A stretch of DNA of 64,000 nucleotides from Macrostomum lignano (GCA_002269645.1 NIVC01000521.1:1-64000); one strand, 5' to 3'; positions 1 to 64,000 are shown, counted from the first letter of the stretch. The notes: generated by a model from the sequence alone, not told the origin. Numbers and translations: made by a program.

Positions 1-531
<531 letters not shown>

Positions 532-1186
532 CCCTCTCTAGCCCCACACACATTTCTATCGCCATTCTGACTGTTTCAAACATTCCAAAATACCATTGCA
601 ATTCTCCATCACTCATTAGCATATTTTCTCAAACAGAATTTTCCTACCCCAATGACCAGCATCTGGGGGTCCCGACCTCCAGGGGATTATGGAAGCCGGC
701 TGCAAGCTCCCTGCTGTGCTCTGCTGTTGCATCAAGGTGAAGCTAAGCCGGGATTTAGTTGGCGCCTAGCAAAGAAAATTAATCAACTGCAAGCATTCAA
801 TTTTAACTCAGCCAGGGCGGTGGTAGCTGCATAGTCCCCAGTTCCCGTCAGCTCAAGCGCTTGAGTCCCCGTGTCTCCCAGGGGCTGATTGTCAGTTAGC
901 AGTTTAAAGCGAGCAGCTCGCGAAGGGAGGATTGTAAAATTTTCATCTCAGACATTGATGTCACGAAATTCGCTGGATCGGCTGGCCCAGACCCAGCTCA
1001 CTATGCATGACGATAGCAAGAGGGGAGAATTAGCAAGGCATGCAAAGTTCACGCTCGGCTTCACCCAAGGCAATTTAGTTTGGCAGCTGCGCTTCTTGCC
1101 CGCACGCCCTTCTCCCCGCTGTGCCCCCCCCCCCTGTCTCACTTTCTTCTCCTTCTGAGTCTGAAACAGTCTGAGTCTGTTTCCGT

Positions 1187-3700
1187 TATCTCCCCATTTA
1201 CCCTCTGTGTGTGTCCCTTATCTCCCCATTTCCCCTCTGTGTGTGTCCCTTATCTCCCCATTTACCCTCTGTGTGTCCCCTTTATCTCTCCATTTACCCT
1301 CTGTGTGTCCCCCTTATCTCCCCATTTACCCTCTGTGTGTCCCCTTTATCTCTCCATTTACCCTCTGTGTGTGTCCCTTATCGCCCTATTCACCCTCTGT
1401 GTGTGTCCCTTATCGCCCTATTCACCCTCTGTGTGTGTCCCTTATCGCCCTATTCACCCTCTGTGTGTGTCCCTTATGTCCCCATTTACCCTCTGTGTGT
1501 GTAAGTCTTTGTCCCCCGGTCTTTATTCCCCGGTCTCTATTCTCCAGTCTCTATTCCCCAGTCTCTCTTCCCCAATCTCTATTCTTTAGTCTCTATTCCC
1601 CAGTCTCTATTCCCCAGTCTCTATTCCCCAGTCTCTATTCCCCAGTCTCTATTCCCAGTCTCTCTTCCCCAGTCTCTATTCCCAGTCTCTATTCCCCAGT
1701 CTCTCTTCCCCAGTCTCTATTCCCCAGTCTCTATTCCCAGTCTCTCTTCCCCAGTCTCTATTCCCAGTCTCTATTCCCCAGTCTCTATTCCCCAGTCTCT
1801 CTTCCCCAGTCTCTATTCCCAGTCTCTATTCCCCAGTCTCTATTCCCCAGTCTCTATTCCCCAGTCTCTCTTCCCCAGTCTCTATTCCCAGTATCTATTC
1901 CCAGTCTCTATTCCCCAGTCTCTATTCCCAATCTCTATTCTTTAGTCTCTATTCCCCAGTCTCTATTCCCCAGTCTCTATTCCCCAGTCTCTATTCCCCA
2001 GTCTCTATTCCCAGTCTCCCTTCCCCAGTCTCTCTTCCCCAGTCTCTATTCCCCAGTCTCTATTCCCAGTCTCTATTCCCCCTCTGTGTGTGTCCCTTAT
2101 CGCCCTATTCACCCTCTGTGTGTGTCCCTTATGTCCCCATTTACCCTCTGTGTGTGTAAGTCTTTGTCCCCCGGTCTTTATTCTCCAGTCTCTCTTCCCC
2201 AGTCTCTATTCCCAGTCTCTATTCCCAGTCTCTATTCCCCAATCTCTATTCCCAGTCTCTCTTCCCCAGTCTCTATTCCCCAGTCTCTATTCCCAGTCTC
2301 TATTCCCAGTCTCTCTTCCCCAGTCTCTATTCCCCAGTCTCTATTCCCCAGTCTCTATTCCCCAGTCTCTATTCCCCAGTCTCTATTCCCAGTCTCTATT
2401 CCCAGTCTCTATTCCCCAGTCTCTATTCCCAGTCTCTATTTCCCAGTCTCTATTCCCCAGTCTCTATTCCCAGTCTCTATTCCCCAATCTCTATTCCCAG
2501 TCTCTCTTCCCCAGTCTCTATTCCCAGTCTCTATTCCCCAGTCTCTATTCCCCAGTCTCTATTCCCAATCTCTATTCTTTAGTCTCTATTCCCCAGTCTC
2601 TATTCCCCAGTCTCTATTCCCCAGTCTCTATTCCCCAGTCTCTATTCCCAGTCTCTCTTCCCCAGTCTCTCTTCCCCAGTCTCTCTTCCCCAGTCTCTAT
2701 TCCCCAGTCTCTATTCCCAGTCTCTATTCCCCCTCTGTGTGTGTCCCTTATCGCCCTATTCACCCTCTGTGTGTGTCCCTTATGTCCCCATTTACCCTCT
2801 GTGTGTGTAAGTCTTTGTCCCCCGGTCTTTATTCTCCAGTCTCTCTTCCCCAGTCTCTATTCCCCAGTCTCTATTCCCAGTCTCTATTCCCCAATCTCTA
2901 TTCCCAGTCTCTCTTCCCCAGTCTCTATTCCCAGTCTCTATTCCCCAGTCTCTATTCCCCAGTCTCTATTCCCAATCTCTATTCCCCAGTCTCTATTCCC
3001 CAGTCTCTATTCCCCAGTCTCTATTCCCAGTCTCTATTCCCAGTCTCTATTCCCCAGTCTCTATTCCCAGTCTCTATTTCCCAGTCTCTATTCCCCAGTC
3101 TCTATTCCCAGTCTCTATTCCCCAATCTCTATTCCCAGTCTCTCTTCCCCAGTCTCTATTCCCAGTCTCTATTCCCCAGTCTCTATTCCCCAGTCTCTAT
3201 TCCCAATCTCTATTCTTTAGTCTCTATTCCCCAGTCTCTATTCCCCAGTCTCTATTCCCCAGTCTCTATTCCCCAGTCTCTATTCCCAGTCTCTCTTCCC
3301 CAGTCTCTCTTCCCCAGTCTCTCTTCCCCAGTCTCTATTCCCCAGTCTCTATTCCCAGTCTCTATTCCCCCTCTGTGTGTGTCCCTTATCGCCCTATTCA
3401 CCCTCTGTGTGTGTCCCTTATGTCCCCATTTACCCTCTGTGTGTGTAAGTCTTTGTCCCCCGGTCTTTATTCTCCAGTCTCTATTCCCAGTCTCTATTCC
3501 CAGTCTCTCTTCCCCAGTCTCTATTTCCAGTCTCTATTCCCCAGTCTCTATTCCCCAGTCTCTATTCCCCAGTCTCTATTCCCAGTTTCTCTTCCCCAGT
3601 CTCTATTCCCCAGTCTCTATTCCCAGTCTCCATTCCCAGTCTCTATTCCCAGTCTCCATTCCCAATCTCTATTCCCAGTCTCTGTCCCCCGGTCTCTATC
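1187..3700. repeat. Composite minisatellite: CCCTCTGTGTGTGTCCCTTAT.. blocks plus (CCCCAGTCTCTATT)n 13-14 bp units, with a ~650 bp higher-order period
   Basis: The marker GTAAGTCTTTGTCCCC recurs at about 1501, 2156, 2806 and 3446. Confidence 0.93.
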
Positions 3701-4980
3701 GTTATGTCTTTATTCTTACACTACCACTCGCACTTTCTAATGATTCAACTGCAGTCTTGAAGACTCAAGCTAAAAGCCCTTATCCATAGAACCCTACACT
3801 GAATCGATATTAAGATGGCACTCCAGCAATTCACTAGAAGTGGCTTCCCCCCACCCCCGCGTGGCGGACCTCAGTTGCGTAACGAGCTGAGCTCAAACCA
3901 GACCAAACTAAACTCGAGAAGCAACCGAGCTGGAAGAGCAGGACACCCGAACGCCCCAGTGCAGACTCTGAAGGAAGAACCAAGAAAATAAATCAGTTTG
4001 ATGAAACGAAAAACCAACGGTAGCTGCACTCGGCTTTAACAGCGGCAGCGGCGCTGTTCACTCTACGCTGCGCTTGATCAAGCTTCATGTTTTATTCATT
4101 AGGACTGGGCCGAGGAGAGGACTAGCTGAGACAGACCGACGACAGACAGATAGAGAAACTCTTTGCCGGAGTGCCGTGATTGATCTCTCTACCTCTCTCT
4201 CTCTCTCTGTCTCTCTGTTGGTTAAAAAATTGAAACCAGAGATGGCAACAAATCTGTTTTGCTGTCGGACAGCGGCAATCGCAGCTTGTAACTCACAGCA
4301 GCTGTTTGGGGAAGAGGGAGTGCTCAGTCAGTGCTTGAGCAGCCCTTAATGAGGCGGGAGGCGTTGGTGGTGCACGGGGCGGTGAAGCTGTGAATGTGAG
4401 CTGACGCATGGAGACCGTTGACTAAGGATCTGGAGTATCCCAACTCTTGTTCAAATCCGAAATTTCAAGACCATAAATTACCGAGTTTCTTTTCTTTTAC
4501 TAAAGTTCTCAAAACTTCTGTCAAGACTGGCGATCGGAAAGTCAGGGCTGCTTTACACCCTGTGTGTGTGAGTGCGTGCCAGATTCTGGTTGATGATCTC
4601 CATGGCTGATGCAACTGTCGTGAGCAGCTACCCCTGCTCCACCCCAATCCCCAATCCTCTAAAAAACCAGCGTGCTGCTTTAATATGAGCCTGTGATAGA
4701 TCTACTGCTCAGCACTGCTCAGAGTAGGGCGGTGGCGGCGGCAGCTTCTCTTTGAGCTGAGGCGCCATCCTTCTTGTCCACCCTCTGCTCACACTCAGTC
4801 CGACCGGGCATTGAGTTTACACGTGCAGCTCAAGTGGGCCATTCAAGGCGTTTTACACTGTCGCTTTTTACAACCTTTGATTCTCTGCCTGTGCTCACCG
4901 CCTGGCCCTCTTATCCCACCTGTATTTGCCTTTCAGTATATTTCTAATTATATCTCTATCTTTTACCTGTCTATTTCTAT

Positions 4981-5600
4981 CTGTCCACCTGTCTCATCTC
5001 AGCCTGTCCACCTGTCTCTCTCAGCCTGTCCACCTGTCTCTCTCAGCCTGTCCACCTGTCTCTCTCAGCCTGTACACCTGTCTCTCTCATCCTGTCCACC
5101 TGTCTCTCATTCTGTCCACCTGTCTCTCTCAGCCTGTCCACCTGTCTCTCTCAGCCTGTCCACCTGTCTCTCTCAGCCTGTCCACCTGTCTCTCCCAGCC
5201 TGTCCACCTGTCTCTCTCAGCCTGTCCACCTGTCTCTCCCAGCCTGTCCACCTGTCTCTCTCAGCCTGTCCACCTGTCTCTCTCAGCCTGTCCACCTGTC
5301 TCTCTCAGCCTGTCCACCTGTCTCTCTCATTCTGTCCACCTGTCTCTCTCAGCCTGTCCACCTGTCTCTCTCAGCCTGTCCACCTGTCTCTCTCAGCCTG
5401 TCCACCTGTCTCTCTCATTATGACCACCTGTCTCTCTCATCCTGTCCACCTGTCTTTCTCATTCTGTCCACCTGTCTCTCTCATCCTGTCCACCTGTCTC
5501 TCTCATTCTGTCCACCTGTCTCTCTCAGCCTGTCCACCTGTCTCTCTCAGCCTGTCCACCTGTCTCTCTCAGCCTGTACACACCTATCACTCTCAGCCTG
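4981..5600. repeat. 22-bp minisatellite (CCTGTCCACCTGTCTCTCTCAG)n
   Basis: Direct tandem units visible. Confidence 0.95.
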
Positions 5601-5999
5601 TCCCTTAGAAACACCAAGTTTGTAAAAAACTTAAGTTTGATAGTTTATTAAGTCAAATAGCAATTAAAGCTAATTATAAAATGAAAGATTTTAATCTCTT
5701 GATGCCTTGACCTTGGGGAATAAAAAAACAGACACCGGAGACCAAATAGAAATTCGATCAAATCGAGGCCTCAATTCTTGGCCTGGCCATACTCGTATAA
5801 AATTCCCAATTAACTGGTGAGCATTCGATTCGCCAAAGCAGAAATGGGATACCTTCTTATCTCATCTGATAAGCAGACAGGCCGGTGGCGAGTCTGAGTC
5901 AGGATGCTCTTCTCGCTGTCGTCTGGCTGACTGCCTATATCTACCAATGGCTCGCGCGAACACAGCGAACATTGTTAGTGCTGGTCAAATGCCTCACCT

Positions 6000-6790
6000 C
6001 TTCTCTCCTGCTCACCCTCACTCTCTCCTGCTCACCCTCACTCTCTTCTGCTCACCCTCACTCTCTCCTGCTCACCCTCACTCTCTCCTCCTCACCCTCA
6101 CTCTCTCCTCCTCACCCTCAATCTCTTCTGCTCACCCTCACTCTCTCCTGCTCACCCTCACTCTCTTCTGCTCACGTTCAATCTCTTCTGCTCACCCTCA
6201 CTCTCTCCTGCTCACCCTCACTCTCTCCTGCTCACCCTCAATCTCTTCTGCTCACCCTCACTCTCTCCCGCTCACCCTCACCCTCTTCTGCCCACCCTCA
6301 CTCTCTCCTGCTCACCCTCACCCTCTCCTGCTCACCCTCACTCTCTTCTGCTCACCCTCACTCTCTCCTGCTCACACCCTCACTCTCTCCTGCTCACCCT
6401 CACTCTCTTCTGCTCACCCTCACTCTCTCCTGCTCACCCTCACTCTCTCCTGCTCACCCTCACTCTCTCCTGCTTACCCTCAATCGCTTCTGCTCACCCT
6501 CACTCTCTCCTGCTCACCCTCGCCCTCTCCTGCTCACCCTCACTCTCTTCTGCTCACCCTCACTCTCTCCTGCTCACACCCTCACTCTCTCCTGCTCACC
6601 CTCACTCTCTTCTGCTCACACCCTCACTCTCTTCTGCTCACCCTCACTCTCTTCTGCTCACCCTCACTCTCTCCTGCTCACCATCACTCTCTCCTGCTCA
6701 CCTTCACTCTCTTCTGCTCACCCTCACTCTCTTCTGCTCAGCCTCACTCTCTCCTGCTCACCCTCACTCTCTTCTGCTCACCCTATTGCC
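6000..6790. repeat. 20-bp minisatellite (CTCACCCTCACTCTCTCCTG)n
   Basis: Direct tandem units visible. Confidence 0.95.
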
Positions 6791-7687
6791 ACTTCCCCTC
6801 TTTTCCCTCACAGTCTCTTTCTGAGTCATTAAATGCTCAATGGTAGATACCTTTAAAATGAGTTAATAAATCTACTATAGTAAAATTATAATGGCTATAT
6901 ATTTTTTTATTTGCGCTCTACATACTCGTTCTGAATACCGCAAATGTTCACCATAATATGAAACCCATTAGAGCAAAATTTTGATATACAGCCGATTCTC
7001 TCAGCAAGCACATGATCAGCAGTTTCCCAGCCAGTCGCCCATATTCGCGGTCATCCGCAAAGTCCTCCTAAAAGCAGCTTACCTACCTGACTTGCTTTTT
7101 ATCAATAGCGATCATATTTTCTTGCTGAATAAGTTGGTCGCTGATTCAAAACCGGCCATCCCAGCCCTTTTTTACGATCGCCGCCCGCCATTGTGAGCTG
7201 CGGCGCGCACAAAAGAATCTTTGAAATATTTTTTTGCCTTTCGGAAATTTATCACGATTGGCTCAACTGCATCCTGGCCCTGCCGTGCACAATGGGATAG
7301 ATTCTTTGTAGCAAAAGTGTATCCTGCAATGCTCTCTTTCAAGTGAAAGTTCAGTGCACAAAATTGAAGAAACTCCACCAGCGAAAGTTTGATGAGGAGA
7401 AAATTTCAATTGTGCTTTTATTGCTCAGTAGTAGATAATTACGACAGTGCTATTTCCTTAGTTTCTACTCATTCGACTTTGTAAGTAGTCTGGTAGGAGC
7501 AGTCTTTGTAGTTTTGATATTGCAGGATAGAATATAATATTGAATATAACTTCGATGAATAGTTAAATCGATATGGTAGATACTTAAAGCTAAGTGGAAA
7601 AGTTGCAGTGTCATCGATAAAATAAAAAAGTTTGCAGTGATGGTTAATGTCTTAGGGTTAAGGCGAAGAGAGCATTATGGAGAGAAG

Positions 7688-8312
7688 GGGGGAGTGAGGT
7701 GGTTGTTCTGAAGAACGCTGATGATCAGGGTAGGGGAGTGAGGTGGTTGCTCTGAAGAACGCTGATGATCAGGGTAGGGGAGTGAGGTGGTTGCTCTGAA
7801 GAACGCTGATGATCAGGGTAGGGGAGTGAGGTGGTTGCTCTGAAGAACGCTGATGATCAGGGTAGGGGAGTGAGGTGGTTGCTCTGAAGAACGCTGATGA
7901 TCAGGGTAGGGGAGTGAGGTGGTTGCTCTGAAGAACGCTGATGATCAGGGTAGGGGAGTGAGGTGGTTGCTCTGAAGAACACTGATGATCAGGGTAGGGG
8001 AGTGAGGTGGTTGCTCTGAAGAACGCTGATGATCAGGGTAGGGGAGTGAGGTGGTTGCTCTGAAGAACGCTGATGATCAGGGTAGGGGAGTGAGGTGGTT
8101 GCTCTGAAGAACGCTGATGATCAGGGTAGGGGAGTGAGGTGGTTGCTCTGAAGAACGCTGATGATCAGGGTAGGGGAGTGAGGTGGTTGCTCTGAAGAAC
8201 ACTGATGATCAGGGTAGGGGAGTGAGGTGGTTGCTCTGAAGAACGCTGATGATCAGGGTAGGGGAGTGAGGTGGTTGCTCTGAAGAACGCTGATGATCAG
8301 GGTAGGGGTGAG
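7688..8312. repeat. 44-bp minisatellite (GGGTAGGGGAGTGAGGTGGTTGCTCTGAAGAACGCTGATGATCA), about 14 near-identical copies
   Basis: Tandem units with no spacers, lying just 3' of the stop of the damaged class C GPCR copy. Confidence 0.96.
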
Positions 8313-9514
8313 GTGTTTGTTTTTCAAAACGACTCCTTCACATTGATTTTTAAAATTTCAAACTCTCAGGCCTGACCAGACTCTGGTCAGCTTCATCGCC
8401 AGATCGAATTTCCTGAAGCTGGTCAGCCTGACGTGGGACAGTCTCTGCGGCCGGACTCAGCATGATGAAGCGCAGCTGAGAGGCGAACAGGCTGACCAGA
8501 GTTGCAGAAGCTGACACTGAGGTGCCAAAACACAGAGCCAAGATGCGGATGGCTGCAGACTCGCTAGCCAGTAAGTAGCAGAGCAGGAGCAGCAGACAGG
8601 TGATGAAGTTGCAGACGGCGGTGACGCACAGCTGCCTGATTTCGTTGCTCGCAACCGGGACGTTCCGGAGAGCGGCGGAGGCTGAGCCAATCAAAAAGAA
8701 GAGCGCTAGCAGCATTGGATAGGCCAAACGGATTAGATAGGGCTGACCAATCAGAGAGGCGCAGACCAGCTGTTGGCGGTCACGTGACGGAGATATGCTC
8801 ACCACCTGCGGCGGCTGTAGCATGAGCCACACCGTCAGCGCGGCCAGTTGGACGCAGACGAGAAGCCCAAAAGTGACCATCTGGGTGGTGGAATTTATCT
8901 CAATAAAACTTTGGCGTTCGAAGTAAATGATAAATGGACGGAGCAACCTTCGTTTCTTAGAAACTTTTTGAAGGCTCGCGTCAAACACTGTCCGAACCAA
9001 CCTGCACTCCAGTCGACAAAGCGCTTCGCACCGTCTTGACCAGCAGCGCCGACGAGCTGACGGCGACGCCGAATCCGACAACGAACCGTTGGACGCCGCA
9101 GAGCCAGTTGCTGGGCCGGGCGCACAGCAGGAACGTGGCCGAGTAGCACAGGACGAGGCCCAGCAGCAGCAGCAGGCTCAGCTCCAGGCCGGAGGCTCGA
9201 ACCACGGCGCTGTCGCGATGCCAGACAAACACGCCGATGGCGAACAGCGACGCCGCGACGCCCAAAGAGGCGAGCGCCATCGCTGCAATCGCTGCCGGGT
9301 GGCTGAAGGTGAGGAGCTCCTGAGAGGCGGGTGAAACTGTGACGACACGGATGCAGTGGCTATGAAATATTCAGATTCTAAAACTCAGGATACCCGTTAC
9401 ATGCAGACTTTGGCCCATCTACGAGCTATTTACTTGGAACCCCCCTGAAAGCCCGTTTTGATGCTGCCATTCCCAGGTTTCTGGCAACCCCGGCCACTAG
9501 TTGCATTGTTATTC

Positions 9515-9775
9515 CGCGTCATTCATTTGCGTCATCTGCGTCATCTGCGTCATTTGCGTCATTCAGCTGCGTCATCTGCGTCCTTTGCGTCATTCAGCTG
9601 CGTCATTTGCGTCATTCATCTGCATCCTTTGCGTCATTCATCTGCGTCATTTGCGTCATCTGCGTCATTTGCGTCATCTGCGTCATCTGCGTCATCTGCG
9701 TCATTTGCGTCATCTGCGTCATTTGCGTCATTCAGCTGCGTCATTTGCGTCATTCAGCTGCGTCATTTACGTTGT
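9515..9775. repeat. 9-bp repeat (TCATCTGCG/TCATTTGCG)n in an intron of the damaged paralog
   Basis: Tandem units. A short version of the same motif sits at ~12495-12550. Confidence 0.92.
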
Positions 9776-10867
9776 TCGTCTGCGTTACCTCCGTTCCCCG
9801 TCACACCTGTGCTGCGTCCCGCCGCCCCGCGGAGAAATACGCCGGCTGCATCCGTGTGTCAGGATAACCATAAGCTTCCTGTTGTACTGTTCTTTTGGTT
9901 TTTTTCTGCATCGGACCTATAGGCGTGATTTGAGCGGCGTTAGCCGTCCCAACCCCCGACTAGCACCGCGTCATACGAGTGCTTGAGACGGTCGAGCCGC
10001 TCGAGCTGTAGTACGCGAGTGGGCGAGCGGCCGCAGTGAGGGTCCGTACACCACCAGATGAAAAGCGGAATCTCCCCCGTCATCACAAGATCCTTTCATT
10101 TGAAAGAATTTTTAAGCGTGCTTTCTCGACTCGCGTTTTCCGTTGTCAGGACTCAAGGACGACTAAAGTAAAGCCCCAAACGAATTTCGCCGCACACGGA
10201 ATCGAATCAGGGGCTGTCACGCGAGAGTCGGGCGCGTTTTCCTCTGGGCTGCTCTGCCCCCCAGAAGCTGCTCTAAATGCATGAATGCCGCGAACCTCTT
10301 CAGTTGGCTCGCAGCGGTTTAGAATCTCGGACAGCCTGGTCCCGGCCGGGCAGGTATTGCACTGCTGCTTGTCCTCGCTTAAAACTTGGTTCTCGGCGCA
10401 CCGGACGCAAAGCCAGCATTCGCAGCCGACTCCCCCGGGATTCGCTGCCTGCCGGGATCTCGGCGGACACTCGGGCTGGCAGTCCGATTTCGGTGGCGTG
10501 CTGCCACCGTCGCGGAAGCGCAGTTGGCGACCTGGAGCGAGCTGCAGCTGACCGCGGCTGCCGCGTCGAAGCGGGCGACCTTGCGCCATTTGTAACTTCT
10601 TGTCAGCTGCTCCCCGTTATACTGAAAGTTCAGAATCCGATAGAGCGGAGGGCCGTCGCGGCTGTCAGGAGTAAAGCTGAAGTCGCCCCCGGTATGGCTC
10701 TCGAAGGTGATCGACTGCAGCGCGGCTTAGAGCTCCGGGCCGCTTGTCGACAGCCGCCGCAGGCAGTCCGGGCGGGGCAGGCCAGCAGTGCAGAAGCGGT
10801 TGTAAAGCACCTGATGGAACGGGGCACGAAAATGCTTGAACTGCGACCCCGAATGCCTTTTTGTTCC

Positions 10868-11712
10868 TTCACAGCCTCCCGTACAGTCCCAGCAATCACA
10901 GCTTCCCGTACAGTCCCAGCAATCACAGCCTCCCGTACAGTCCCAGCAATCACAGCCTCCCGTACAGTCCCAGCAATCACAGCTTCCCGTACAGTCCCAG
11001 CAATCACAGCCTCCCGTACAGTCCCAGCAATCATAGCCTCCCGTACAGTCCCAGCAATCATAGCCTCCCGCACAGTCCCAGCAATCACAGCCTCCCGTAC
11101 AGTCCCAGCAATCACAGCCTCCCGTAAAGTCCCAGCAATCACAGCTTCCCGTAAAGTCCCAGCAATCATAGCCTCCCGCACAGTCCCAGCAATCACAGCT
11201 TCCCGTACAGTCCCAGCAATCACAGCCTCCCGTACAGTCCCAGCAATCATAGCCTCCCGTACAGTCCCAGCAATCACAGCCTCCCGTACAGTCCCAGCAA
11301 TCACAGCCTCCCGTACAGTTCCAGCAATCACAGCTTCCCGTAAAGTCCCAGCAATCACAGCTTCCCGTAAAGTCCCAGCAATCATAGCCTCCCGCACAGT
11401 CCCAGCAATCACAGCCTCCCGTACAGTCCCAGCAATCACAGCCTCCCGTACAGTCCCAGCAATCACAGCCTCCCGTACAGTCCCAGCAATCACAGCTTCC
11501 CGTAAAGTCCCAGCAATCACAGCCTCCCGTACAGTCCCAGCAATCACAGCCTCCCGTACAGTCCCAGCAAGCACAGCCTCCCGTACAGTCCCAGCAATCA
11601 CAGCCTCCCGTACAGTCCCAGCAATCACAGCCTCCCGTACAGTCCCAGCAATCACAGCTTCCCGTAAAGTCCCAGCAATCACAGCCTCCCGCACAGTCCG
11701 AGCAATCACAGC
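10868..11712. repeat. 27-bp intronic minisatellite (CAGCCTCCCGTACAGTCCCAGCAATCA), about 31 copies
   Basis: Fills the intron that follows ..AFAVALR|GTGAGG in the damaged paralog. Confidence 0.96.
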
Positions 11713-13767
11713 CCGCCTCACCCGCAACGCCACCGCGAACGCCATCACCGCATCGCTGACGAACTGCAGCTGCGGCTCCGACATTCTGAGCTCCGGTCGG
11801 CACATCTCCGAGTGCTTCTGGTTGTACGGCGTCTGCAGCCCGTCGGGCAGCCAGCAGTTGAAGTAGTCCTCCCAGAACTCGGCAAACCACGGGTTCCGCG
11901 TGTTGGTGTCGGGTCGCAGGCCGACGAAGTACTTCTTGAAGCCGAAGATATGCTTTGCTAGAGGCTGCACTGTCACTGCGCCTTTAATCTGAATAGTTGA
12001 TGAAGTTTTCAAGTTGAATTACTCGGATAGCTACTGACAATAGTAAGCTGCGCAAAAATCAGTCCTAGTTTCGGGCACCCACAGCTTCATCTCTGGCGTC
12101 GCCGTAGGGCTTTGGCGGGATGCCCAGCAGCCGGAGTCGCCGATCCAGCTGAATCTATTCGAGCCGTTGAGCCGTTGGACTGCGCTCACCAGGTCACCGA
12201 CGCCCTGGACACTCCCGATAATTATCACACCTGATTGGTGTAAAGTACGGGATGGGGCCACAACTTTTGAGTATCCAAGATTCTGGAGCCTTCTCACTCA
12301 GTGTGCTTCAACCAAAATTGCTTATCTGTTCCATTTTACAACAAAAATATTTTACACAACTTACTTGAACGGAATAACATTCAAAGCATTAGTTTTTGCG
12401 TTAGACCTACTTGATCTAGAAAAAGTTCTGATGATGTAGAAACCGATTTTCGATCTGACTCTTCACTTTTACTCCAGCCTTTACTCCAAATTCGTCATCT
12501 CCGTCATTCATCTGCGCATCATCTTCGTCATTTGCGTCATTCATCTGCAACTAGAGCTACCTTGAGCCCCGGCTCCATCAAAAGCGGAACTCAGTTTTAG
12601 CAGGCGTCGAACAAGAGCCTCGAATTTGCTGGACAGTGCAGTAACTTTTGGCAGCACGTAGGAAGCGCCGGTGCAGATTGCAGTTCGGACTCCAGACTGC
12701 CGTACACCTGCCAGACGGTATGTAATCAATCGAATTTTGAGTGTCGAAACAAACCTGTTAAACATGCTGTCTTATTTGGTGCCGTTTCATTCTATCTCCC
12801 ACTTGCTCGGCAGATTGTCAATTTAAGTGATGAAGCTGAATAAAGCTAAAAAACCCTTGCTGCTGATGCGCGACCATGGAGTGGGGTGGTAGCCCCGGGA
12901 TGCTCAACCCCATGGCGCATGCACAGAGTGTACATGCCTGACGATTAGAAAGTCAAGCGAGCTTCGTCGAGTCTGCAATGGGTTGAATTTGACTTATGGT
13001 GCTAATAAAAGGACTTTTGATCTGATAGAGGTTTAGAAGCTAGAAAGGAAGCTCTGCTGTTACGCATGGAAACGCCTGACAAAATACAGCTTTCTAACAA
13101 AATCGATAGGAAAATGTCATTTTGTACTTTCATACAAAGTTCGCAGCACACTGTCGCCTTTATGGAAGATTATGCACTTTCAGCCTTCTTCGGCTATGCT
13201 TGCTGGGCAGTATAAAAGGGAAGGAAATGTTGAACAGAGATTTCTACGTAGGCTCTGGGTTGGATATAGGATTAGTCCAGTCCAGGTGTATCTCTAGAGG
13301 TACCGGGAGCAATAGGATGCTGCTCCTCTCTTTCACGCAAACTCATTGAACTCTTCCCAGACACACGATCAACTAAGTAGGAAATGTCAAAACTGAAATT
13401 TGGTCAAAATTTGCTCACTATTAATGAAGTGCATAGCCTGATTCATTATGTAGTCATCAGAGTCGTCACAGTCGTCCTTGATGACCAAGCCGAGGCTGAT
13501 GTTAGGCCCGACCAGTCCCATCCTGTTCACCGAGTCCAGCGTGTACAGCATGGCCTCCAGCACTTGGATGCCACCTAGAGGAGAGATTCTACCGCAGACT
13601 CCGGCCTCAGAGAAAGAGTGCACTGACACCAGACCGCCAACGTAGACATCTCCTTTGATGTGCAGTTTTTGTTTTTGGTTTTTGCATACGCTCGTACTAC
13701 TAAAAGTAAATGAGACTTTTAGACTCACTTGAAAGACTAAATCAGACCAAATCTAAGCCATTTGGGC

Positions 13768-13975
13768 TTGTCTCGACTTTCTCGGCTCTCGTCTCGACAT
13801 TCTTGGCTCTCGTCTCGACATTCTCGGCTCTCGTCTCGACATTCTCGGCTCTCGTCTCGACATTCTTGGCTCTCGTCTCGACATTCTCGGCTCTTATCTC
13901 GACATTCTCGGCTCTCGTCTCGACATTCTCGGCTCTTATCTCGACTTTCTCGGCTCTCGTCTTCACATTCTCCAC
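13768..13975. repeat. 21-bp minisatellite (TCTCGGCTCTCGTCTCGACAT)n
   Basis: About 10 tandem units abutting the GA tract. Confidence 0.93.
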
Positions 13976-13984
13976 ATTCTTCAG

Positions 13985-16472
13985 AGAGGAGAGAGAGGGT
14001 GGGAGCGGAGAAAGGGTGGGAGAGGAGAAAGAATTTGGGAGAAGAGAGAGGGTGGGAGAGGAGAGAAAGGGTGGAAGAGGAGAGAGAGGGTGGGAGAGGA
14101 GAGAGAGGGTGGGAGAGTAGAGAGAGAGGGTGGGAGAGTAGAGAGAGAGGGTGGGAGAGGAGAGAGAGGATGGGAGAGGAGAGAGGGTGGGAGAGGAGAG
14201 AGAAGGTGGGAGAGGAGAGAGAGGGTGGGAGAGGAGAGAGGGTGGGAGAGGAGAGAAAGGGTGGGAGAGGAGAGAGAGGGTGGGAGAGGAGAGAGAGGGT
14301 GGGAGAGGAGAGAGGGTGGGAGAGGAGAGAGGGTGGGAGAGGAGAGAGAGTGGAAGAGGAGTGAGAGAGGGGGGAGGAGAGAGGGTGGGAGAGGAGAGAG
14401 AGGGTGGGAGAGGAGAGAGAGGGTGGGAGAGGAGAGAGGGTGGGAGAGGAGAGAGGGTGGGAGAGGAGAGAGAGTGGAAGAGGAGTGAGAGAGGGGGGAG
14501 GAGAGAGGGTGGGAGAGGAGAGAGGGTGGGAGAGGAGAGAGAGTGGAAGAGGAGTGAGAGAGGGGGAGGAGAGAGGGTGGGAGAGGAGAGAGAGGGTGGG
14601 AGAGGAGAGAGAGGGTGGGAGAGGAGAGAGAGGGTGGGAGAGGAGAGAGAGGGTGGGAGAGGAGAGAGGGTGGGAGAGGAGAGAGGGTAGGAGAGGAGAG
14701 AGAGTGGAAGAGGAGTGAGAGAGGGGGGAGGAGAGAGGGTGGGAGAGGAGAGAGAGGGTGGGAGAGGAGAGAGAGGGTGGGAGAGGAGAGAGGGTGGGAG
14801 AGGAGAGAGGGTGGGAGAGGAGAGAGAGTGGAAGAGGAGTGAGAGAGGGGGGAGGAGAGAGGGTGGGAGAGGAGAGAGAGGGTGGGAGAGGAGAGAGAGG
14901 GTGGGAGAGGAGAGAGAGGGTGGGAGAGGAGAGAGAGGGTGGGAGAGGAGAGAGGGTGGGAGAGGAGAGAGGGTAGGAGAGGAGAGAGAGTGGAAGAGGA
15001 GTGAGAGAGGGGGAGGAGAGAGGGTGGGAGAGGAGGGAGAGGGTGGGAGAGGAGAGAGAGGGTGGGAGAGGAGAGAGAGGGTGGGAGAGGAGAGAGAGTG
15101 GAAGAGGAGTGAGAGAGGGGGGAGGAGAGAGGGTGGGAGAGGAGAGAGGGTGGGAGAGGAGAGAGGGTGGGAGAGGAGGAGAGAGAGTGGAAGAGGAGTG
15201 AGAGAGGGGGGAGGAGAGAGGGTGGGAGAGGAGAAAAAGGGTGGGAGAGGAGAGAGAGGGTGGGAGAGGAGAGAGAGGGTGGGAGAGGAGAGAGAGGGTG
15301 GGAGAGGAGAGAGAGGGTGGGAGAGGAGAGAGAGGGTGGGAGAGGAGAGAGAGGCTGGGAGAGGCGTGAGAGAGGGGGAGGAGAGAGGGTGGGAGAGGAG
15401 AGAGAGGGTGGGAGAGGAGAGAGGGTGGGAGAGGAGAGAGAGTGGAAGAGGAGTGAGAGAGGGGGGAGGAGAGAGGGTGGGAGAGTAGAGAGAGAGGGTA
15501 GGAGAGGAGAGAGAGAGGGTGGGAGAGGAGAGAGAGGGTGGGAGAGGAAAGAGAGGGTGGGAGAGGAGAGAGAGGGTGGGAGAGGAGAGAGAGGGTGGGA
15601 GAGGAGAGAGAGGGGGGGAGAGGAGAGAGGGTGGGAGAGGAGAGAAAGGGTGGGAGAGGAGAGAGAGGGTGGGAGAGGAGAGAGAGGGTGGGAGAGGCGT
15701 GAGAGAGGGGGAGGAGAGAGGGTGGGAGAGGAGAGAGAGGGGGGAGGAGAGAGGGTGGGAGAGGAGAGAGAGGGTGGGAGAGTAGAGAGAGAGGGTGGGA
15801 GAGGAGAGAGAGGGTGGGAGAGGAGAGAGAGGGTGGGAGAGGAGAGAGAGGGTGGGAGAGTAGAGAGAGAGGGTGGGAGAGGAGAGAGAGTGGAAGAGGA
15901 GTGAGAGAGGGGGGAGGAGAGAGGGTGGGAGAGTAGAGAGAGGGGTGGGAGAGGAGAGAGAGAGGGTGGGAGAGGAGAGAGAGGGTGGGAGAGGAGAGAG
16001 AGGGTGGGAGAGGAGAGAGAGGGTGGGAGAGGAGAGAGGGTGGGAGAGGAGAGAGGGGGTGGGAGAGGAGAGAGAGGGTGGGAGGGTGAGAGAGGGGGAG
16101 GAGAGAGGGTGGGAGAGGAGAGAGGGTGGGAGAGGAGAGAGAGGGTGGGAAAGGAGAGAGAGGGTGGGAAAGGAGAGAGGGTGGGAGAGGAGAGAGGGTG
16201 GGAGAGGAGAGAGAGGGTGGGAGAGGAGAGAGAGGGTGGAGAGTAGAGAGAGAGGGTGGGAGAGGAGAGAGAGGGTGGGAGAGGAGAGAGAGGGTGGGAG
16301 AGTAGAGAGAGAGGGTGGGAGAGGAGAGAGAGGGTGGGAGAGGAGAGAGAGGGTGGGAGAGTAGAGAGAGAGGGTGGGAGAGGAGAGAGAGGGTGGGAGA
16401 GGAGAGAGAGGGTGGGAGAGTAGAGAGAGAGGGTGGGAGAGGAGAGAGAGGGTGGGAGAGGAGAGAGAGAGG
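13985..16472. repeat. 2.5-kb polypurine minisatellite (GAGAGGGTGGGAGAGGAGA variants)
   Basis: Almost pure G/A on the + strand. The many ORFs here are artefacts. Confidence 0.97.
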
Positions 16473-16868
16473 GAGTTTTGCGCCAACTTGGGGGGCTGAT
16501 GGCTGACAATTGAAATGCTATTTATAATCCTATATACTAAAAATGAGTTGTCTGTGGGTAGGTAGGTATGTGATAGTAGGAAATCTATCAATATGCTGGA
16601 CTAAAACGTTATGTTGATAACGCTAAAACTCTGTATTCTGTATATCGCTCTAGATGAGCTCAAAACTTAACTACTGCCTCAGGTCAGGTGATTATGACTT
16701 TGCGACAAACAGTGCGCCAACTAAAATCGAACGCTAAATGGCTCAGGTAGAACGCAAAAAAGTGCATTAGTCTGTTTATTCACTACTCATCTACTAGTAG
16801 GGCTTTCTAAAGAGTCCTATTTTTGTCGCTTTTTTAGCCGCTTCAGCTCCCTCAGCTTCTTCAGAGAC

Positions 16869-19800
16869 TCAATCAGCCAACCCAGCATCCGCATCAGCAG
16901 TAACAACAGCTGCAGCAGCAAATCTTCTGGTCGCCGTCAGCACCAAGACGCTGCCGCAGTCGCCCGATCCAGTCTGGGTCATTCGGTCGCTGTGCCAGCT
17001 GGCGTGAGTCACCTCGGTCTGAACAGCCCGTATTGAAGTTGGCGACTTGACTGGCGAATGGAGAGATGCGAGCTCAACTGCGGGACGATCGGCAAGGGGA
17101 AAGGAATGCGATGCCACGGTTCCGGAAGGGGCAGTTTTGATGACTTTATGTGTTAATTAGAAGGAACTCGATGTTAGACTGATGTTTGGGTAATTAAGAA
17201 ATTCTTTTCTAAGATTGTAAGTAGCCCAGTTGTACACACAGATCCCAGAATAACTGGATGGGCCACTCATGCGTATATACTTAGCAAAACAGCTTTCTAC
17301 TTTCAGTTCAGTAGCAATGAAGAATACATAGGCTATTTTATAAAAATAAAGGCAGCTGAGATGACTGTTTATGAGATGAGATGAGATGAGATCTAATATA
17401 CTAAAATAGATCGATATGAAATCCTCCCAAGTAATTTATTTTTACGTGAGCACAATTATTCAAATTGTATTATTAAACCATTGCAGATAGCAGATAGCAA
17501 AATGAAAATCTTGTTTGTTTGTACGCAATCGATTAGAGAAAAAATGGCTGGACCGATTTTCTTCGAACTTGCACTGTTCGATCAGAAATTTTCCCGTGAC
17601 GGTACATGCATCTTGGCTAAGAAATTGCTCCATGTTAAAGCGATTAAATATTCGAAAAACATGCTTTTTTGCAAAGGTCAAGCAAACTTTTCGACTTGAA
17701 ATGCATTGTAAGAATGCTAGAGAAAAAACTGACTGGTTGAATTCTGATTCTGAAATAGATTGCATCATAACTGAATTGTAACTCCAACTTGAATTGCGTC
17801 ACAGTATTGAAAATGCAGTGTGGAAGCGTAGCACCAGACTTGATTTAGATTGCGTAACCATATTCTCAACTTTAATTGAGACTGATACTGACTTGCCTGG
17901 GAAATTGATTATGTCATAACTGCTTCGTGAGTGAGTGTTGAATTATACAAGTGCTACAATTTCATTTATAAATTCGATAAGAGCTAGCCTAGATGTGAAC
18001 AGACTGGACTGCAAATGCAGCGACCTGGGTTCGAATCTTAGTAGTGAAAAGTTTTTTATTAAAAGCTTTTATTCAAGGACAAATGAAGGACAAAAGGCGT
18101 CATGTAAAAAATCATTGAAGCGTCATGTAAAAAATCATAGAAGCGTCATGAAACAATCATAGAAGCGTCATATAAAAATCATAGAAGCGTCATGTAAACA
18201 ATCATAGAAGCGTCATGTAAACAATCATAGAAGCGTCATGTAAAAAGCATAGAAGCGTCATGTAAAAAGCATAGAAGCGTCATATAAAACTCATAGAAGC
18301 GTCATTTAAAAAAATCATAGAAGCGTCATGTAAACAATCATAGAAGCGTCATGTTAAAAATCATAGAAGCGTCATGTAAAAAATCATAGAAGCGTCATGT
18401 AAAAAATCATAGAAGCGTCATGTAAACAATCATATAAGCGTCATTTAAAAATCATAGAAGCGTCATGTAAAAAATCATAGAAGCGTCATGTAAACAATCA
18501 TAGAAGCGTCATGTTAAAAATCATAGAAGCGTCATGTAAAAAATCATAGAAGCGTCATGTAAACAATCATAGAAGCGTCATTTAAAAAAGTCATAGAAGC
18601 GTCATGTAAACAATCATAGAAGTGTCATGTAAACAATCATAGAAGCGTCATGTAAAAAATCGTAGAAGCGTCATGTAAAATATCATAGAAGCGTCATTTA
18701 AAAAAGTCATAGAAGCGTCATGTAAAAATCGTAGAAGCGTCATTTAAAAATCATAGAAGCGTCATGTAAACAATCATAGACGCGTCATGTTAAAAATCAT
18801 AGAAGCGTCATGTAAAAAATCATAGAAGCATCATGTAAACAATCGTAGAAGCGTCATTAAAAATCATAGAAGTGTCATGTAAACAATCATAGAAGCGTCA
18901 TTTAAAAATCATAGAAGCGTCATGTAAAAAATCATAGAAGCGTCATGTAAACAATCATAGAAGCGTCATATAAAAATTATAGAAGCGTCATGTAAAAAAT
19001 CATAGAAGCGTCATGTAAACAATCATAGAAGCGTCATGTAAACAATCATAGAAGCGTCATGTAAAAAATCATAGAAGCGTCATGTAAACAATCATAGAAG
19101 CGTCATGTAAACAATCATAGAAGCGTCATGTAAAAAATCATAGAAGCGTCATGTAAACAATCATAGAAGCGTCATGTAAACAATCATAGAAGCGTCATGT
19201 AAAAAATCATAGAAGCGTCATGTAAACAATCATAGAAGCGTCATGTAAAAATCATAGAAGTGTCATGTAAACAATCATAGAAGCGTCATGTAAAAAATCA
19301 TAGAAGCGTCATGTAAACAATCATAGAAGCGTCATGTAAACAATCATAGAAGCGTCATGTAAAAAATCGTAGAAGCGTCATGTAAACAATCATAGAAGCG
19401 TCATTAAAAATCATAGAAGTGTCATGTAAACAATCATAGAAGCGTCATGAAACAATCATAGAAGCGTCATGTAAACAATCATAGAAGCGTCATGTAAACA
19501 ATCATAGAAGCGTCATGTAAAAATCATAGAAGTTTCATGTAAACAATCATAGAAGCGTCATGTTAAAAATCATAGAAGCGTCATGTAAAAAATCATAGAA
19601 GCGTCATGTAAACAATCGTAGAAGCGTCATTAAAAATCATAGAAGTGTCATGTAAACAATCATATAAGCGTCATTTAAAAATCATAGAAGCGTCATGTAA
19701 AAAATCATAGAAGCGTCATGTAAACAATCATAGACGCGTCATGTTAAAAATCATAGAAGCGTCATTAAAAATCATAGAAGTGTCATGTAAACAATCATAG

Positions 19801-22800
19801 AAGCGTCATGTAAACAATCATAGAAGCGTCATGTAAACAATCATAGAAGCGTCATGAAAAAATCATAGAAGCCTCATTAAAAACTAATGAAAGTGTCATT
19901 TAAAAAATTAAGAAGCATCATGGTAGAATAAAAGAAGCATCATGTCAGACATGAAGGGTGTCATGTAAAAATTAAATGCAGCTATAGTGCTGGGCTGGGG
20001 AGAAAAAACTGAGACGTCAAGGCTCACAGAGAATAACTGAGATTATAGGGGGGGGGGGGTTTCTGAGATGTCAAAGCAAAAGTCAGAAGCTACTTCAAAG
20101 TTCATGTACTTTACTCAATTTTTTTATTACATTCTTTGTTGGCTCGCCACAGGGGGGGGCGCTGATAGAAGAAGAGTCATGTAAAAAATAAAAGTAGCAC
20201 TACGTATACATAAAAGAAGAGTCATGTCGAAGTTAAAAGATTCCTTTGGGAATTGCTACGATGTCAAAGCTTGGTGGAAATCGTTATAGTACTGTGATTC
20301 TTAAAGAAGGAATCACTAAAATGTCAAGGCTTAGGGGAGAAGAATTGCTGAGATTTCAAGACTTTAGGTTGGGTTAAAGTTAGGTTTAGGTCAGGTTTGT
20401 GTTGAGGGTTATATTTTATCGGGTTTCAAGGTTAACGGGGGGGTTTTTAGATTTCAAGGTTTATGGAGGCCATCGCTGACATGTCAAGGCTTACGGGGGG
20501 GAATAGCTGACATGTCAAGGCTCACGGGGGTATAAATGAGATTTCAAGGCTAAAGTCAGAAGCTACATGTAGTTTATTGAAAACTTTTTATTACATTATT
20601 TGATGCCTCCTCATTGGAGGGATCGCTGATAAAAAAAGCGTAATGTAAAAAATAAAAGAAGCTTCATGTCGAAGTGAAGAGATGCATTTGGGAATCCCTA
20701 CGATGTCGAGGCTTGCAGGGAATCGCTATAATGCTATAGTAGTGCAATAATGACTCTTAGAGAGAATTACTGAAATGTCAATGCTTTAGGGTTAGGTTAG
20801 GGTTAGGGTTAGGTTAGGGTTAGGGCTAGGGTTAGGGTTAGGGTTAGGGTTAGGGTTAGGCTAGGGTTAGGGTTAGGGTTACGGTTAGGGTTAGGCTAGA
20901 GTTAGGGTTAGAAGGTTGACAGATATTTTTAGATTTCCAAGGCTTATTGGGGGCATTGCTGAGATGTCAAGGGGGGAAGTTGATATGTTAAAGCTTGTTG
21001 GGGGGGGAATTACTGACATTTCAAGGCTGACAAGTTTTGACAGGAGATTTTTTAAGATTTCAAGGATACCTGTAGCTTATTAAAAAAACGTGTATTGCAT
21101 TTCTTTGGCTCCCCAACGGGGGGCGTAGATTGCTAGTGACTTACTGAGATGAGATGACTGCCAAGCTTGCAGACGTAAACAGCTTGCCATAATTGGTTCA
21201 GAATTAATGTACATTCGCCACTGAAATGTACATGGTCCAGATTTAGACTGGAACAACCGAGGAAGGTAATAAAAATTGGGTGGCGGGGCAAAGGTAAAGG
21301 TTCTGTGTGGAGTTGAGAGTTTAAGCTTGAGGGTAAGAGCCAATAAATAAGCCTTGTATTTCAAAATACATTAAAATGCTTCAGTTTAACTTACTACTGA
21401 ACTGAAAGTAGCTTGCACGCAAATGTGCTAAGTGGCCTTTTTAGTTATTCTAGAATCTACACTTTTTCAGCTTGTCACAGGCTTGCAGCACCAATGGCCT
21501 TCAACTCGTGACATTTGTTCCGGCTCAAGGATTTAGCTGCCCATGCAGGTCTGTCTAACGAAAGAAACAACCGAAAATGTTAATATCCAGACGCAAGAAC
21601 TCACATCCGGTCTGAGAGCAATCGTCTATCTGCAGTTGACTGGACAGCAGCCTCTTAGCTTCGGGCTCAGGCTGTCTCTCCTGCAGCGGATACTGGCAGC
21701 CGCACTGCTCAGCCTGGCGCACGTTCAGCTCGGGACGCAGCAGGATGATGTACAACTTCGGGCCGAACAGGCAGGCCAATGTGACTGTGGCAGACAGGGT
21801 AATGGCAAAGCAAAGCGTTGCTACCCGGATGTGAACAAAAGCGCCAGTCAGGGCGTAGCAGGGAACGAAGCCAAGCCAGATGACGCACGAGCTGTACATG
21901 GTGAATCCGATGTGCTTAGTCTCGTTGAACCCGTCCGGGATGTTCCGAGCGAAGAAGGCGCAGACAGTGCAGAGCAGCACCAGCAGCATGGGGTAAGCCA
22001 GGCCGACCAGGTAGAGCAGGCCAATCAGAGACGAGCATACCAGCTGGTGTCGGTCACGTGACGGAAAGTGGCTAACCGACTTCGGCGGCTGCAGCAGGAG
22101 CCACCCGATGAGAGCGGCCAGTTGAACAGCGACAAGCAGCAGAAACAGCAGCACCTTGGATGCGTGGGGAGCAGTTGGCCAGTCATTTTGATTGCAGGGT
22201 ATTTGGACACTGGCTGTGAATTAACTGTACAGATAAGACTCGCAACCAGCGAGTAGGCAAGCCATCATGCCCATTCTGCTGACCCCGTTCTCATTGTCAG
22301 GCATATGCACACTCTGTGCCTTGGGGTTTGGCCCTCCTGGACGCGAGTTGAACCACAAGCCACAGACTGACTTTCGTGCACGAGCCCCAAATTATTGAAT
22401 TGAACCCGAGTGTACTTTGGTGCGATACTCAGACGTGCTACCGCTGACCTACTCTGCTCACGGTTGATGAGACTTAAAGTCTGGTTTTTAATGATCTTAG
22501 CGTCGTTGACGAATGCTCATGTACCTGCTTTAACGGCTCGAAACCTGGTCGTCCTGTTCTAAAGCGTCGCTCGAGGCGCACCGTCTTGACCAGCAGCGCC
22601 GACGAGCTGACGGCGACGCCGAATCCGACAACGAACCGTTGGACGCCGCAGAGCCAGTTGCTGGGCCGGGCGCACAGCAGGAAGGTCGCCGAGTAGCACA
22701 CGACGAGGCCGAGCAGCAGCAGCAGGCTCAGCTCCAGGCCGGAGGCTCGAACTACGGCGCTGTCGCGGTAGCGCGCAAATACGAAGAGGACAAACAGCGA

Positions 22801-25800
22801 CGCCGCGACGCCGAGGGAGGCAAGGGTCGCTGCCACAGCCGCCACCGGGTGGCCGAAGCTTAGGAACTCCTGAGAAAGAGTGGTTTCCCGGCGTTACAAG
22901 CCACAAGTAGAAATGAAAGCCTTGGATGTAAAACCTCTCTACTTCTAGAAGTAGCTCGTATCGTTCGCCAGGCCCAAAGCTTCTCAAATCTAAAAATTTG
23001 CTCGCATCGGATATGCTGAGATCGAATGGGTACTAGACTTCAAATCCGTCTGTCCCCAAGTTCACTGGACCTTTTACATGTAGCTCGTATAGTACTTGAC
23101 TTTGGAGTTAGTCATGATCACTAATTGATTGTCCTCTATTTCGAGGCACAAATCTTGAGTCGCAGACTCGACACATCGCTCAATCGAGCACTAGTCTTTG
23201 TGTCTCAGGTTCCAGAGCTATTCTTTACCATATCGATGGGCTCGCAAGTTGTCCTGTCTGAGGAGGGCCGAGTGCCCTTCTTGCACAGGATGCAATGCTG
23301 TCGTTCCTCGTCGACAACGTGATAATCCGGACAGTGGACGCACATCCAGCAGCTGCACTCGCCGGGTGACACCTGGCGGATTGAACTGTCCGAACATTCT
23401 GGCCGACAAGCGGACACTGGTGGCTGGCTGGCCCCGCCGCGGAAGCGCAGGCTGCTCCACTCGAGCTGGACGCCGCCGCGGGCTCCATCGAAGCGTCCGA
23501 CCTCGCGCCAGCTGTAGCCGCTTTCACTGTCCGCCTGGAAGTTCAGAATCCGATAGCGCGGCGGGCCATCCGCGTTGCCCGGCGTGAAGTGCACGTCCAT
23601 CCCGGATAGGCCCGTGAAATTGACTGACTTGAGCTCGACTAGCAGCTCGGAGCCACTAGTGGCCAGCCGGTGCAAACACGCTGGATGGGAAACTCCCGGA
23701 CGGCACAGGTGAATGCGGAGATTCTGAGGGAAGATTTTGCAGGGCAGTTTTGCATGCGAATGATTTTCACTTACACTTAGAGATTGTAGCCAGCCTCTCT
23801 TGCTCAACGCAGTCCACCTCACCCGCAACGCCACCGCGAACGCCATCACCGCATCACTGACGAACTGCAGCTGCGGCTCGAGCACGAACTTCGCGTCCGA
23901 CTCCGACATTCTGAGCTCTGGTCGGCACATCTCCGAGTGCTTCTGGTTGTACGGCGTTTGCGGCCCGTCGGGCAGCCAGCAGTCGAAGTAGTCCTCCCAG
24001 AACTCAGCGAACCACGGGTTCCGCTTGTTGGTGTCGGGTCGCAGGCTGAGGAAGTATTCCTTGAAGCCGACGATGGGCTCTGCTAGAGGCTGCACTGTCA
24101 CTGCTCCCTCGACCTGAGTTATGAGAAACAGTTTATCATTTGCAATTTAACCAGCTTATTTACGGGAGAAGGTGTTACAAGTTTATGAGGATCAGCCACC
24201 TACTGTCTTCTCATTTCCGTCTCTGTAAGCCAGTGGTCGGGCGCCCCAGCCGTCGGAGCCGATCCAGCTGAACTTGTCCGAGCAGTTGAGCCGTCTGACT
24301 GCCGACATGAAGTCGCCAACTTCTTGGTCGGAGCCGAATATAATTACTCCTGTGTAACAGTGTTGAGCAAAGACCCTCATTTAATATTTCTCTACTTCTC
24401 TACTAAAAGTAGCAGGAGCAGTATTCTGCCTTGATTTTCAGCGTGTACCTTTAGCGCCAAGTCCGTCAAATAGGCTCTGATGATTGAGTAGACGCTCGAT
24501 CTTGTCATAGTAGTCCTCAACTCTGGCCAGCTTCGAGTCTCGTGGCAGAGTTTCTACTCGGGCCAGGCAGATGTCGCTTTCCCTAAACAGTCTCTCCATC
24601 TGCTCAAGAGCCTGGATGGCAGGAGAGAATTAGAAATCCACAACTTATTTAACTTGAGAAATAAAAAACTTAAAATTAAGGTTCTTTATAAATTTACCAG
24701 CTTAATGCTTTCCTAGCTATGTTTTCGTACTAAACAATTTACAAACCGTTGAGCTAGAGCTTAATCACTGCATTTTTGAACAGGTTACCCCACACTAAGA
24801 GAGAGAGGGGTGTAGTGAAAGTCTTCCAATGTGAATTAAATCATAGCCATCATGCGAACCCACCCCTCTGCCATAACTTGAGTCCTCGTAGACGACTGAC
24901 ACGTACGACCAGTTGAACAGCTTGGCGAGCTCCACTATCGCCACAGCTTGGTAGGCGTCCGAGGGAATGGTTTTCATGAAGAATGGAAATCGATTCTTGT
25001 CCGACAGCTGCGGCGCTGTTGAAAAGAAGCTAATCTAAAATAGAGAAACTCTCGAGTTTAGAGCTCGTAGTTTGCAATAAATTTATGAGTTAAAGACAAC
25101 TCAAAATCCGTTAGAACCTGTGGAATATCAAACAACTTAAGCAGAGACGCCACGTGGCTCGACGTGATGGACGAAGGAGCTCCGACAACGCCAGTGATCA
25201 ATGGAGGCCCGTCGCCTTCGCCTCCAACTCCGGCGTCGAAGCTTGGGCGGCGACTGCACGCGGCCTGGCCGGAGCTGATCTTCGGCGAGGCTGCAGTGTT
25301 TCAGTGCAGGGCAGCGGTGTGAGCATCCTGGAGAGCAACGCCTTCGGCGACATCATCCCACAACCAGCGATGAGGCAATTTTGCCCATTGCTGAGCGCAT
25401 ACGAGTGCACCAATGCTGTGTGCAGGCACGCATTAATACACACGCTCACACAGGGTGCAAAGAGGTCCTGATTTTCTAATCTTCAGACATGTACCATAGG
25501 GATTGAATCACAAGACCACTCCCAGCCGATTTTAGTGTACAAGGCACGGGCCCTGAGTTGATGTGACTGCGAACGGAATCGAACCAGAGGCTATAGCGCG
25601 AGCGTCAGACTGCGACACATATGCATCCCACTATATGCCTATATACCCATTGTGCAACTTTCTCGTGCTTTATCTTTTTCCAGGAGCAGAGGACTTGGAA
25701 TCAACAAATTCTCTTCATATACCCCGGCCCCTGTACGGTATGGGTTGGGATAAAAATTTACCGAAACGAGTGAGATAGCTATGCAGAATCTCTGTGGCGA

Positions 25801-26495
25801 GGTTTGAACATAATAGTATGCATAATAGTAATGCCTGTACGTGTTGCTCACATAAAAGATTTACGTTTGGCGTACTTTTCTCGTCTACATGCACGCGATG
25901 CTTGCTCGGATGCATCAAGTTTTTGGTGCTTTTTTATGTTGACGTAGCTTTCAGAATGGGTCTCTAATGTTACTCGAAAGGTAGTAAAGCTTTGATAACC
26001 AATATCATAGGAACTAGGTGTACAGTGCGATTGCAGTCTGATATGCATCTGTAATCTGTTGCTCTCACCCTTAATGAACTCAACAGCTTGGTCTAGGCCG
26101 TAGGTGTCGCGGTCGCAGTCGTCCTTGATGAAGGCCCCGAGGGTAACGTTGGGTCCAGCCAGTCCAAGCCTGTTGACTTGGTCCAGTGTAAATAGCATGG
26201 CTTCGAGGGCCTGAACGCCGCCCTGCGGCATGACTGAACCGCAGACACGGCTTTCCGACCGCGAGTGAACCATCATTAGCCCTCCCAGGTAAATGTCACC
26301 TCTGACCAGCACACGCTGCTCTTTTACTGGCCACTGGTGCCAGCGACCGTCTCTGCCAGTGAAGTTCACCAACTGCTGTCGCCAGGAAGAGGCGCTACTC
26401 TTTGCTTCACTGCCAAGACCGCTGGCGCCGTCCGGTGTCAACGAGACAATCAGCCAAATTGGCAATGACAAGATAGACAAGCTCAAAATGCGCAT
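16869..26495 (-). CDS. Class C GPCR, metabotropic glutamate receptor-like, mXR/Mangetout-type; apparently intact multi-exon gene
   Basis: ATG at 26495 with signal peptide (MRILSLSILSLPIWLIVSL). Exons 26495-26069, 25290-25118 (ITGVVGAPSSITS..LFDIPQ), 25034-24864 (ISFFSTAPQLSDK..TIPSD..FNWSYVS..YG), 24611-~24450, ~24350-24196 (WIGSDGWG), ~24114-23823 (RNPWFAEFW), 23723-~23230 (cysteine-rich domain), ~22869-22527 (TM1-3), 22154-21605 (TM4-7, NIPDGFNETKHIGFTMY, PKLYIIL) and an inferred last exon 17143-16869 joined in phase 1 (T|GTGAGT ... AAG|TC). The junctions I traced were phase-compatible. Confidence 0.9.
18095..19930. repeat. 22-23 bp AT-rich satellite (CATAGAAGCGTCATGTAAA[A/C]AAT)n in the last intron of the class C GPCR
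   Basis: About 1.8 kb of tandem units. Confidence 0.97.
20786..20911 (+). repeat. Interstitial telomere-like (TTAGGG)n with TTAGG/CTAGGG variants
   Basis: About 20 units read directly. Confidence 0.93.
22285..22445 (-). mobile_element. tRNA-derived SINE, family B
   Basis: The minus strand has an A-box-like TCAGCGGTAGCACGT and a B-box GGGTTCAATTC, then body GGGCCAAACCCCAAGGCACAGAGTGTGCATATGCCTGAC. Related body fragments occur at ~12900-12960, ~52600-52640, ~52840-52880, ~59970-60045 and ~60735-60870. Confidence 0.65.
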
Positions 26496-27699
26496 TTTAG
26501 CTCGTCAGAGTAGCTAGTCAGAATGCAGCATACTGTTTGCTAGTTTCAGTTGAAATTAAACCTTGATATAAAATTCCTCATCATCTAGGTCAAGAACTCG
26601 CGGACCAATAGGACGAATTGACCAACGGGTGTTCCTTGAGGAAAGAGTAAATTCTCACGGGTGGTCTAGTAAGGAAAGCACCAGTTCTCCCTGCTGGCCC
26701 ATGCACAGAAACTGAGCGATTGGTTATTCTGTTTGGGGATAGACTAATGCTGAATGGTCAACAAACCGCGCTGGTGATCGATGGCTGTAAACCACAGCTC
26801 GATTCTAGACATAGGAAAGGTACAAGGCCTCCTGCATACTAGCAAAGTTTAGAAACTTTCTATGGTGGCAGCTTAGCGGAGACATGGCAGATGAGCTGCC
26901 TAATTCGGCACTTTATTGGGACTTCTAGATCTTGCCTCCCGATCCAATCATTTCAGCAATTCTTCATCATTAGGTCGTGCTTAAGTGCGCAGCCGACATT
27001 TTTCTCGCATCGATGAGTTCTAACTTGCCATTAAGAGAAGCTCAGACAAGAGTCAATGGGGAGGGAGACGCAGCGAGGAGGCAAAAATGTCATAGCCGGA
27101 AGGCGGGCCGCGAGGAGCTTCGTGCCAAGTGCAGCGACGCGGGGAGAAAGTAGCAGTTCAGTCAAGCGAAAGCTCACTGGGCTGGCTTCCGCAACAAACC
27201 TAGCAGTGGGGATTTTGTAGTCTCACAGTGCAGACTTTCTTCGCAGGCATGTGCGATTCTGAAACTACAAATAACTGGCTTAGCAAGGGTACGAGCGCAT
27301 TTATCCGGGATCAGTCGCTTTTAAAACTTCTAGGACTTCGCATCGTCGAATAGCGGTAACGCCATAACGACGAAATTTTACATTGTGGAAACTCATTCAT
27401 CATTATCTCTAATATCCAATCAGAGATCCTCTGATATCCAGGTATTATAATCCCTAATTAGAAATCCAATGTAATTTCCACGTTTTAAACGACCACCGGA
27501 CAAATTTTGAGGCAATTCTGCCCATTCCGCTGACTCCTGAGCAAATACATGTACTCAGCAACATCGAAAAGTCGCCATCACGGAAGATTCCGTCTGTGGT
27601 CGCCATTTTTGAGAGTGCAGGTGTAAAGTCTCTCAATCTTAGCGAGTGACGCAACTTAGCTACGCCGCGGTAGACTCTTGAGTTGAGGAATGAAATGGG

Positions 27700-27997
27700 G
27701 GGGAGCGGTGTGCGAAGGTTGGACGGATTACGATTGGGCCAGATGTGCTGTGCAACCGACAGCTCAGCCGCAGCTATTGCGCAGCGTATCTGAAAGCTGC
27801 ATACGGCTGTTCAGTCCAAGGACTGGGGGTCGCCACACACCCTCAATTACCCCAGCTAATGCTGGCACCCATTTTACAGCTGGGTGAACTGAAGCAATGC
27901 AGAGTTAAATGTCTTGCTCAAGGACACAAATTGTTCCAGTGGAATCGGAAATCGAACCGCCGACCTTCAAGTCGTGAGTTCAACGCTCTAACCACTA
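27700..27997 (-). mobile_element. tRNA-derived CORE-like SINE, family A
   Basis: Minus strand reads TAGTGGTTAGAGCG (A box), GGTTCGATT (B box), then TGTGTCCTTGAGCAAGACATTTAACTCT..CAGTTC..CTGTAAAATGGG, resembling the CORE domain of MIR-type SINEs. A second copy is at 33145-33340. Confidence 0.75.
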
Positions 27998-29431
27998 GAC
28001 TACAACCCCTAGCTATGTCCCCTGCAATGCACAAGCTACTCTTCTGTGCCAACCAACTGAAGCAACCTAAACTTCGTGTAGCTCGAGTTAAAAAAAAAGC
28101 AAACAAACACAAACTCGGCCCACAGATGCAGTTTTCCTATAACATATAGAAGTGTATGCGTATAGTAACACAAACCAAAAGCGTTCTAGTATTAGTGACA
28201 CTTATATTCAAGCACTAAATAACGTATATATTTATTTTTAAAAAGGTAAGAGACGGGATAGCGCAGCTGTATGATGAGCAGGAAACAAATGTGCCTTACT
28301 AAAAGTGATTTGGAAAGAGAGGTCTACCCGAGAGAGAAATAAAGAAAAAGCACACGCGAATAACGAAATATTAATATTGTAAATCTATAGCGCGACAGTA
28401 CACGACTATCTAGATAAAAACCGTTAACGACAGCCGGCTTAGAAGACTGCAGAAACCGAGCAGAGAACGCGGCACTCCCTCTTCCTTGTCTGCTGAGTCC
28501 AATTTATAAAAAAATGTTTTTAAAAAAACGTTTCTTCACACCAAAATAAGGTTTGCACAAACACTACGAACGTACTACAAATATTGATATATAACAATAC
28601 AGCAGAAGAAAAGCGTACCTGAAGCAAAAACAGACTTATACAAAAGCAAATACGAGTACAATAATAATAGTAATAGTAATATAATAACATAGTGCAGGCC
28701 GCGTCATCTGGTTTATAAATATTAACTAATTATTGATTCCGGGTCGTGGCGGATTGTGAGACACGAGGATATACGAAAACTATTAATTGGAAACAGGCTT
28801 TCATAAGCGTAGAAAATGAGGAACACAAATATTCCATATTTTTGGTTGTCTATTAACTTTCTCAAAGCTAAGGCAATTACAGAGACGAATACGCGCGCGG
28901 ACACAACCAGGAAACAATAGAAGAGCAGGAATTGGAGGACAAAAGATATAAAATAGATAATGTAAAAAAAATTAAAGCGGAAAAATACTAACACAGCAAT
29001 ATGGAAAAGTTACTTATTCCAAACTGATTCATAATTAGGCCAGAAAAGCGTATTGACAAAATGGTTTCACACATTAATCTCTCTTCAAATCTACTGCGTA
29101 GCGAATTAAGGACCACAAAGAAGCACTGTGATGCCAATTTAAACATATAAAGTGCAAGGTAAAACCGAGGCAGAGAAGGCTACACAAATTGCGCGTACAA
29201 GTAAATGAAAGAGAAAAAACAGTTAACAAAAACAACAGTAAATTATTCTAAAGAGATCAAAAGGTAGACTAAATACGATATTGTGCAGCGATCAGAAGAC
29301 GAGTTACAAGTCTGTGATGGAGTGCGCTTTCTAATAAACAGACCAGACCCCTTTGGCAAGCGAATTGCGGCTCACTCTGCGCTATAAAGTGTGCGGGAAA
29401 AGGAAAGAGGAATGGCCAAAGGTTTGAGAGC

Positions 29432-30350
29432 TTGAGGGATGGCCATATAATCGATAAACCTCAACTCCCTCCAGGCCAAAGGAAGCTAGTCAACAGCGTT
29501 AAAATAGTATACGGGGAAGGAAAGCGGAATGGGGGCTGAGGGATGGCCATATAATCGATAAACCTCAACTCCCTCCAGGCCAAAGGAAGCTAGTCAACAG
29601 CGTTAAAATAGTATACGGGGAAGGAAAGCGGAATGGGGGCTGAGGGATGGTCATAAAATCGATAAACCTCAACCCCTCACCAGCGCCAAAGGAGGTTTGG
29701 ACGCTAGTCAACAGCGATAAACAAGTCGCGGGAACGAAAGAGGAATCGGGGTTGAGGGATGGCCATAAAATAGAGAAACCTCAACCCTCAAACCCCCCCC
29801 CCACCAGCGCCAAAGGAGGGTTTGAAGCTAGTCAACAGCAATAAACGAGTATGCGGGGAACGAAAGAGGAATGGGGGTTGAGGGATGGCCATAAAATAGA
29901 AAAACCTCAACCCTCACCCCCCCCACCAGCGCCAAAGGAGGGTTTGAAGCTAGTCAACAGCGATAAGTTAGTACATGGGGAAGGAAAGCGGAATGGGGGC
30001 TGAGGGATGGCCATAAAATAGAAAAGCCTCAACCCTTACCCCCACCAGCGCCAAAGGAGGGTTTGAAGCTAGTCAACAGCGATAAATTAGTACGTGGGGA
30101 AGGAAAGAGGAATGGGGGCTGAGGGATGGCCATTAAATCGATAAACCTCAACGCCCCAGCGCCAAAGGAGGTTGGAAGCTAGTGAACAGCGACTAACTAG
30201 TATATGGGGAAGGAAGGAGGAATGGGGGCTGAGGGATGGCCATTAAATCGATAAAACGCAACCCCTCACCAGCGCCAAAGGAGGTTTGGAAGCTAGTTAA
30301 AAACGGTAAAATAGTATGCGGGGAAGGAAAGAGGAATGGGGCATGAGGGT
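29432..30350. repeat. Tandem repeat of about 105-125 bp, about 8 copies (GAGGGATGGCCAT..CCTCAACCC..GCCAAAGGAGG..AAGCTAGTCAACAGCG..GGAATGGGGG)
   Basis: Diverging tandem copies; the first two are near-identical. Confidence 0.92.
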
Positions 30351-31946
30351 AGTGTTAATTACTTAACTTACGCTCGTAAGAAAAATGTGGCAGACACTTA
30401 CTTGCTAGGCCGCTGGACTATAACAATAGTTTAGTTCTCTATTTTTTTAAACTTACAATTCGCGCTTCGAGATCTCTATTAGATTGGCCCCAGGTTACCG
30501 AACTACACGAACGGACTACTTAAGATTATACGAGTAGTATTGTGAGAGTAAAAAAGCTACGCGTACCAAGAAACAATTAAATTTACAAATAATATACACG
30601 AAAAGAGTTTACTAAAATATTAAATGATAAATGCACAGAAAACGAGACATAGATAGACAGACAAACAGAAGGGAGAATGATAATATAGAGTTGTTAAGCA
30701 GCACTGAACTAAAGAATTCCACCTTAACGCTACATTAATAATTTCATGTGCAACTAACTGCTGGTTTAACCAATTGTGTTTTTCGCTTGGATGCCAATAG
30801 ATAAACAAGGTTGCCATTAGAAACAGGTAAAACACTGCCGATAATACAAAGAAATAATTATTCAATCAATATTACAAAGCTGATTATAAATAATAAAAGA
30901 GAGTTGACACACGGAAACCGAGACAAAAAAAATCAACTGCGACATTTGACAACAAAATTAAAAGCGCACAAAAATCGAAAGAAAACTTCTCAAACTAGAG
31001 TAAAATTATTTAGAATTTTTTCTGTTAATAACAAGCAGCTACCGCATACACTACTGCTAGAGCTATACTACTTATTGACAGTTAGTGCTGTAGGCTATTG
31101 ATTAACTCAGCATCATATATATAATTCCCATATTACAAACGAATCGGCCATGACGAAAAGAAATTATTAAACTGATTATACAAGAACTGAACGCACAGTA
31201 CGAGCAAAGCTAGGACTTAATATTAATAATCAAAAAAGTAAATAAATATTAATTGAAAAAAACTTTGCTGGCGAGGCAACGGAGGCTGGCTAAAAGAAGC
31301 GCACAGTTTACTCAACAAAATATACAGCAGAGACGGACAGCTTAGATTACATAAAGTGTTAAGTGAACGCATTACCAGTACTGTGTTGCTTCTGATAAAG
31401 AAGATAGTTAAAACTAATTGATTTTTAATAAGATGGTTACTTTAAGGTGGAGAAAATCAATCAAACAGGACAAACCCGATCCCAACTGAACCTAATTAAC
31501 ATAGTAATTATTAATTAAGAAAATGACAATAACAAAACGGTTATAAATAATACATTAAGCTACTAAACTTGACAGGTCCTAAGTGACGTGCGGGAATATT
31601 TATTAATATTTTATTGAGGGAGAAAACAATAAATAATTCAAGGGTGGCACGGAAGACACTAAAGCACAGACAGACGGACATGCTGTATTAATAGAGGGAC
31701 AGCTATAGAAACAGCTTAATATAGACAAAAGAAAGCTTATAAATAAATAGACGCTATTGCTGGATCATGGGTAAGCAGCTAATTAGGGAGGCAGACTAAT
31801 ATGGGGCCAGTCAGTCCTGCTCAGGGGGAGAGGGGGAGAACCAAACACACCGAGTCTTAAATAAAATAATCCCGAAGAGGCGAAGCGACACTCCTATGTC
31901 GCGGATTATTAGTGCCATTTTTCTTTGTCCTTTTCGATTTTTTCTT

Positions 31947-33080
31947 TCAGTGGCGACGAACTCGGTAAGCGGCGGCCGCGGCGGCGGCGGCGGCAGCTGC
32001 GGCTGCCATCTGCTGCTGATGTTGCTGATGCTGCTGCTGATGATGCTGCTGCTGCTGATGATGCAGCTGATGATGATGATGCTGCGGCTGCGGCTGCTGC
32101 TGAGCCAGCTGATGATGCGGCTGGTGCTGGTGCTGGTGATGATGCTGCGGCTGCTGACCCAGCTGGTGGTGGTGCTGCTGCTCGGGGGCCGCGGTAGCCG
32201 GGTACATGGGGCGCAGGGCGGCAGCGGTGGCGAACGGCATGGCCAGCAGGGCTGGCTGGCCTCCAGCAGCGGCGGCAGGCAGCGGGCCGACCAGCAGTTT
32301 GTCCGGCTGCTGCACCAGCTGCACCGGGTACATCTGCTGCCACAGCAGCTGCAGGTGATAATTATGCGCCTCGGCCACGTGGCGGCTGAGCTCGCGGCGA
32401 AGGCGGCTAGCGGCCGGGCAGCCGAACTTATTGAACGGGCAGAGCAGCAGAGACAGCGGGCAGGCCTTCTCAAGGTGGTCCTGCAGGCGCTGTGGCCCGG
32501 CCAGGACTAGGCCGCACCGGTTCGGACAGGGCAGAGGGAAAGCCGGACAGCCAAATAGCAAATGAAAATTGAGCTGCCTATAGGCTGTGCTGTGCTGACA
32601 GAACGGGCAGGCGACTGAGGCCGAAGCCTCGGCGCACTGACAGGCGGCAGCAGCGGCGGCGGCGGCGGATTTCTCCGCGTTGGCGGCGGCTCCGTCAGTC
32701 GAAGAGTCGTCCGAAGCGGTCAGGTGAGCGGCCAGGTGAGCGGCCAGAGTGCCCAGCTCGCAATGGGTCCGACACCTCGGACAGTGCACAAGCAGCTGTT
32801 GGACCTCGCGATCGGTGGCCAAATCGCTGAACACGCCGGCTCCCTGGACGGCGGCCGGGTTGGCGTGGGCGCCCTCGCCGATGGGCGACCGGCACAGCGG
32901 GCAGGTTGGCCGGTAGGGCCCGGGGCCGCCGCCAGCCGTGGCCGAATAGAAGCAGCTGTGACAGAACCGATGGCCGCAGCAGGTCTGCAAAGCTGATCGT
33001 AGATGGCCCAGACAAACCGGACACTTTAACCTGTCCGGGACAGGCTGGGCAAATTCCAAGTCTTCGTGTTCGCACATTTG
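31947..33080 (-). CDS. TRAF-like RING and TRAF-type zinc-finger protein with a polyQ/H/A tail and no MATH domain
   Basis: ORF with a C3HC4 RING (CPVC..CCGHRFCHSC..CPLC), DLATDREVQQLLVHCPRC, and TRAF zinc fingers (CPFC..H..CPAFPLPCPNRC..HLEKACP..CPFNKFGC..H). Likely ATG at 33080 (MCEHED). Confidence 0.85.
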   Translation of the reverse strand, partial: QMCEHEDLEFAQPVPDRLKCPVCLGHLRSALQTCCGHRFCHSCFYSATAGGGPGPYRPTCPLCRSPIGEGAHANPAAVQGAGVFSDLATDREVQQLLVHCPRCRTHCELGTLAAHLAAHLTASDDSSTDGAAANAEKSAAAAAAAACQCAEASASVACPFCQHSTAYRQLNFHLLFGCPAFPLPCPNRCGLVLAGPQRLQDHLEKACPLSLLLCPFNKFGCPAASRLRRELSRHVAEAHNYHLQLLWQQMYPVQLVQQPDKLLVGPLPAAAAGGQPALLAMPFATAAALRPMYPATAAPEQQHHHQLGQQPQHHHQHQHQPHHQLAQQQPQPQHHHHQLHHQQQQHHQQQHQQHQQQMAAAAAAAAAAAAAYRVRRH

Positions 33081-33144
33081 CAAGATTGAACACCTGGCTG
33101 AAATGATCAATAGTGAAGAATATAAAGGAGTGTTTAAATTAACT

Positions 33145-33340
33145 GTACCCTAGTGGTCAGAGCGTCGGACTTACGACTGAAAGGTCGGGAGTTCGATTCT
33201 CTACCCACACAGAACAATTTGTGTCCTTGCGCAAGACACTAACTCTGCAGTTGCTTCAGGTCACCCAGCTGTAAAATGGGTGCCAGCCAGCATTAGCTGG
33301 GGTAATTGAGGGCCTGTGGCAACCCCCCCCCACTCCTAAC
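33145..33340 (+). mobile_element. tRNA-derived CORE-like SINE, family A (second copy)
   Basis: TAGTGGTCAGAGCG..GAGTTCGATTC..TGTGTCCTTGCGCAAGACACTTAACTCTG..CTGTAAAATGGG; reverse-complement match to 27700-27997. Confidence 0.78.
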
Positions 33341-33479
33341 TAAACAACCTAAGCCCTATTCTTCCTTATATTGCTACTTATCAGTAGCCCAGTTAAGCAG
33401 AGTTCTAGCTGCGGTTAGTACCGCGTTATCTGATCTTAACGGAGACTTAAAGCAGAGCTCGAAGTCTGGCCCGATGAAA

Positions 33480-33780
33480 ACAGTGCACAGACCAAGCAGC
33501 GTCCCAGAGTTGTTGCAGGTAACACAGACAAAATAGGAAAGAAGTGACTCTAGACGACTCTAAAACGAAAAGATGTCACGGCACAAGTCGATTATGAATT
33601 AGAATCGCATTTCGCATTTATACTAACAACTCTATTTAGTCTACTTGAGTCAGTAGAAAGTTGAGCGCCAACACAGCGACTTTTGAATGACCTTTTGGCG
33701 ACTCCTACGGTTCTGCAACTCACGTGATGCGCTCGTGACTCAACAGTCGCTTGAGTCGTTCATTAGTGTTTAAGGTAACG
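33480..33780. repeat. Interspersed repeat (GTTGCAGGTAACACAG..GAAGTGACTCT[A/G]GACGACTCTAAAACG..CAACTCACGTGA), possible non-autonomous element
   Basis: A homologous copy lies at ~46110-47070, where a LINE fragment splits it. Confidence 0.6.
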
Positions 33781-34729
33781 CTAAGCCCCCAATGCTATAT
33801 CTAGCTGTGCCGTATGAAGAAAATATAAAAAACTAAAGAGGCTGGACAATAAAAGCAGATTATAACAAACAATTTTATAGATAATAATTTAACAATGAGG
33901 TTTTCACAGACACAGATCCGTAAAACCTTGTGACCTTATAAAGCGCTGATAGAATCTAACAGAAAATCTTTCAAATAGCGAAATACAATTTTAATTTTAG
34001 TTGACCAGTATAGGATAGAGAAAAATGGGGATGTAAAATCTATCAGAGAATGACACGAGCGACCCCTAACAGCTGAGCATTCGCAACACGCGTTATTATT
34101 AAAAGCGTGAAAGACGAACAGAGCCTAGTTATACAGGACAACACTACACACGGCTAGTGCACAAAAATTTAACAAACCGGAAGCATGTGCATAATATAGT
34201 ACTCAATAATATAGCAGAACTGATCAGTAGAATATCTGCATCAACGAGATTAGAAAAATAGTAGAAGTTCTATCAATGAAATGCTTTGAAAAATAATTCG
34301 ATAAACGAGACGAATTAAAGTTGCAATGCAATAATAATAACATGAATGGATTGACTGGTGCCCCCCGCGTACACGAACAGACGACATAAATATATGCTTA
34401 TAAACATAGAAGTATTGCGCATAAGACGCTACTCAACTGAGTAGGACTATGGACTAGATAATAAACTGGTGTAAAACATCAGTGCACAAATAATCAGTTA
34501 GACAAATGAATGCTATAAGTTGTAGACCGTCCTTCAATTTAAAATATTCATCAGCCAAAAAAGTATCAATACTGCTAAACTAATGCTACTAATAGGACTA
34601 CTGCTACTACAATACAATAGGTTACTAACACCATGTTTTGCACCACCCCAATAAACTCAAGGCGTAGGCTATAAAGAAAGGATACGTTAGCAAGCAGACG
34701 CTCACACAGGGCGAACAGCTTAAGCCTGA

Positions 34730-35425
34730 AGGGAGTGGGTTGGCCCCTTATCACACAAGCCCGAACCCCAATGGGGGGTTGGCTTCTTATCACACAAGCC
34801 CGAAACCCCAATGGGGGGGGTTGGTCCCTATCACACAAGCCCGAACCCCAATGGGGGGGTTGGTCCCTATCACACAAGCCCGAACCCCAATGGGGGGGGG
34901 GTTGGCCCCTTATCACACAAGCCCGAACCCCAATGGGGGGGGGGTTGGCCCCTTATCACACAAGCCCGAACCCCAATGGGGGGGGGGTTGGCCCCTTATC
35001 ACACAAGCCCGAACCCCAATGGGGGGTTGGCCCCTTATCACACAAGCCCGAACCCCAATGGGGGGCCGGGGTTGGCCTCTTATCACACAAGCCCGAACCC
35101 CAATGGGGGGCCGGGGTTGGCCCCTTATCACACAAGCCCGAACCCCAATGGGGGGTTGGCCGCTTATCACACAAGCCCGAAACCCCAATGGGGGGGTTGG
35201 CCTCTTATCACACAAGCCCGAACCGCAATGGGGGGGTTGGTCCCTATCACACAAGCCCGAACCCCAATGGGGGGTTGGCCCCTTATCACACAAGCCCGAA
35301 ACCCCAATGGGGGGTTGGCCCCTTATCACACAAGCCCGAACCCCAATGGGGGGTTGGCCCCTTATCACACAAGCCCGAAACCCCAATGGGGGGGGGTTGG
35401 CCCCTTATCACACAAGCCCGAACTC
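34730..35425. repeat. ~38-bp minisatellite (GGGGTTGGCCCCTTATCACACAAGCCCGAACCCCAATG)n immediately 3' of the RBR ligase stop codon
   Basis: Tandem units with variable G-run length. Confidence 0.95.
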
Positions 35426-35432
35426 CAAAATC

Positions 35433-37885
35433 TCAGCTCTCAGCCACGGGGCTCTTGGCAAAGAGCCACTCGGGCACAATCGTGCCATCGTCAGAGTCGC
35501 TATCGTCATCCTCGTGCAGCATCACGGTGGTGACGCAACAATAGTACTCAGCCATTGTTGCTGGCGACGAGGAGCAGTCAGTTGCTGCTGCTGGCGAGTT
35601 GCCGGAGACGATGGTGACGCGTCGTTCGGCAGTTGTTGTCGATACGGAATAGGCATCAGCGGCTGCGGCAGCTGCGGCCGCGCGTACGCAGAAAGCATCG
35701 CGCGACAGTTGCGCCTTCCGTCGAAGAGCCCGACGAAGCCGTCGCCGACGCAGAGCGGTGAAAGCGGCGTAGGCGGCAAGCACGCCGGAGCCGACCAGGG
35801 CGGTGCCGAGGCGAGGACCAGCAGCGCCGGTGCGGCGATCAGCTGGACGGCCAGCACGCAGCCGCGGACAAAGCGGCGCAGATGTGGCCGATCCGGCAGC
35901 AGGTTGTAGCGACAGCCCATCACCGACATGCGGGATTTGTGCGAGCCAAGCAGCGGGCAGCGGGCGTAGCGCTGGCCGCACAGGTAGCAAAATCTGGTGC
36001 CGCACTGAGAACACGTCATGGAGTCGCAGCCCTGGCTCTTCTGTATGTAGGCTCCGCAGCCGGGGCACTGACGCGCGTTCCTCTGCGCACCCTGAGCGGC
36101 GTCGCAGCGCTTTGACCAGGCCAGCAGTTCTTGGTCGCTGGCGCGAAACTGCCGACAGGTGACGCCTCGGTGCATTGGCGCGTGGCAGGGGAAGCACCAG
36201 ACTAGGCCGCAGGAGGAGCATTCCACCTGGGAGGTTGGTTTGAAAGGCTCTTACTTTTGATCACAACTTTAGAAGCCACACAGGACAGGAAGGCATTGGA
36301 GGAGACACATCATATGGGACAGACAGGCATCAGAGGAGACACATCATATGGGACAGACAGGCATCAGAGGAGACACATCATATGGGACAGACAGGCATCA
36401 GAGGAGACACATCATATGGGACAGACAGGCATCAGAGGAGACACATCATATGGGACAGACAGGCATCAGAGGAGACACATCATATGGGACGGACAGGCAT
36501 CAGAGGAGACACATCATATGGGACAGGAAGGCATCAGAGGAGACACATCATATGGGACAGGAAGGCATCTGAGGAGACACATCATATGGGACAGGAAGGC
36601 ATCGGAGGAGACACATCATATGGGACAGGAAGGCATCGAAGGAGACACATCATATGGGACAGGAAGGCATCAGAGGAGACACATCATATGGGACAGGGAG
36701 GCATCGGAGGAGACACATCATATCGGACAGGGAGGCATCGGAGGAGACACATCATATGGGACAGGAAGGCATCGGAGGAGACACATCATATGGGACAGGA
36801 AGGCATCGGAGGAGACAGGAAGGCATCGGAGGAGACAGGAAGGCATCGGAGGAGACAGGAAGGCATCGGAGGAGACACATCATATGGGACAGGAAGGCAT
36901 CGGAGGAGACACATCATATGGGACAGGAAGGCATCGGAGGAGACACATCATATGGGACAGGAAGGCATCGGAGGAGACACATCATATGGGACAGGAAGGC
37001 ATCGGAGGAGACACATCATATGGGACAGGAAGGCATCGGAGGAGACACATCATATGGGACAGGAAGGCATCAGAGGAGACACATCATATGGGACAGGGAG
37101 GCATCGGAGGAGACACATCATATCGGACAGGGAGGCATCGGAGGAGACACATCATATGGGACAGGAAGGCATCGGAGGAGACACATCATATGGGACAGGA
37201 AGGCATCAGAGGAGACACATCATATGGGACAGGGAGGCATCTGCAGAGAAGACGCATCACATGGGAGAAGAAGCACAGACCATGGCACAAAGAGACATAC
37301 CTGGAGCGGACGGCGCCAGGCCTTAGCAGACAGTTCAGTTGGGCAGGCGCAGCCTGGGCAAGTCTTACGCAACGGGCCATTAGCCCTAGAGTTATCTAGA
37401 AATCTTTGATAACGCCAGCGCTCATCGGATGGCAGACGGCACATGACCTCTGCCTGCGGCATGATCTTGTCGCACAGCAGATTGGGACAGCCAACGGTAG
37501 TTTGAGCCTGCCGCATGGTCTCCAATGCGTAGGCTGTTAAGCATCTGGCGCAGTAGATTTTAGCGCAGCAGGGTCGGGCAAAGGTACTAACGCAAGCTAG
37601 GCAGATGTCGCAGACTAGGCCAATGCACAGATCGCCCAGCGGTACAATAGCATTGTGCGCATCAGTTTGCCATTCGGCTTTGCCATCGGTAGCGGCTAAA
37701 TGAGCAGCGATAGCTCGATAAGGCAGCGGGTACTGAGCCAGATTTGACAGGCTGGGAGGGCCGCAGCGAACTTGGCCGCGTAACGATTTGGCTAGCCAGC
37801 GTTGCAGACTCTGGCGCGGCACCGATGTTAACTCGTGCGGATCCAGCAGCTCCTCAGCTGGCTGGCTGGCCGCGGCTTCGGCCAA
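35433..37885 (-). CDS. RBR (RING1-IBR-RING2) E3 ubiquitin ligase with C-terminal membrane anchor, RNF217/RNF144-like
   Basis: Exon 37885-37301 has RING1 (CDIC..RPCCAKIYCARC..CPNLLC) and the IBR start (KTCPGC). Exon 36226-35433 has the IBR end (CSSCGLVWCFPCHAPMH..C), RING2 (CPGCGAYIQKSQGCDSMTCSQCGTRFCYLC) and GCRYNLLPDRPHLRRFVRG. A 1-nt frameshift near 35812 lies in the TM segment. There is no in-frame ATG before RING1. Confidence 0.85.
36285..37255. repeat. 34-bp intronic minisatellite (GAGGAGACACATCATATGGGACAGGAAGGCATCG)n
   Basis: Fills the RBR gene intron (37300-36227). Confidence 0.96.
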
Positions 37886-38084
37886 CTGCAGGGCAAAAGC
37901 AGGGTCGGGGATGGGACTTTTTGATTGTCTTTTGATAGGAAGACGTGACTCTCATGTGATCTGCTCTATAGCCGTCTGCTAATACTGAGTAGAGTCAATC
38001 ATGCATGAAAAATTTCTACCACCTAACACTGACAAACTGGGAAGAATTAGATACAGACCTACGGACAGGCAGACAGTAAGAATA

Positions 38085-39625
38085 AAAAGGCAGACACAGG
38101 GACAGGCAGACACAGGGGCAGGCAGACACAGGGACAGACAGACACAGGGGCAGGCAGACACAGGGGCAGGCAGACACAGGGGCAGGCAGACACAGGGGCA
38201 GGCAGACACAGGGACAGACAGACATAAGGACAGGCAGAAGGCAGACACAGGGACAGGCAGACACTGGGACAGGCAGACACAGGGACAGACAGACATAAGG
38301 ACAGGCAGAAGGCAGACACAGGGACAGGCAGACACAGGGACAGGCAGACACAGGGACAGACAGACATAAGGACAGGCAGAAGGCAGACACAGGGACAGGC
38401 AGACACTGGGACAGGCAGACACAGGGACAGACAGACATAAGGACAGGCAGAAGGCAGACACAGGGACAGGCAGACACTGGGACAGGCAGACGTTGGGACA
38501 GGCAGACACAGGGACAGGCAGACAGCAGACACAGGGACAGGCAGACAGCAGACACAGGGACAGGCAGACACAGGGACAGGCAGACATAAGGACAGGCAGA
38601 AGGCAGACACAGGGACAGGCAGACGTTGGGACAGGCAGACACAGGGACAGGCAGACAGCAGACACAGGGACAGGCAAACACAGGGACAGGCAGACACAGG
38701 GACAGGCAGACGTTGGGACAGGCAGACACAGGGACAGGCAGACAGCAGACACAGGGACAGGCAAACACAGGGACAGGCAGACACAGGGACAGGCAGACAT
38801 AAGGACAGGCAGAAGGCAGACACAGGGACAGGCAGACATAGGGACAGGCAGACATAGGGACAGGCAGACACAGGGACAGACAGACACTGGGACAGGCAGA
38901 CATAGGGACAGGCAGACACAGGGACAGGCAGACACAGGGACAGGCAGACATAGGGACAGGCAGACATAGGGACAGGCAGACATAGGGACAGGCAGACGTA
39001 GGGACAGGCAGACACAGGGACAGGCAGACACAGGGACAGGCAGACACAGGGACAGGCAGACATAGGGACAGGCAGACAGCAGACACAGGGACAGGCAGCA
39101 GACACAGGGACAGGCAAACACAGGGACAGGCAGACACAGGGACAGGCAGACACAGGGACAGGCAGACAGCAGACACAGGGACAGGCAGACACAGGGACAG
39201 GCAGACACAGGGACAGGCAGACAGCAGACACAGGGACAGGCAGACAGCAGACACAGGCAGACACAGGGACAGGCAGACACAGGGACAGGCAGACACAGGG
39301 ACAGGCAGACACAGGGACAGGCAGACACAGGGACAGGCAGACACAGGGACAGGCAGACACAGGGACAGGCAGACACAGGGACAGGCAGACACAGGGACAG
39401 GCAGACACAGGGACAGGCAGACACAGGGACAGGCAGACACAGGGACAGGCAGACACAGGGACAGGCAGACACAGGGACAGGCAGACACAGGGACAGGCAG
39501 ACACAGGGACAGGCAGACACAGGGACAGGCAGACACAGGGACAGGCAGACACAGGGACAGGCAGACACAGGGACAGGCAGACACAGGGACAGGCAGACAC
39601 AGGGACAGGCAGACACAGGGACAGT
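38085..39625. repeat. 16-bp minisatellite (GGACAGGCAGACACAG)n between TPR and the RBR gene
   Basis: Homogeneous units at the right end, degenerate toward the left. The [12 protein letters not shown] ORFs are artefacts. Confidence 0.97.
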
Positions 39626-40122
39626 CACTAAATGAGAGGCGACAATGCTAGTCCAGAAACTTGGCTACATGCAGAATGCCGACACTATACACTCGGGTCT
39701 GAACAAGCAAAAGTTTAAATAAAATAGAGCAGAAACACAAAGTCTGCTGCGTCAAAGACGCAACCAACACGGGCCGAGAATGCGGCTGCTATTATTATTA
39801 TTAGTATTAATACAGAATATGTTGACAAGCAAGTCTTTTGCTATTGATAAGTTAACGAATGCCTAGGATGTCAATGGGCGTGCAAATTCAACAAATGACG
39901 GGGGCCACAACGATAAGCCAAAAGAGGAATAAGCAAACTTCCAAATTGCACTGCCTATCGTATATACTTCGTCAAGGAGATACAGACACGACAGGGTGGC
40001 CCAATGAAAAACTGACAGATTTAGCGGCAGTCAGAAAAAAAATAATGCTGAAAATGCGGCAATCAGTTTGATTTTCTCATGTAAATTAAAACTATAGGCA
40101 ACAGAAGATCTTCATAACAAAG

Positions 40123-43100
40123 TCAAGGCGAATCGCTGCGCTGTATCGTATACTTTCCCCCCGATGGGGCCGGCCTACCGCCTGGCTGCTGTTGCTGCTG
40201 ACGAGCCGCCTGACCCGAGAGCGTCGTAGTTGTCGCCCGTCTGACAGACGACGATGGCCCAACGTCGCCCTGTTGTTGCATGCTTGGCCACGCCGGCTGC
40301 TGCTGCTGTTGAGTTGATGAAGCCGCACCAAACAGGCTGGAGGTGCCACTACCGCCGAGGCCGCTGGTTCCAGCGCCGCTGCCGAAGATGCCGCCAACAG
40401 ACGACGCAGAGGCGGCCGCCTGGCGGAAGCTGAACGGCGCCGAAGCAGCTGAAGTGGCCGACGCGCCAGCAAACATCGACGATTGCTTTGAAGTGGCCGC
40501 GTCGTCGCCGGCTTCGGCTTCATCTTCACCCGGCTCGGCCTCGTCATCATTGTCCTCCTCTTCCTCTTCCTGCTCCTCTTCGTCGCCTTCTTCGTCTTCG
40601 CTTTCTTCCTCTGCCTCGCCTTCGCCATCGTCTTGGTCTTCGCCTTCGTCTTCCATCGATTGTTGAGCCTCGGCGTCGGCCTCCTCTGTGGCCTCCTGGT
40701 CCTCGTCGGAGTCGCTGCTCAGGGTGATGGTCTCCCCAGGAGCGATGGGCGGCGGTTTCTGCAGCAACTGTCTGAACATCTGAGCTCCGCCGCGATGCCC
40801 GAACGACGGCGCGGCAGCGGCGGCAAAGTACGCGTCACTGTCGTCCTCTTCTTCCACCTCCTCCTCGTCGTCATCATCTTCTACTTCGCCTTCTTCTGCC
40901 TGGTCATCCTCATCTTCTTCCTCTTCCTGAGAGCCCTCAGCTTCCGTGTCTCTTTCGCCTTCAACCTCCGCTATATGCACGTCATCATTGTCATCTTCCT
41001 CTTGGTCCTCTTCTTCTTCTTCAGCACTGACAGCGGCGGCCTCTTCAACTTGGTCTGAACTCATCGCTTCGGAAAGCAGAGCCGACTGGAATCCGGGCTG
41101 CTGCTGAAGTCGGGCTCGCTTCGGCTCTGAGGCGGCGGCTTGATCTTGGAAACCGAACGAGCCTCGACTGCCGGCTTCTTCGTCATCGGCGGCCGACCCG
41201 GCTGCGGAGGCTGACGCCGACGGCTCGCGCTGACGATCCAGATTGACGGTGGACGACGACGCGGAGGCGGCACTGTCGGATTCCTCCAGCAATTGTCGGG
41301 GCCGTTTCAGACTGACGCCGCCGCCGACCCCGACGCTGCTAGAAGAGGCGGCTGCACCTGTCGATGTCGCTGTCGAAGCGGACGGCATCGCCGAGATCTC
41401 AGCCGATGGCATGGGCGTCACCATAGCCTGCGGCGGCAGCTGCGGCTGGTGAAGCACAGCTTGCGTCTCCTCCGACGACACCGGGGCAGCTGACGACGAT
41501 GACGGAAGTGTGGATGTTGGTTGCGGCGGTGGAGCAATAACTGGCTGCTGCTGCGGTGACAGAGCCTGCTGCTGACCACTGATGGCTGCGGTGGCCTCGT
41601 GCTGCGGCGTCGGTTGCACGGCAACAACAATAACAGAGGATGGCTGAGAAGGCCGCAGTAGCGGAGTTATCTCAGCCGTCTGCTTGGCTTCCCTAGCAGC
41701 TGCCGGCTGCTGCGGCGTCGGCTTGACGGTCATTGTGTGCTTCAAAGCCTCCGTGTCCGGACTGCTCTTTATCACTGTGGACGGCGCCGATTGTTGCGAG
41801 GTCTGCGGCTGCAATTGCTGCTGCTGCTGCTGCTGCGTCGGCGGCGGCGGCGGAGTTTGAGGCGGCTGCTGAGCCTGGGGCTGCGAGTGCGGCCTCTGCT
41901 GCTGCTGAAGCTGAGCCTCGAGTTCGCTTAACCGACCTCTTAGCCTGGCATTGTCAGCGCCGAGCATTCTGGCGTGCCCTTCGATAGCGGTGACTCGCTT
42001 GCGAGCCTCGGACACTTCCAAGCGTAGTTGGCTGTTCTCCGCTTGCAACTCCTCAACACGACGTTTTGCCGCTTCAGCCTCTTGCTGCAGTTGCTGTTGA
42101 CGTTGTTGCTGCTCTTGCTGCTGCTGCTGCTGTTGTTGTGACTGCTGCTGAGGCTGCTGCTGCTGCTGTTGCAATTGCGCTTTCAACTCGGTAGATTCTT
42201 GCTTATATTTGCGCGCAACCTCTTGAATCTTTTTGAATCGCTCTTTTAACTCCTCGTGGCCTCGCTGCAGCCGGTCCCGCTCGGCCGTGCCTTCTTGGGC
42301 CTCCCGCCCGGCCGTGGCCAGAGACGATTCGGCAGCTTTCTGAGCAGCCTCGAGGCCGGATATCCGGCTGGCTGTGTCGGCCAAGCGCTGGGCCAGGCGC
42401 TGCCTATCCGCCGTGGCGTCTTCCAGTTCGCGCCGCAGGCGGTCCCGCTCTTGATTGGCCTGACGCAGCGCCTCTGGGTCAACCAGCTGCTGCTGCTGTT
42501 CCTGATACTGGCGCTCTTGACGCTCGACGCGTTGCGCCAATTCTGAGGCGCGCTGACGCCAGCGGGCGCATTCTTCGCGAACTAGCGACAGTTCGGATTC
42601 AAATTTTTTTCGCTCTTCTCGCAAGTTATTGAGCTCGGTGCGCAGCGGCTCAAGCTTAGTATCGGATTCGGCGGCCGACTTCTCAAGCTCAGCCAGACGC
42701 GAGCGCAGTTCGGCTTGTTCACGTCTGAGCAGTCGGTTGCTCTCGGTTACCAGGCTCAGCTGTTCGACTCGTTCCAATAGGCCAGCGTGCGCCGCGTCCG
42801 TAGCAACCGAGGCTCGCTGGCGCTCCCGTTCAGCGGTTAACTCGTTCTTGGCCCGCTCGGCCGCCGTACGATTGTCTTCGGCCAGCCGCCGCAGCCTGGC
42901 GGTCTCTTCGCGTAGTTGAGCCGCCTGACTCTCAGCCAAATTGCGCTCCTTGCGCAGATAGCGAACCAACTGCAGCAGCTGCTCGGCTGACTTGTTGGAC
43001 TCCGGGATCGCGCTGGCATCAGCAGGAGCCTCCGCCGCATAGGACTCCTCTGCCTCCGGCCGCCTCATAGCCAGCATCTGCGTGGCGGTCAGCTCAACCT

Positions 43101-46100
43101 GGTCCTGCAGCTTGGCGCACATCTCTCTGGCGTCCGCTAGCCGAGTTTCCAATGCCGCCTTCTCCTCCGACAGGGCGTCGGACGCAGCCTGCCGTTCGGC
43201 CAGGCGCTCCTCGAACTCCGCCTTAGCCGAAGCGTGCTCGGCGCGCAGGCTGTACAGCTCCGATTGCAGATCGGCTAGAGACTGTTTTGTCTCGGCGTGG
43301 GCGCGCACATCGACAGCGTGCAGCACCAGCTCCTGTTCGTATTTGGCTTCCGCTTCCGTTGCCCTGCTGGCAGCCGCTTGGCCATCCTCGGAGGCGCGTT
43401 TCTCGGCGGCTAACGCGGCTTCGAGCGACTCCTCGGCGTTGCGCGCCCGCTGCTCGAGTTCGGCGAGGCGGCTAGCAGCGTCGGCCCGTTCGGACTCGGC
43501 TTCGGCGCCTAGGCGCTCCGCTTTGGCGCGCCAATCGGCGGCCTGGCGTTCGGCGTCTGCGGCTGCCGATCGGCACCTGCGAGGTGAAACATGGGTTATT
43601 AAACAATCTTATTTGATACTATCGGGCGGCCGGTGAGAGGTGCTACAGTGGGCTGCGGTCTGTAAGACACAGGTGTTACAGTGGGCTGCGGTCTGTGAGA
43701 CACAGGTGTTACAGTGGGCTGCGATCTCTGAGACACAGGTGTTACAGTGGGCTGCGGTCTGTAAGACACAGGTGTTACAGTGGGCTGCGGTCTGTGAGAC
43801 ACAGGTGTTACAGTGGGCTGCGGTCTGTGAGACACAGGTGTTACAGTGGGCTGCGGTCTGTGAGACACAGGTGTTACAGTGGGCTGCGGTCTGTGAGACA
43901 CAGGTGTTACAGTGGGCTGCGGTCTGTAAGACACAGGTGTTACAGTGGGCTGCGGTCTGTGAGACACAGGTGTTACAGTGGGAAGCGGGCGGCACTGTCC
44001 AGAGACACAAAGAGTGCTTACTGCTCAGCTGCCTCCTGCTCCCGGCGCACTCTGGCTTCGACATCAGTCAGCAGCTGCTCGTGCACAGCCGCCTGCTCGG
44101 CCAGGCTCTCTTCAACCCTTGCCGACACGTCGCGATATTCGACGGCCTCGGCGCGCAATCGATCGGCTTCGCGTCTGGCCGACTGCAATTCGGCTTCGAG
44201 TTCGGCGCAGCGAAGGCGCGCCAACCGGACGGCGCCGTCGTCTTCAGCGGAGTCAGCGGCGCCGGACTGCGATTTCTCTGTAGTTGACTGCTGCTGAGCA
44301 GACGGAGCATTGCGCAGCTCAGTCTGGACTCGTTCCAGCTCGGCGTCGCGAGCGGCCAGCGACTCGGCCAGACGGGCTCGCTCAGCCTCTACGCCGGCAA
44401 GCTGTTCGCTTAGGCGGCGCACGTTTCGCTCTAAATCGGCGCGCTCCTCGGCCAGGCGGCCGGTTTCGCTGGCCAGCCGGGCGCGCAGCGAGTCGGCCTC
44501 GCGTTGCAGCGTTTCTACTCGCGAATCGGCGGCGTCGCGCGATTCAACTTCGCGCCGTTCTAAACTGCGCCGCATCTCTTCTAGGCTGGCGAATAGGGCG
44601 CGCTGCTGGCCGGCCGCTTCGCTGCGCAGCCGGTCGTTCTCGGCGCGAAGGCGCGCCTCGCTAGGCCTTAGTGTGTCCAGCTGGGAGCGAGCCGAGGCCA
44701 GCTGCGACTCCAGCCGGGCAACGCAATCGGCGCTGGAGGCGGCGGCAGACTTCGCCTGGCTGGCCTCCTGCTCGCTGCGGGCCCGGGCTTCGATAGCCCG
44801 CTCGGCCGACTGGTGCAGGGCGGCGATTTCGCGGCGCAGCTCGGCGGCGTTGGACTCCTGCGGTGATTGACAGGTGGGGCATTGGGATGCATTGGGTATT
44901 GTGACACACGTGTTATAGCCTGAAATCTTGTTAGACGGGTGTTACAGTGGAAAACCTTGTTAGATACAGGTGTTAAAATGGACCACCCTGTTAGACACAG
45001 GTGTTACAATGGACAACCCTGTTAGACACAGGTGTTACAATGGACAACCCTGTTAGACACAGGTGTTACAATGGACAACCCTGTTAGACACAGGTGTTAA
45101 AATGGACCACCCTGTTAGACACAGGTGTTAAAATGGACCACTCTGTTAGACACAGGTGTTAAAATGGACAACCCTGTTAGACACAGGTGTTACAATGGAC
45201 AACCCTGTTAGACACAGGTGTTACAATGGACAACCCTGTTAGACACAGGTGTTAAAATGGACCACCCTGTTAGACACAGGTGTTAAAATGGACCACCCTG
45301 TTAGACACAGGTGTTACAATGGACAACCCTGTTAGACACAGGTGTTGAAATGGACCACCCTGTTAGACACAGGTGTTAAAATGGACAACCCTGTTAGACA
45401 CAGGTGTTACAATGGACAAAGCTGTTATACAGTGAAGAGCCATGTTAGACACAGGATGTTACAGTGGACAGCCATGTTAAACACAGGATGTTACAGCAGG
45501 ACTCGCGAGACTGTGTTAGACATATCTCTATTAAGCAACCCATAACTCAACTACCTGCAGTCTGGCCTTCTCATGATGCGACTCCAGCTGAGCAGACAGT
45601 CGAGCATTAAGCTGTTTAAGCCTGTCGATTTCGCTCTTAGCCGTCTCCAATTCTTTGTCCCTAGCGGCGTCCCGCTGCGCCCTGTCGGCTTTGTAGGCTG
45701 AGAACTGCTCGCCGAGTTCGCTTAGCAACTGCTTGAGCTCGTCAACGGAGTTAGCAGCGGCACCGCCGGCCTGCTGAGGCTGCTGATCTGTCGCGCTAGT
45801 ACCGGATGCTGCTCGAACAGGCGATACGGATGGCTGCCGATGCTGCTGCTGCTTCTGGGAAACCCCGTCCGGCGATGCCAGCTTGGTTAGTGATGAAGCT
45901 TCGGCTAGTGCGGTCTGGTGGAAATTCAGGATTAAATAGAGATGTTTAATAGATAAGAATAGCGATATGCACAGACAATAGACCGGTTTCTAATAATCTG
46001 CACCATTTATCAGTGCACAATAATCGATTCAAATTCTTTTCTTGCTACTCATTAGTAGGCAAAGTAGGATGATCTCAGATTACCCGATGAAAGCGGTACC

Positions 46101-49100
46101 TAGGCTAAGAAGCGTCTCAGAGTCGTTGCAGTTGCAGGTAACACAGCTAGGTAATATAGGCAAGAAGTGACTCTGGACGACTCTAAAACGATGAGATGTC
46201 ACTGTAAAAGTTTTCAGAGAGTCGCTTTATAAAGTCACCTGAGTTGTGTTTAAAGCGCATTTGCGTCGCTTGATTAATTAGAGTCAGATCTCTAGCAAAA
46301 GTTGGGCGCTAACCCCTGATTAGTCGTCAATCGTCAGATCGATGACTGTGCTGACTCCCTCCACAGGGACAGATGGGCGGGCACCCAAAACTGCCGGCAA
46401 TCTCGTGCCGCGGTTCCGTACCCCTCCCGCAGGCTCAGAAACGTCCTTCTGAACCAAAATCGGAAGGATATTCGAGCCCTTGTCATGACCTTTACCGGCC
46501 GCCATGGCAATCTCGCCAGGCACTGCTTTCTCGGAGGCGACCTCAAGAATGAACTTTGCCCTTTTTGCGAGTACGACAATGAAGATGCTCAGCAATTTGT
46601 TTGTCACTGCCCTTTCTTTACCAGAGACCGGCTACGCTACCTCTGGCCGAACCCGTCCATTGACGAGGTCTGCCAGCCCGACAGCATCCCATGGCTCATC
46701 CAGTTCCTTCGGGCGACTAGACGAGCCACTTTCTTCCCAACGGAAGATCACGCTGCAGGACGGACCGGCGGATCACCCTGATTGGCCCCACGCCTCTGCC
46801 TGTCTGCGGGCCTTCAGGGGCTAGCGGAATAGGGCGACCCCCTTCGCCTCGCCGCTGTGTCTACGGACCACCCTGCAGCTGAGTCTAAGTAAAAAAGACG
46901 TTTAGGGCCGAGAGTCGCTGTATAAAGTCACCTGAGTTGTGTTTAAAGCGTCGCTTGATTAATTATAGAGTCACATCTCTATCGAAAGTTCAGCGCCAAC
47001 GACTCTTGGCCAACTCTATTACGATTTAACAACTCACGTGACGCAACAGTCGCCTCTCCGTCGCATTAGACGCGTTTGAGTTAAAAGTCAACAAAAGTGG
47101 CCCCAGAGTCGCTAGAGTGAGTATTTACCTGCTCCGCTTCGCTAAGGCCAAACAGGCCGGCCAACTGCGGCCCGGCATGGCACAGCAACACGGCTCGCAT
47201 AGCGTCCCGCTGCCTGGCCGCGGCGCCTAGCAGCGTTCGATGCTGAGCTTCAGCAGATTGCAGGCGCTCCAATTCGGCCGCCATGCTGGCCAGCTGGGAG
47301 CGCAGTTCGGCCTCTGCTGGCTGGCCGGAGGCTGCAGCCGACCCGGAGTCAGTGGCGGCTTCGGCTGCTTCCATCTCCTCTAGCCGGTTGGCCAGCTCAC
47401 GGCTCACCTGTCGGGGACAGGGTGGAGTACAGGTTGGTCATAAAAGGTGAATAATTGTAGAATTATAAACAGAGGGGGCAGAGGACTGTCTATTTAAGGA
47501 CACTGTGGGGAGCAGAGGACTGTCTATTTAAGGACACTGTGGGGAGCAGAGGACTGTCTATTTAAGGACACTGTGGGGGGCAGAGGACTGTCTATTTAAG
47601 GACACAGTGGGGGGCAGAGGACTGTCTATTTAAGGACACTGTGGGGGGAGCAGAGGACTGTCTATTTAAGGACACTGTGGGGGCAGAGGACTGTCTATTC
47701 AAGGACACAGTGGGGGGCAGAGGACTGTCTATTTAAGGACACTGTGGGGGGAGCAGAGGACTGTCTATTTAAGGACACAGTGGGGGGCAGAGGACTGTCT
47801 ATTTAAGGACACTGTGGGGAGCAGAGGACTGTCTATTTAAGGACACTGTGGGGGGCAGAGGACTGTCTATTTAAGGACACAGTGGGGAGCAGAGGACTGT
47901 CTATTTAAGGACACAGTGGGGGGCAGAGGACTGTCTATTTAAGGACACTGTGGGGGGAGCAGAGGACTGTCTATTTAAGGACACTGTGGGGGCAGAGGAC
48001 TGTCTATTTAAGGACACAGTGGGGGGCAGAGGACTGTCTATTTAAGGACACTGTGGGGGGAGCAGAGGACTGTCTATTTAAGGACACAGTGGGGAGCAGA
48101 GGACTGTCTATTTAAGGACACTGGGGGGCAGAGGACTGTCTATTTAAGGACACTGGGGGGCAGAGGACTGTCTATTTAAGGACACAGTGGGGGGCAGAGG
48201 ACTGTCTATTTAAGGACACTGGGGGGCAGAGGACTGTCTATTTAAGGACACTGGGGGGCAGAGGACTGTCTATTTAAGGACACTGGGGGGGGCAGAGGAC
48301 TGTCTATTTAAGGACACTGTGGGGGCAGAGGACTGTCTATTTAAGGACACAGTGGGGGCAGAGGACTGTTTATTTAAGGACACAGTGGGGGGCAGAGGAC
48401 TGTCTATTTAAGGACACTGTGGGGGCAGAGGACTGTCTATTTAAGGACACTGTGGGGGCAGAGGACTGTCTATTTAAGGACACTGTGGGGAGCAGAGGAC
48501 TGTCTATTTAAGGACACTGTGGGGGGCAGAGGACTGTCTATTTAAGGACACTGTGGGGAGCAGAGGACTGTCTATTTAAGGACACTGTGGGGAGCAGAGG
48601 ACTGTCTATTTAAGGACACTGTGGGAGCAGAGGACTGTCTATTTAAGGACACAGTGGGGCAGAGGACTGTCTATTTAAGGACACTGTGGGGGGAGCAGAG
48701 GACTGTCTATTTAAGGACACTGTGGGGGCAGAGGACTGTCTATTTAAGGACACTGGGGAGCAGAGGACTGTCTATTTAAGGACACTGGGGAGCAGAGGAC
48801 TGTCTATTTAAGGACACTGGGGAGCAGAGGACTGTCTATTTAAGGACACTGGGGGGCAGAGGACTGTCTATTTAAGGACACTGGGGAGCAGAGGACTGTC
48901 TATTTAAAGACACTGGAGAGAAGATGCATCCAGCCCGAAGGTCCACCTGCAGCAGCCGCCTATTCTGCTCCTGAAGCTCTTCAACATCGCCGTATGTCAG
49001 CAGCCTTTCAGTGATGACGTCACCGGCTCGCCGAACAGCCGACTGCGACGAGGACGGCGACTCGCCGGCAAACGGGCGATAGGGCGAGCTGGGCGGCGGG

Positions 49101-52100
49101 GCGCCAGTCTTGGCCATGTGAAGCTCCCACAGCAGACGGACTACCTGGCGGCTCTGATCAGAGTGGCTGTCAGAGAGGCGCCGGTTCTCACGCTCCAGAT
49201 GGCGCAGTCCGCGCAGCCTGTCCTGACAGTCGGCCTTGAGGTCGGCCAGTTCAGCTAACGCCGAATCCAATTGTCGGCTTAATTGAGCCGCGGCCGCCGT
49301 CAGTCTGGCGTTGTCCTCGCGCAATCGGCGAACACCCGGAGCGCCGGCTTCAACTTCGCGTAGCACCGTCTGCATTGATTGACGCAGCGCGGCGGCCTCC
49401 TCGCGTTCCCGGTGCAGCCGGCGCTGCAGATCCGCGTACTCCACGCACAGTTCGCTTAGCGGCTTGCCCCGCTTCAGCAGGTCGCGAACAGCCGCCGCCG
49501 CAGGCGTCATCTCGGCCACCTGCTCGGCCGTGTCCGATTCGCCGCGCAACAGCTCGATTTGAGAGTTGGCCAGCTGGGGGAGTTGGGCGAAAATGGCCGA
49601 GTGAGAAATTTAGTGGCTCATTTAGTCATTAACCTGTCCCCTCATTTAGTCATTAACCTGTCCCCTCATTTAGTCATTAACCTGTCCCCTCATTTAGTCA
49701 TTAACCTGTCCCGTCATTTAGTCACTAACCTGTCCCCTCATTCATTAACCTGTCCCGTCATTTAGTCACTAACCTGTCCCCTCATTTAGTCATTAACCTG
49801 TCCCGTCATTTAGTCACTAACCTGTCCCCTCATTTAGTCATTAACCTGTCCCGTCATTTAGTCACTAACCTGTCCCCTCATTCATTAACCTGTCCCGTCA
49901 TTTAGTCACTAACCTGTCCCCTCATTTAGTCATTAACCTGTCCCATCATTTAGTCACTAACCTGTCCCCTCATTCATTAACCTGTCCCGTCATTTAGTCA
50001 CTAACCTGTCCCCTCATTTAGTCATTAACCTGTCCCGTCATTTAGTCACTAACCTGTCCCCTCATTCATTAACCTGTCCCGTCATTTAGTCACTAACCTG
50101 TCCCCTCATTCATTAACCTGTCCCGTCATTTAGTCACTAACCTGTCCCCTCATTCATTAACCTGTCCCGTCATTTAGTCACTAACCTGTCCCCTCATTCA
50201 TTAACCTGTCCCGTCATTTAGTCACTAACCTGTCCCCTCATTCATTAACCTGTCCCGTCATTCAGTCACTAACCTGTCCCTTCATTTAGTCATTAACCTG
50301 TCCCGTCATTTAGTCACTAACCTGTCCCCTCATTTAGTCATTAACCTGTCCCGTCATTTAGTCACTAACCTGTCCCCTCATTCATTAACCTGTCCCCTCA
50401 TTCAGTCACTAACCTGTCCCTTCATTTAGTCATTAACCTGTCCCGTCATTTAGTCACTAACCTGTCCCCTCATTTAGTCATTAACCTGTCCCCTCATTTA
50501 GTCACTAACCTGTCCCGTCATTTAGTCATTAACCTGTCCCCTCATTCATTAACCTGTCTCCTCATTTAGTCATTAACCTGTCCCCTCATTCAGTCATTAA
50601 CCGACTTTGACTAATAAACTTACTACGTACTTATTCACTAAGCTGACTACTCACTTAGTCACTACTCACCTATCAATTAATTTAAGTGAACCGCTCTCAC
50701 CTGCAATTCGGCCTCCTTTTTCTCTAGCAGCGCTCTCAGCTCGGCCAGTTCAGTCTCGAGTCGGCCAGCAGCGGCGGTCCGCTCAGCCTCTGACCGGCTG
50801 AACTCCTCGGCGCTACGTCGCAGGTCGTCCTGCAGTTCGCCGACAGCTTCGAGTAGTTGAGCGCAGCGCTGCTCTTGCTCCTCGGCGCCGGATCTGTACA
50901 CGGCAGCCAGTCGGCGCTGCGACTCCAGTTCGCCGCCCAGCGCCTCCTCCAGCCTGGTCCGCTCGTCGCGAGCTTCGCGCAGCCGTTCTAGCAGTCGATC
51001 GTGCTGCTCGCGCATAGCCGACTGAGACTCGCGAGCCGACTCTAGCTGAGCAGTCAGAGACTCCAGCTCGCCAGTCCGACGGTCCAGCTCCAGTTGGTAT
51101 TCGCGATCCCGCTCGCGAGCCGCCTGTCGGGCGGTGAGAATCTCGTCTGTCTTGGCGGCCAGCTGGCGTTCCAGCCAGGCCAGGTGAGTCGACCGTTCCG
51201 AGTCCGACTGCTCGGCCGAGGCCAGGCGCAGAGTGGCCGATGATTCGCTAATGCGGACCTGTGAGGGTAATGTTTAATATGCTACTGTGAGTAGAGTAAT
51301 TCAGTCTGTTTAAAATAATTTTACTTTAAATTCAATGTACTTTTTTAAAACTATTAAATTTAATCCCCTTTTTTTACCAGTACTCAATGTCCGATTTCTC
51401 CCGGACCACAGCGAAATCCTATGCCTGAATTCCCCTCCGAATCCCATGACAAATTCCTCCAACCCAACAGAGATAACGACTAAATTCCCCCAACCCTACT
51501 GAGATAACATGACTAAATTCCCCCAACCCTACTGAGATAACATGACTAAATTCCCCCAAGCCCACTGAGATAACATGACTAAATTCCCCCAACCCTACTG
51601 AGATAACATGACTAAATTCCGCCAAGCAAACTGAGATAACATGACTAAATTCCCCCAACCCTACTGAGATAACATGACTAAATTCCTCCAACCACACTGA
51701 GATAACATGACTAAATTCCCCCAACCACACTGAGATAACATGACTAAATTCCTCCAACCACACTGAGATAACATGACTAAATTCCTCCAACCACACTGAG
51801 ATAACATGACTAAATTCCCCCAACCACACTGAGATAACATGACTAAATTCCCCCAACCTCACCAAGAAAACATGCGCATGATTTGAATTCCCACCAAGAT
51901 TCCATGCCTGAATTCCCCTTGGTAATATAAATCTATAAAGTATCTTTCAACTCAGCGCTCACCTGATCCAGCTGCACCTGCTTCTCAACAACCTCTCTCT
52001 CGGCCTTGTGCAGCTGCTCCCTAAGCCGTTCGCATTCGCCGCCAAGTCGTTCAACTTCGCCGGCAAGTCGACGCGTCGATTCGGCTAAATTGTCGCGCTC

Positions 52101-52478
52101 GGCGCGCAATTCGACGCATTCAACTCGTAGGCGCTCTTTGGCATCGTGAGCCGAGTCTAGCTGGGCGCGCAGCTCACATTTGGCACTCTCTGCTCGGCTA
52201 ATTTCGTCCGTCAGGCGCGCTAATTCAGTTTGAACTGATTGCAATTTAGCCCGGTCGCTAGCGGCATCGGCTTCAAGAGCTTTGGACTTGGCCGTGGCCT
52301 CGAATACTCGCTGCTCGCTGTCCACTCGTTGCATTTCGCAACGCTCTCTGGCGCTGGCGAGGGCGGCCTGCAGGCTGTCGATGACTTCGAATAGATTCTG
52401 GCGCTGCCCGTCTGACAGGCTGGACCACACGGATTGGTCCACGCCGCAGGCCTGAACCAGTTGGTAGTCAGCTGTGGC
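40123..52478 (-). CDS. TPR: Nucleoprotein TPR (Megator/Mlp1 family nuclear basket coiled-coil protein)
   Basis: Exons 52478-51963, 51258-50701, 49573-48947, 47407-47129, 45914-45555, 44857-44022 and 43576-40123 total 6630 nt, in frame. TPR-family motifs: QRVDSEQRVFE, ELESQRRLAAVYRS, VITERLLTYGDVEELQEQNRRLL, KYEQELVLHAVD, QLLQLVRYLRKERNLAE, LLERVEQLSLVTESNRLLRREQ, and an acidic low-complexity tail. No ATG at the 5' end. Confidence 0.92.
43640..43982. repeat. 33-bp minisatellite (GACACAGGTGTTACAGTGGGCTGCGGTCTGTGA)n, TPR intron 6
   Basis: About 10 tandem copies. Confidence 0.96.
44935..45500. repeat. 31-bp minisatellite (CAGGTGTTACAATGGACAACCCTGTTAGACA)n, TPR intron 5
   Basis: Tandem copies, degenerate at both ends. 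Confidence 0.95.
46330..46888 (+). mobile_element. 5'-truncated non-LTR retrotransposon (R1/LOA/I-group-like ORF2 C-terminus) in TPR intron 4, antisense to TPR
   Basis: Translation reads RW..NCRQSR..LLNQNRKDIRALVMTFTGRHGNLARH..CPFCEYDNEDAQQFVCHCPFFTRDR, a C-terminal zinc-knuckle region typical of these LINEs. A GC-rich 3' UTR and a short A tail follow. Confidence 0.75.
47470..48915. repeat. ~32-35 bp minisatellite (GCAGAGGACTGTCTATTTAAGGACACTGTGGGG)n, TPR intron 3
   Basis: Occupies almost the whole intron (48946-47408). Confidence 0.97.
49615..50600. repeat. 24/20-bp minisatellite (CATTTAGTCATTAACCTGTCCCCT)n, TPR intron 2
   Basis: Alternating unit variants. Confidence 0.96.
51465..51860. 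repeat. 33-bp minisatellite (ACTGAGATAACATGACTAAATTCCCCCAACC[C/A][T/C])n, TPR intron 1
   Basis: About 12 tandem copies. Confidence 0.95.
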
Positions 52479-53849
52479 CTGCAATGCCAGTTGGCACGTG
52501 TATATTCTGTTTAATTATGCTGGATAGCAATTTTGTAATACCGTTCAGAAAGCACAAATGTACTCTTGATCATGCACTAATACACACATTCACACATGTT
52601 TTAGAGCAGTCCTGACTTTCTAATCGTCAGGAGCATACATGCGCAACACCCGGCCAGCCGCCGGCTGGCGAAGGGTCCAGACAAGGTAAATCGCAAAAAT
52701 GCCCACCCAAAATAGAGACAAAGTACTAACTAGATGACAACTCATTTAGCCTTAATAATGCAGTCAAAGTTACTCCTGCCATTTACCCAAAGGTGGGTGT
52801 GCACAAAAATGACCTAGGGGGCTATGCAATCCACAATCATAAGGGCCAACCCCCAAGACACAGACGTGCACATCCCAAACAATTAGTAAGTCAAAGTCAC
52901 TGTTTTCATTAAACCTAAACCCAAAAAATTTTTTTACAAAATTTCCTATCTTTAAAGAAAAATATTGTCACAAAATATTTTTTGTATAGCATAGTACTCA
53001 TACTATAGTCGCACTACATAAATACTATGTAAAGTATTTATGTATTATAGATACTTTATAAATAATATATAATATATATTTATTTTATTGTGTATATACT
53101 ATACATTTTTATTTTCAATGCAAAAAGAACTCTCAAGCCTGTGGTCACTAGTCAAGGACTTGAAGAATGGAGATTTTCAATGTTGTATACACATTGCATG
53201 ATTAAGATAATAAGGGCTAACATTAAGATAAATGCAATATTAATCATTTTGATATAATAAATGAGATCTATTGATAAACCATAGGTTAAAGTATCACTAT
53301 TAGTCTTCAAAAAATTCACATTTTGGCAGACAACCATTGCTATTGTTAATGCATTCTAATAGTAGAATACTTAGGAATACATTTAGATTTTTTATTCAGG
53401 CATACATATAATAATTTGTAACCTATAGTTTAGATCATGGCAGGTATCTATGGGAACAAAATTCCTAGCTTTTTGATTCTATATCATTATAAATTAGAAT
53501 GAAATTTATGCAAAGAATAGAGTTGCTTGCATGCTAATTTTATATATATTGTTTCAGAAACAAGAATTTGAATCAAACTAATGAACAAACTAATGCTCTG
53601 TACTTTTCTTTTTTATATTTAAAGCAAACAACTTACATCACCAAACTTAGTGTTGAAAGATTGTTCCAGCAATGTAAGTCTCTTCTTTCAAAGTTCAAAA
53701 CTCAAGGAACAGTTTGCATTTGAAATTTCCTAGTTTAAAGCATTGAATTTTTGAATGTACATTCACTGCCTACTACAGTGAGAGGCTTGCAAGTTTATGC
53801 ATTGAATTTCACTGTCCGCCCCTATTGCAGCCAAGGTCTGAACCGCGCC

Positions 53850-54200
53850 AGACGCCCCCCTTTCCCGCGCCAGACATCTACCCGTACTGCGCCAAGGCCA
53901 GTCCCCAGGATCAGTGATTTGGTTCAATTCTCCCCTCTGTGCCCCTCCCCATGTGTGCCCCCGCACCCCTCTCCCATGCCCCCGCGCCACGCCGCCGCGC
54001 GCCGCCGCCACACACCACGCCACCATGCGTCGCGCCGCCGCAGTGCACCGCGCTGCCGCCAGGCCAATCCGCGCCGCCGCCACACACCACGCCACCATGC
54101 GTCGCGCCGCCGCAGTGCACCGCGCTGCCGCCAGGCCAATCCGCGCCGGATGCCGTCCACGAAAATGGCCATTGGCTGCAATAAGGCTGTCCGCCAGTTA
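53850..54200. promoter_or_regulatory. GC/CpG-rich island with a 72-bp direct duplication and CCAAT motifs; candidate promoter region upstream of TPR
   Basis: Sharp GC island inside very AT-rich DNA. It holds GGCCAATCCG twice, ATTGG once and AAAATGGC (YY1-like). The function is inference only. Confidence 0.35.
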
Positions 54201-54639
54201 GCAAGGTCCAAATGTATATACACAGCCACTTAAAATGCCCCTATCCCCTCACTGGAGAAAATATACTGGCAAGATAGGAAAAAATTGTAGCATAATTGCT
54301 CAAAATTGATGAAAATTTTTAGTTCAGAGCAGAAAAAGTGGCCAAAGAAGGTTAAGAAAACAGTTGTCTGCTTTTTTAACAGACTTAATTTTGAAAAATT
54401 CAAAATTAAAATAGCCTATTTGTTGTATAGGACAATTCTGCATTGATATATATTAGTCCCACATCTGAGTTGCCAGCCATCTAGGAGGAGATATGTGTTA
54501 AACCCAGTCCCTAGTGATATGTATCACTAGTCAATTGATTGATTGGTCCGCTCAGCTTTAGATATAAGATAGAATTATAATTATACAATAAATAAACATT
54601 CCCTTTGGCTTTAGCTTTAATTATAGTCTGGCCTATAGA

Positions 54640-55100
54640 TATTTATCTACTAAATAATGCAAGCAGTCTGGTACAAGCCTAAGATGGCCACATACCAAGA
54701 TGGCCACAATATTTTTTTTCTATTTATTTAATTTTAATATTAATTAGAAATATAATCTATTGTTATATTATTTTTATATAACATGTTTAATCAATCATAT
54801 TTATAAATATTGAAACAATAATGGATTTAAAAATAATTACCCATAATACAAAAACTTTAAAGATCTATTATAGTATCTATCTCCTTAAGACTTGAAGATT
54901 GATACCTAATATAAATTACTATCAATAAGAAATAATTGAAATTTAAAGACCTAAGCTAGGGTTAGGCCTATCATTATTGATTTAGTCTAGACATTAGTGA
55001 ATAAAAACTAGATATAATATTAATAACAAATATTTAATGTTGTGGCCATCTTGGTATATGGCTATCTTTTGTATTGTTTTAGATAATAAATTTATTATAA
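54640..55100. repeat. Inverted-repeat (foldback/MITE-like) structure
   Basis: AAGATGGCCACATACCAAGATGGCCACAATATT (~54680) is the near-perfect reverse complement of AATGTTGTGGCCATCTTGGTATATGGCTATCTT (~55040), with an AT-rich spacer. Confidence 0.6.
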
Positions 55101-57926
55101 AATAATTTCTAAAAAAATATTTTAAGTTTAACTCTGTTGTCTATATAAATTTTGACTTTTTGATAATACTAGGCCTATTTTTTGAGTAATTGGACTCAAT
55201 TTCTAGTTTCTAGTAAAAAGTATGTTTAGTTAGATAAATACAGCTTCACAATTATTCAACTAATGTTTTACTAGGTCTAGTCCTAATCAATTCAAGTGAC
55301 ATATTGTTATAAAGTTTTTTTCCTATAGAATACTTATTTTTATACCACTTATTTCTCTTTTTTAGTTATTTAGGTTATTTTTTAACCAGGCCTAAAAATA
55401 CATTTTTCACATTTTTTCATTTGGTCACATTTCTTATCTAACTGAATATGTGAAGTTCCTTCTATTCAAACAAGTAAATTCTGTATGTTTCTTTTAATTC
55501 ACTTAAGTCCATGCCTCGGACCAAGGATAATGGAACTGTGACGCGCGTCCTATTTTTCTGTCTGAAAAACTTTGTTCAGCAGACGAAATCACTGCACGCA
55601 CTTCAATAGACACTTAGTCAGAGTTCTATTAGGCCTATAAACACTACAGTTTATTGACTCTTGATAATTTGGGACCACCTAGCCACTAAGGTTATAACCT
55701 AGGCCTACCACTGGGTATAGTATAGGCCCTAGTCGTCTTTAAAACATGGGAACTTGGGATTGGGAAGAACAATGTGACAGTGTGCAAACAACGAATGTAA
55801 TTTTCAATATTTTCTCATGTACACTGTACTAGGAATCTGATAAGTCTCTGACAAAAGTTTCATAAAATCAGAAGAACTTTTATACTTGAAGTTCAAGATT
55901 CTCTGAAAGCATTTTTTCAAACATACTCATAGAAACAGATGACAGAGAATTAAGACCTGGTTCAATACTTAAGGCCAAAATGGGTCCTTAAATATTATTG
56001 GCAGATAAACAATTTTAAAAACAGCCTTAGCACATTTTTTATTAAATTTTAAAAAACTGTCGAATTTGCTTATTTAAATCATTCAATTTTTATGCGACAA
56101 TTTTTCCTCATAATTTAGGCATATTTAGCTGGTATATTTGTTTATATTTTGTTATAGCGTGAACTGCTTCAGAAAACTGTGCATTCATGTAGGTCAAATT
56201 TGTTGACTCAAAAACCGATGTTAACTCAAGGACAACTGGAATATGATTATAACTTCAGTGGTTCCTTTTGATAACTTAAGCGAATTACTAGGATATAGGA
56301 TATAGGACTTCATTTTTTGGATAGGACTTCGCTAACATTAACAACTTTGCGAAGTTCATGTACTTTTTGAGCGAAGTAATTGCTCACCAATCTCTATTTT
56401 AATTCGATGTGTCTTCTTTTCCTGCAAACTTTAGCTTTATAGTTAGATTTTCGAATAAAATTCAAGTTTATAAGCTACATGTACAAAGCTAATGATTTAC
56501 TAACGTGCTTATGTATGCAAAACATTAGTAATGCCACCTTATTTTTAAGCTCTGGATCATTTTAGTTCGATGACTTTGGTTGTTAATTTACAGAGTTACT
56601 TCTTCGAATTTCTGTAAAACTATAGATTGTACTCCAGTTGCCCTGTTACTGAGATAAACTTTCCGTTTAGAGAGGAGAATTGCGCTGCATGATACATGCT
56701 GTACAGCTTCTTTTTCATTTATGTTGTACTCACCAAACATGAACGAATGTGACAGATCAAGTTTGCGTAAAATATATGGTGTTCGCTGTGTTTAGGCTAC
56801 GAACACGCGGGCACAAGTGTGCGTGCATCGAATAGTGTACATGCATACATGTATTCATTAAATAAAGCAGCGAGGACTCCCAACACACTATGGCGCCGTA
56901 ATAATTGAGCCGATTTTGGAGGTGAGGTGGGCGTCCAGTTCAGATTGGCACAAGCCAAAATGAATCTGGCCTTTATAGTACAGAATCGAGCCAGAGTTTG
57001 TTTGGCGCGAGAGACTCAGACGCGCGGCGTTTCCTGCTGAGGTGCTCTGCCACCTTTTTGATCTACCAAGAACTACTTAAGTAGTCCTTGTGATCTACAT
57101 GTGCATATACAGTATCTGAGGACGTTTTATAAAAGTCATCCTGCGCAGCCCAGCCCAGAAGGTTTAGATTCCATGAAAAAAAGCAATAAACAACAGTCAG
57201 CCAATTCAAGAGTTTATACGTTTTTGGAAGAAAATAAGCTTCGAGTTACTGGTTTTCTCTACTCACATGTAGATATATGAGCTCGGTATCTCTCCATGCA
57301 GCTATTTCGTCATCTTTCTACCCTAGCATTTTTTCTCAATTGACACGTCAACCAAATTTTCGGTCTGTTTCCACGCTTCCGTACGCCAGCAGCACGCGGG
57401 CTCTTGGGTTGTATGGATCAATTTATCCCAGATCAGGCTTCAGCAAGCAGCAAATAAATAACACTGAGTAGGAAGGGCAGCAAGAGTCACTGTTAAATTG
57501 TACACTTAGCCTCTCAATCTCTTCGCAATGATTTACAGAGTTGCTGTCGGTTCGATACTGATAAAAAACTGCTTTTCTGCTGGGTAGTCTCAATTTTTCA
57601 TGCGATTTCTTTCATACAAAAATCTGCAATACCAGCTTAGAAGTAAAGGAACCATGCAATACACACTACGGTAAGCATGACTATACATGTATATCCTCAC
57701 CAATTTGTGTAGGCCTACATCTTACACGTACACTTCAGACACCGCGGAGCAGGAGGGGGCGCAGAGGGGGTAGCTGCTTCCCTGATATTTCTAATGATTG
57801 CTTAACTGCATTGGGGACCATCCAAATAGAGGTCAAGGAGGGTCATGTCCCCTTGAAAATGAAAATGCGTTGAAAATGTGAACCCAATAACTCAACTGCA
57901 GAACTTCCGGAGGCACCAAGATTAGA

Positions 57927-60403
57927 ATGACGTACGTCTGGACTCAGCAATTAACCTGCTTTTTATTGCTTCTATCACTGTCGGGTCCTCGAGCCGTCTT
58001 CTCAAGCACTGTTGAAGTGTTCGAAGATGAAAAAACCAAAGAGCTCAGCATCTCAGTTGAATCCAGCCGACCTGAGACAACTTTCTCCGGCAGGATCGGG
58101 ATCAGGAACACGTTCGGCTACTTTTATAGACTTCACCAGGATTTTGCCGCCAAAGAAGAGTTCTGCTTTTTCACTGTTGCTCTCGGGATGCGGAATTTCT
58201 CCTGTCATGCTTTTGTTGGTGTTTTGTTTTACTGTTCAAATGATTGCCTGCTGTTTGTTTTTGCAAATGAAGATCTTAGACTGATAGAGCAAATCAGTGG
58301 GGTAATGCAAGTGGAAAAGCCAATTGAAAAGCATGGAAAGCATCAATTCGCCTGGCGGGACACATGCTACGCCCCTTCTAAAAATTACACATAGTTCTTA
58401 GGTCTTTCTGTGTAGCGTTTACAGCTATATTTCTACAGATTATTACAGATTTGAGATGCTGTCTCACGCCGTTAAACACTCTTTCATGGACTCTTTTCAT
58501 GGATTTTGAATTCCAGGCCACGAAGTATTGGGATCTCGATACCGAAATTGAAGTGAGCAATTCGGAAGGCGATGTCCTTAGGACTGGCAAGCTGGGAGAC
58601 CAAGGCAAGGCTAAGATAACGGTGACAGATGTTGTGAGAACAGGTAAAATACAGCTTCTCTCTTGAGAAATACCTGTAGCTTCTGTGCGTCTCAGTTTAC
58701 TTAGCGATCGTATAACAATCATTTAGTCGCTTAAAATTACAACTGTGTAAATCGCAACCATAAAGAGTATATGTATTGTCGCTATAAATATAGTTACACT
58801 TTTCTGAGCATAGTTTCAACATTTTTAACTAATCGCATCTCATGGTCATTTGCAGACATCTATCAAATTTGCATAAAAAATTCTGGATCAGCAAAAACGA
58901 TTAGAATCATTGTGGCTCTCATGGATCCTAAAAAGGTACAAGATTTCCGCATTGTGCGTGACAACCTTGGAAAAGTTCACAACGTTTCTACGGCAAGTAC
59001 TAATGCAATGTTGGCGTGCGAATGTTCTCGTAGAGATAGACAAGCCTTTTTTGAAGTTGCACGTTTGCCAGTGTAACGGAGCTTTTGTCTATGGTGGCAG
59101 GGCTGTCACAGCGGCATTTAATTTGGTCCAACAAGCATCAATTTGGTCCAAAACCCCTGTGAGCCATTTGCAACCTGTGGGTTGTTGTGAATGGAATGTC
59201 AGTATCTGTACCAACAGTTTTCAGTCGCTTTTCCAGAGCTCTGCTGATAATCGAAATCAGATAACCAACTGGAACTGTTCCGTCAACTGGCTGCATTTTC
59301 TGCAACGTCAACAAAGGCTTCGTCTCAATCGCATCGAGTAGCAGTTGGACCTGAGGCTCTAGCAACTTGCCTTGGCGATTGCCACTTTTTCTCAGGCGAC
59401 CTATGCCAGCAGTGGTTTCAACGCGCTGATGGATGCTGTAAACCATCTTTCTTCTACGAGTATATTCAACAAACCTTGCAACTTTATTTGGGTGTTCACC
59501 TCTGTCGAGTGATTCAACCACAAGCCAGTGGCATGCGTTCGACAACCTAGCGTATGGTCCACCATTCTGGGACTGATCTTGATCCTCCGCAACAGTTGCA
59601 AATGAAGCTATGGACCAAATTGATGCTTGTTGGACCAAATTACGCTCGTAAATGCCACTGTGCCAGCCTTGCTACCATCGACAAAACCTCCGTTACATTG
59701 GCAAACGTATCTCGAATTAAATTAAATGCGCGTAAACCCACATGGGCTGCAAAAAATGCCTAAGACTCATTCATACTCTTTATCTCATCTCTGTTTTGAA
59801 ATACAAGCAGTAAAAAATTAAAATTCGCAAGACGGTTGTGGGCACCCTGGCGCAACGTCTTCGGCGACATCGTCCCACAACCAGCGTTGAGGCAATTCTT
59901 CCCATTCCCGCTGACTCTTGAGCACATACTGCACGTAGGCACGCTCTTGTAGACACGCTCACACAGGTTGTACAGCATCCCTGACTCTCTAATCGTCAGC
60001 ATGTACACTCTGTGTGCCTTGGGGGTTGGCCCTCTGCATGGGTGTGAATCGTACGGCAACGCCTTGCGCGATGGCGCGAGAGTTAGTCGCGTTTATAGCT
60101 AAGTACTGTTGGAAAACTCATGCCATATAATTGGTCCGTCTTTCTTACTTCAATTGTCCTTTACTGAGTTCGCTATTCCAAATTCAGGAAGCTGCTTCCC
60201 GCATCAATGCACGTCTTGCTGAAGTAATTTCGGACATTGAAAGTTCCTACTCGAACATTGCTCAAGATGTTTATCGCCTTTTAAATATTCGCAAATGGGT
60301 GAACGCTCGCGGCGCACTGGGCTCAATCGCGATGCTCTGCTGCACCGGCTTGTCAACCTTCATCATCAGGCGCTGGTTTGGCTCGCCGAGGACCTCCATT
60401 TAG
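57927..60403 (+). CDS. p24/TMED (emp24/gp25L) family GOLD-domain type I membrane protein, divergent
   Basis: Signal peptide (MTYVWTQQLTCFLLLLSLSG), then EEFCFF, exon ~58515-58644 (ATKYWDLDTEIEVSNSEGDVL), exon ~58857-58937 (DIYQICIKN), and last exon ~60189-60403 with a coiled-coil, RKWVNAR, a TM helix and an RRWF tail. The first donor site is uncertain. Confidence 0.7.
59062..59707 (-). mobile_element. Internally deleted Tc1/IS630-mariner-like DNA transposon in the TMED intron
   Basis: About 90-bp terminal inverted repeats (CGTTTGCCA[G/A]TGTAACGGAG.. including a perfect 31-bp AATTTGGTCCAACAAGCATCAATTTGGTCCA). TA lies at the right flank and CA at the left. The internal ORF 59138..59638 resembles transposase HTH domains but has no DDE catalytic part. 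Confidence 0.75.
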
Positions 60404-61439
60404 CTTTAGCCGCCGCAACTGAATTGACTCTGAACTTCTGGTATCTGGTTTCCAGCACAATGACTGGTGTACGGCGATAAAACCCTGCTTAAGCGAAGCA
60501 ATATACTCGTAGCTCTTTTAAACGCTGCAGAATCCCTCAGTTAGATTGGAAATTTGCACTTTTATTACTGCTGAGTTGTTTAATTTCTCATTTTCTGAAT
60601 TTAATGATCAGAAAAGGACCAGTTTTACAAGTTCTGTTCGATCTGAGGTTGTGTCTGAAGTCTTTCAATTTTACCGAGTAATGTTGAAAACGGACTTTTG
60701 GAGATTTAAATATCACAGTTGTTTGTAAGGAGTCTGTAGCCCAGTGGCCCAGCGCGATTCCAAGTGCAGTCACATTAATTTGGGGCTAAATTGGAATCTC
60801 GGCTTGGCTCTGCTCGTGCAATCAACGCCCTTGAGGGCCAACCCCCAAGACACAGTCCTAACGATGAATAAAGTTAGGGTCGCTGTACACTCCTGTGAGA
60901 GGTGTGCCTGTGCGTATGACTGCGTGCGCTTGTGTGCCTGCTCAGAGGGAGTCGGCGGAATGAACAGTAATGCCTCTCGTCGGTTGTGTGACAATGTCAC
61001 TCAATCTGCTCCAAGGGTGCACACAGCCCTCTGTCTCTAATAGGATGTGCACCTGGCCTGACTTTCTGAGTTTCATTCGGTGTTCACTCTGCGCCTTAAC
61101 TGTCGATTTGCCTAACGAGAGGGCACAAATAAGAACGAATTGCATAAACATGTGTGAGGACCAAACAAATTAGGAAGTTAAATACGCTCGAAGTGAGTCA
61201 AAAAATGCGATACCGCTCCGCTCGAGATCCGCTGGAATTTCTAATCCAGTACTCCAACGTGCTGCATGTTTTAAAGAACTTTTTTCTTCGATGAATTACG
61301 TAAGATGCATAAAAGAAAACAAATACGAGCTAACAAGTGGAACGCTTTTCTCAAATGCAAGCATCTGTTTACATCAGGGGTCGCAAATATGTTTTTATCT
61401 CAATGGCCAGATAGAGAACCTATAGTGCATGTCTGCAGG

Positions 61440-61620
61440 TCAGAGGAGGGGGAGAGGAGAGAGAATAGAGAAGAGATGAGAGAGATCGGAGATAGAAGAA
61501 TTGGGAGAGGAAATGAGAGAGGGTGAGGAGAGAAAGAAGAGAGAAGGAAAAAGTAGAGATAGAGGAGAGGAGAGGAGAGGAGAGAGGATATTAAGGAAAA
61601 GAGAGCTGAGAAGAGACAAG
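61440..61620. repeat. GA-rich low-complexity tract
   Basis: (GAGAG)n-like purine run. Confidence 0.85.
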
Positions 61621-61756
61621 CCTTCAGCGAGCCAGATTGCTTTGTGACGTTTCGATCATAGGACGCGTTTGCCGACCCCTGATTGACATGCTATTTGCAA
61701 CTGCCGCTATTTGAAAACTTTACTTCACAACTATGATAATTTGGTATGCTGCCTGA

Positions 61757-62752
61757 CTAATTGTCAAGTTCATCAGATCGCTGCCTTCTACCAGTTAGCA
61801 GTGCCATCAGCAGCTGCGACACCGGCCAGTGAGCATAGTAGAGCAGGCCGAAAAGCCGCTCCAGAGCCGTCAACTGCCACCGAGTGTCCAACTGTCGCCG
61901 CCGGTCCGCCAGCACCAGATCCGCGCAGCACCTCAGGCAGATCAGCGGTCCAGCCAGAGTCAGGAAGTTCATCGCAAGCAGGCCGAACAGCTGAGCGGCC
62001 ACCTTCTCGTCGTGAGAATCGTCGAACTCTGCAGAGCGTCGGCACAGCAGCAGCAGCAGCATCAACGGCAGCAGGACAAGCAGCGGCCCAACGAATCCAA
62101 CGGCGACGCGGACAATCCGATAGCCCGACGATGACGGCAGCTGGACAATCGTGACAACAGGCGAGCCGGCTGCTCCCGATGAAGAAGTTGTCACCAAAGT
62201 TGTTGTCCAGCTCAGCGGCAGAGTCAGGGCCAGCGCGGCGCAGCCGACGGAGATGGTAGCGATGATCAGAACGGCTGGACGGTGGACACCAAGACGCCAG
62301 GGCTCCAACAGCAGAGACAGCAGCAGAGTCCAGGCGTAGCCGCATGCGGCCCAGTCGTGCAGCGCGGCGGAGGTCGGCAAGCGACTGCAGCCGGCGCCCG
62401 CGCCACCCTCTACGTAGGCAGCTGCGTGCAGAACTCCGGCAGACAGCGCCGTCGTGACATTGTAGATGCTCAGCGCGAGCAGAGGAATCCTACAGCCGGC
62501 CAGATATCGACCTGGAAGCAGCAGCAGGCTGCTCAGCTGCCAGATCGACCAGACGAAGGTGGCGCTGAGCATCGGTGGCAGGCTGTAGAAATACGCGTCC
62601 GTCAGAGTCAGGGAAAGTCGGCTGATCATGCCGGCTGTCATTTTCGTGGCGACCGTAGCATCGGCTGAGACCGGAGCGGAGACCGTCTTGATGGTCTCAA
62701 GCAGGGTGCCGTTCGGGCTGTACAAGTGGCAGTGCAGACAGAAAGTAGCCAT
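61757..62752 (-). CDS. Intronless seven-transmembrane protein, divergent rhodopsin-like orphan GPCR
   Basis: About 331-aa ORF from ATG 62752 with seven hydrophobic segments, an N-terminal NGT sequon, a Cys at the top of TM3 (GCSRL) and a TM5 proline (VGFVGPLL). No DRY or NPxxY motif. Confidence 0.7.
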   Translation of the reverse strand: MATFCLHCHLYSPNGTLLETIKTVSAPVSADATVATKMTAGMISRLSLTLTDAYFYSLPPMLSATFVWSIWQLSSLLLLPGRYLAGCRIPLLALSIYNVTTALSAGVLHAAAYVEGGAGAGCSRLPTSAALHDWAACGYAWTLLLSLLLEPWRLGVHRPAVLIIATISVGCAALALTLPLSWTTTLVTTSSSGAAGSPVVTIVQLPSSSGYRIVRVAVGFVGPLLVLLPLMLLLLLCRRSAEFDDSHDEKVAAQLFGLLAMNFLTLAGPLICLRCCADLVLADRRRQLDTRWQLTALERLFGLLYYAHWPVSQLLMALLTGRRQRSDELDN

Positions 62753-63429
62753 GATTTGACTTTGAAACGTCACCTTTTGCTAGCTGTGACTGCACCAGCC
62801 TTAGAGCGGGGACTGAATCTGTCGATGAAATTACCAAAAAAAACTGTGCGAACACTGGCGCCAAGGGAAACAGTTAGCGGTCATTTGCGGATCATTAAAT
62901 ACTCCGGGATCGGAGAGTGAGTGAGGGGATCAGGATGGGTCAGGATGCATCGAAGTGAAAAATGATTTCTGGTTTCAGCTGACTAATGACAGGCAGGCTT
63001 ATCCGGCCTCCTGAGCTGCTGAACTCACTGTCGCGATAAACTTTGCTCTGTGGCCGTGGCGAGAGGCCAAATAATGCGACCCCCGTCGGTCATCCCCCCG
63101 AGTTAACGGTTTCCGCTGTTCCTAAAATAATCTATGGATTCGGAAATTTATTGTCAACCAATAGTTATTAAACGATAGATACTACTATTGATGGCACTAT
63201 TCTGCCCGTGGTATGCTATTCAGTGGTTGGTACGAGAGTCAGGGTGCGTGCATGCATATGTGAGTTTATGGCCTGTATATCGCTACTTATCCGTTTGCAT
63301 GCGTGCTCAGGGGTCAGCAAAATGGCATTCGAGTCAGCGGATTGTAAAAGTCTTAAAACAAAGAGTTTACAATCAATGTAGGGTCATTTCAGTTGGCAGT
63401 TCATAACCCTGGGTTGCGCTCCCCTACAC

Positions 63430-63900
63430 AGTTGAATTAGGTGTGACCAAAACAAGACGAGACGAATTTCGCAATAAAAAAATTAGACACGATACACTAC
63501 AAATTCAGTCAACTACAGCCTTCGAAGTAATTGCCGCCGTTTTCAAAGCCTCGCTTCCATCGCTGGTACCAGCTCCTGATGCAACCCCTGGAACTCCTCC
63601 TTCGTGAGCAGCCTTGTCACTCTGTCCTTGATGGACTCCAAATCTTCAACTCTTATTTAAGAAACCTAAAAAACTTCAAAAACTGGAAGCGCCCTGTATA
63701 CGTTGTTGCATTGTCGTGATGCAGCAACCAGGCATCATTATTCTCCAATTGTTCGCATCGAACCCGCCGAATCTTCAACATCAGCCTCTCAAGCACTTTG
63801 CACTTCATCTCCATCGACCTCACAAAGCAGCTGGAGGCATTCCGATGGCTTTCGCCGAGCTTCACTAAAAACTTGAGATTACCTCGCTACTCGTTCTTTA
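63430..63900 (-). mobile_element. Degenerate, internally deleted mariner transposon
   Basis: The minus strand encodes the mariner N-terminal KFLVKLGES, then VLERL..KIRRVR..WLLHHDNA and, after frameshifts, WYQRWKRGFENGGNYFEG. The 3' TIR-like end is TTTTGGTCACACCT. The YSPDLAP region is absent. Confidence 0.8.
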
Positions 63901-64000
63901 TTTTCTGACATAGCAGTGTGGCAGCTATAACGAAAAATGATTGAAACATTATGAAAATTAGATACTCGGACTCGTACTAGAAAAAAACTGCAAGAAACCA

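Follow-up and report, generated by a model that had tools for sequence, protein, structure and literature searches.

The use of a flatworm spliced leader (SL) as the source of an initiator AUG is well established (Cheng 2006, as represented in the papers that cite it), and in Macrostomum the final ATG of the leader has been termed a translation start codon (PMC10468722). Macrostomum lignano has a single 35-nt SL, CGGTCTCTTACTGCGAAGACTCAATTTATTGCATG, ending in ...TTGCATG, and the transcripts of 30% of all its genes, and of 45% of its conserved genes, are trans-spliced, at acceptors with the motif [T/C]TNCAG (PMC8629364). A preliminary description of the DNA studied here had relied on a flatworm host with a leader that ends in AUG, and the terminal ATG of the M. 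lignano SL bears this out. We think it likely, on the sequence available, that two adjacent genes of this worm, TPR and an RBR (RING-between-RING) E3 ligase, lack a start codon in their own sequence and take their AUG from the end of a trans-spliced leader. The mechanism has been known in flatworms since 2006 and these two genes would be new but ordinary examples of it; indeed, since it is textbook for flatworms, the finding leaves the biology unchanged.

The window, by which we mean the whole 64,000-nucleotide stretch of DNA analysed, corresponds to bases 1-64000 of M. lignano scaffold NIVC01000521.1, from a host that carries an SL RNA, and GenBank proteins of the species match the RBR query at 99-100% identity; over window positions 47876-25522 the genomic record (L001) is identical to the window, at matching coordinates. 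Both genes lie on the minus strand, head to tail (Table 1), and their predicted identities hold. The TPR model contains the TPR-specific coiled-coil domains PF25785 (Pfam, E 1e-21) and PF07926 (E 3e-12), its top PDB match is the human TPR N-terminal crystal construct 5TO7, and its exon junctions are consistent with UniProt A0A1I8I885. The RBR model contains an IBR domain (PF01485, E 2e-13), and its RING1-IBR-RING2 region, residues 92-278, aligns with ARIH2 139-326 (E 4e-11). Protein searches with TPR exon 1 and with exons 1-3 gave no matches, and an exhaustive TPR protein search returned just the chimeric A0A1I8I885 and one spurious coiled-coil match; Mlig021995 was not mentioned in the literature or supplements searched. 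An Rfam search of the window found zero RNA families, and the window holds no SL RNA gene. Neither the SL sequence nor long 3' parts of it were found in the window or in assembly copy L002, and the few TTGCATG matches returned by these searches had no ORF after them. A separate ORF lies upstream of TPR, at 62752-61760.

Table 1. Coordinates of features at the TPR-RBR locus, counted from the first base of the window.
Feature	Position	Strand	Remarks
TPR gene model	40123..52478	-	2209 aa + stop; GenBank gene end also 40123
TPR exons	52478-51963, 51258-50701, 49573-48947, 47407-47129, 45914-45555, 44857-44022, 43576-40123	-	
TPR exon 1	51963..52478	-	172 codons, ATADYQLVQ...
Putative SL trans-splice acceptor, TPR	52479..52484	-	TTGCAG, fits [T/C]TNCAG
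In-frame TAA upstream of TPR acceptor	52515..52517	-	12 codons away
TPR 3' UTR and intergenic/outron stretch	37886..40122	-	2237 nt, without GT[AG]AG donor
Minisatellite, 16-nt period, ~92 copies	38088..39624	.	fills most of the TPR-RBR spacer (TRF)
In-frame TGA upstream of RBR acceptor	37952..37954	-	22 codons away
Putative SL trans-splice acceptor, RBR	37886..37891	-	CTGCAG, fits [T/C]TNCAG
RBR ligase gene	35522-37885	-	two exons
RBR exon 1	37301..37885	-	195 codons, LAEAAASQP...; RING1 cysteines from codon 92
RBR exon 2	35522..36226	-	IBR, RING2, hydrophobic C-terminal segment, stop

Both genes had been described as lacking an ATG and beginning at an in-frame AG, and this is what we find. 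The 5' edge of TPR reads ...ACTGGCATTGCAG/GCC ACA GCT GAC (the slash marks the junction), with 52478 as the first exon base, and the contiguous frame upstream, a TAA followed by LNRIYTCQLALQ, holds zero ATG. The first in-frame ATG of TPR is codon 49 (52334), which falls inside the region homologous to human TPR. At the RBR edge, ...CTTTTGCCCTGCAG/TTG GCC GAA, the first exon base is 37885, and the 22 codons that follow the upstream TGA contain no in-frame ATG; the first one inside the gene is codon 124 (37516), within RING1 and past six of the RING1 cysteines. Because this ATG sits inside RING1, the start of RBR must be sought upstream of that domain, and neither gene has a genome-encoded in-frame AUG that would give a functional protein. 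Both first exons begin at codon position 1, so that a leader AUG would be in frame 0 with the ORF. The other candidate acceptor near TPR (AAACAG/, exon start 52506, 28 nt upstream of 52478) is out of frame, just as had been claimed for it.

The acceptors themselves are of the right kind. Across the TPR and RBR genes, [T/C]TNCAG is found at 2 of 2 putative trans sites versus 0 of 7 cis acceptors (Fisher p = 0.028), and a YTNCAG context precedes only ~10% of the CAGs in the window; the fit at both sites exceeds chance. In the mechanism we propose, each first coding exon carries a putative trans-type acceptor at its 5' edge (TTGCAG/ and CTGCAG/). RBR has no consensus donor upstream in cis, and for TPR no consensus donor found in the 6 kb upstream can furnish the annotated product with an in-frame ATG. 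The spliceosome would then join the 35-nt SL (...UUGCAUG) to bases 52478 and 37885, and the terminal AUG of the leader, in frame 0, would open the proteins Met-Ala-Thr-Ala-Asp... (TPR) and Met-Leu-Ala-Glu-Ala... (RBR).

For RBR, the support for a leader-AUG start is strong; in both genes, the trans-splicing event and the use of the leader AUG by ribosomes are what we infer from genomic sequence and annotation. The GenBank annotation of M. lignano is transcript-based, with 5' ends truncated at the positions where SL-trimmed reads peak (PMC5730564), and the CDSs of all three genomic copies of RBR are labelled 5' partial. They begin with LAEAAAS (PAA62579.1), EAAAS (PAA70295.1) and AAAS (PAA81612.1), or 0, 2 and 3 codons past the AG, and PAA81612.1 equals the window model less its first 3 residues. 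In addition, the junction reads GCAG/TTGGCC in the window, GATG/TTGGCC in copy L004 and CATG/TTGGCC in copy L002, the altered bases in L004 and L002 being the last 3 and the last 4 bases of the SL, respectively; over the rest of the ~200 nt upstream, the three copies are one SNP and one 5-nt indel apart. Because the assembly was polished by Pilon with RNA-seq reads (PMC5730564), we read GATG and CATG as what looks like the footprint of SL-bearing reads used in that polishing.

These bases might instead be genomic, the acceptor CAG having mutated to a genome-encoded ATG, at the position of the leader AUG, in two recently duplicated copies of RBR, and this we consider unlikely while still giving it appreciable weight. 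The ATG does stand exactly in frame ahead of TTG GCC in both L002 and L004, which also have in common a second SNP and a longer C-terminal isoform, so that a CAG>ATG change could be ancestral to both, and a C at -1 makes a good initiation context under the Kozak consensus. However, such a history needs 2-3 adjacent substitutions, each of them toward the SL, where the flanks differ at ~0.6% of sites, and a replacement graded from 3 to 4 nt is as expected from SL-bearing reads in polishing. Moreover, the GenBank CDSs of L002 and L004 remain labelled 5' partial and begin downstream of the ATG, in one case with the codon that immediately follows it. As a separate matter, the ATG of a TRAF-like gene was considered as leader-derived and rejected: all three copies agree at that position, in a sequence unlike the SL end.

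For TPR, a leader-AUG start is the best fit to evidence that is indirect, namely N-terminal homology to human TPR and the CDS lengths of the other copies. Residues 27-145 of the model are colinear with human TPR 22-140 (5TO7, E 0.03) at an offset of just 5 residues. The GenBank products of the other copies measure 2209 aa (NIVC01001252.1) and 2207 aa (NIVC01001918.1), against 2209 for the window model read from the AG; since TPR exons 4-7 compare with the window without gaps in L002 and are 6 nt longer in L004, these lengths would put the starts 0 and 4 codons past the AG, provided that exons 1-3 are without indels. The GenBank product at the window locus, however, is 2238 aa, or 29 aa longer than the model, and if this surplus is N-terminal, then an upstream exon is annotated at the locus.

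This surplus is one argument for an upstream cis-spliced exon that supplies the ATG, in which case the AG at 52478, at 37885 or at both would be used for normal cis-splicing, if only in the predominant isoform, an arrangement that we judge to be distinctly improbable. An ATG-started stretch of 29 open codons (54172-54086), followed by GT, would give exactly 2238 aa, but it ends at a weak donor (GTGTGG), and within 11.5 kb there are four further chance candidates that are equally exact. Acceptors common to cis- and trans-splicing are frequent in flatworms (PMC12582326), and the UniProt ab initio model A0A1I8I885 does use the AG at 52478 as an acceptor, joined to an exon upstream in a repeat region; that model, however, is a 3169-aa chimera which also takes in a distinct ORF for a membrane protein and fragments resembling transposons. 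Consensus donors (GT[AG]AG, a definition to which about one-third of M. lignano donors do not conform; PMC8629364) occur at 53636, 54252 and 56387 in the 4 kb that precede the TPR acceptor, none of the three with an in-frame ATG, and the fourth within 6 kb, at 58467, has in-frame ATGs that would yield 2220 or 2294 aa, so that 0 of 4 fits 2238. A wider scan for the source of the extra 29 aa, which took in other possible donors and acceptors, introns of the GC-AG type, cassette exons 29-33 codons long and upstream exons that contain an ATG, turned up no convincing splice signals. The other two TPR copies have the lengths expected without an upstream exon, and the human homology allows ~5 extra residues, not 29. 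For RBR, the sequence between the TPR stop and the acceptor holds no GT[AG]AG donor, and the CDSs, as noted, are all partial. The earlier proposal that both mRNAs are trans-spliced and draw their Met from the leader is thus supported, short of proof, for RBR by the partial CDSs and the GATG/CATG junctions, and for TPR by indirect fit, with the discrepancy of 2238 versus 2209 aa unexplained.

Translation from a genome-encoded codon, be it the first internal AUG of either gene or a near-cognate CUG or UUG by the junction, strikes us as scarcely credible: relative to the junction, in-frame CTG and TTG do occupy positions -4 and -2 in TPR and positions -2 and 0 in RBR, and nematode non-AUG initiation at leader-proximal codons has been reported (PMC9851317), but a start at codon 124 would lose six RING1 zinc ligands of RBR, a start at codon 49 of TPR would lose the stretch aligned to human TPR 22-44, trans-splicing would remove any codon upstream of the AG, and an in-frame AUG is on offer from the leader.

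As to the arrangement of the two genes, they probably form an operon in which RBR lies downstream of TPR. M. lignano operons have been defined by a shared strand, a trans-spliced downstream gene and a repeat-adjusted spacer of <1 kb (PMC8629364), and the pair falls within this definition if RBR is trans-spliced as predicted: the 2237 nt that separate the stop codon of TPR from the acceptor of RBR come down to 700 nt once the tandem array is removed. As the downstream gene of an operon, RBR would also be provided with its cap by trans-splicing.

The consequences are practical. Gene finders that demand a genomic ATG will truncate genes of this sort or invent upstream exons for them; in GenBank three of three RBR copies are labelled 'partial', and in A0A1I8I885 TPR is fused to an unrelated membrane-protein ORF upstream and to transposon-like pieces. 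Reporter and rescue constructs of such genes in M. lignano must be given an ATG. In addition, the Mlig_3_7 reference seems to hold leader-derived bases at acceptor positions; if this polishing artefact is true, real AG acceptors have been destroyed and false genomic ATGs created, and the artefact itself could serve as a guide to the location of trans-splice sites. If, on the other hand, the CAG>ATG change is real, then leader-donated and genome-encoded starts would be interchangeable states that flip between the paralogues of a neopolyploid genome.

Set against the SL2 operons of Caenorhabditis elegans, the TPR-RBR pair shares a downstream gene capped, in our proposal, by a trans-spliced leader close to the 3' end of the upstream gene. 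C. elegans has a dedicated SL2 family for this purpose, and its leaders are not known to end in AUG. M. lignano, in contrast, has one SL, which here would be the supplier of the start codon as well.

The SL and operon studies of M. lignano (Wudarski et al. 2017, PMC5730564; Ustyantsev & Berezikov 2021, PMC8629364) concern the same species and the same 35-nt SL, and TPR and RBR resemble the trans-spliced genes described there in their [T/C]TNCAG acceptors, their arrangement as a same-strand pair, an adjusted spacer of <1 kb and their membership of the conserved class (PMC8629364); neither study discusses the dependence of individual genes on the leader AUG. For that, the closest likeness is to the slORF type of Cheng 2006, as far as that work is represented in the papers citing it, with which the two genes would share an AUG-ended leader, an acceptor at a codon boundary, a Met donated in trans and an ORF without its own AUG ahead of the essential domains. 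The slORF type was described in Schistosoma mansoni from cDNAs and translation assays, whereas the present examples come from a free-living macrostomid and are known from sequence alone.

The genes for the nuclear-pore protein TPR and for its neighbour, a RING-between-RING (RBR) ubiquitin ligase, both open at an AG and reach an upstream in-frame stop before any ATG, and the anatomy given in the preliminary description is thus right as stated. In TPR, the unspliced upstream frame offers 12 codons (LNRIYTCQLALQ) and beyond them a TAA at 52517-52515, with no ATG between the AG and this stop, and the earliest in-frame ATG is codon 49 (52334); in RBR, 22 codons without ATG lead up to a TGA at 37954-37952, and the earliest in-frame ATG is codon 124 (37516). 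The alternative AG near TPR, AAACAG, would start the exon at 52506 and, as had also been noted, does not keep the frame. The TPR model runs through seven exons from the AG to a TGA at 40125-40123, encodes 2209 aa and has Pfam hits to PF25785 (E 1e-21) and TPR_MLP1_2 (E 3e-12), while the RBR product has IBR domains and aligns over residues 92-278 with the RING1-IBR-RING2 module of ARIH2 (E 4e-11).

Features of the window and of the RBR junction in other assembly copies (a slash marks the junction)
Feature	Coordinates	Strand	Detail
TPR coding start	52478 (first exon base)	minus	GGCATTGCAG/GCC ACA GCT GAC
RBR coding start	37885 (first exon base)	minus	TTTTGCCCTGCAG/TTG GCC GAA
RBR exons	37885-37301, 36226-35522	minus	two-exon model
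RBR junction, window copy	37886-37889	minus	GCAG; CCCTGCAG/TTGGCC
RBR junction, L004 (copy on NIVC01001918.1)	about 9997-10000		GATG; CCCTGATG/TTGGCC
RBR junction, L002 (copy on NIVC01001252.1)	9991-9994		CATG; CCCTCATG/TTGGCC
RING + zf-TRAF gene	31947-33077	minus	Pfam; genomic ATG at 33077
T-arm-like stretch	33150-33210 (L001, the window's own locus copy: about 14670-14725)	minus	GTGGGTAGAGAATCGAACTCCCGACC...
Two tandem class-C GPCR genes, metabotropic-glutamate type	21558-26504, 8353-13752	minus	ANF_receptor, NCD3G, 7tm_3
Minisatellites	51422-51946, 47600-48800, 43612-44067, 38088-39624, 34578-35404
153-codon open frame	46320-46778	plus	TPR intron 4, antisense to TPR
331-codon ATG-to-stop ORF	61760-62752	minus	9.3 kb upstream of TPR
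Low-complexity arrays	1-4000, 13740-16600		CT/GA-rich (scaffold start); GA-rich, ~2.8 kb, GC skew near +1

M. lignano has one spliced leader of 35 nt, CGGTCTCTTACTGCGAAGACTCAATTTATTGCATG, which is added to ~30% of all genes and to 45% of human-conserved genes; its trans acceptors have [T/C]TNCAG as their top motif and its cis acceptors CAG only (PMC8629364). The terminal ATG of the leader has been named a translation start codon in a genus-level genome paper (PMC10468722). Both junctions fit the trans motif, with TTGCAG in TPR and CTGCAG in RBR; T at -5 is absent from all the cis acceptors (0/6 in TPR, 0/1 in RBR), and YTN precedes only ~10% of CAGs in the whole window. In addition, the first exon of each gene opens at codon position 1, so that a leader ending in AUG, joined at these two AGs, would donate the Met and directly yield Met-Ala-Thr-Ala-Asp... 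and Met-Leu-Ala-Glu..., respectively.

For TPR, we consider a leader-AUG start, and with it trans-splicing, fairly likely. The best PDB match of exon 1 is a human TPR N-terminal construct, whose chain residues 22-140 align with residues 27-145 (E 0.03, marginal, colinear); this would make the flatworm N-terminus about five residues longer than the human one, and the internal Met49 sits within the homologous region. For the two other copies GenBank gives products of 2209 and 2207 aa, and exons 4-7 are gap-free in L002 and 6 nt longer in L004 relative to the window; if exons 1-3 are without indels, these CDSs open 0 and 4 codons past the AG, the same pattern as at the RBR start. An exhaustive protein search found only the UniProt model A0A1I8I885 (3169 aa, ab initio, older assembly), whose acceptor is the same AG and which gets to an ATG only by crossing a separate upstream ORF for a membrane protein, fragments resembling transposons, and a repeat. 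At the window's own locus the GenBank product has 2238 aa, 29 more than our model, and a minor isoform may be cis-spliced at 52478, since flatworm acceptors are commonly shared by cis- and trans-splicing (PMC12582326). An ATG-started stretch of 29 codons in a GC-rich repeat (54172-54086) would give exactly 2238 aa; however, its donor is GTGTGG and four further chance candidates are equally exact. No consensus donor within 6 kb upstream of the AG yields an in-frame ATG start fitting 2238 aa, and no alternative donor/acceptor pair or well-signalled cassette exon supplies the 87 extra bases.

For RBR, a start on the leader AUG of a trans-spliced mRNA is, on the sequence and annotation considered here, highly probable. 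Codon 124 falls downstream of six RING1 zinc-binding cysteines (Cys92 to Cys115), so the protein cannot start there, and no GT[AG]AG donor occurs in the 2237 nt from the TPR stop to the RBR acceptor. Subtraction of the 16-nt minisatellite (1537 nt) leaves a spacer of 700 nt, which places the pair within the published operon definition for M. lignano (same-strand neighbours <1 kb apart, repeats subtracted; PMC8629364). The locus has three copies in the assembly, that of the window, which spans the first 64 kb of its scaffold (NIVC01000521.1:25522-47876, reversed, is identical to window 47876-25522 at every base), L002 and L004, and all three GenBank proteins are labelled 'partial', including the two Macrostomum lignano proteins, 100% and 99% identical, returned by the RBR query. 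PAA62579.1 opens with LAEAAAS, the first codon past the junction, while PAA70295.1 and PAA81612.1 (the window's own copy) open two and three codons past codon 1. Before TransDecoder was run, the transcripts behind the GenBank annotation were cut at the 5' end where SL-trimmed reads peaked (PMC5730564); the annotators' RBR transcripts thus start at this junction, without an ATG.

The only unexpected element of the locus is the graded GCAG/GATG/CATG series at this junction, whose flanks (~200 nt upstream, 500 nt downstream) differ between copies by isolated substitutions (~0.6%) and one 5-nt indel. The altered bases in L004 and L002 are the last three and four of the leader (...GCATG), and the assembly, Mlig_3_7, was polished by Pilon with RNA-seq and DNA reads; on the simplest reading, reads bearing a few leader bases would have overwritten the acceptor in two copies, thereby leaving an accidental record of leader CATG joined to TTGGCC. 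That the two copies truly gained a genomic ATG, a switch between leader-donated and genome-encoded start, is less likely, as it requires two or three adjacent substitutions, each towards leader sequence, and fits poorly with CDSs that remain annotated 5'-partial and open past that ATG. In both cases, the predicted Met directly precedes Leu-Ala-Glu. Given the RNA-seq polishing, leader-derived bases may have replaced acceptors elsewhere in Mlig_3_7, and a polishing artefact would be worth a warning to users of this assembly.

Downstream of RBR on the same strand, the GenBank CDS of the TRAF-like gene opens two codons past its ATG in the window and L002 (EHEDLEF, 374 aa), and the same probably holds for L004 (373 aa); from a TTTCAG acceptor 20 nt upstream a leader AUG would be out of frame. 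The stretch upstream of this gene resembles a tRNA T-arm in reverse complement and is probably a SINE fragment; ARAGORN found no tRNA genes in the whole window. Minisatellites fill TPR introns 1, 3 and 6 and both intergenic spacers, with periods of, for example, ~33 nt in intron 1, and are open in two or three frames, giving long spurious ORFs. The antisense frame in intron 4 has a Cys/His-rich stretch and no Pfam match, and is possibly a retroelement remnant. The second GPCR gene (8353-13752) carries an in-frame repeat expansion of ~1 kb (10730-11900), and the two low-complexity arrays are very long. The hydrophobic-rich ORF upstream of TPR, absorbed into A0A1I8I885, has no Pfam match, and six guessed start points matched no GenBank product; the exact-sequence cluster look-up missed the 374-aa TRAF-like GenBank protein, which the contig look-up did recover, and its negatives do not mean absence for this genome.

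Taken together, the proposal that both mRNAs are trans-spliced and take their Met from the leader is the best-supported interpretation, and leader-donated start codons in the pair as a whole are, on sequence and annotation grounds, likely. With ~30% of M. lignano genes trans-spliced, such starts are expected to be frequent. In flatworms the leader AUG is an established initiator; 28% of the trans-spliced mRNAs of S. mansoni carry it in frame, and over 40 cDNAs need it (Cheng 2006, as relayed in PMC9851317 and PMC12582326); TPR and RBR are fresh examples of a mechanism that has itself been known since 2006.
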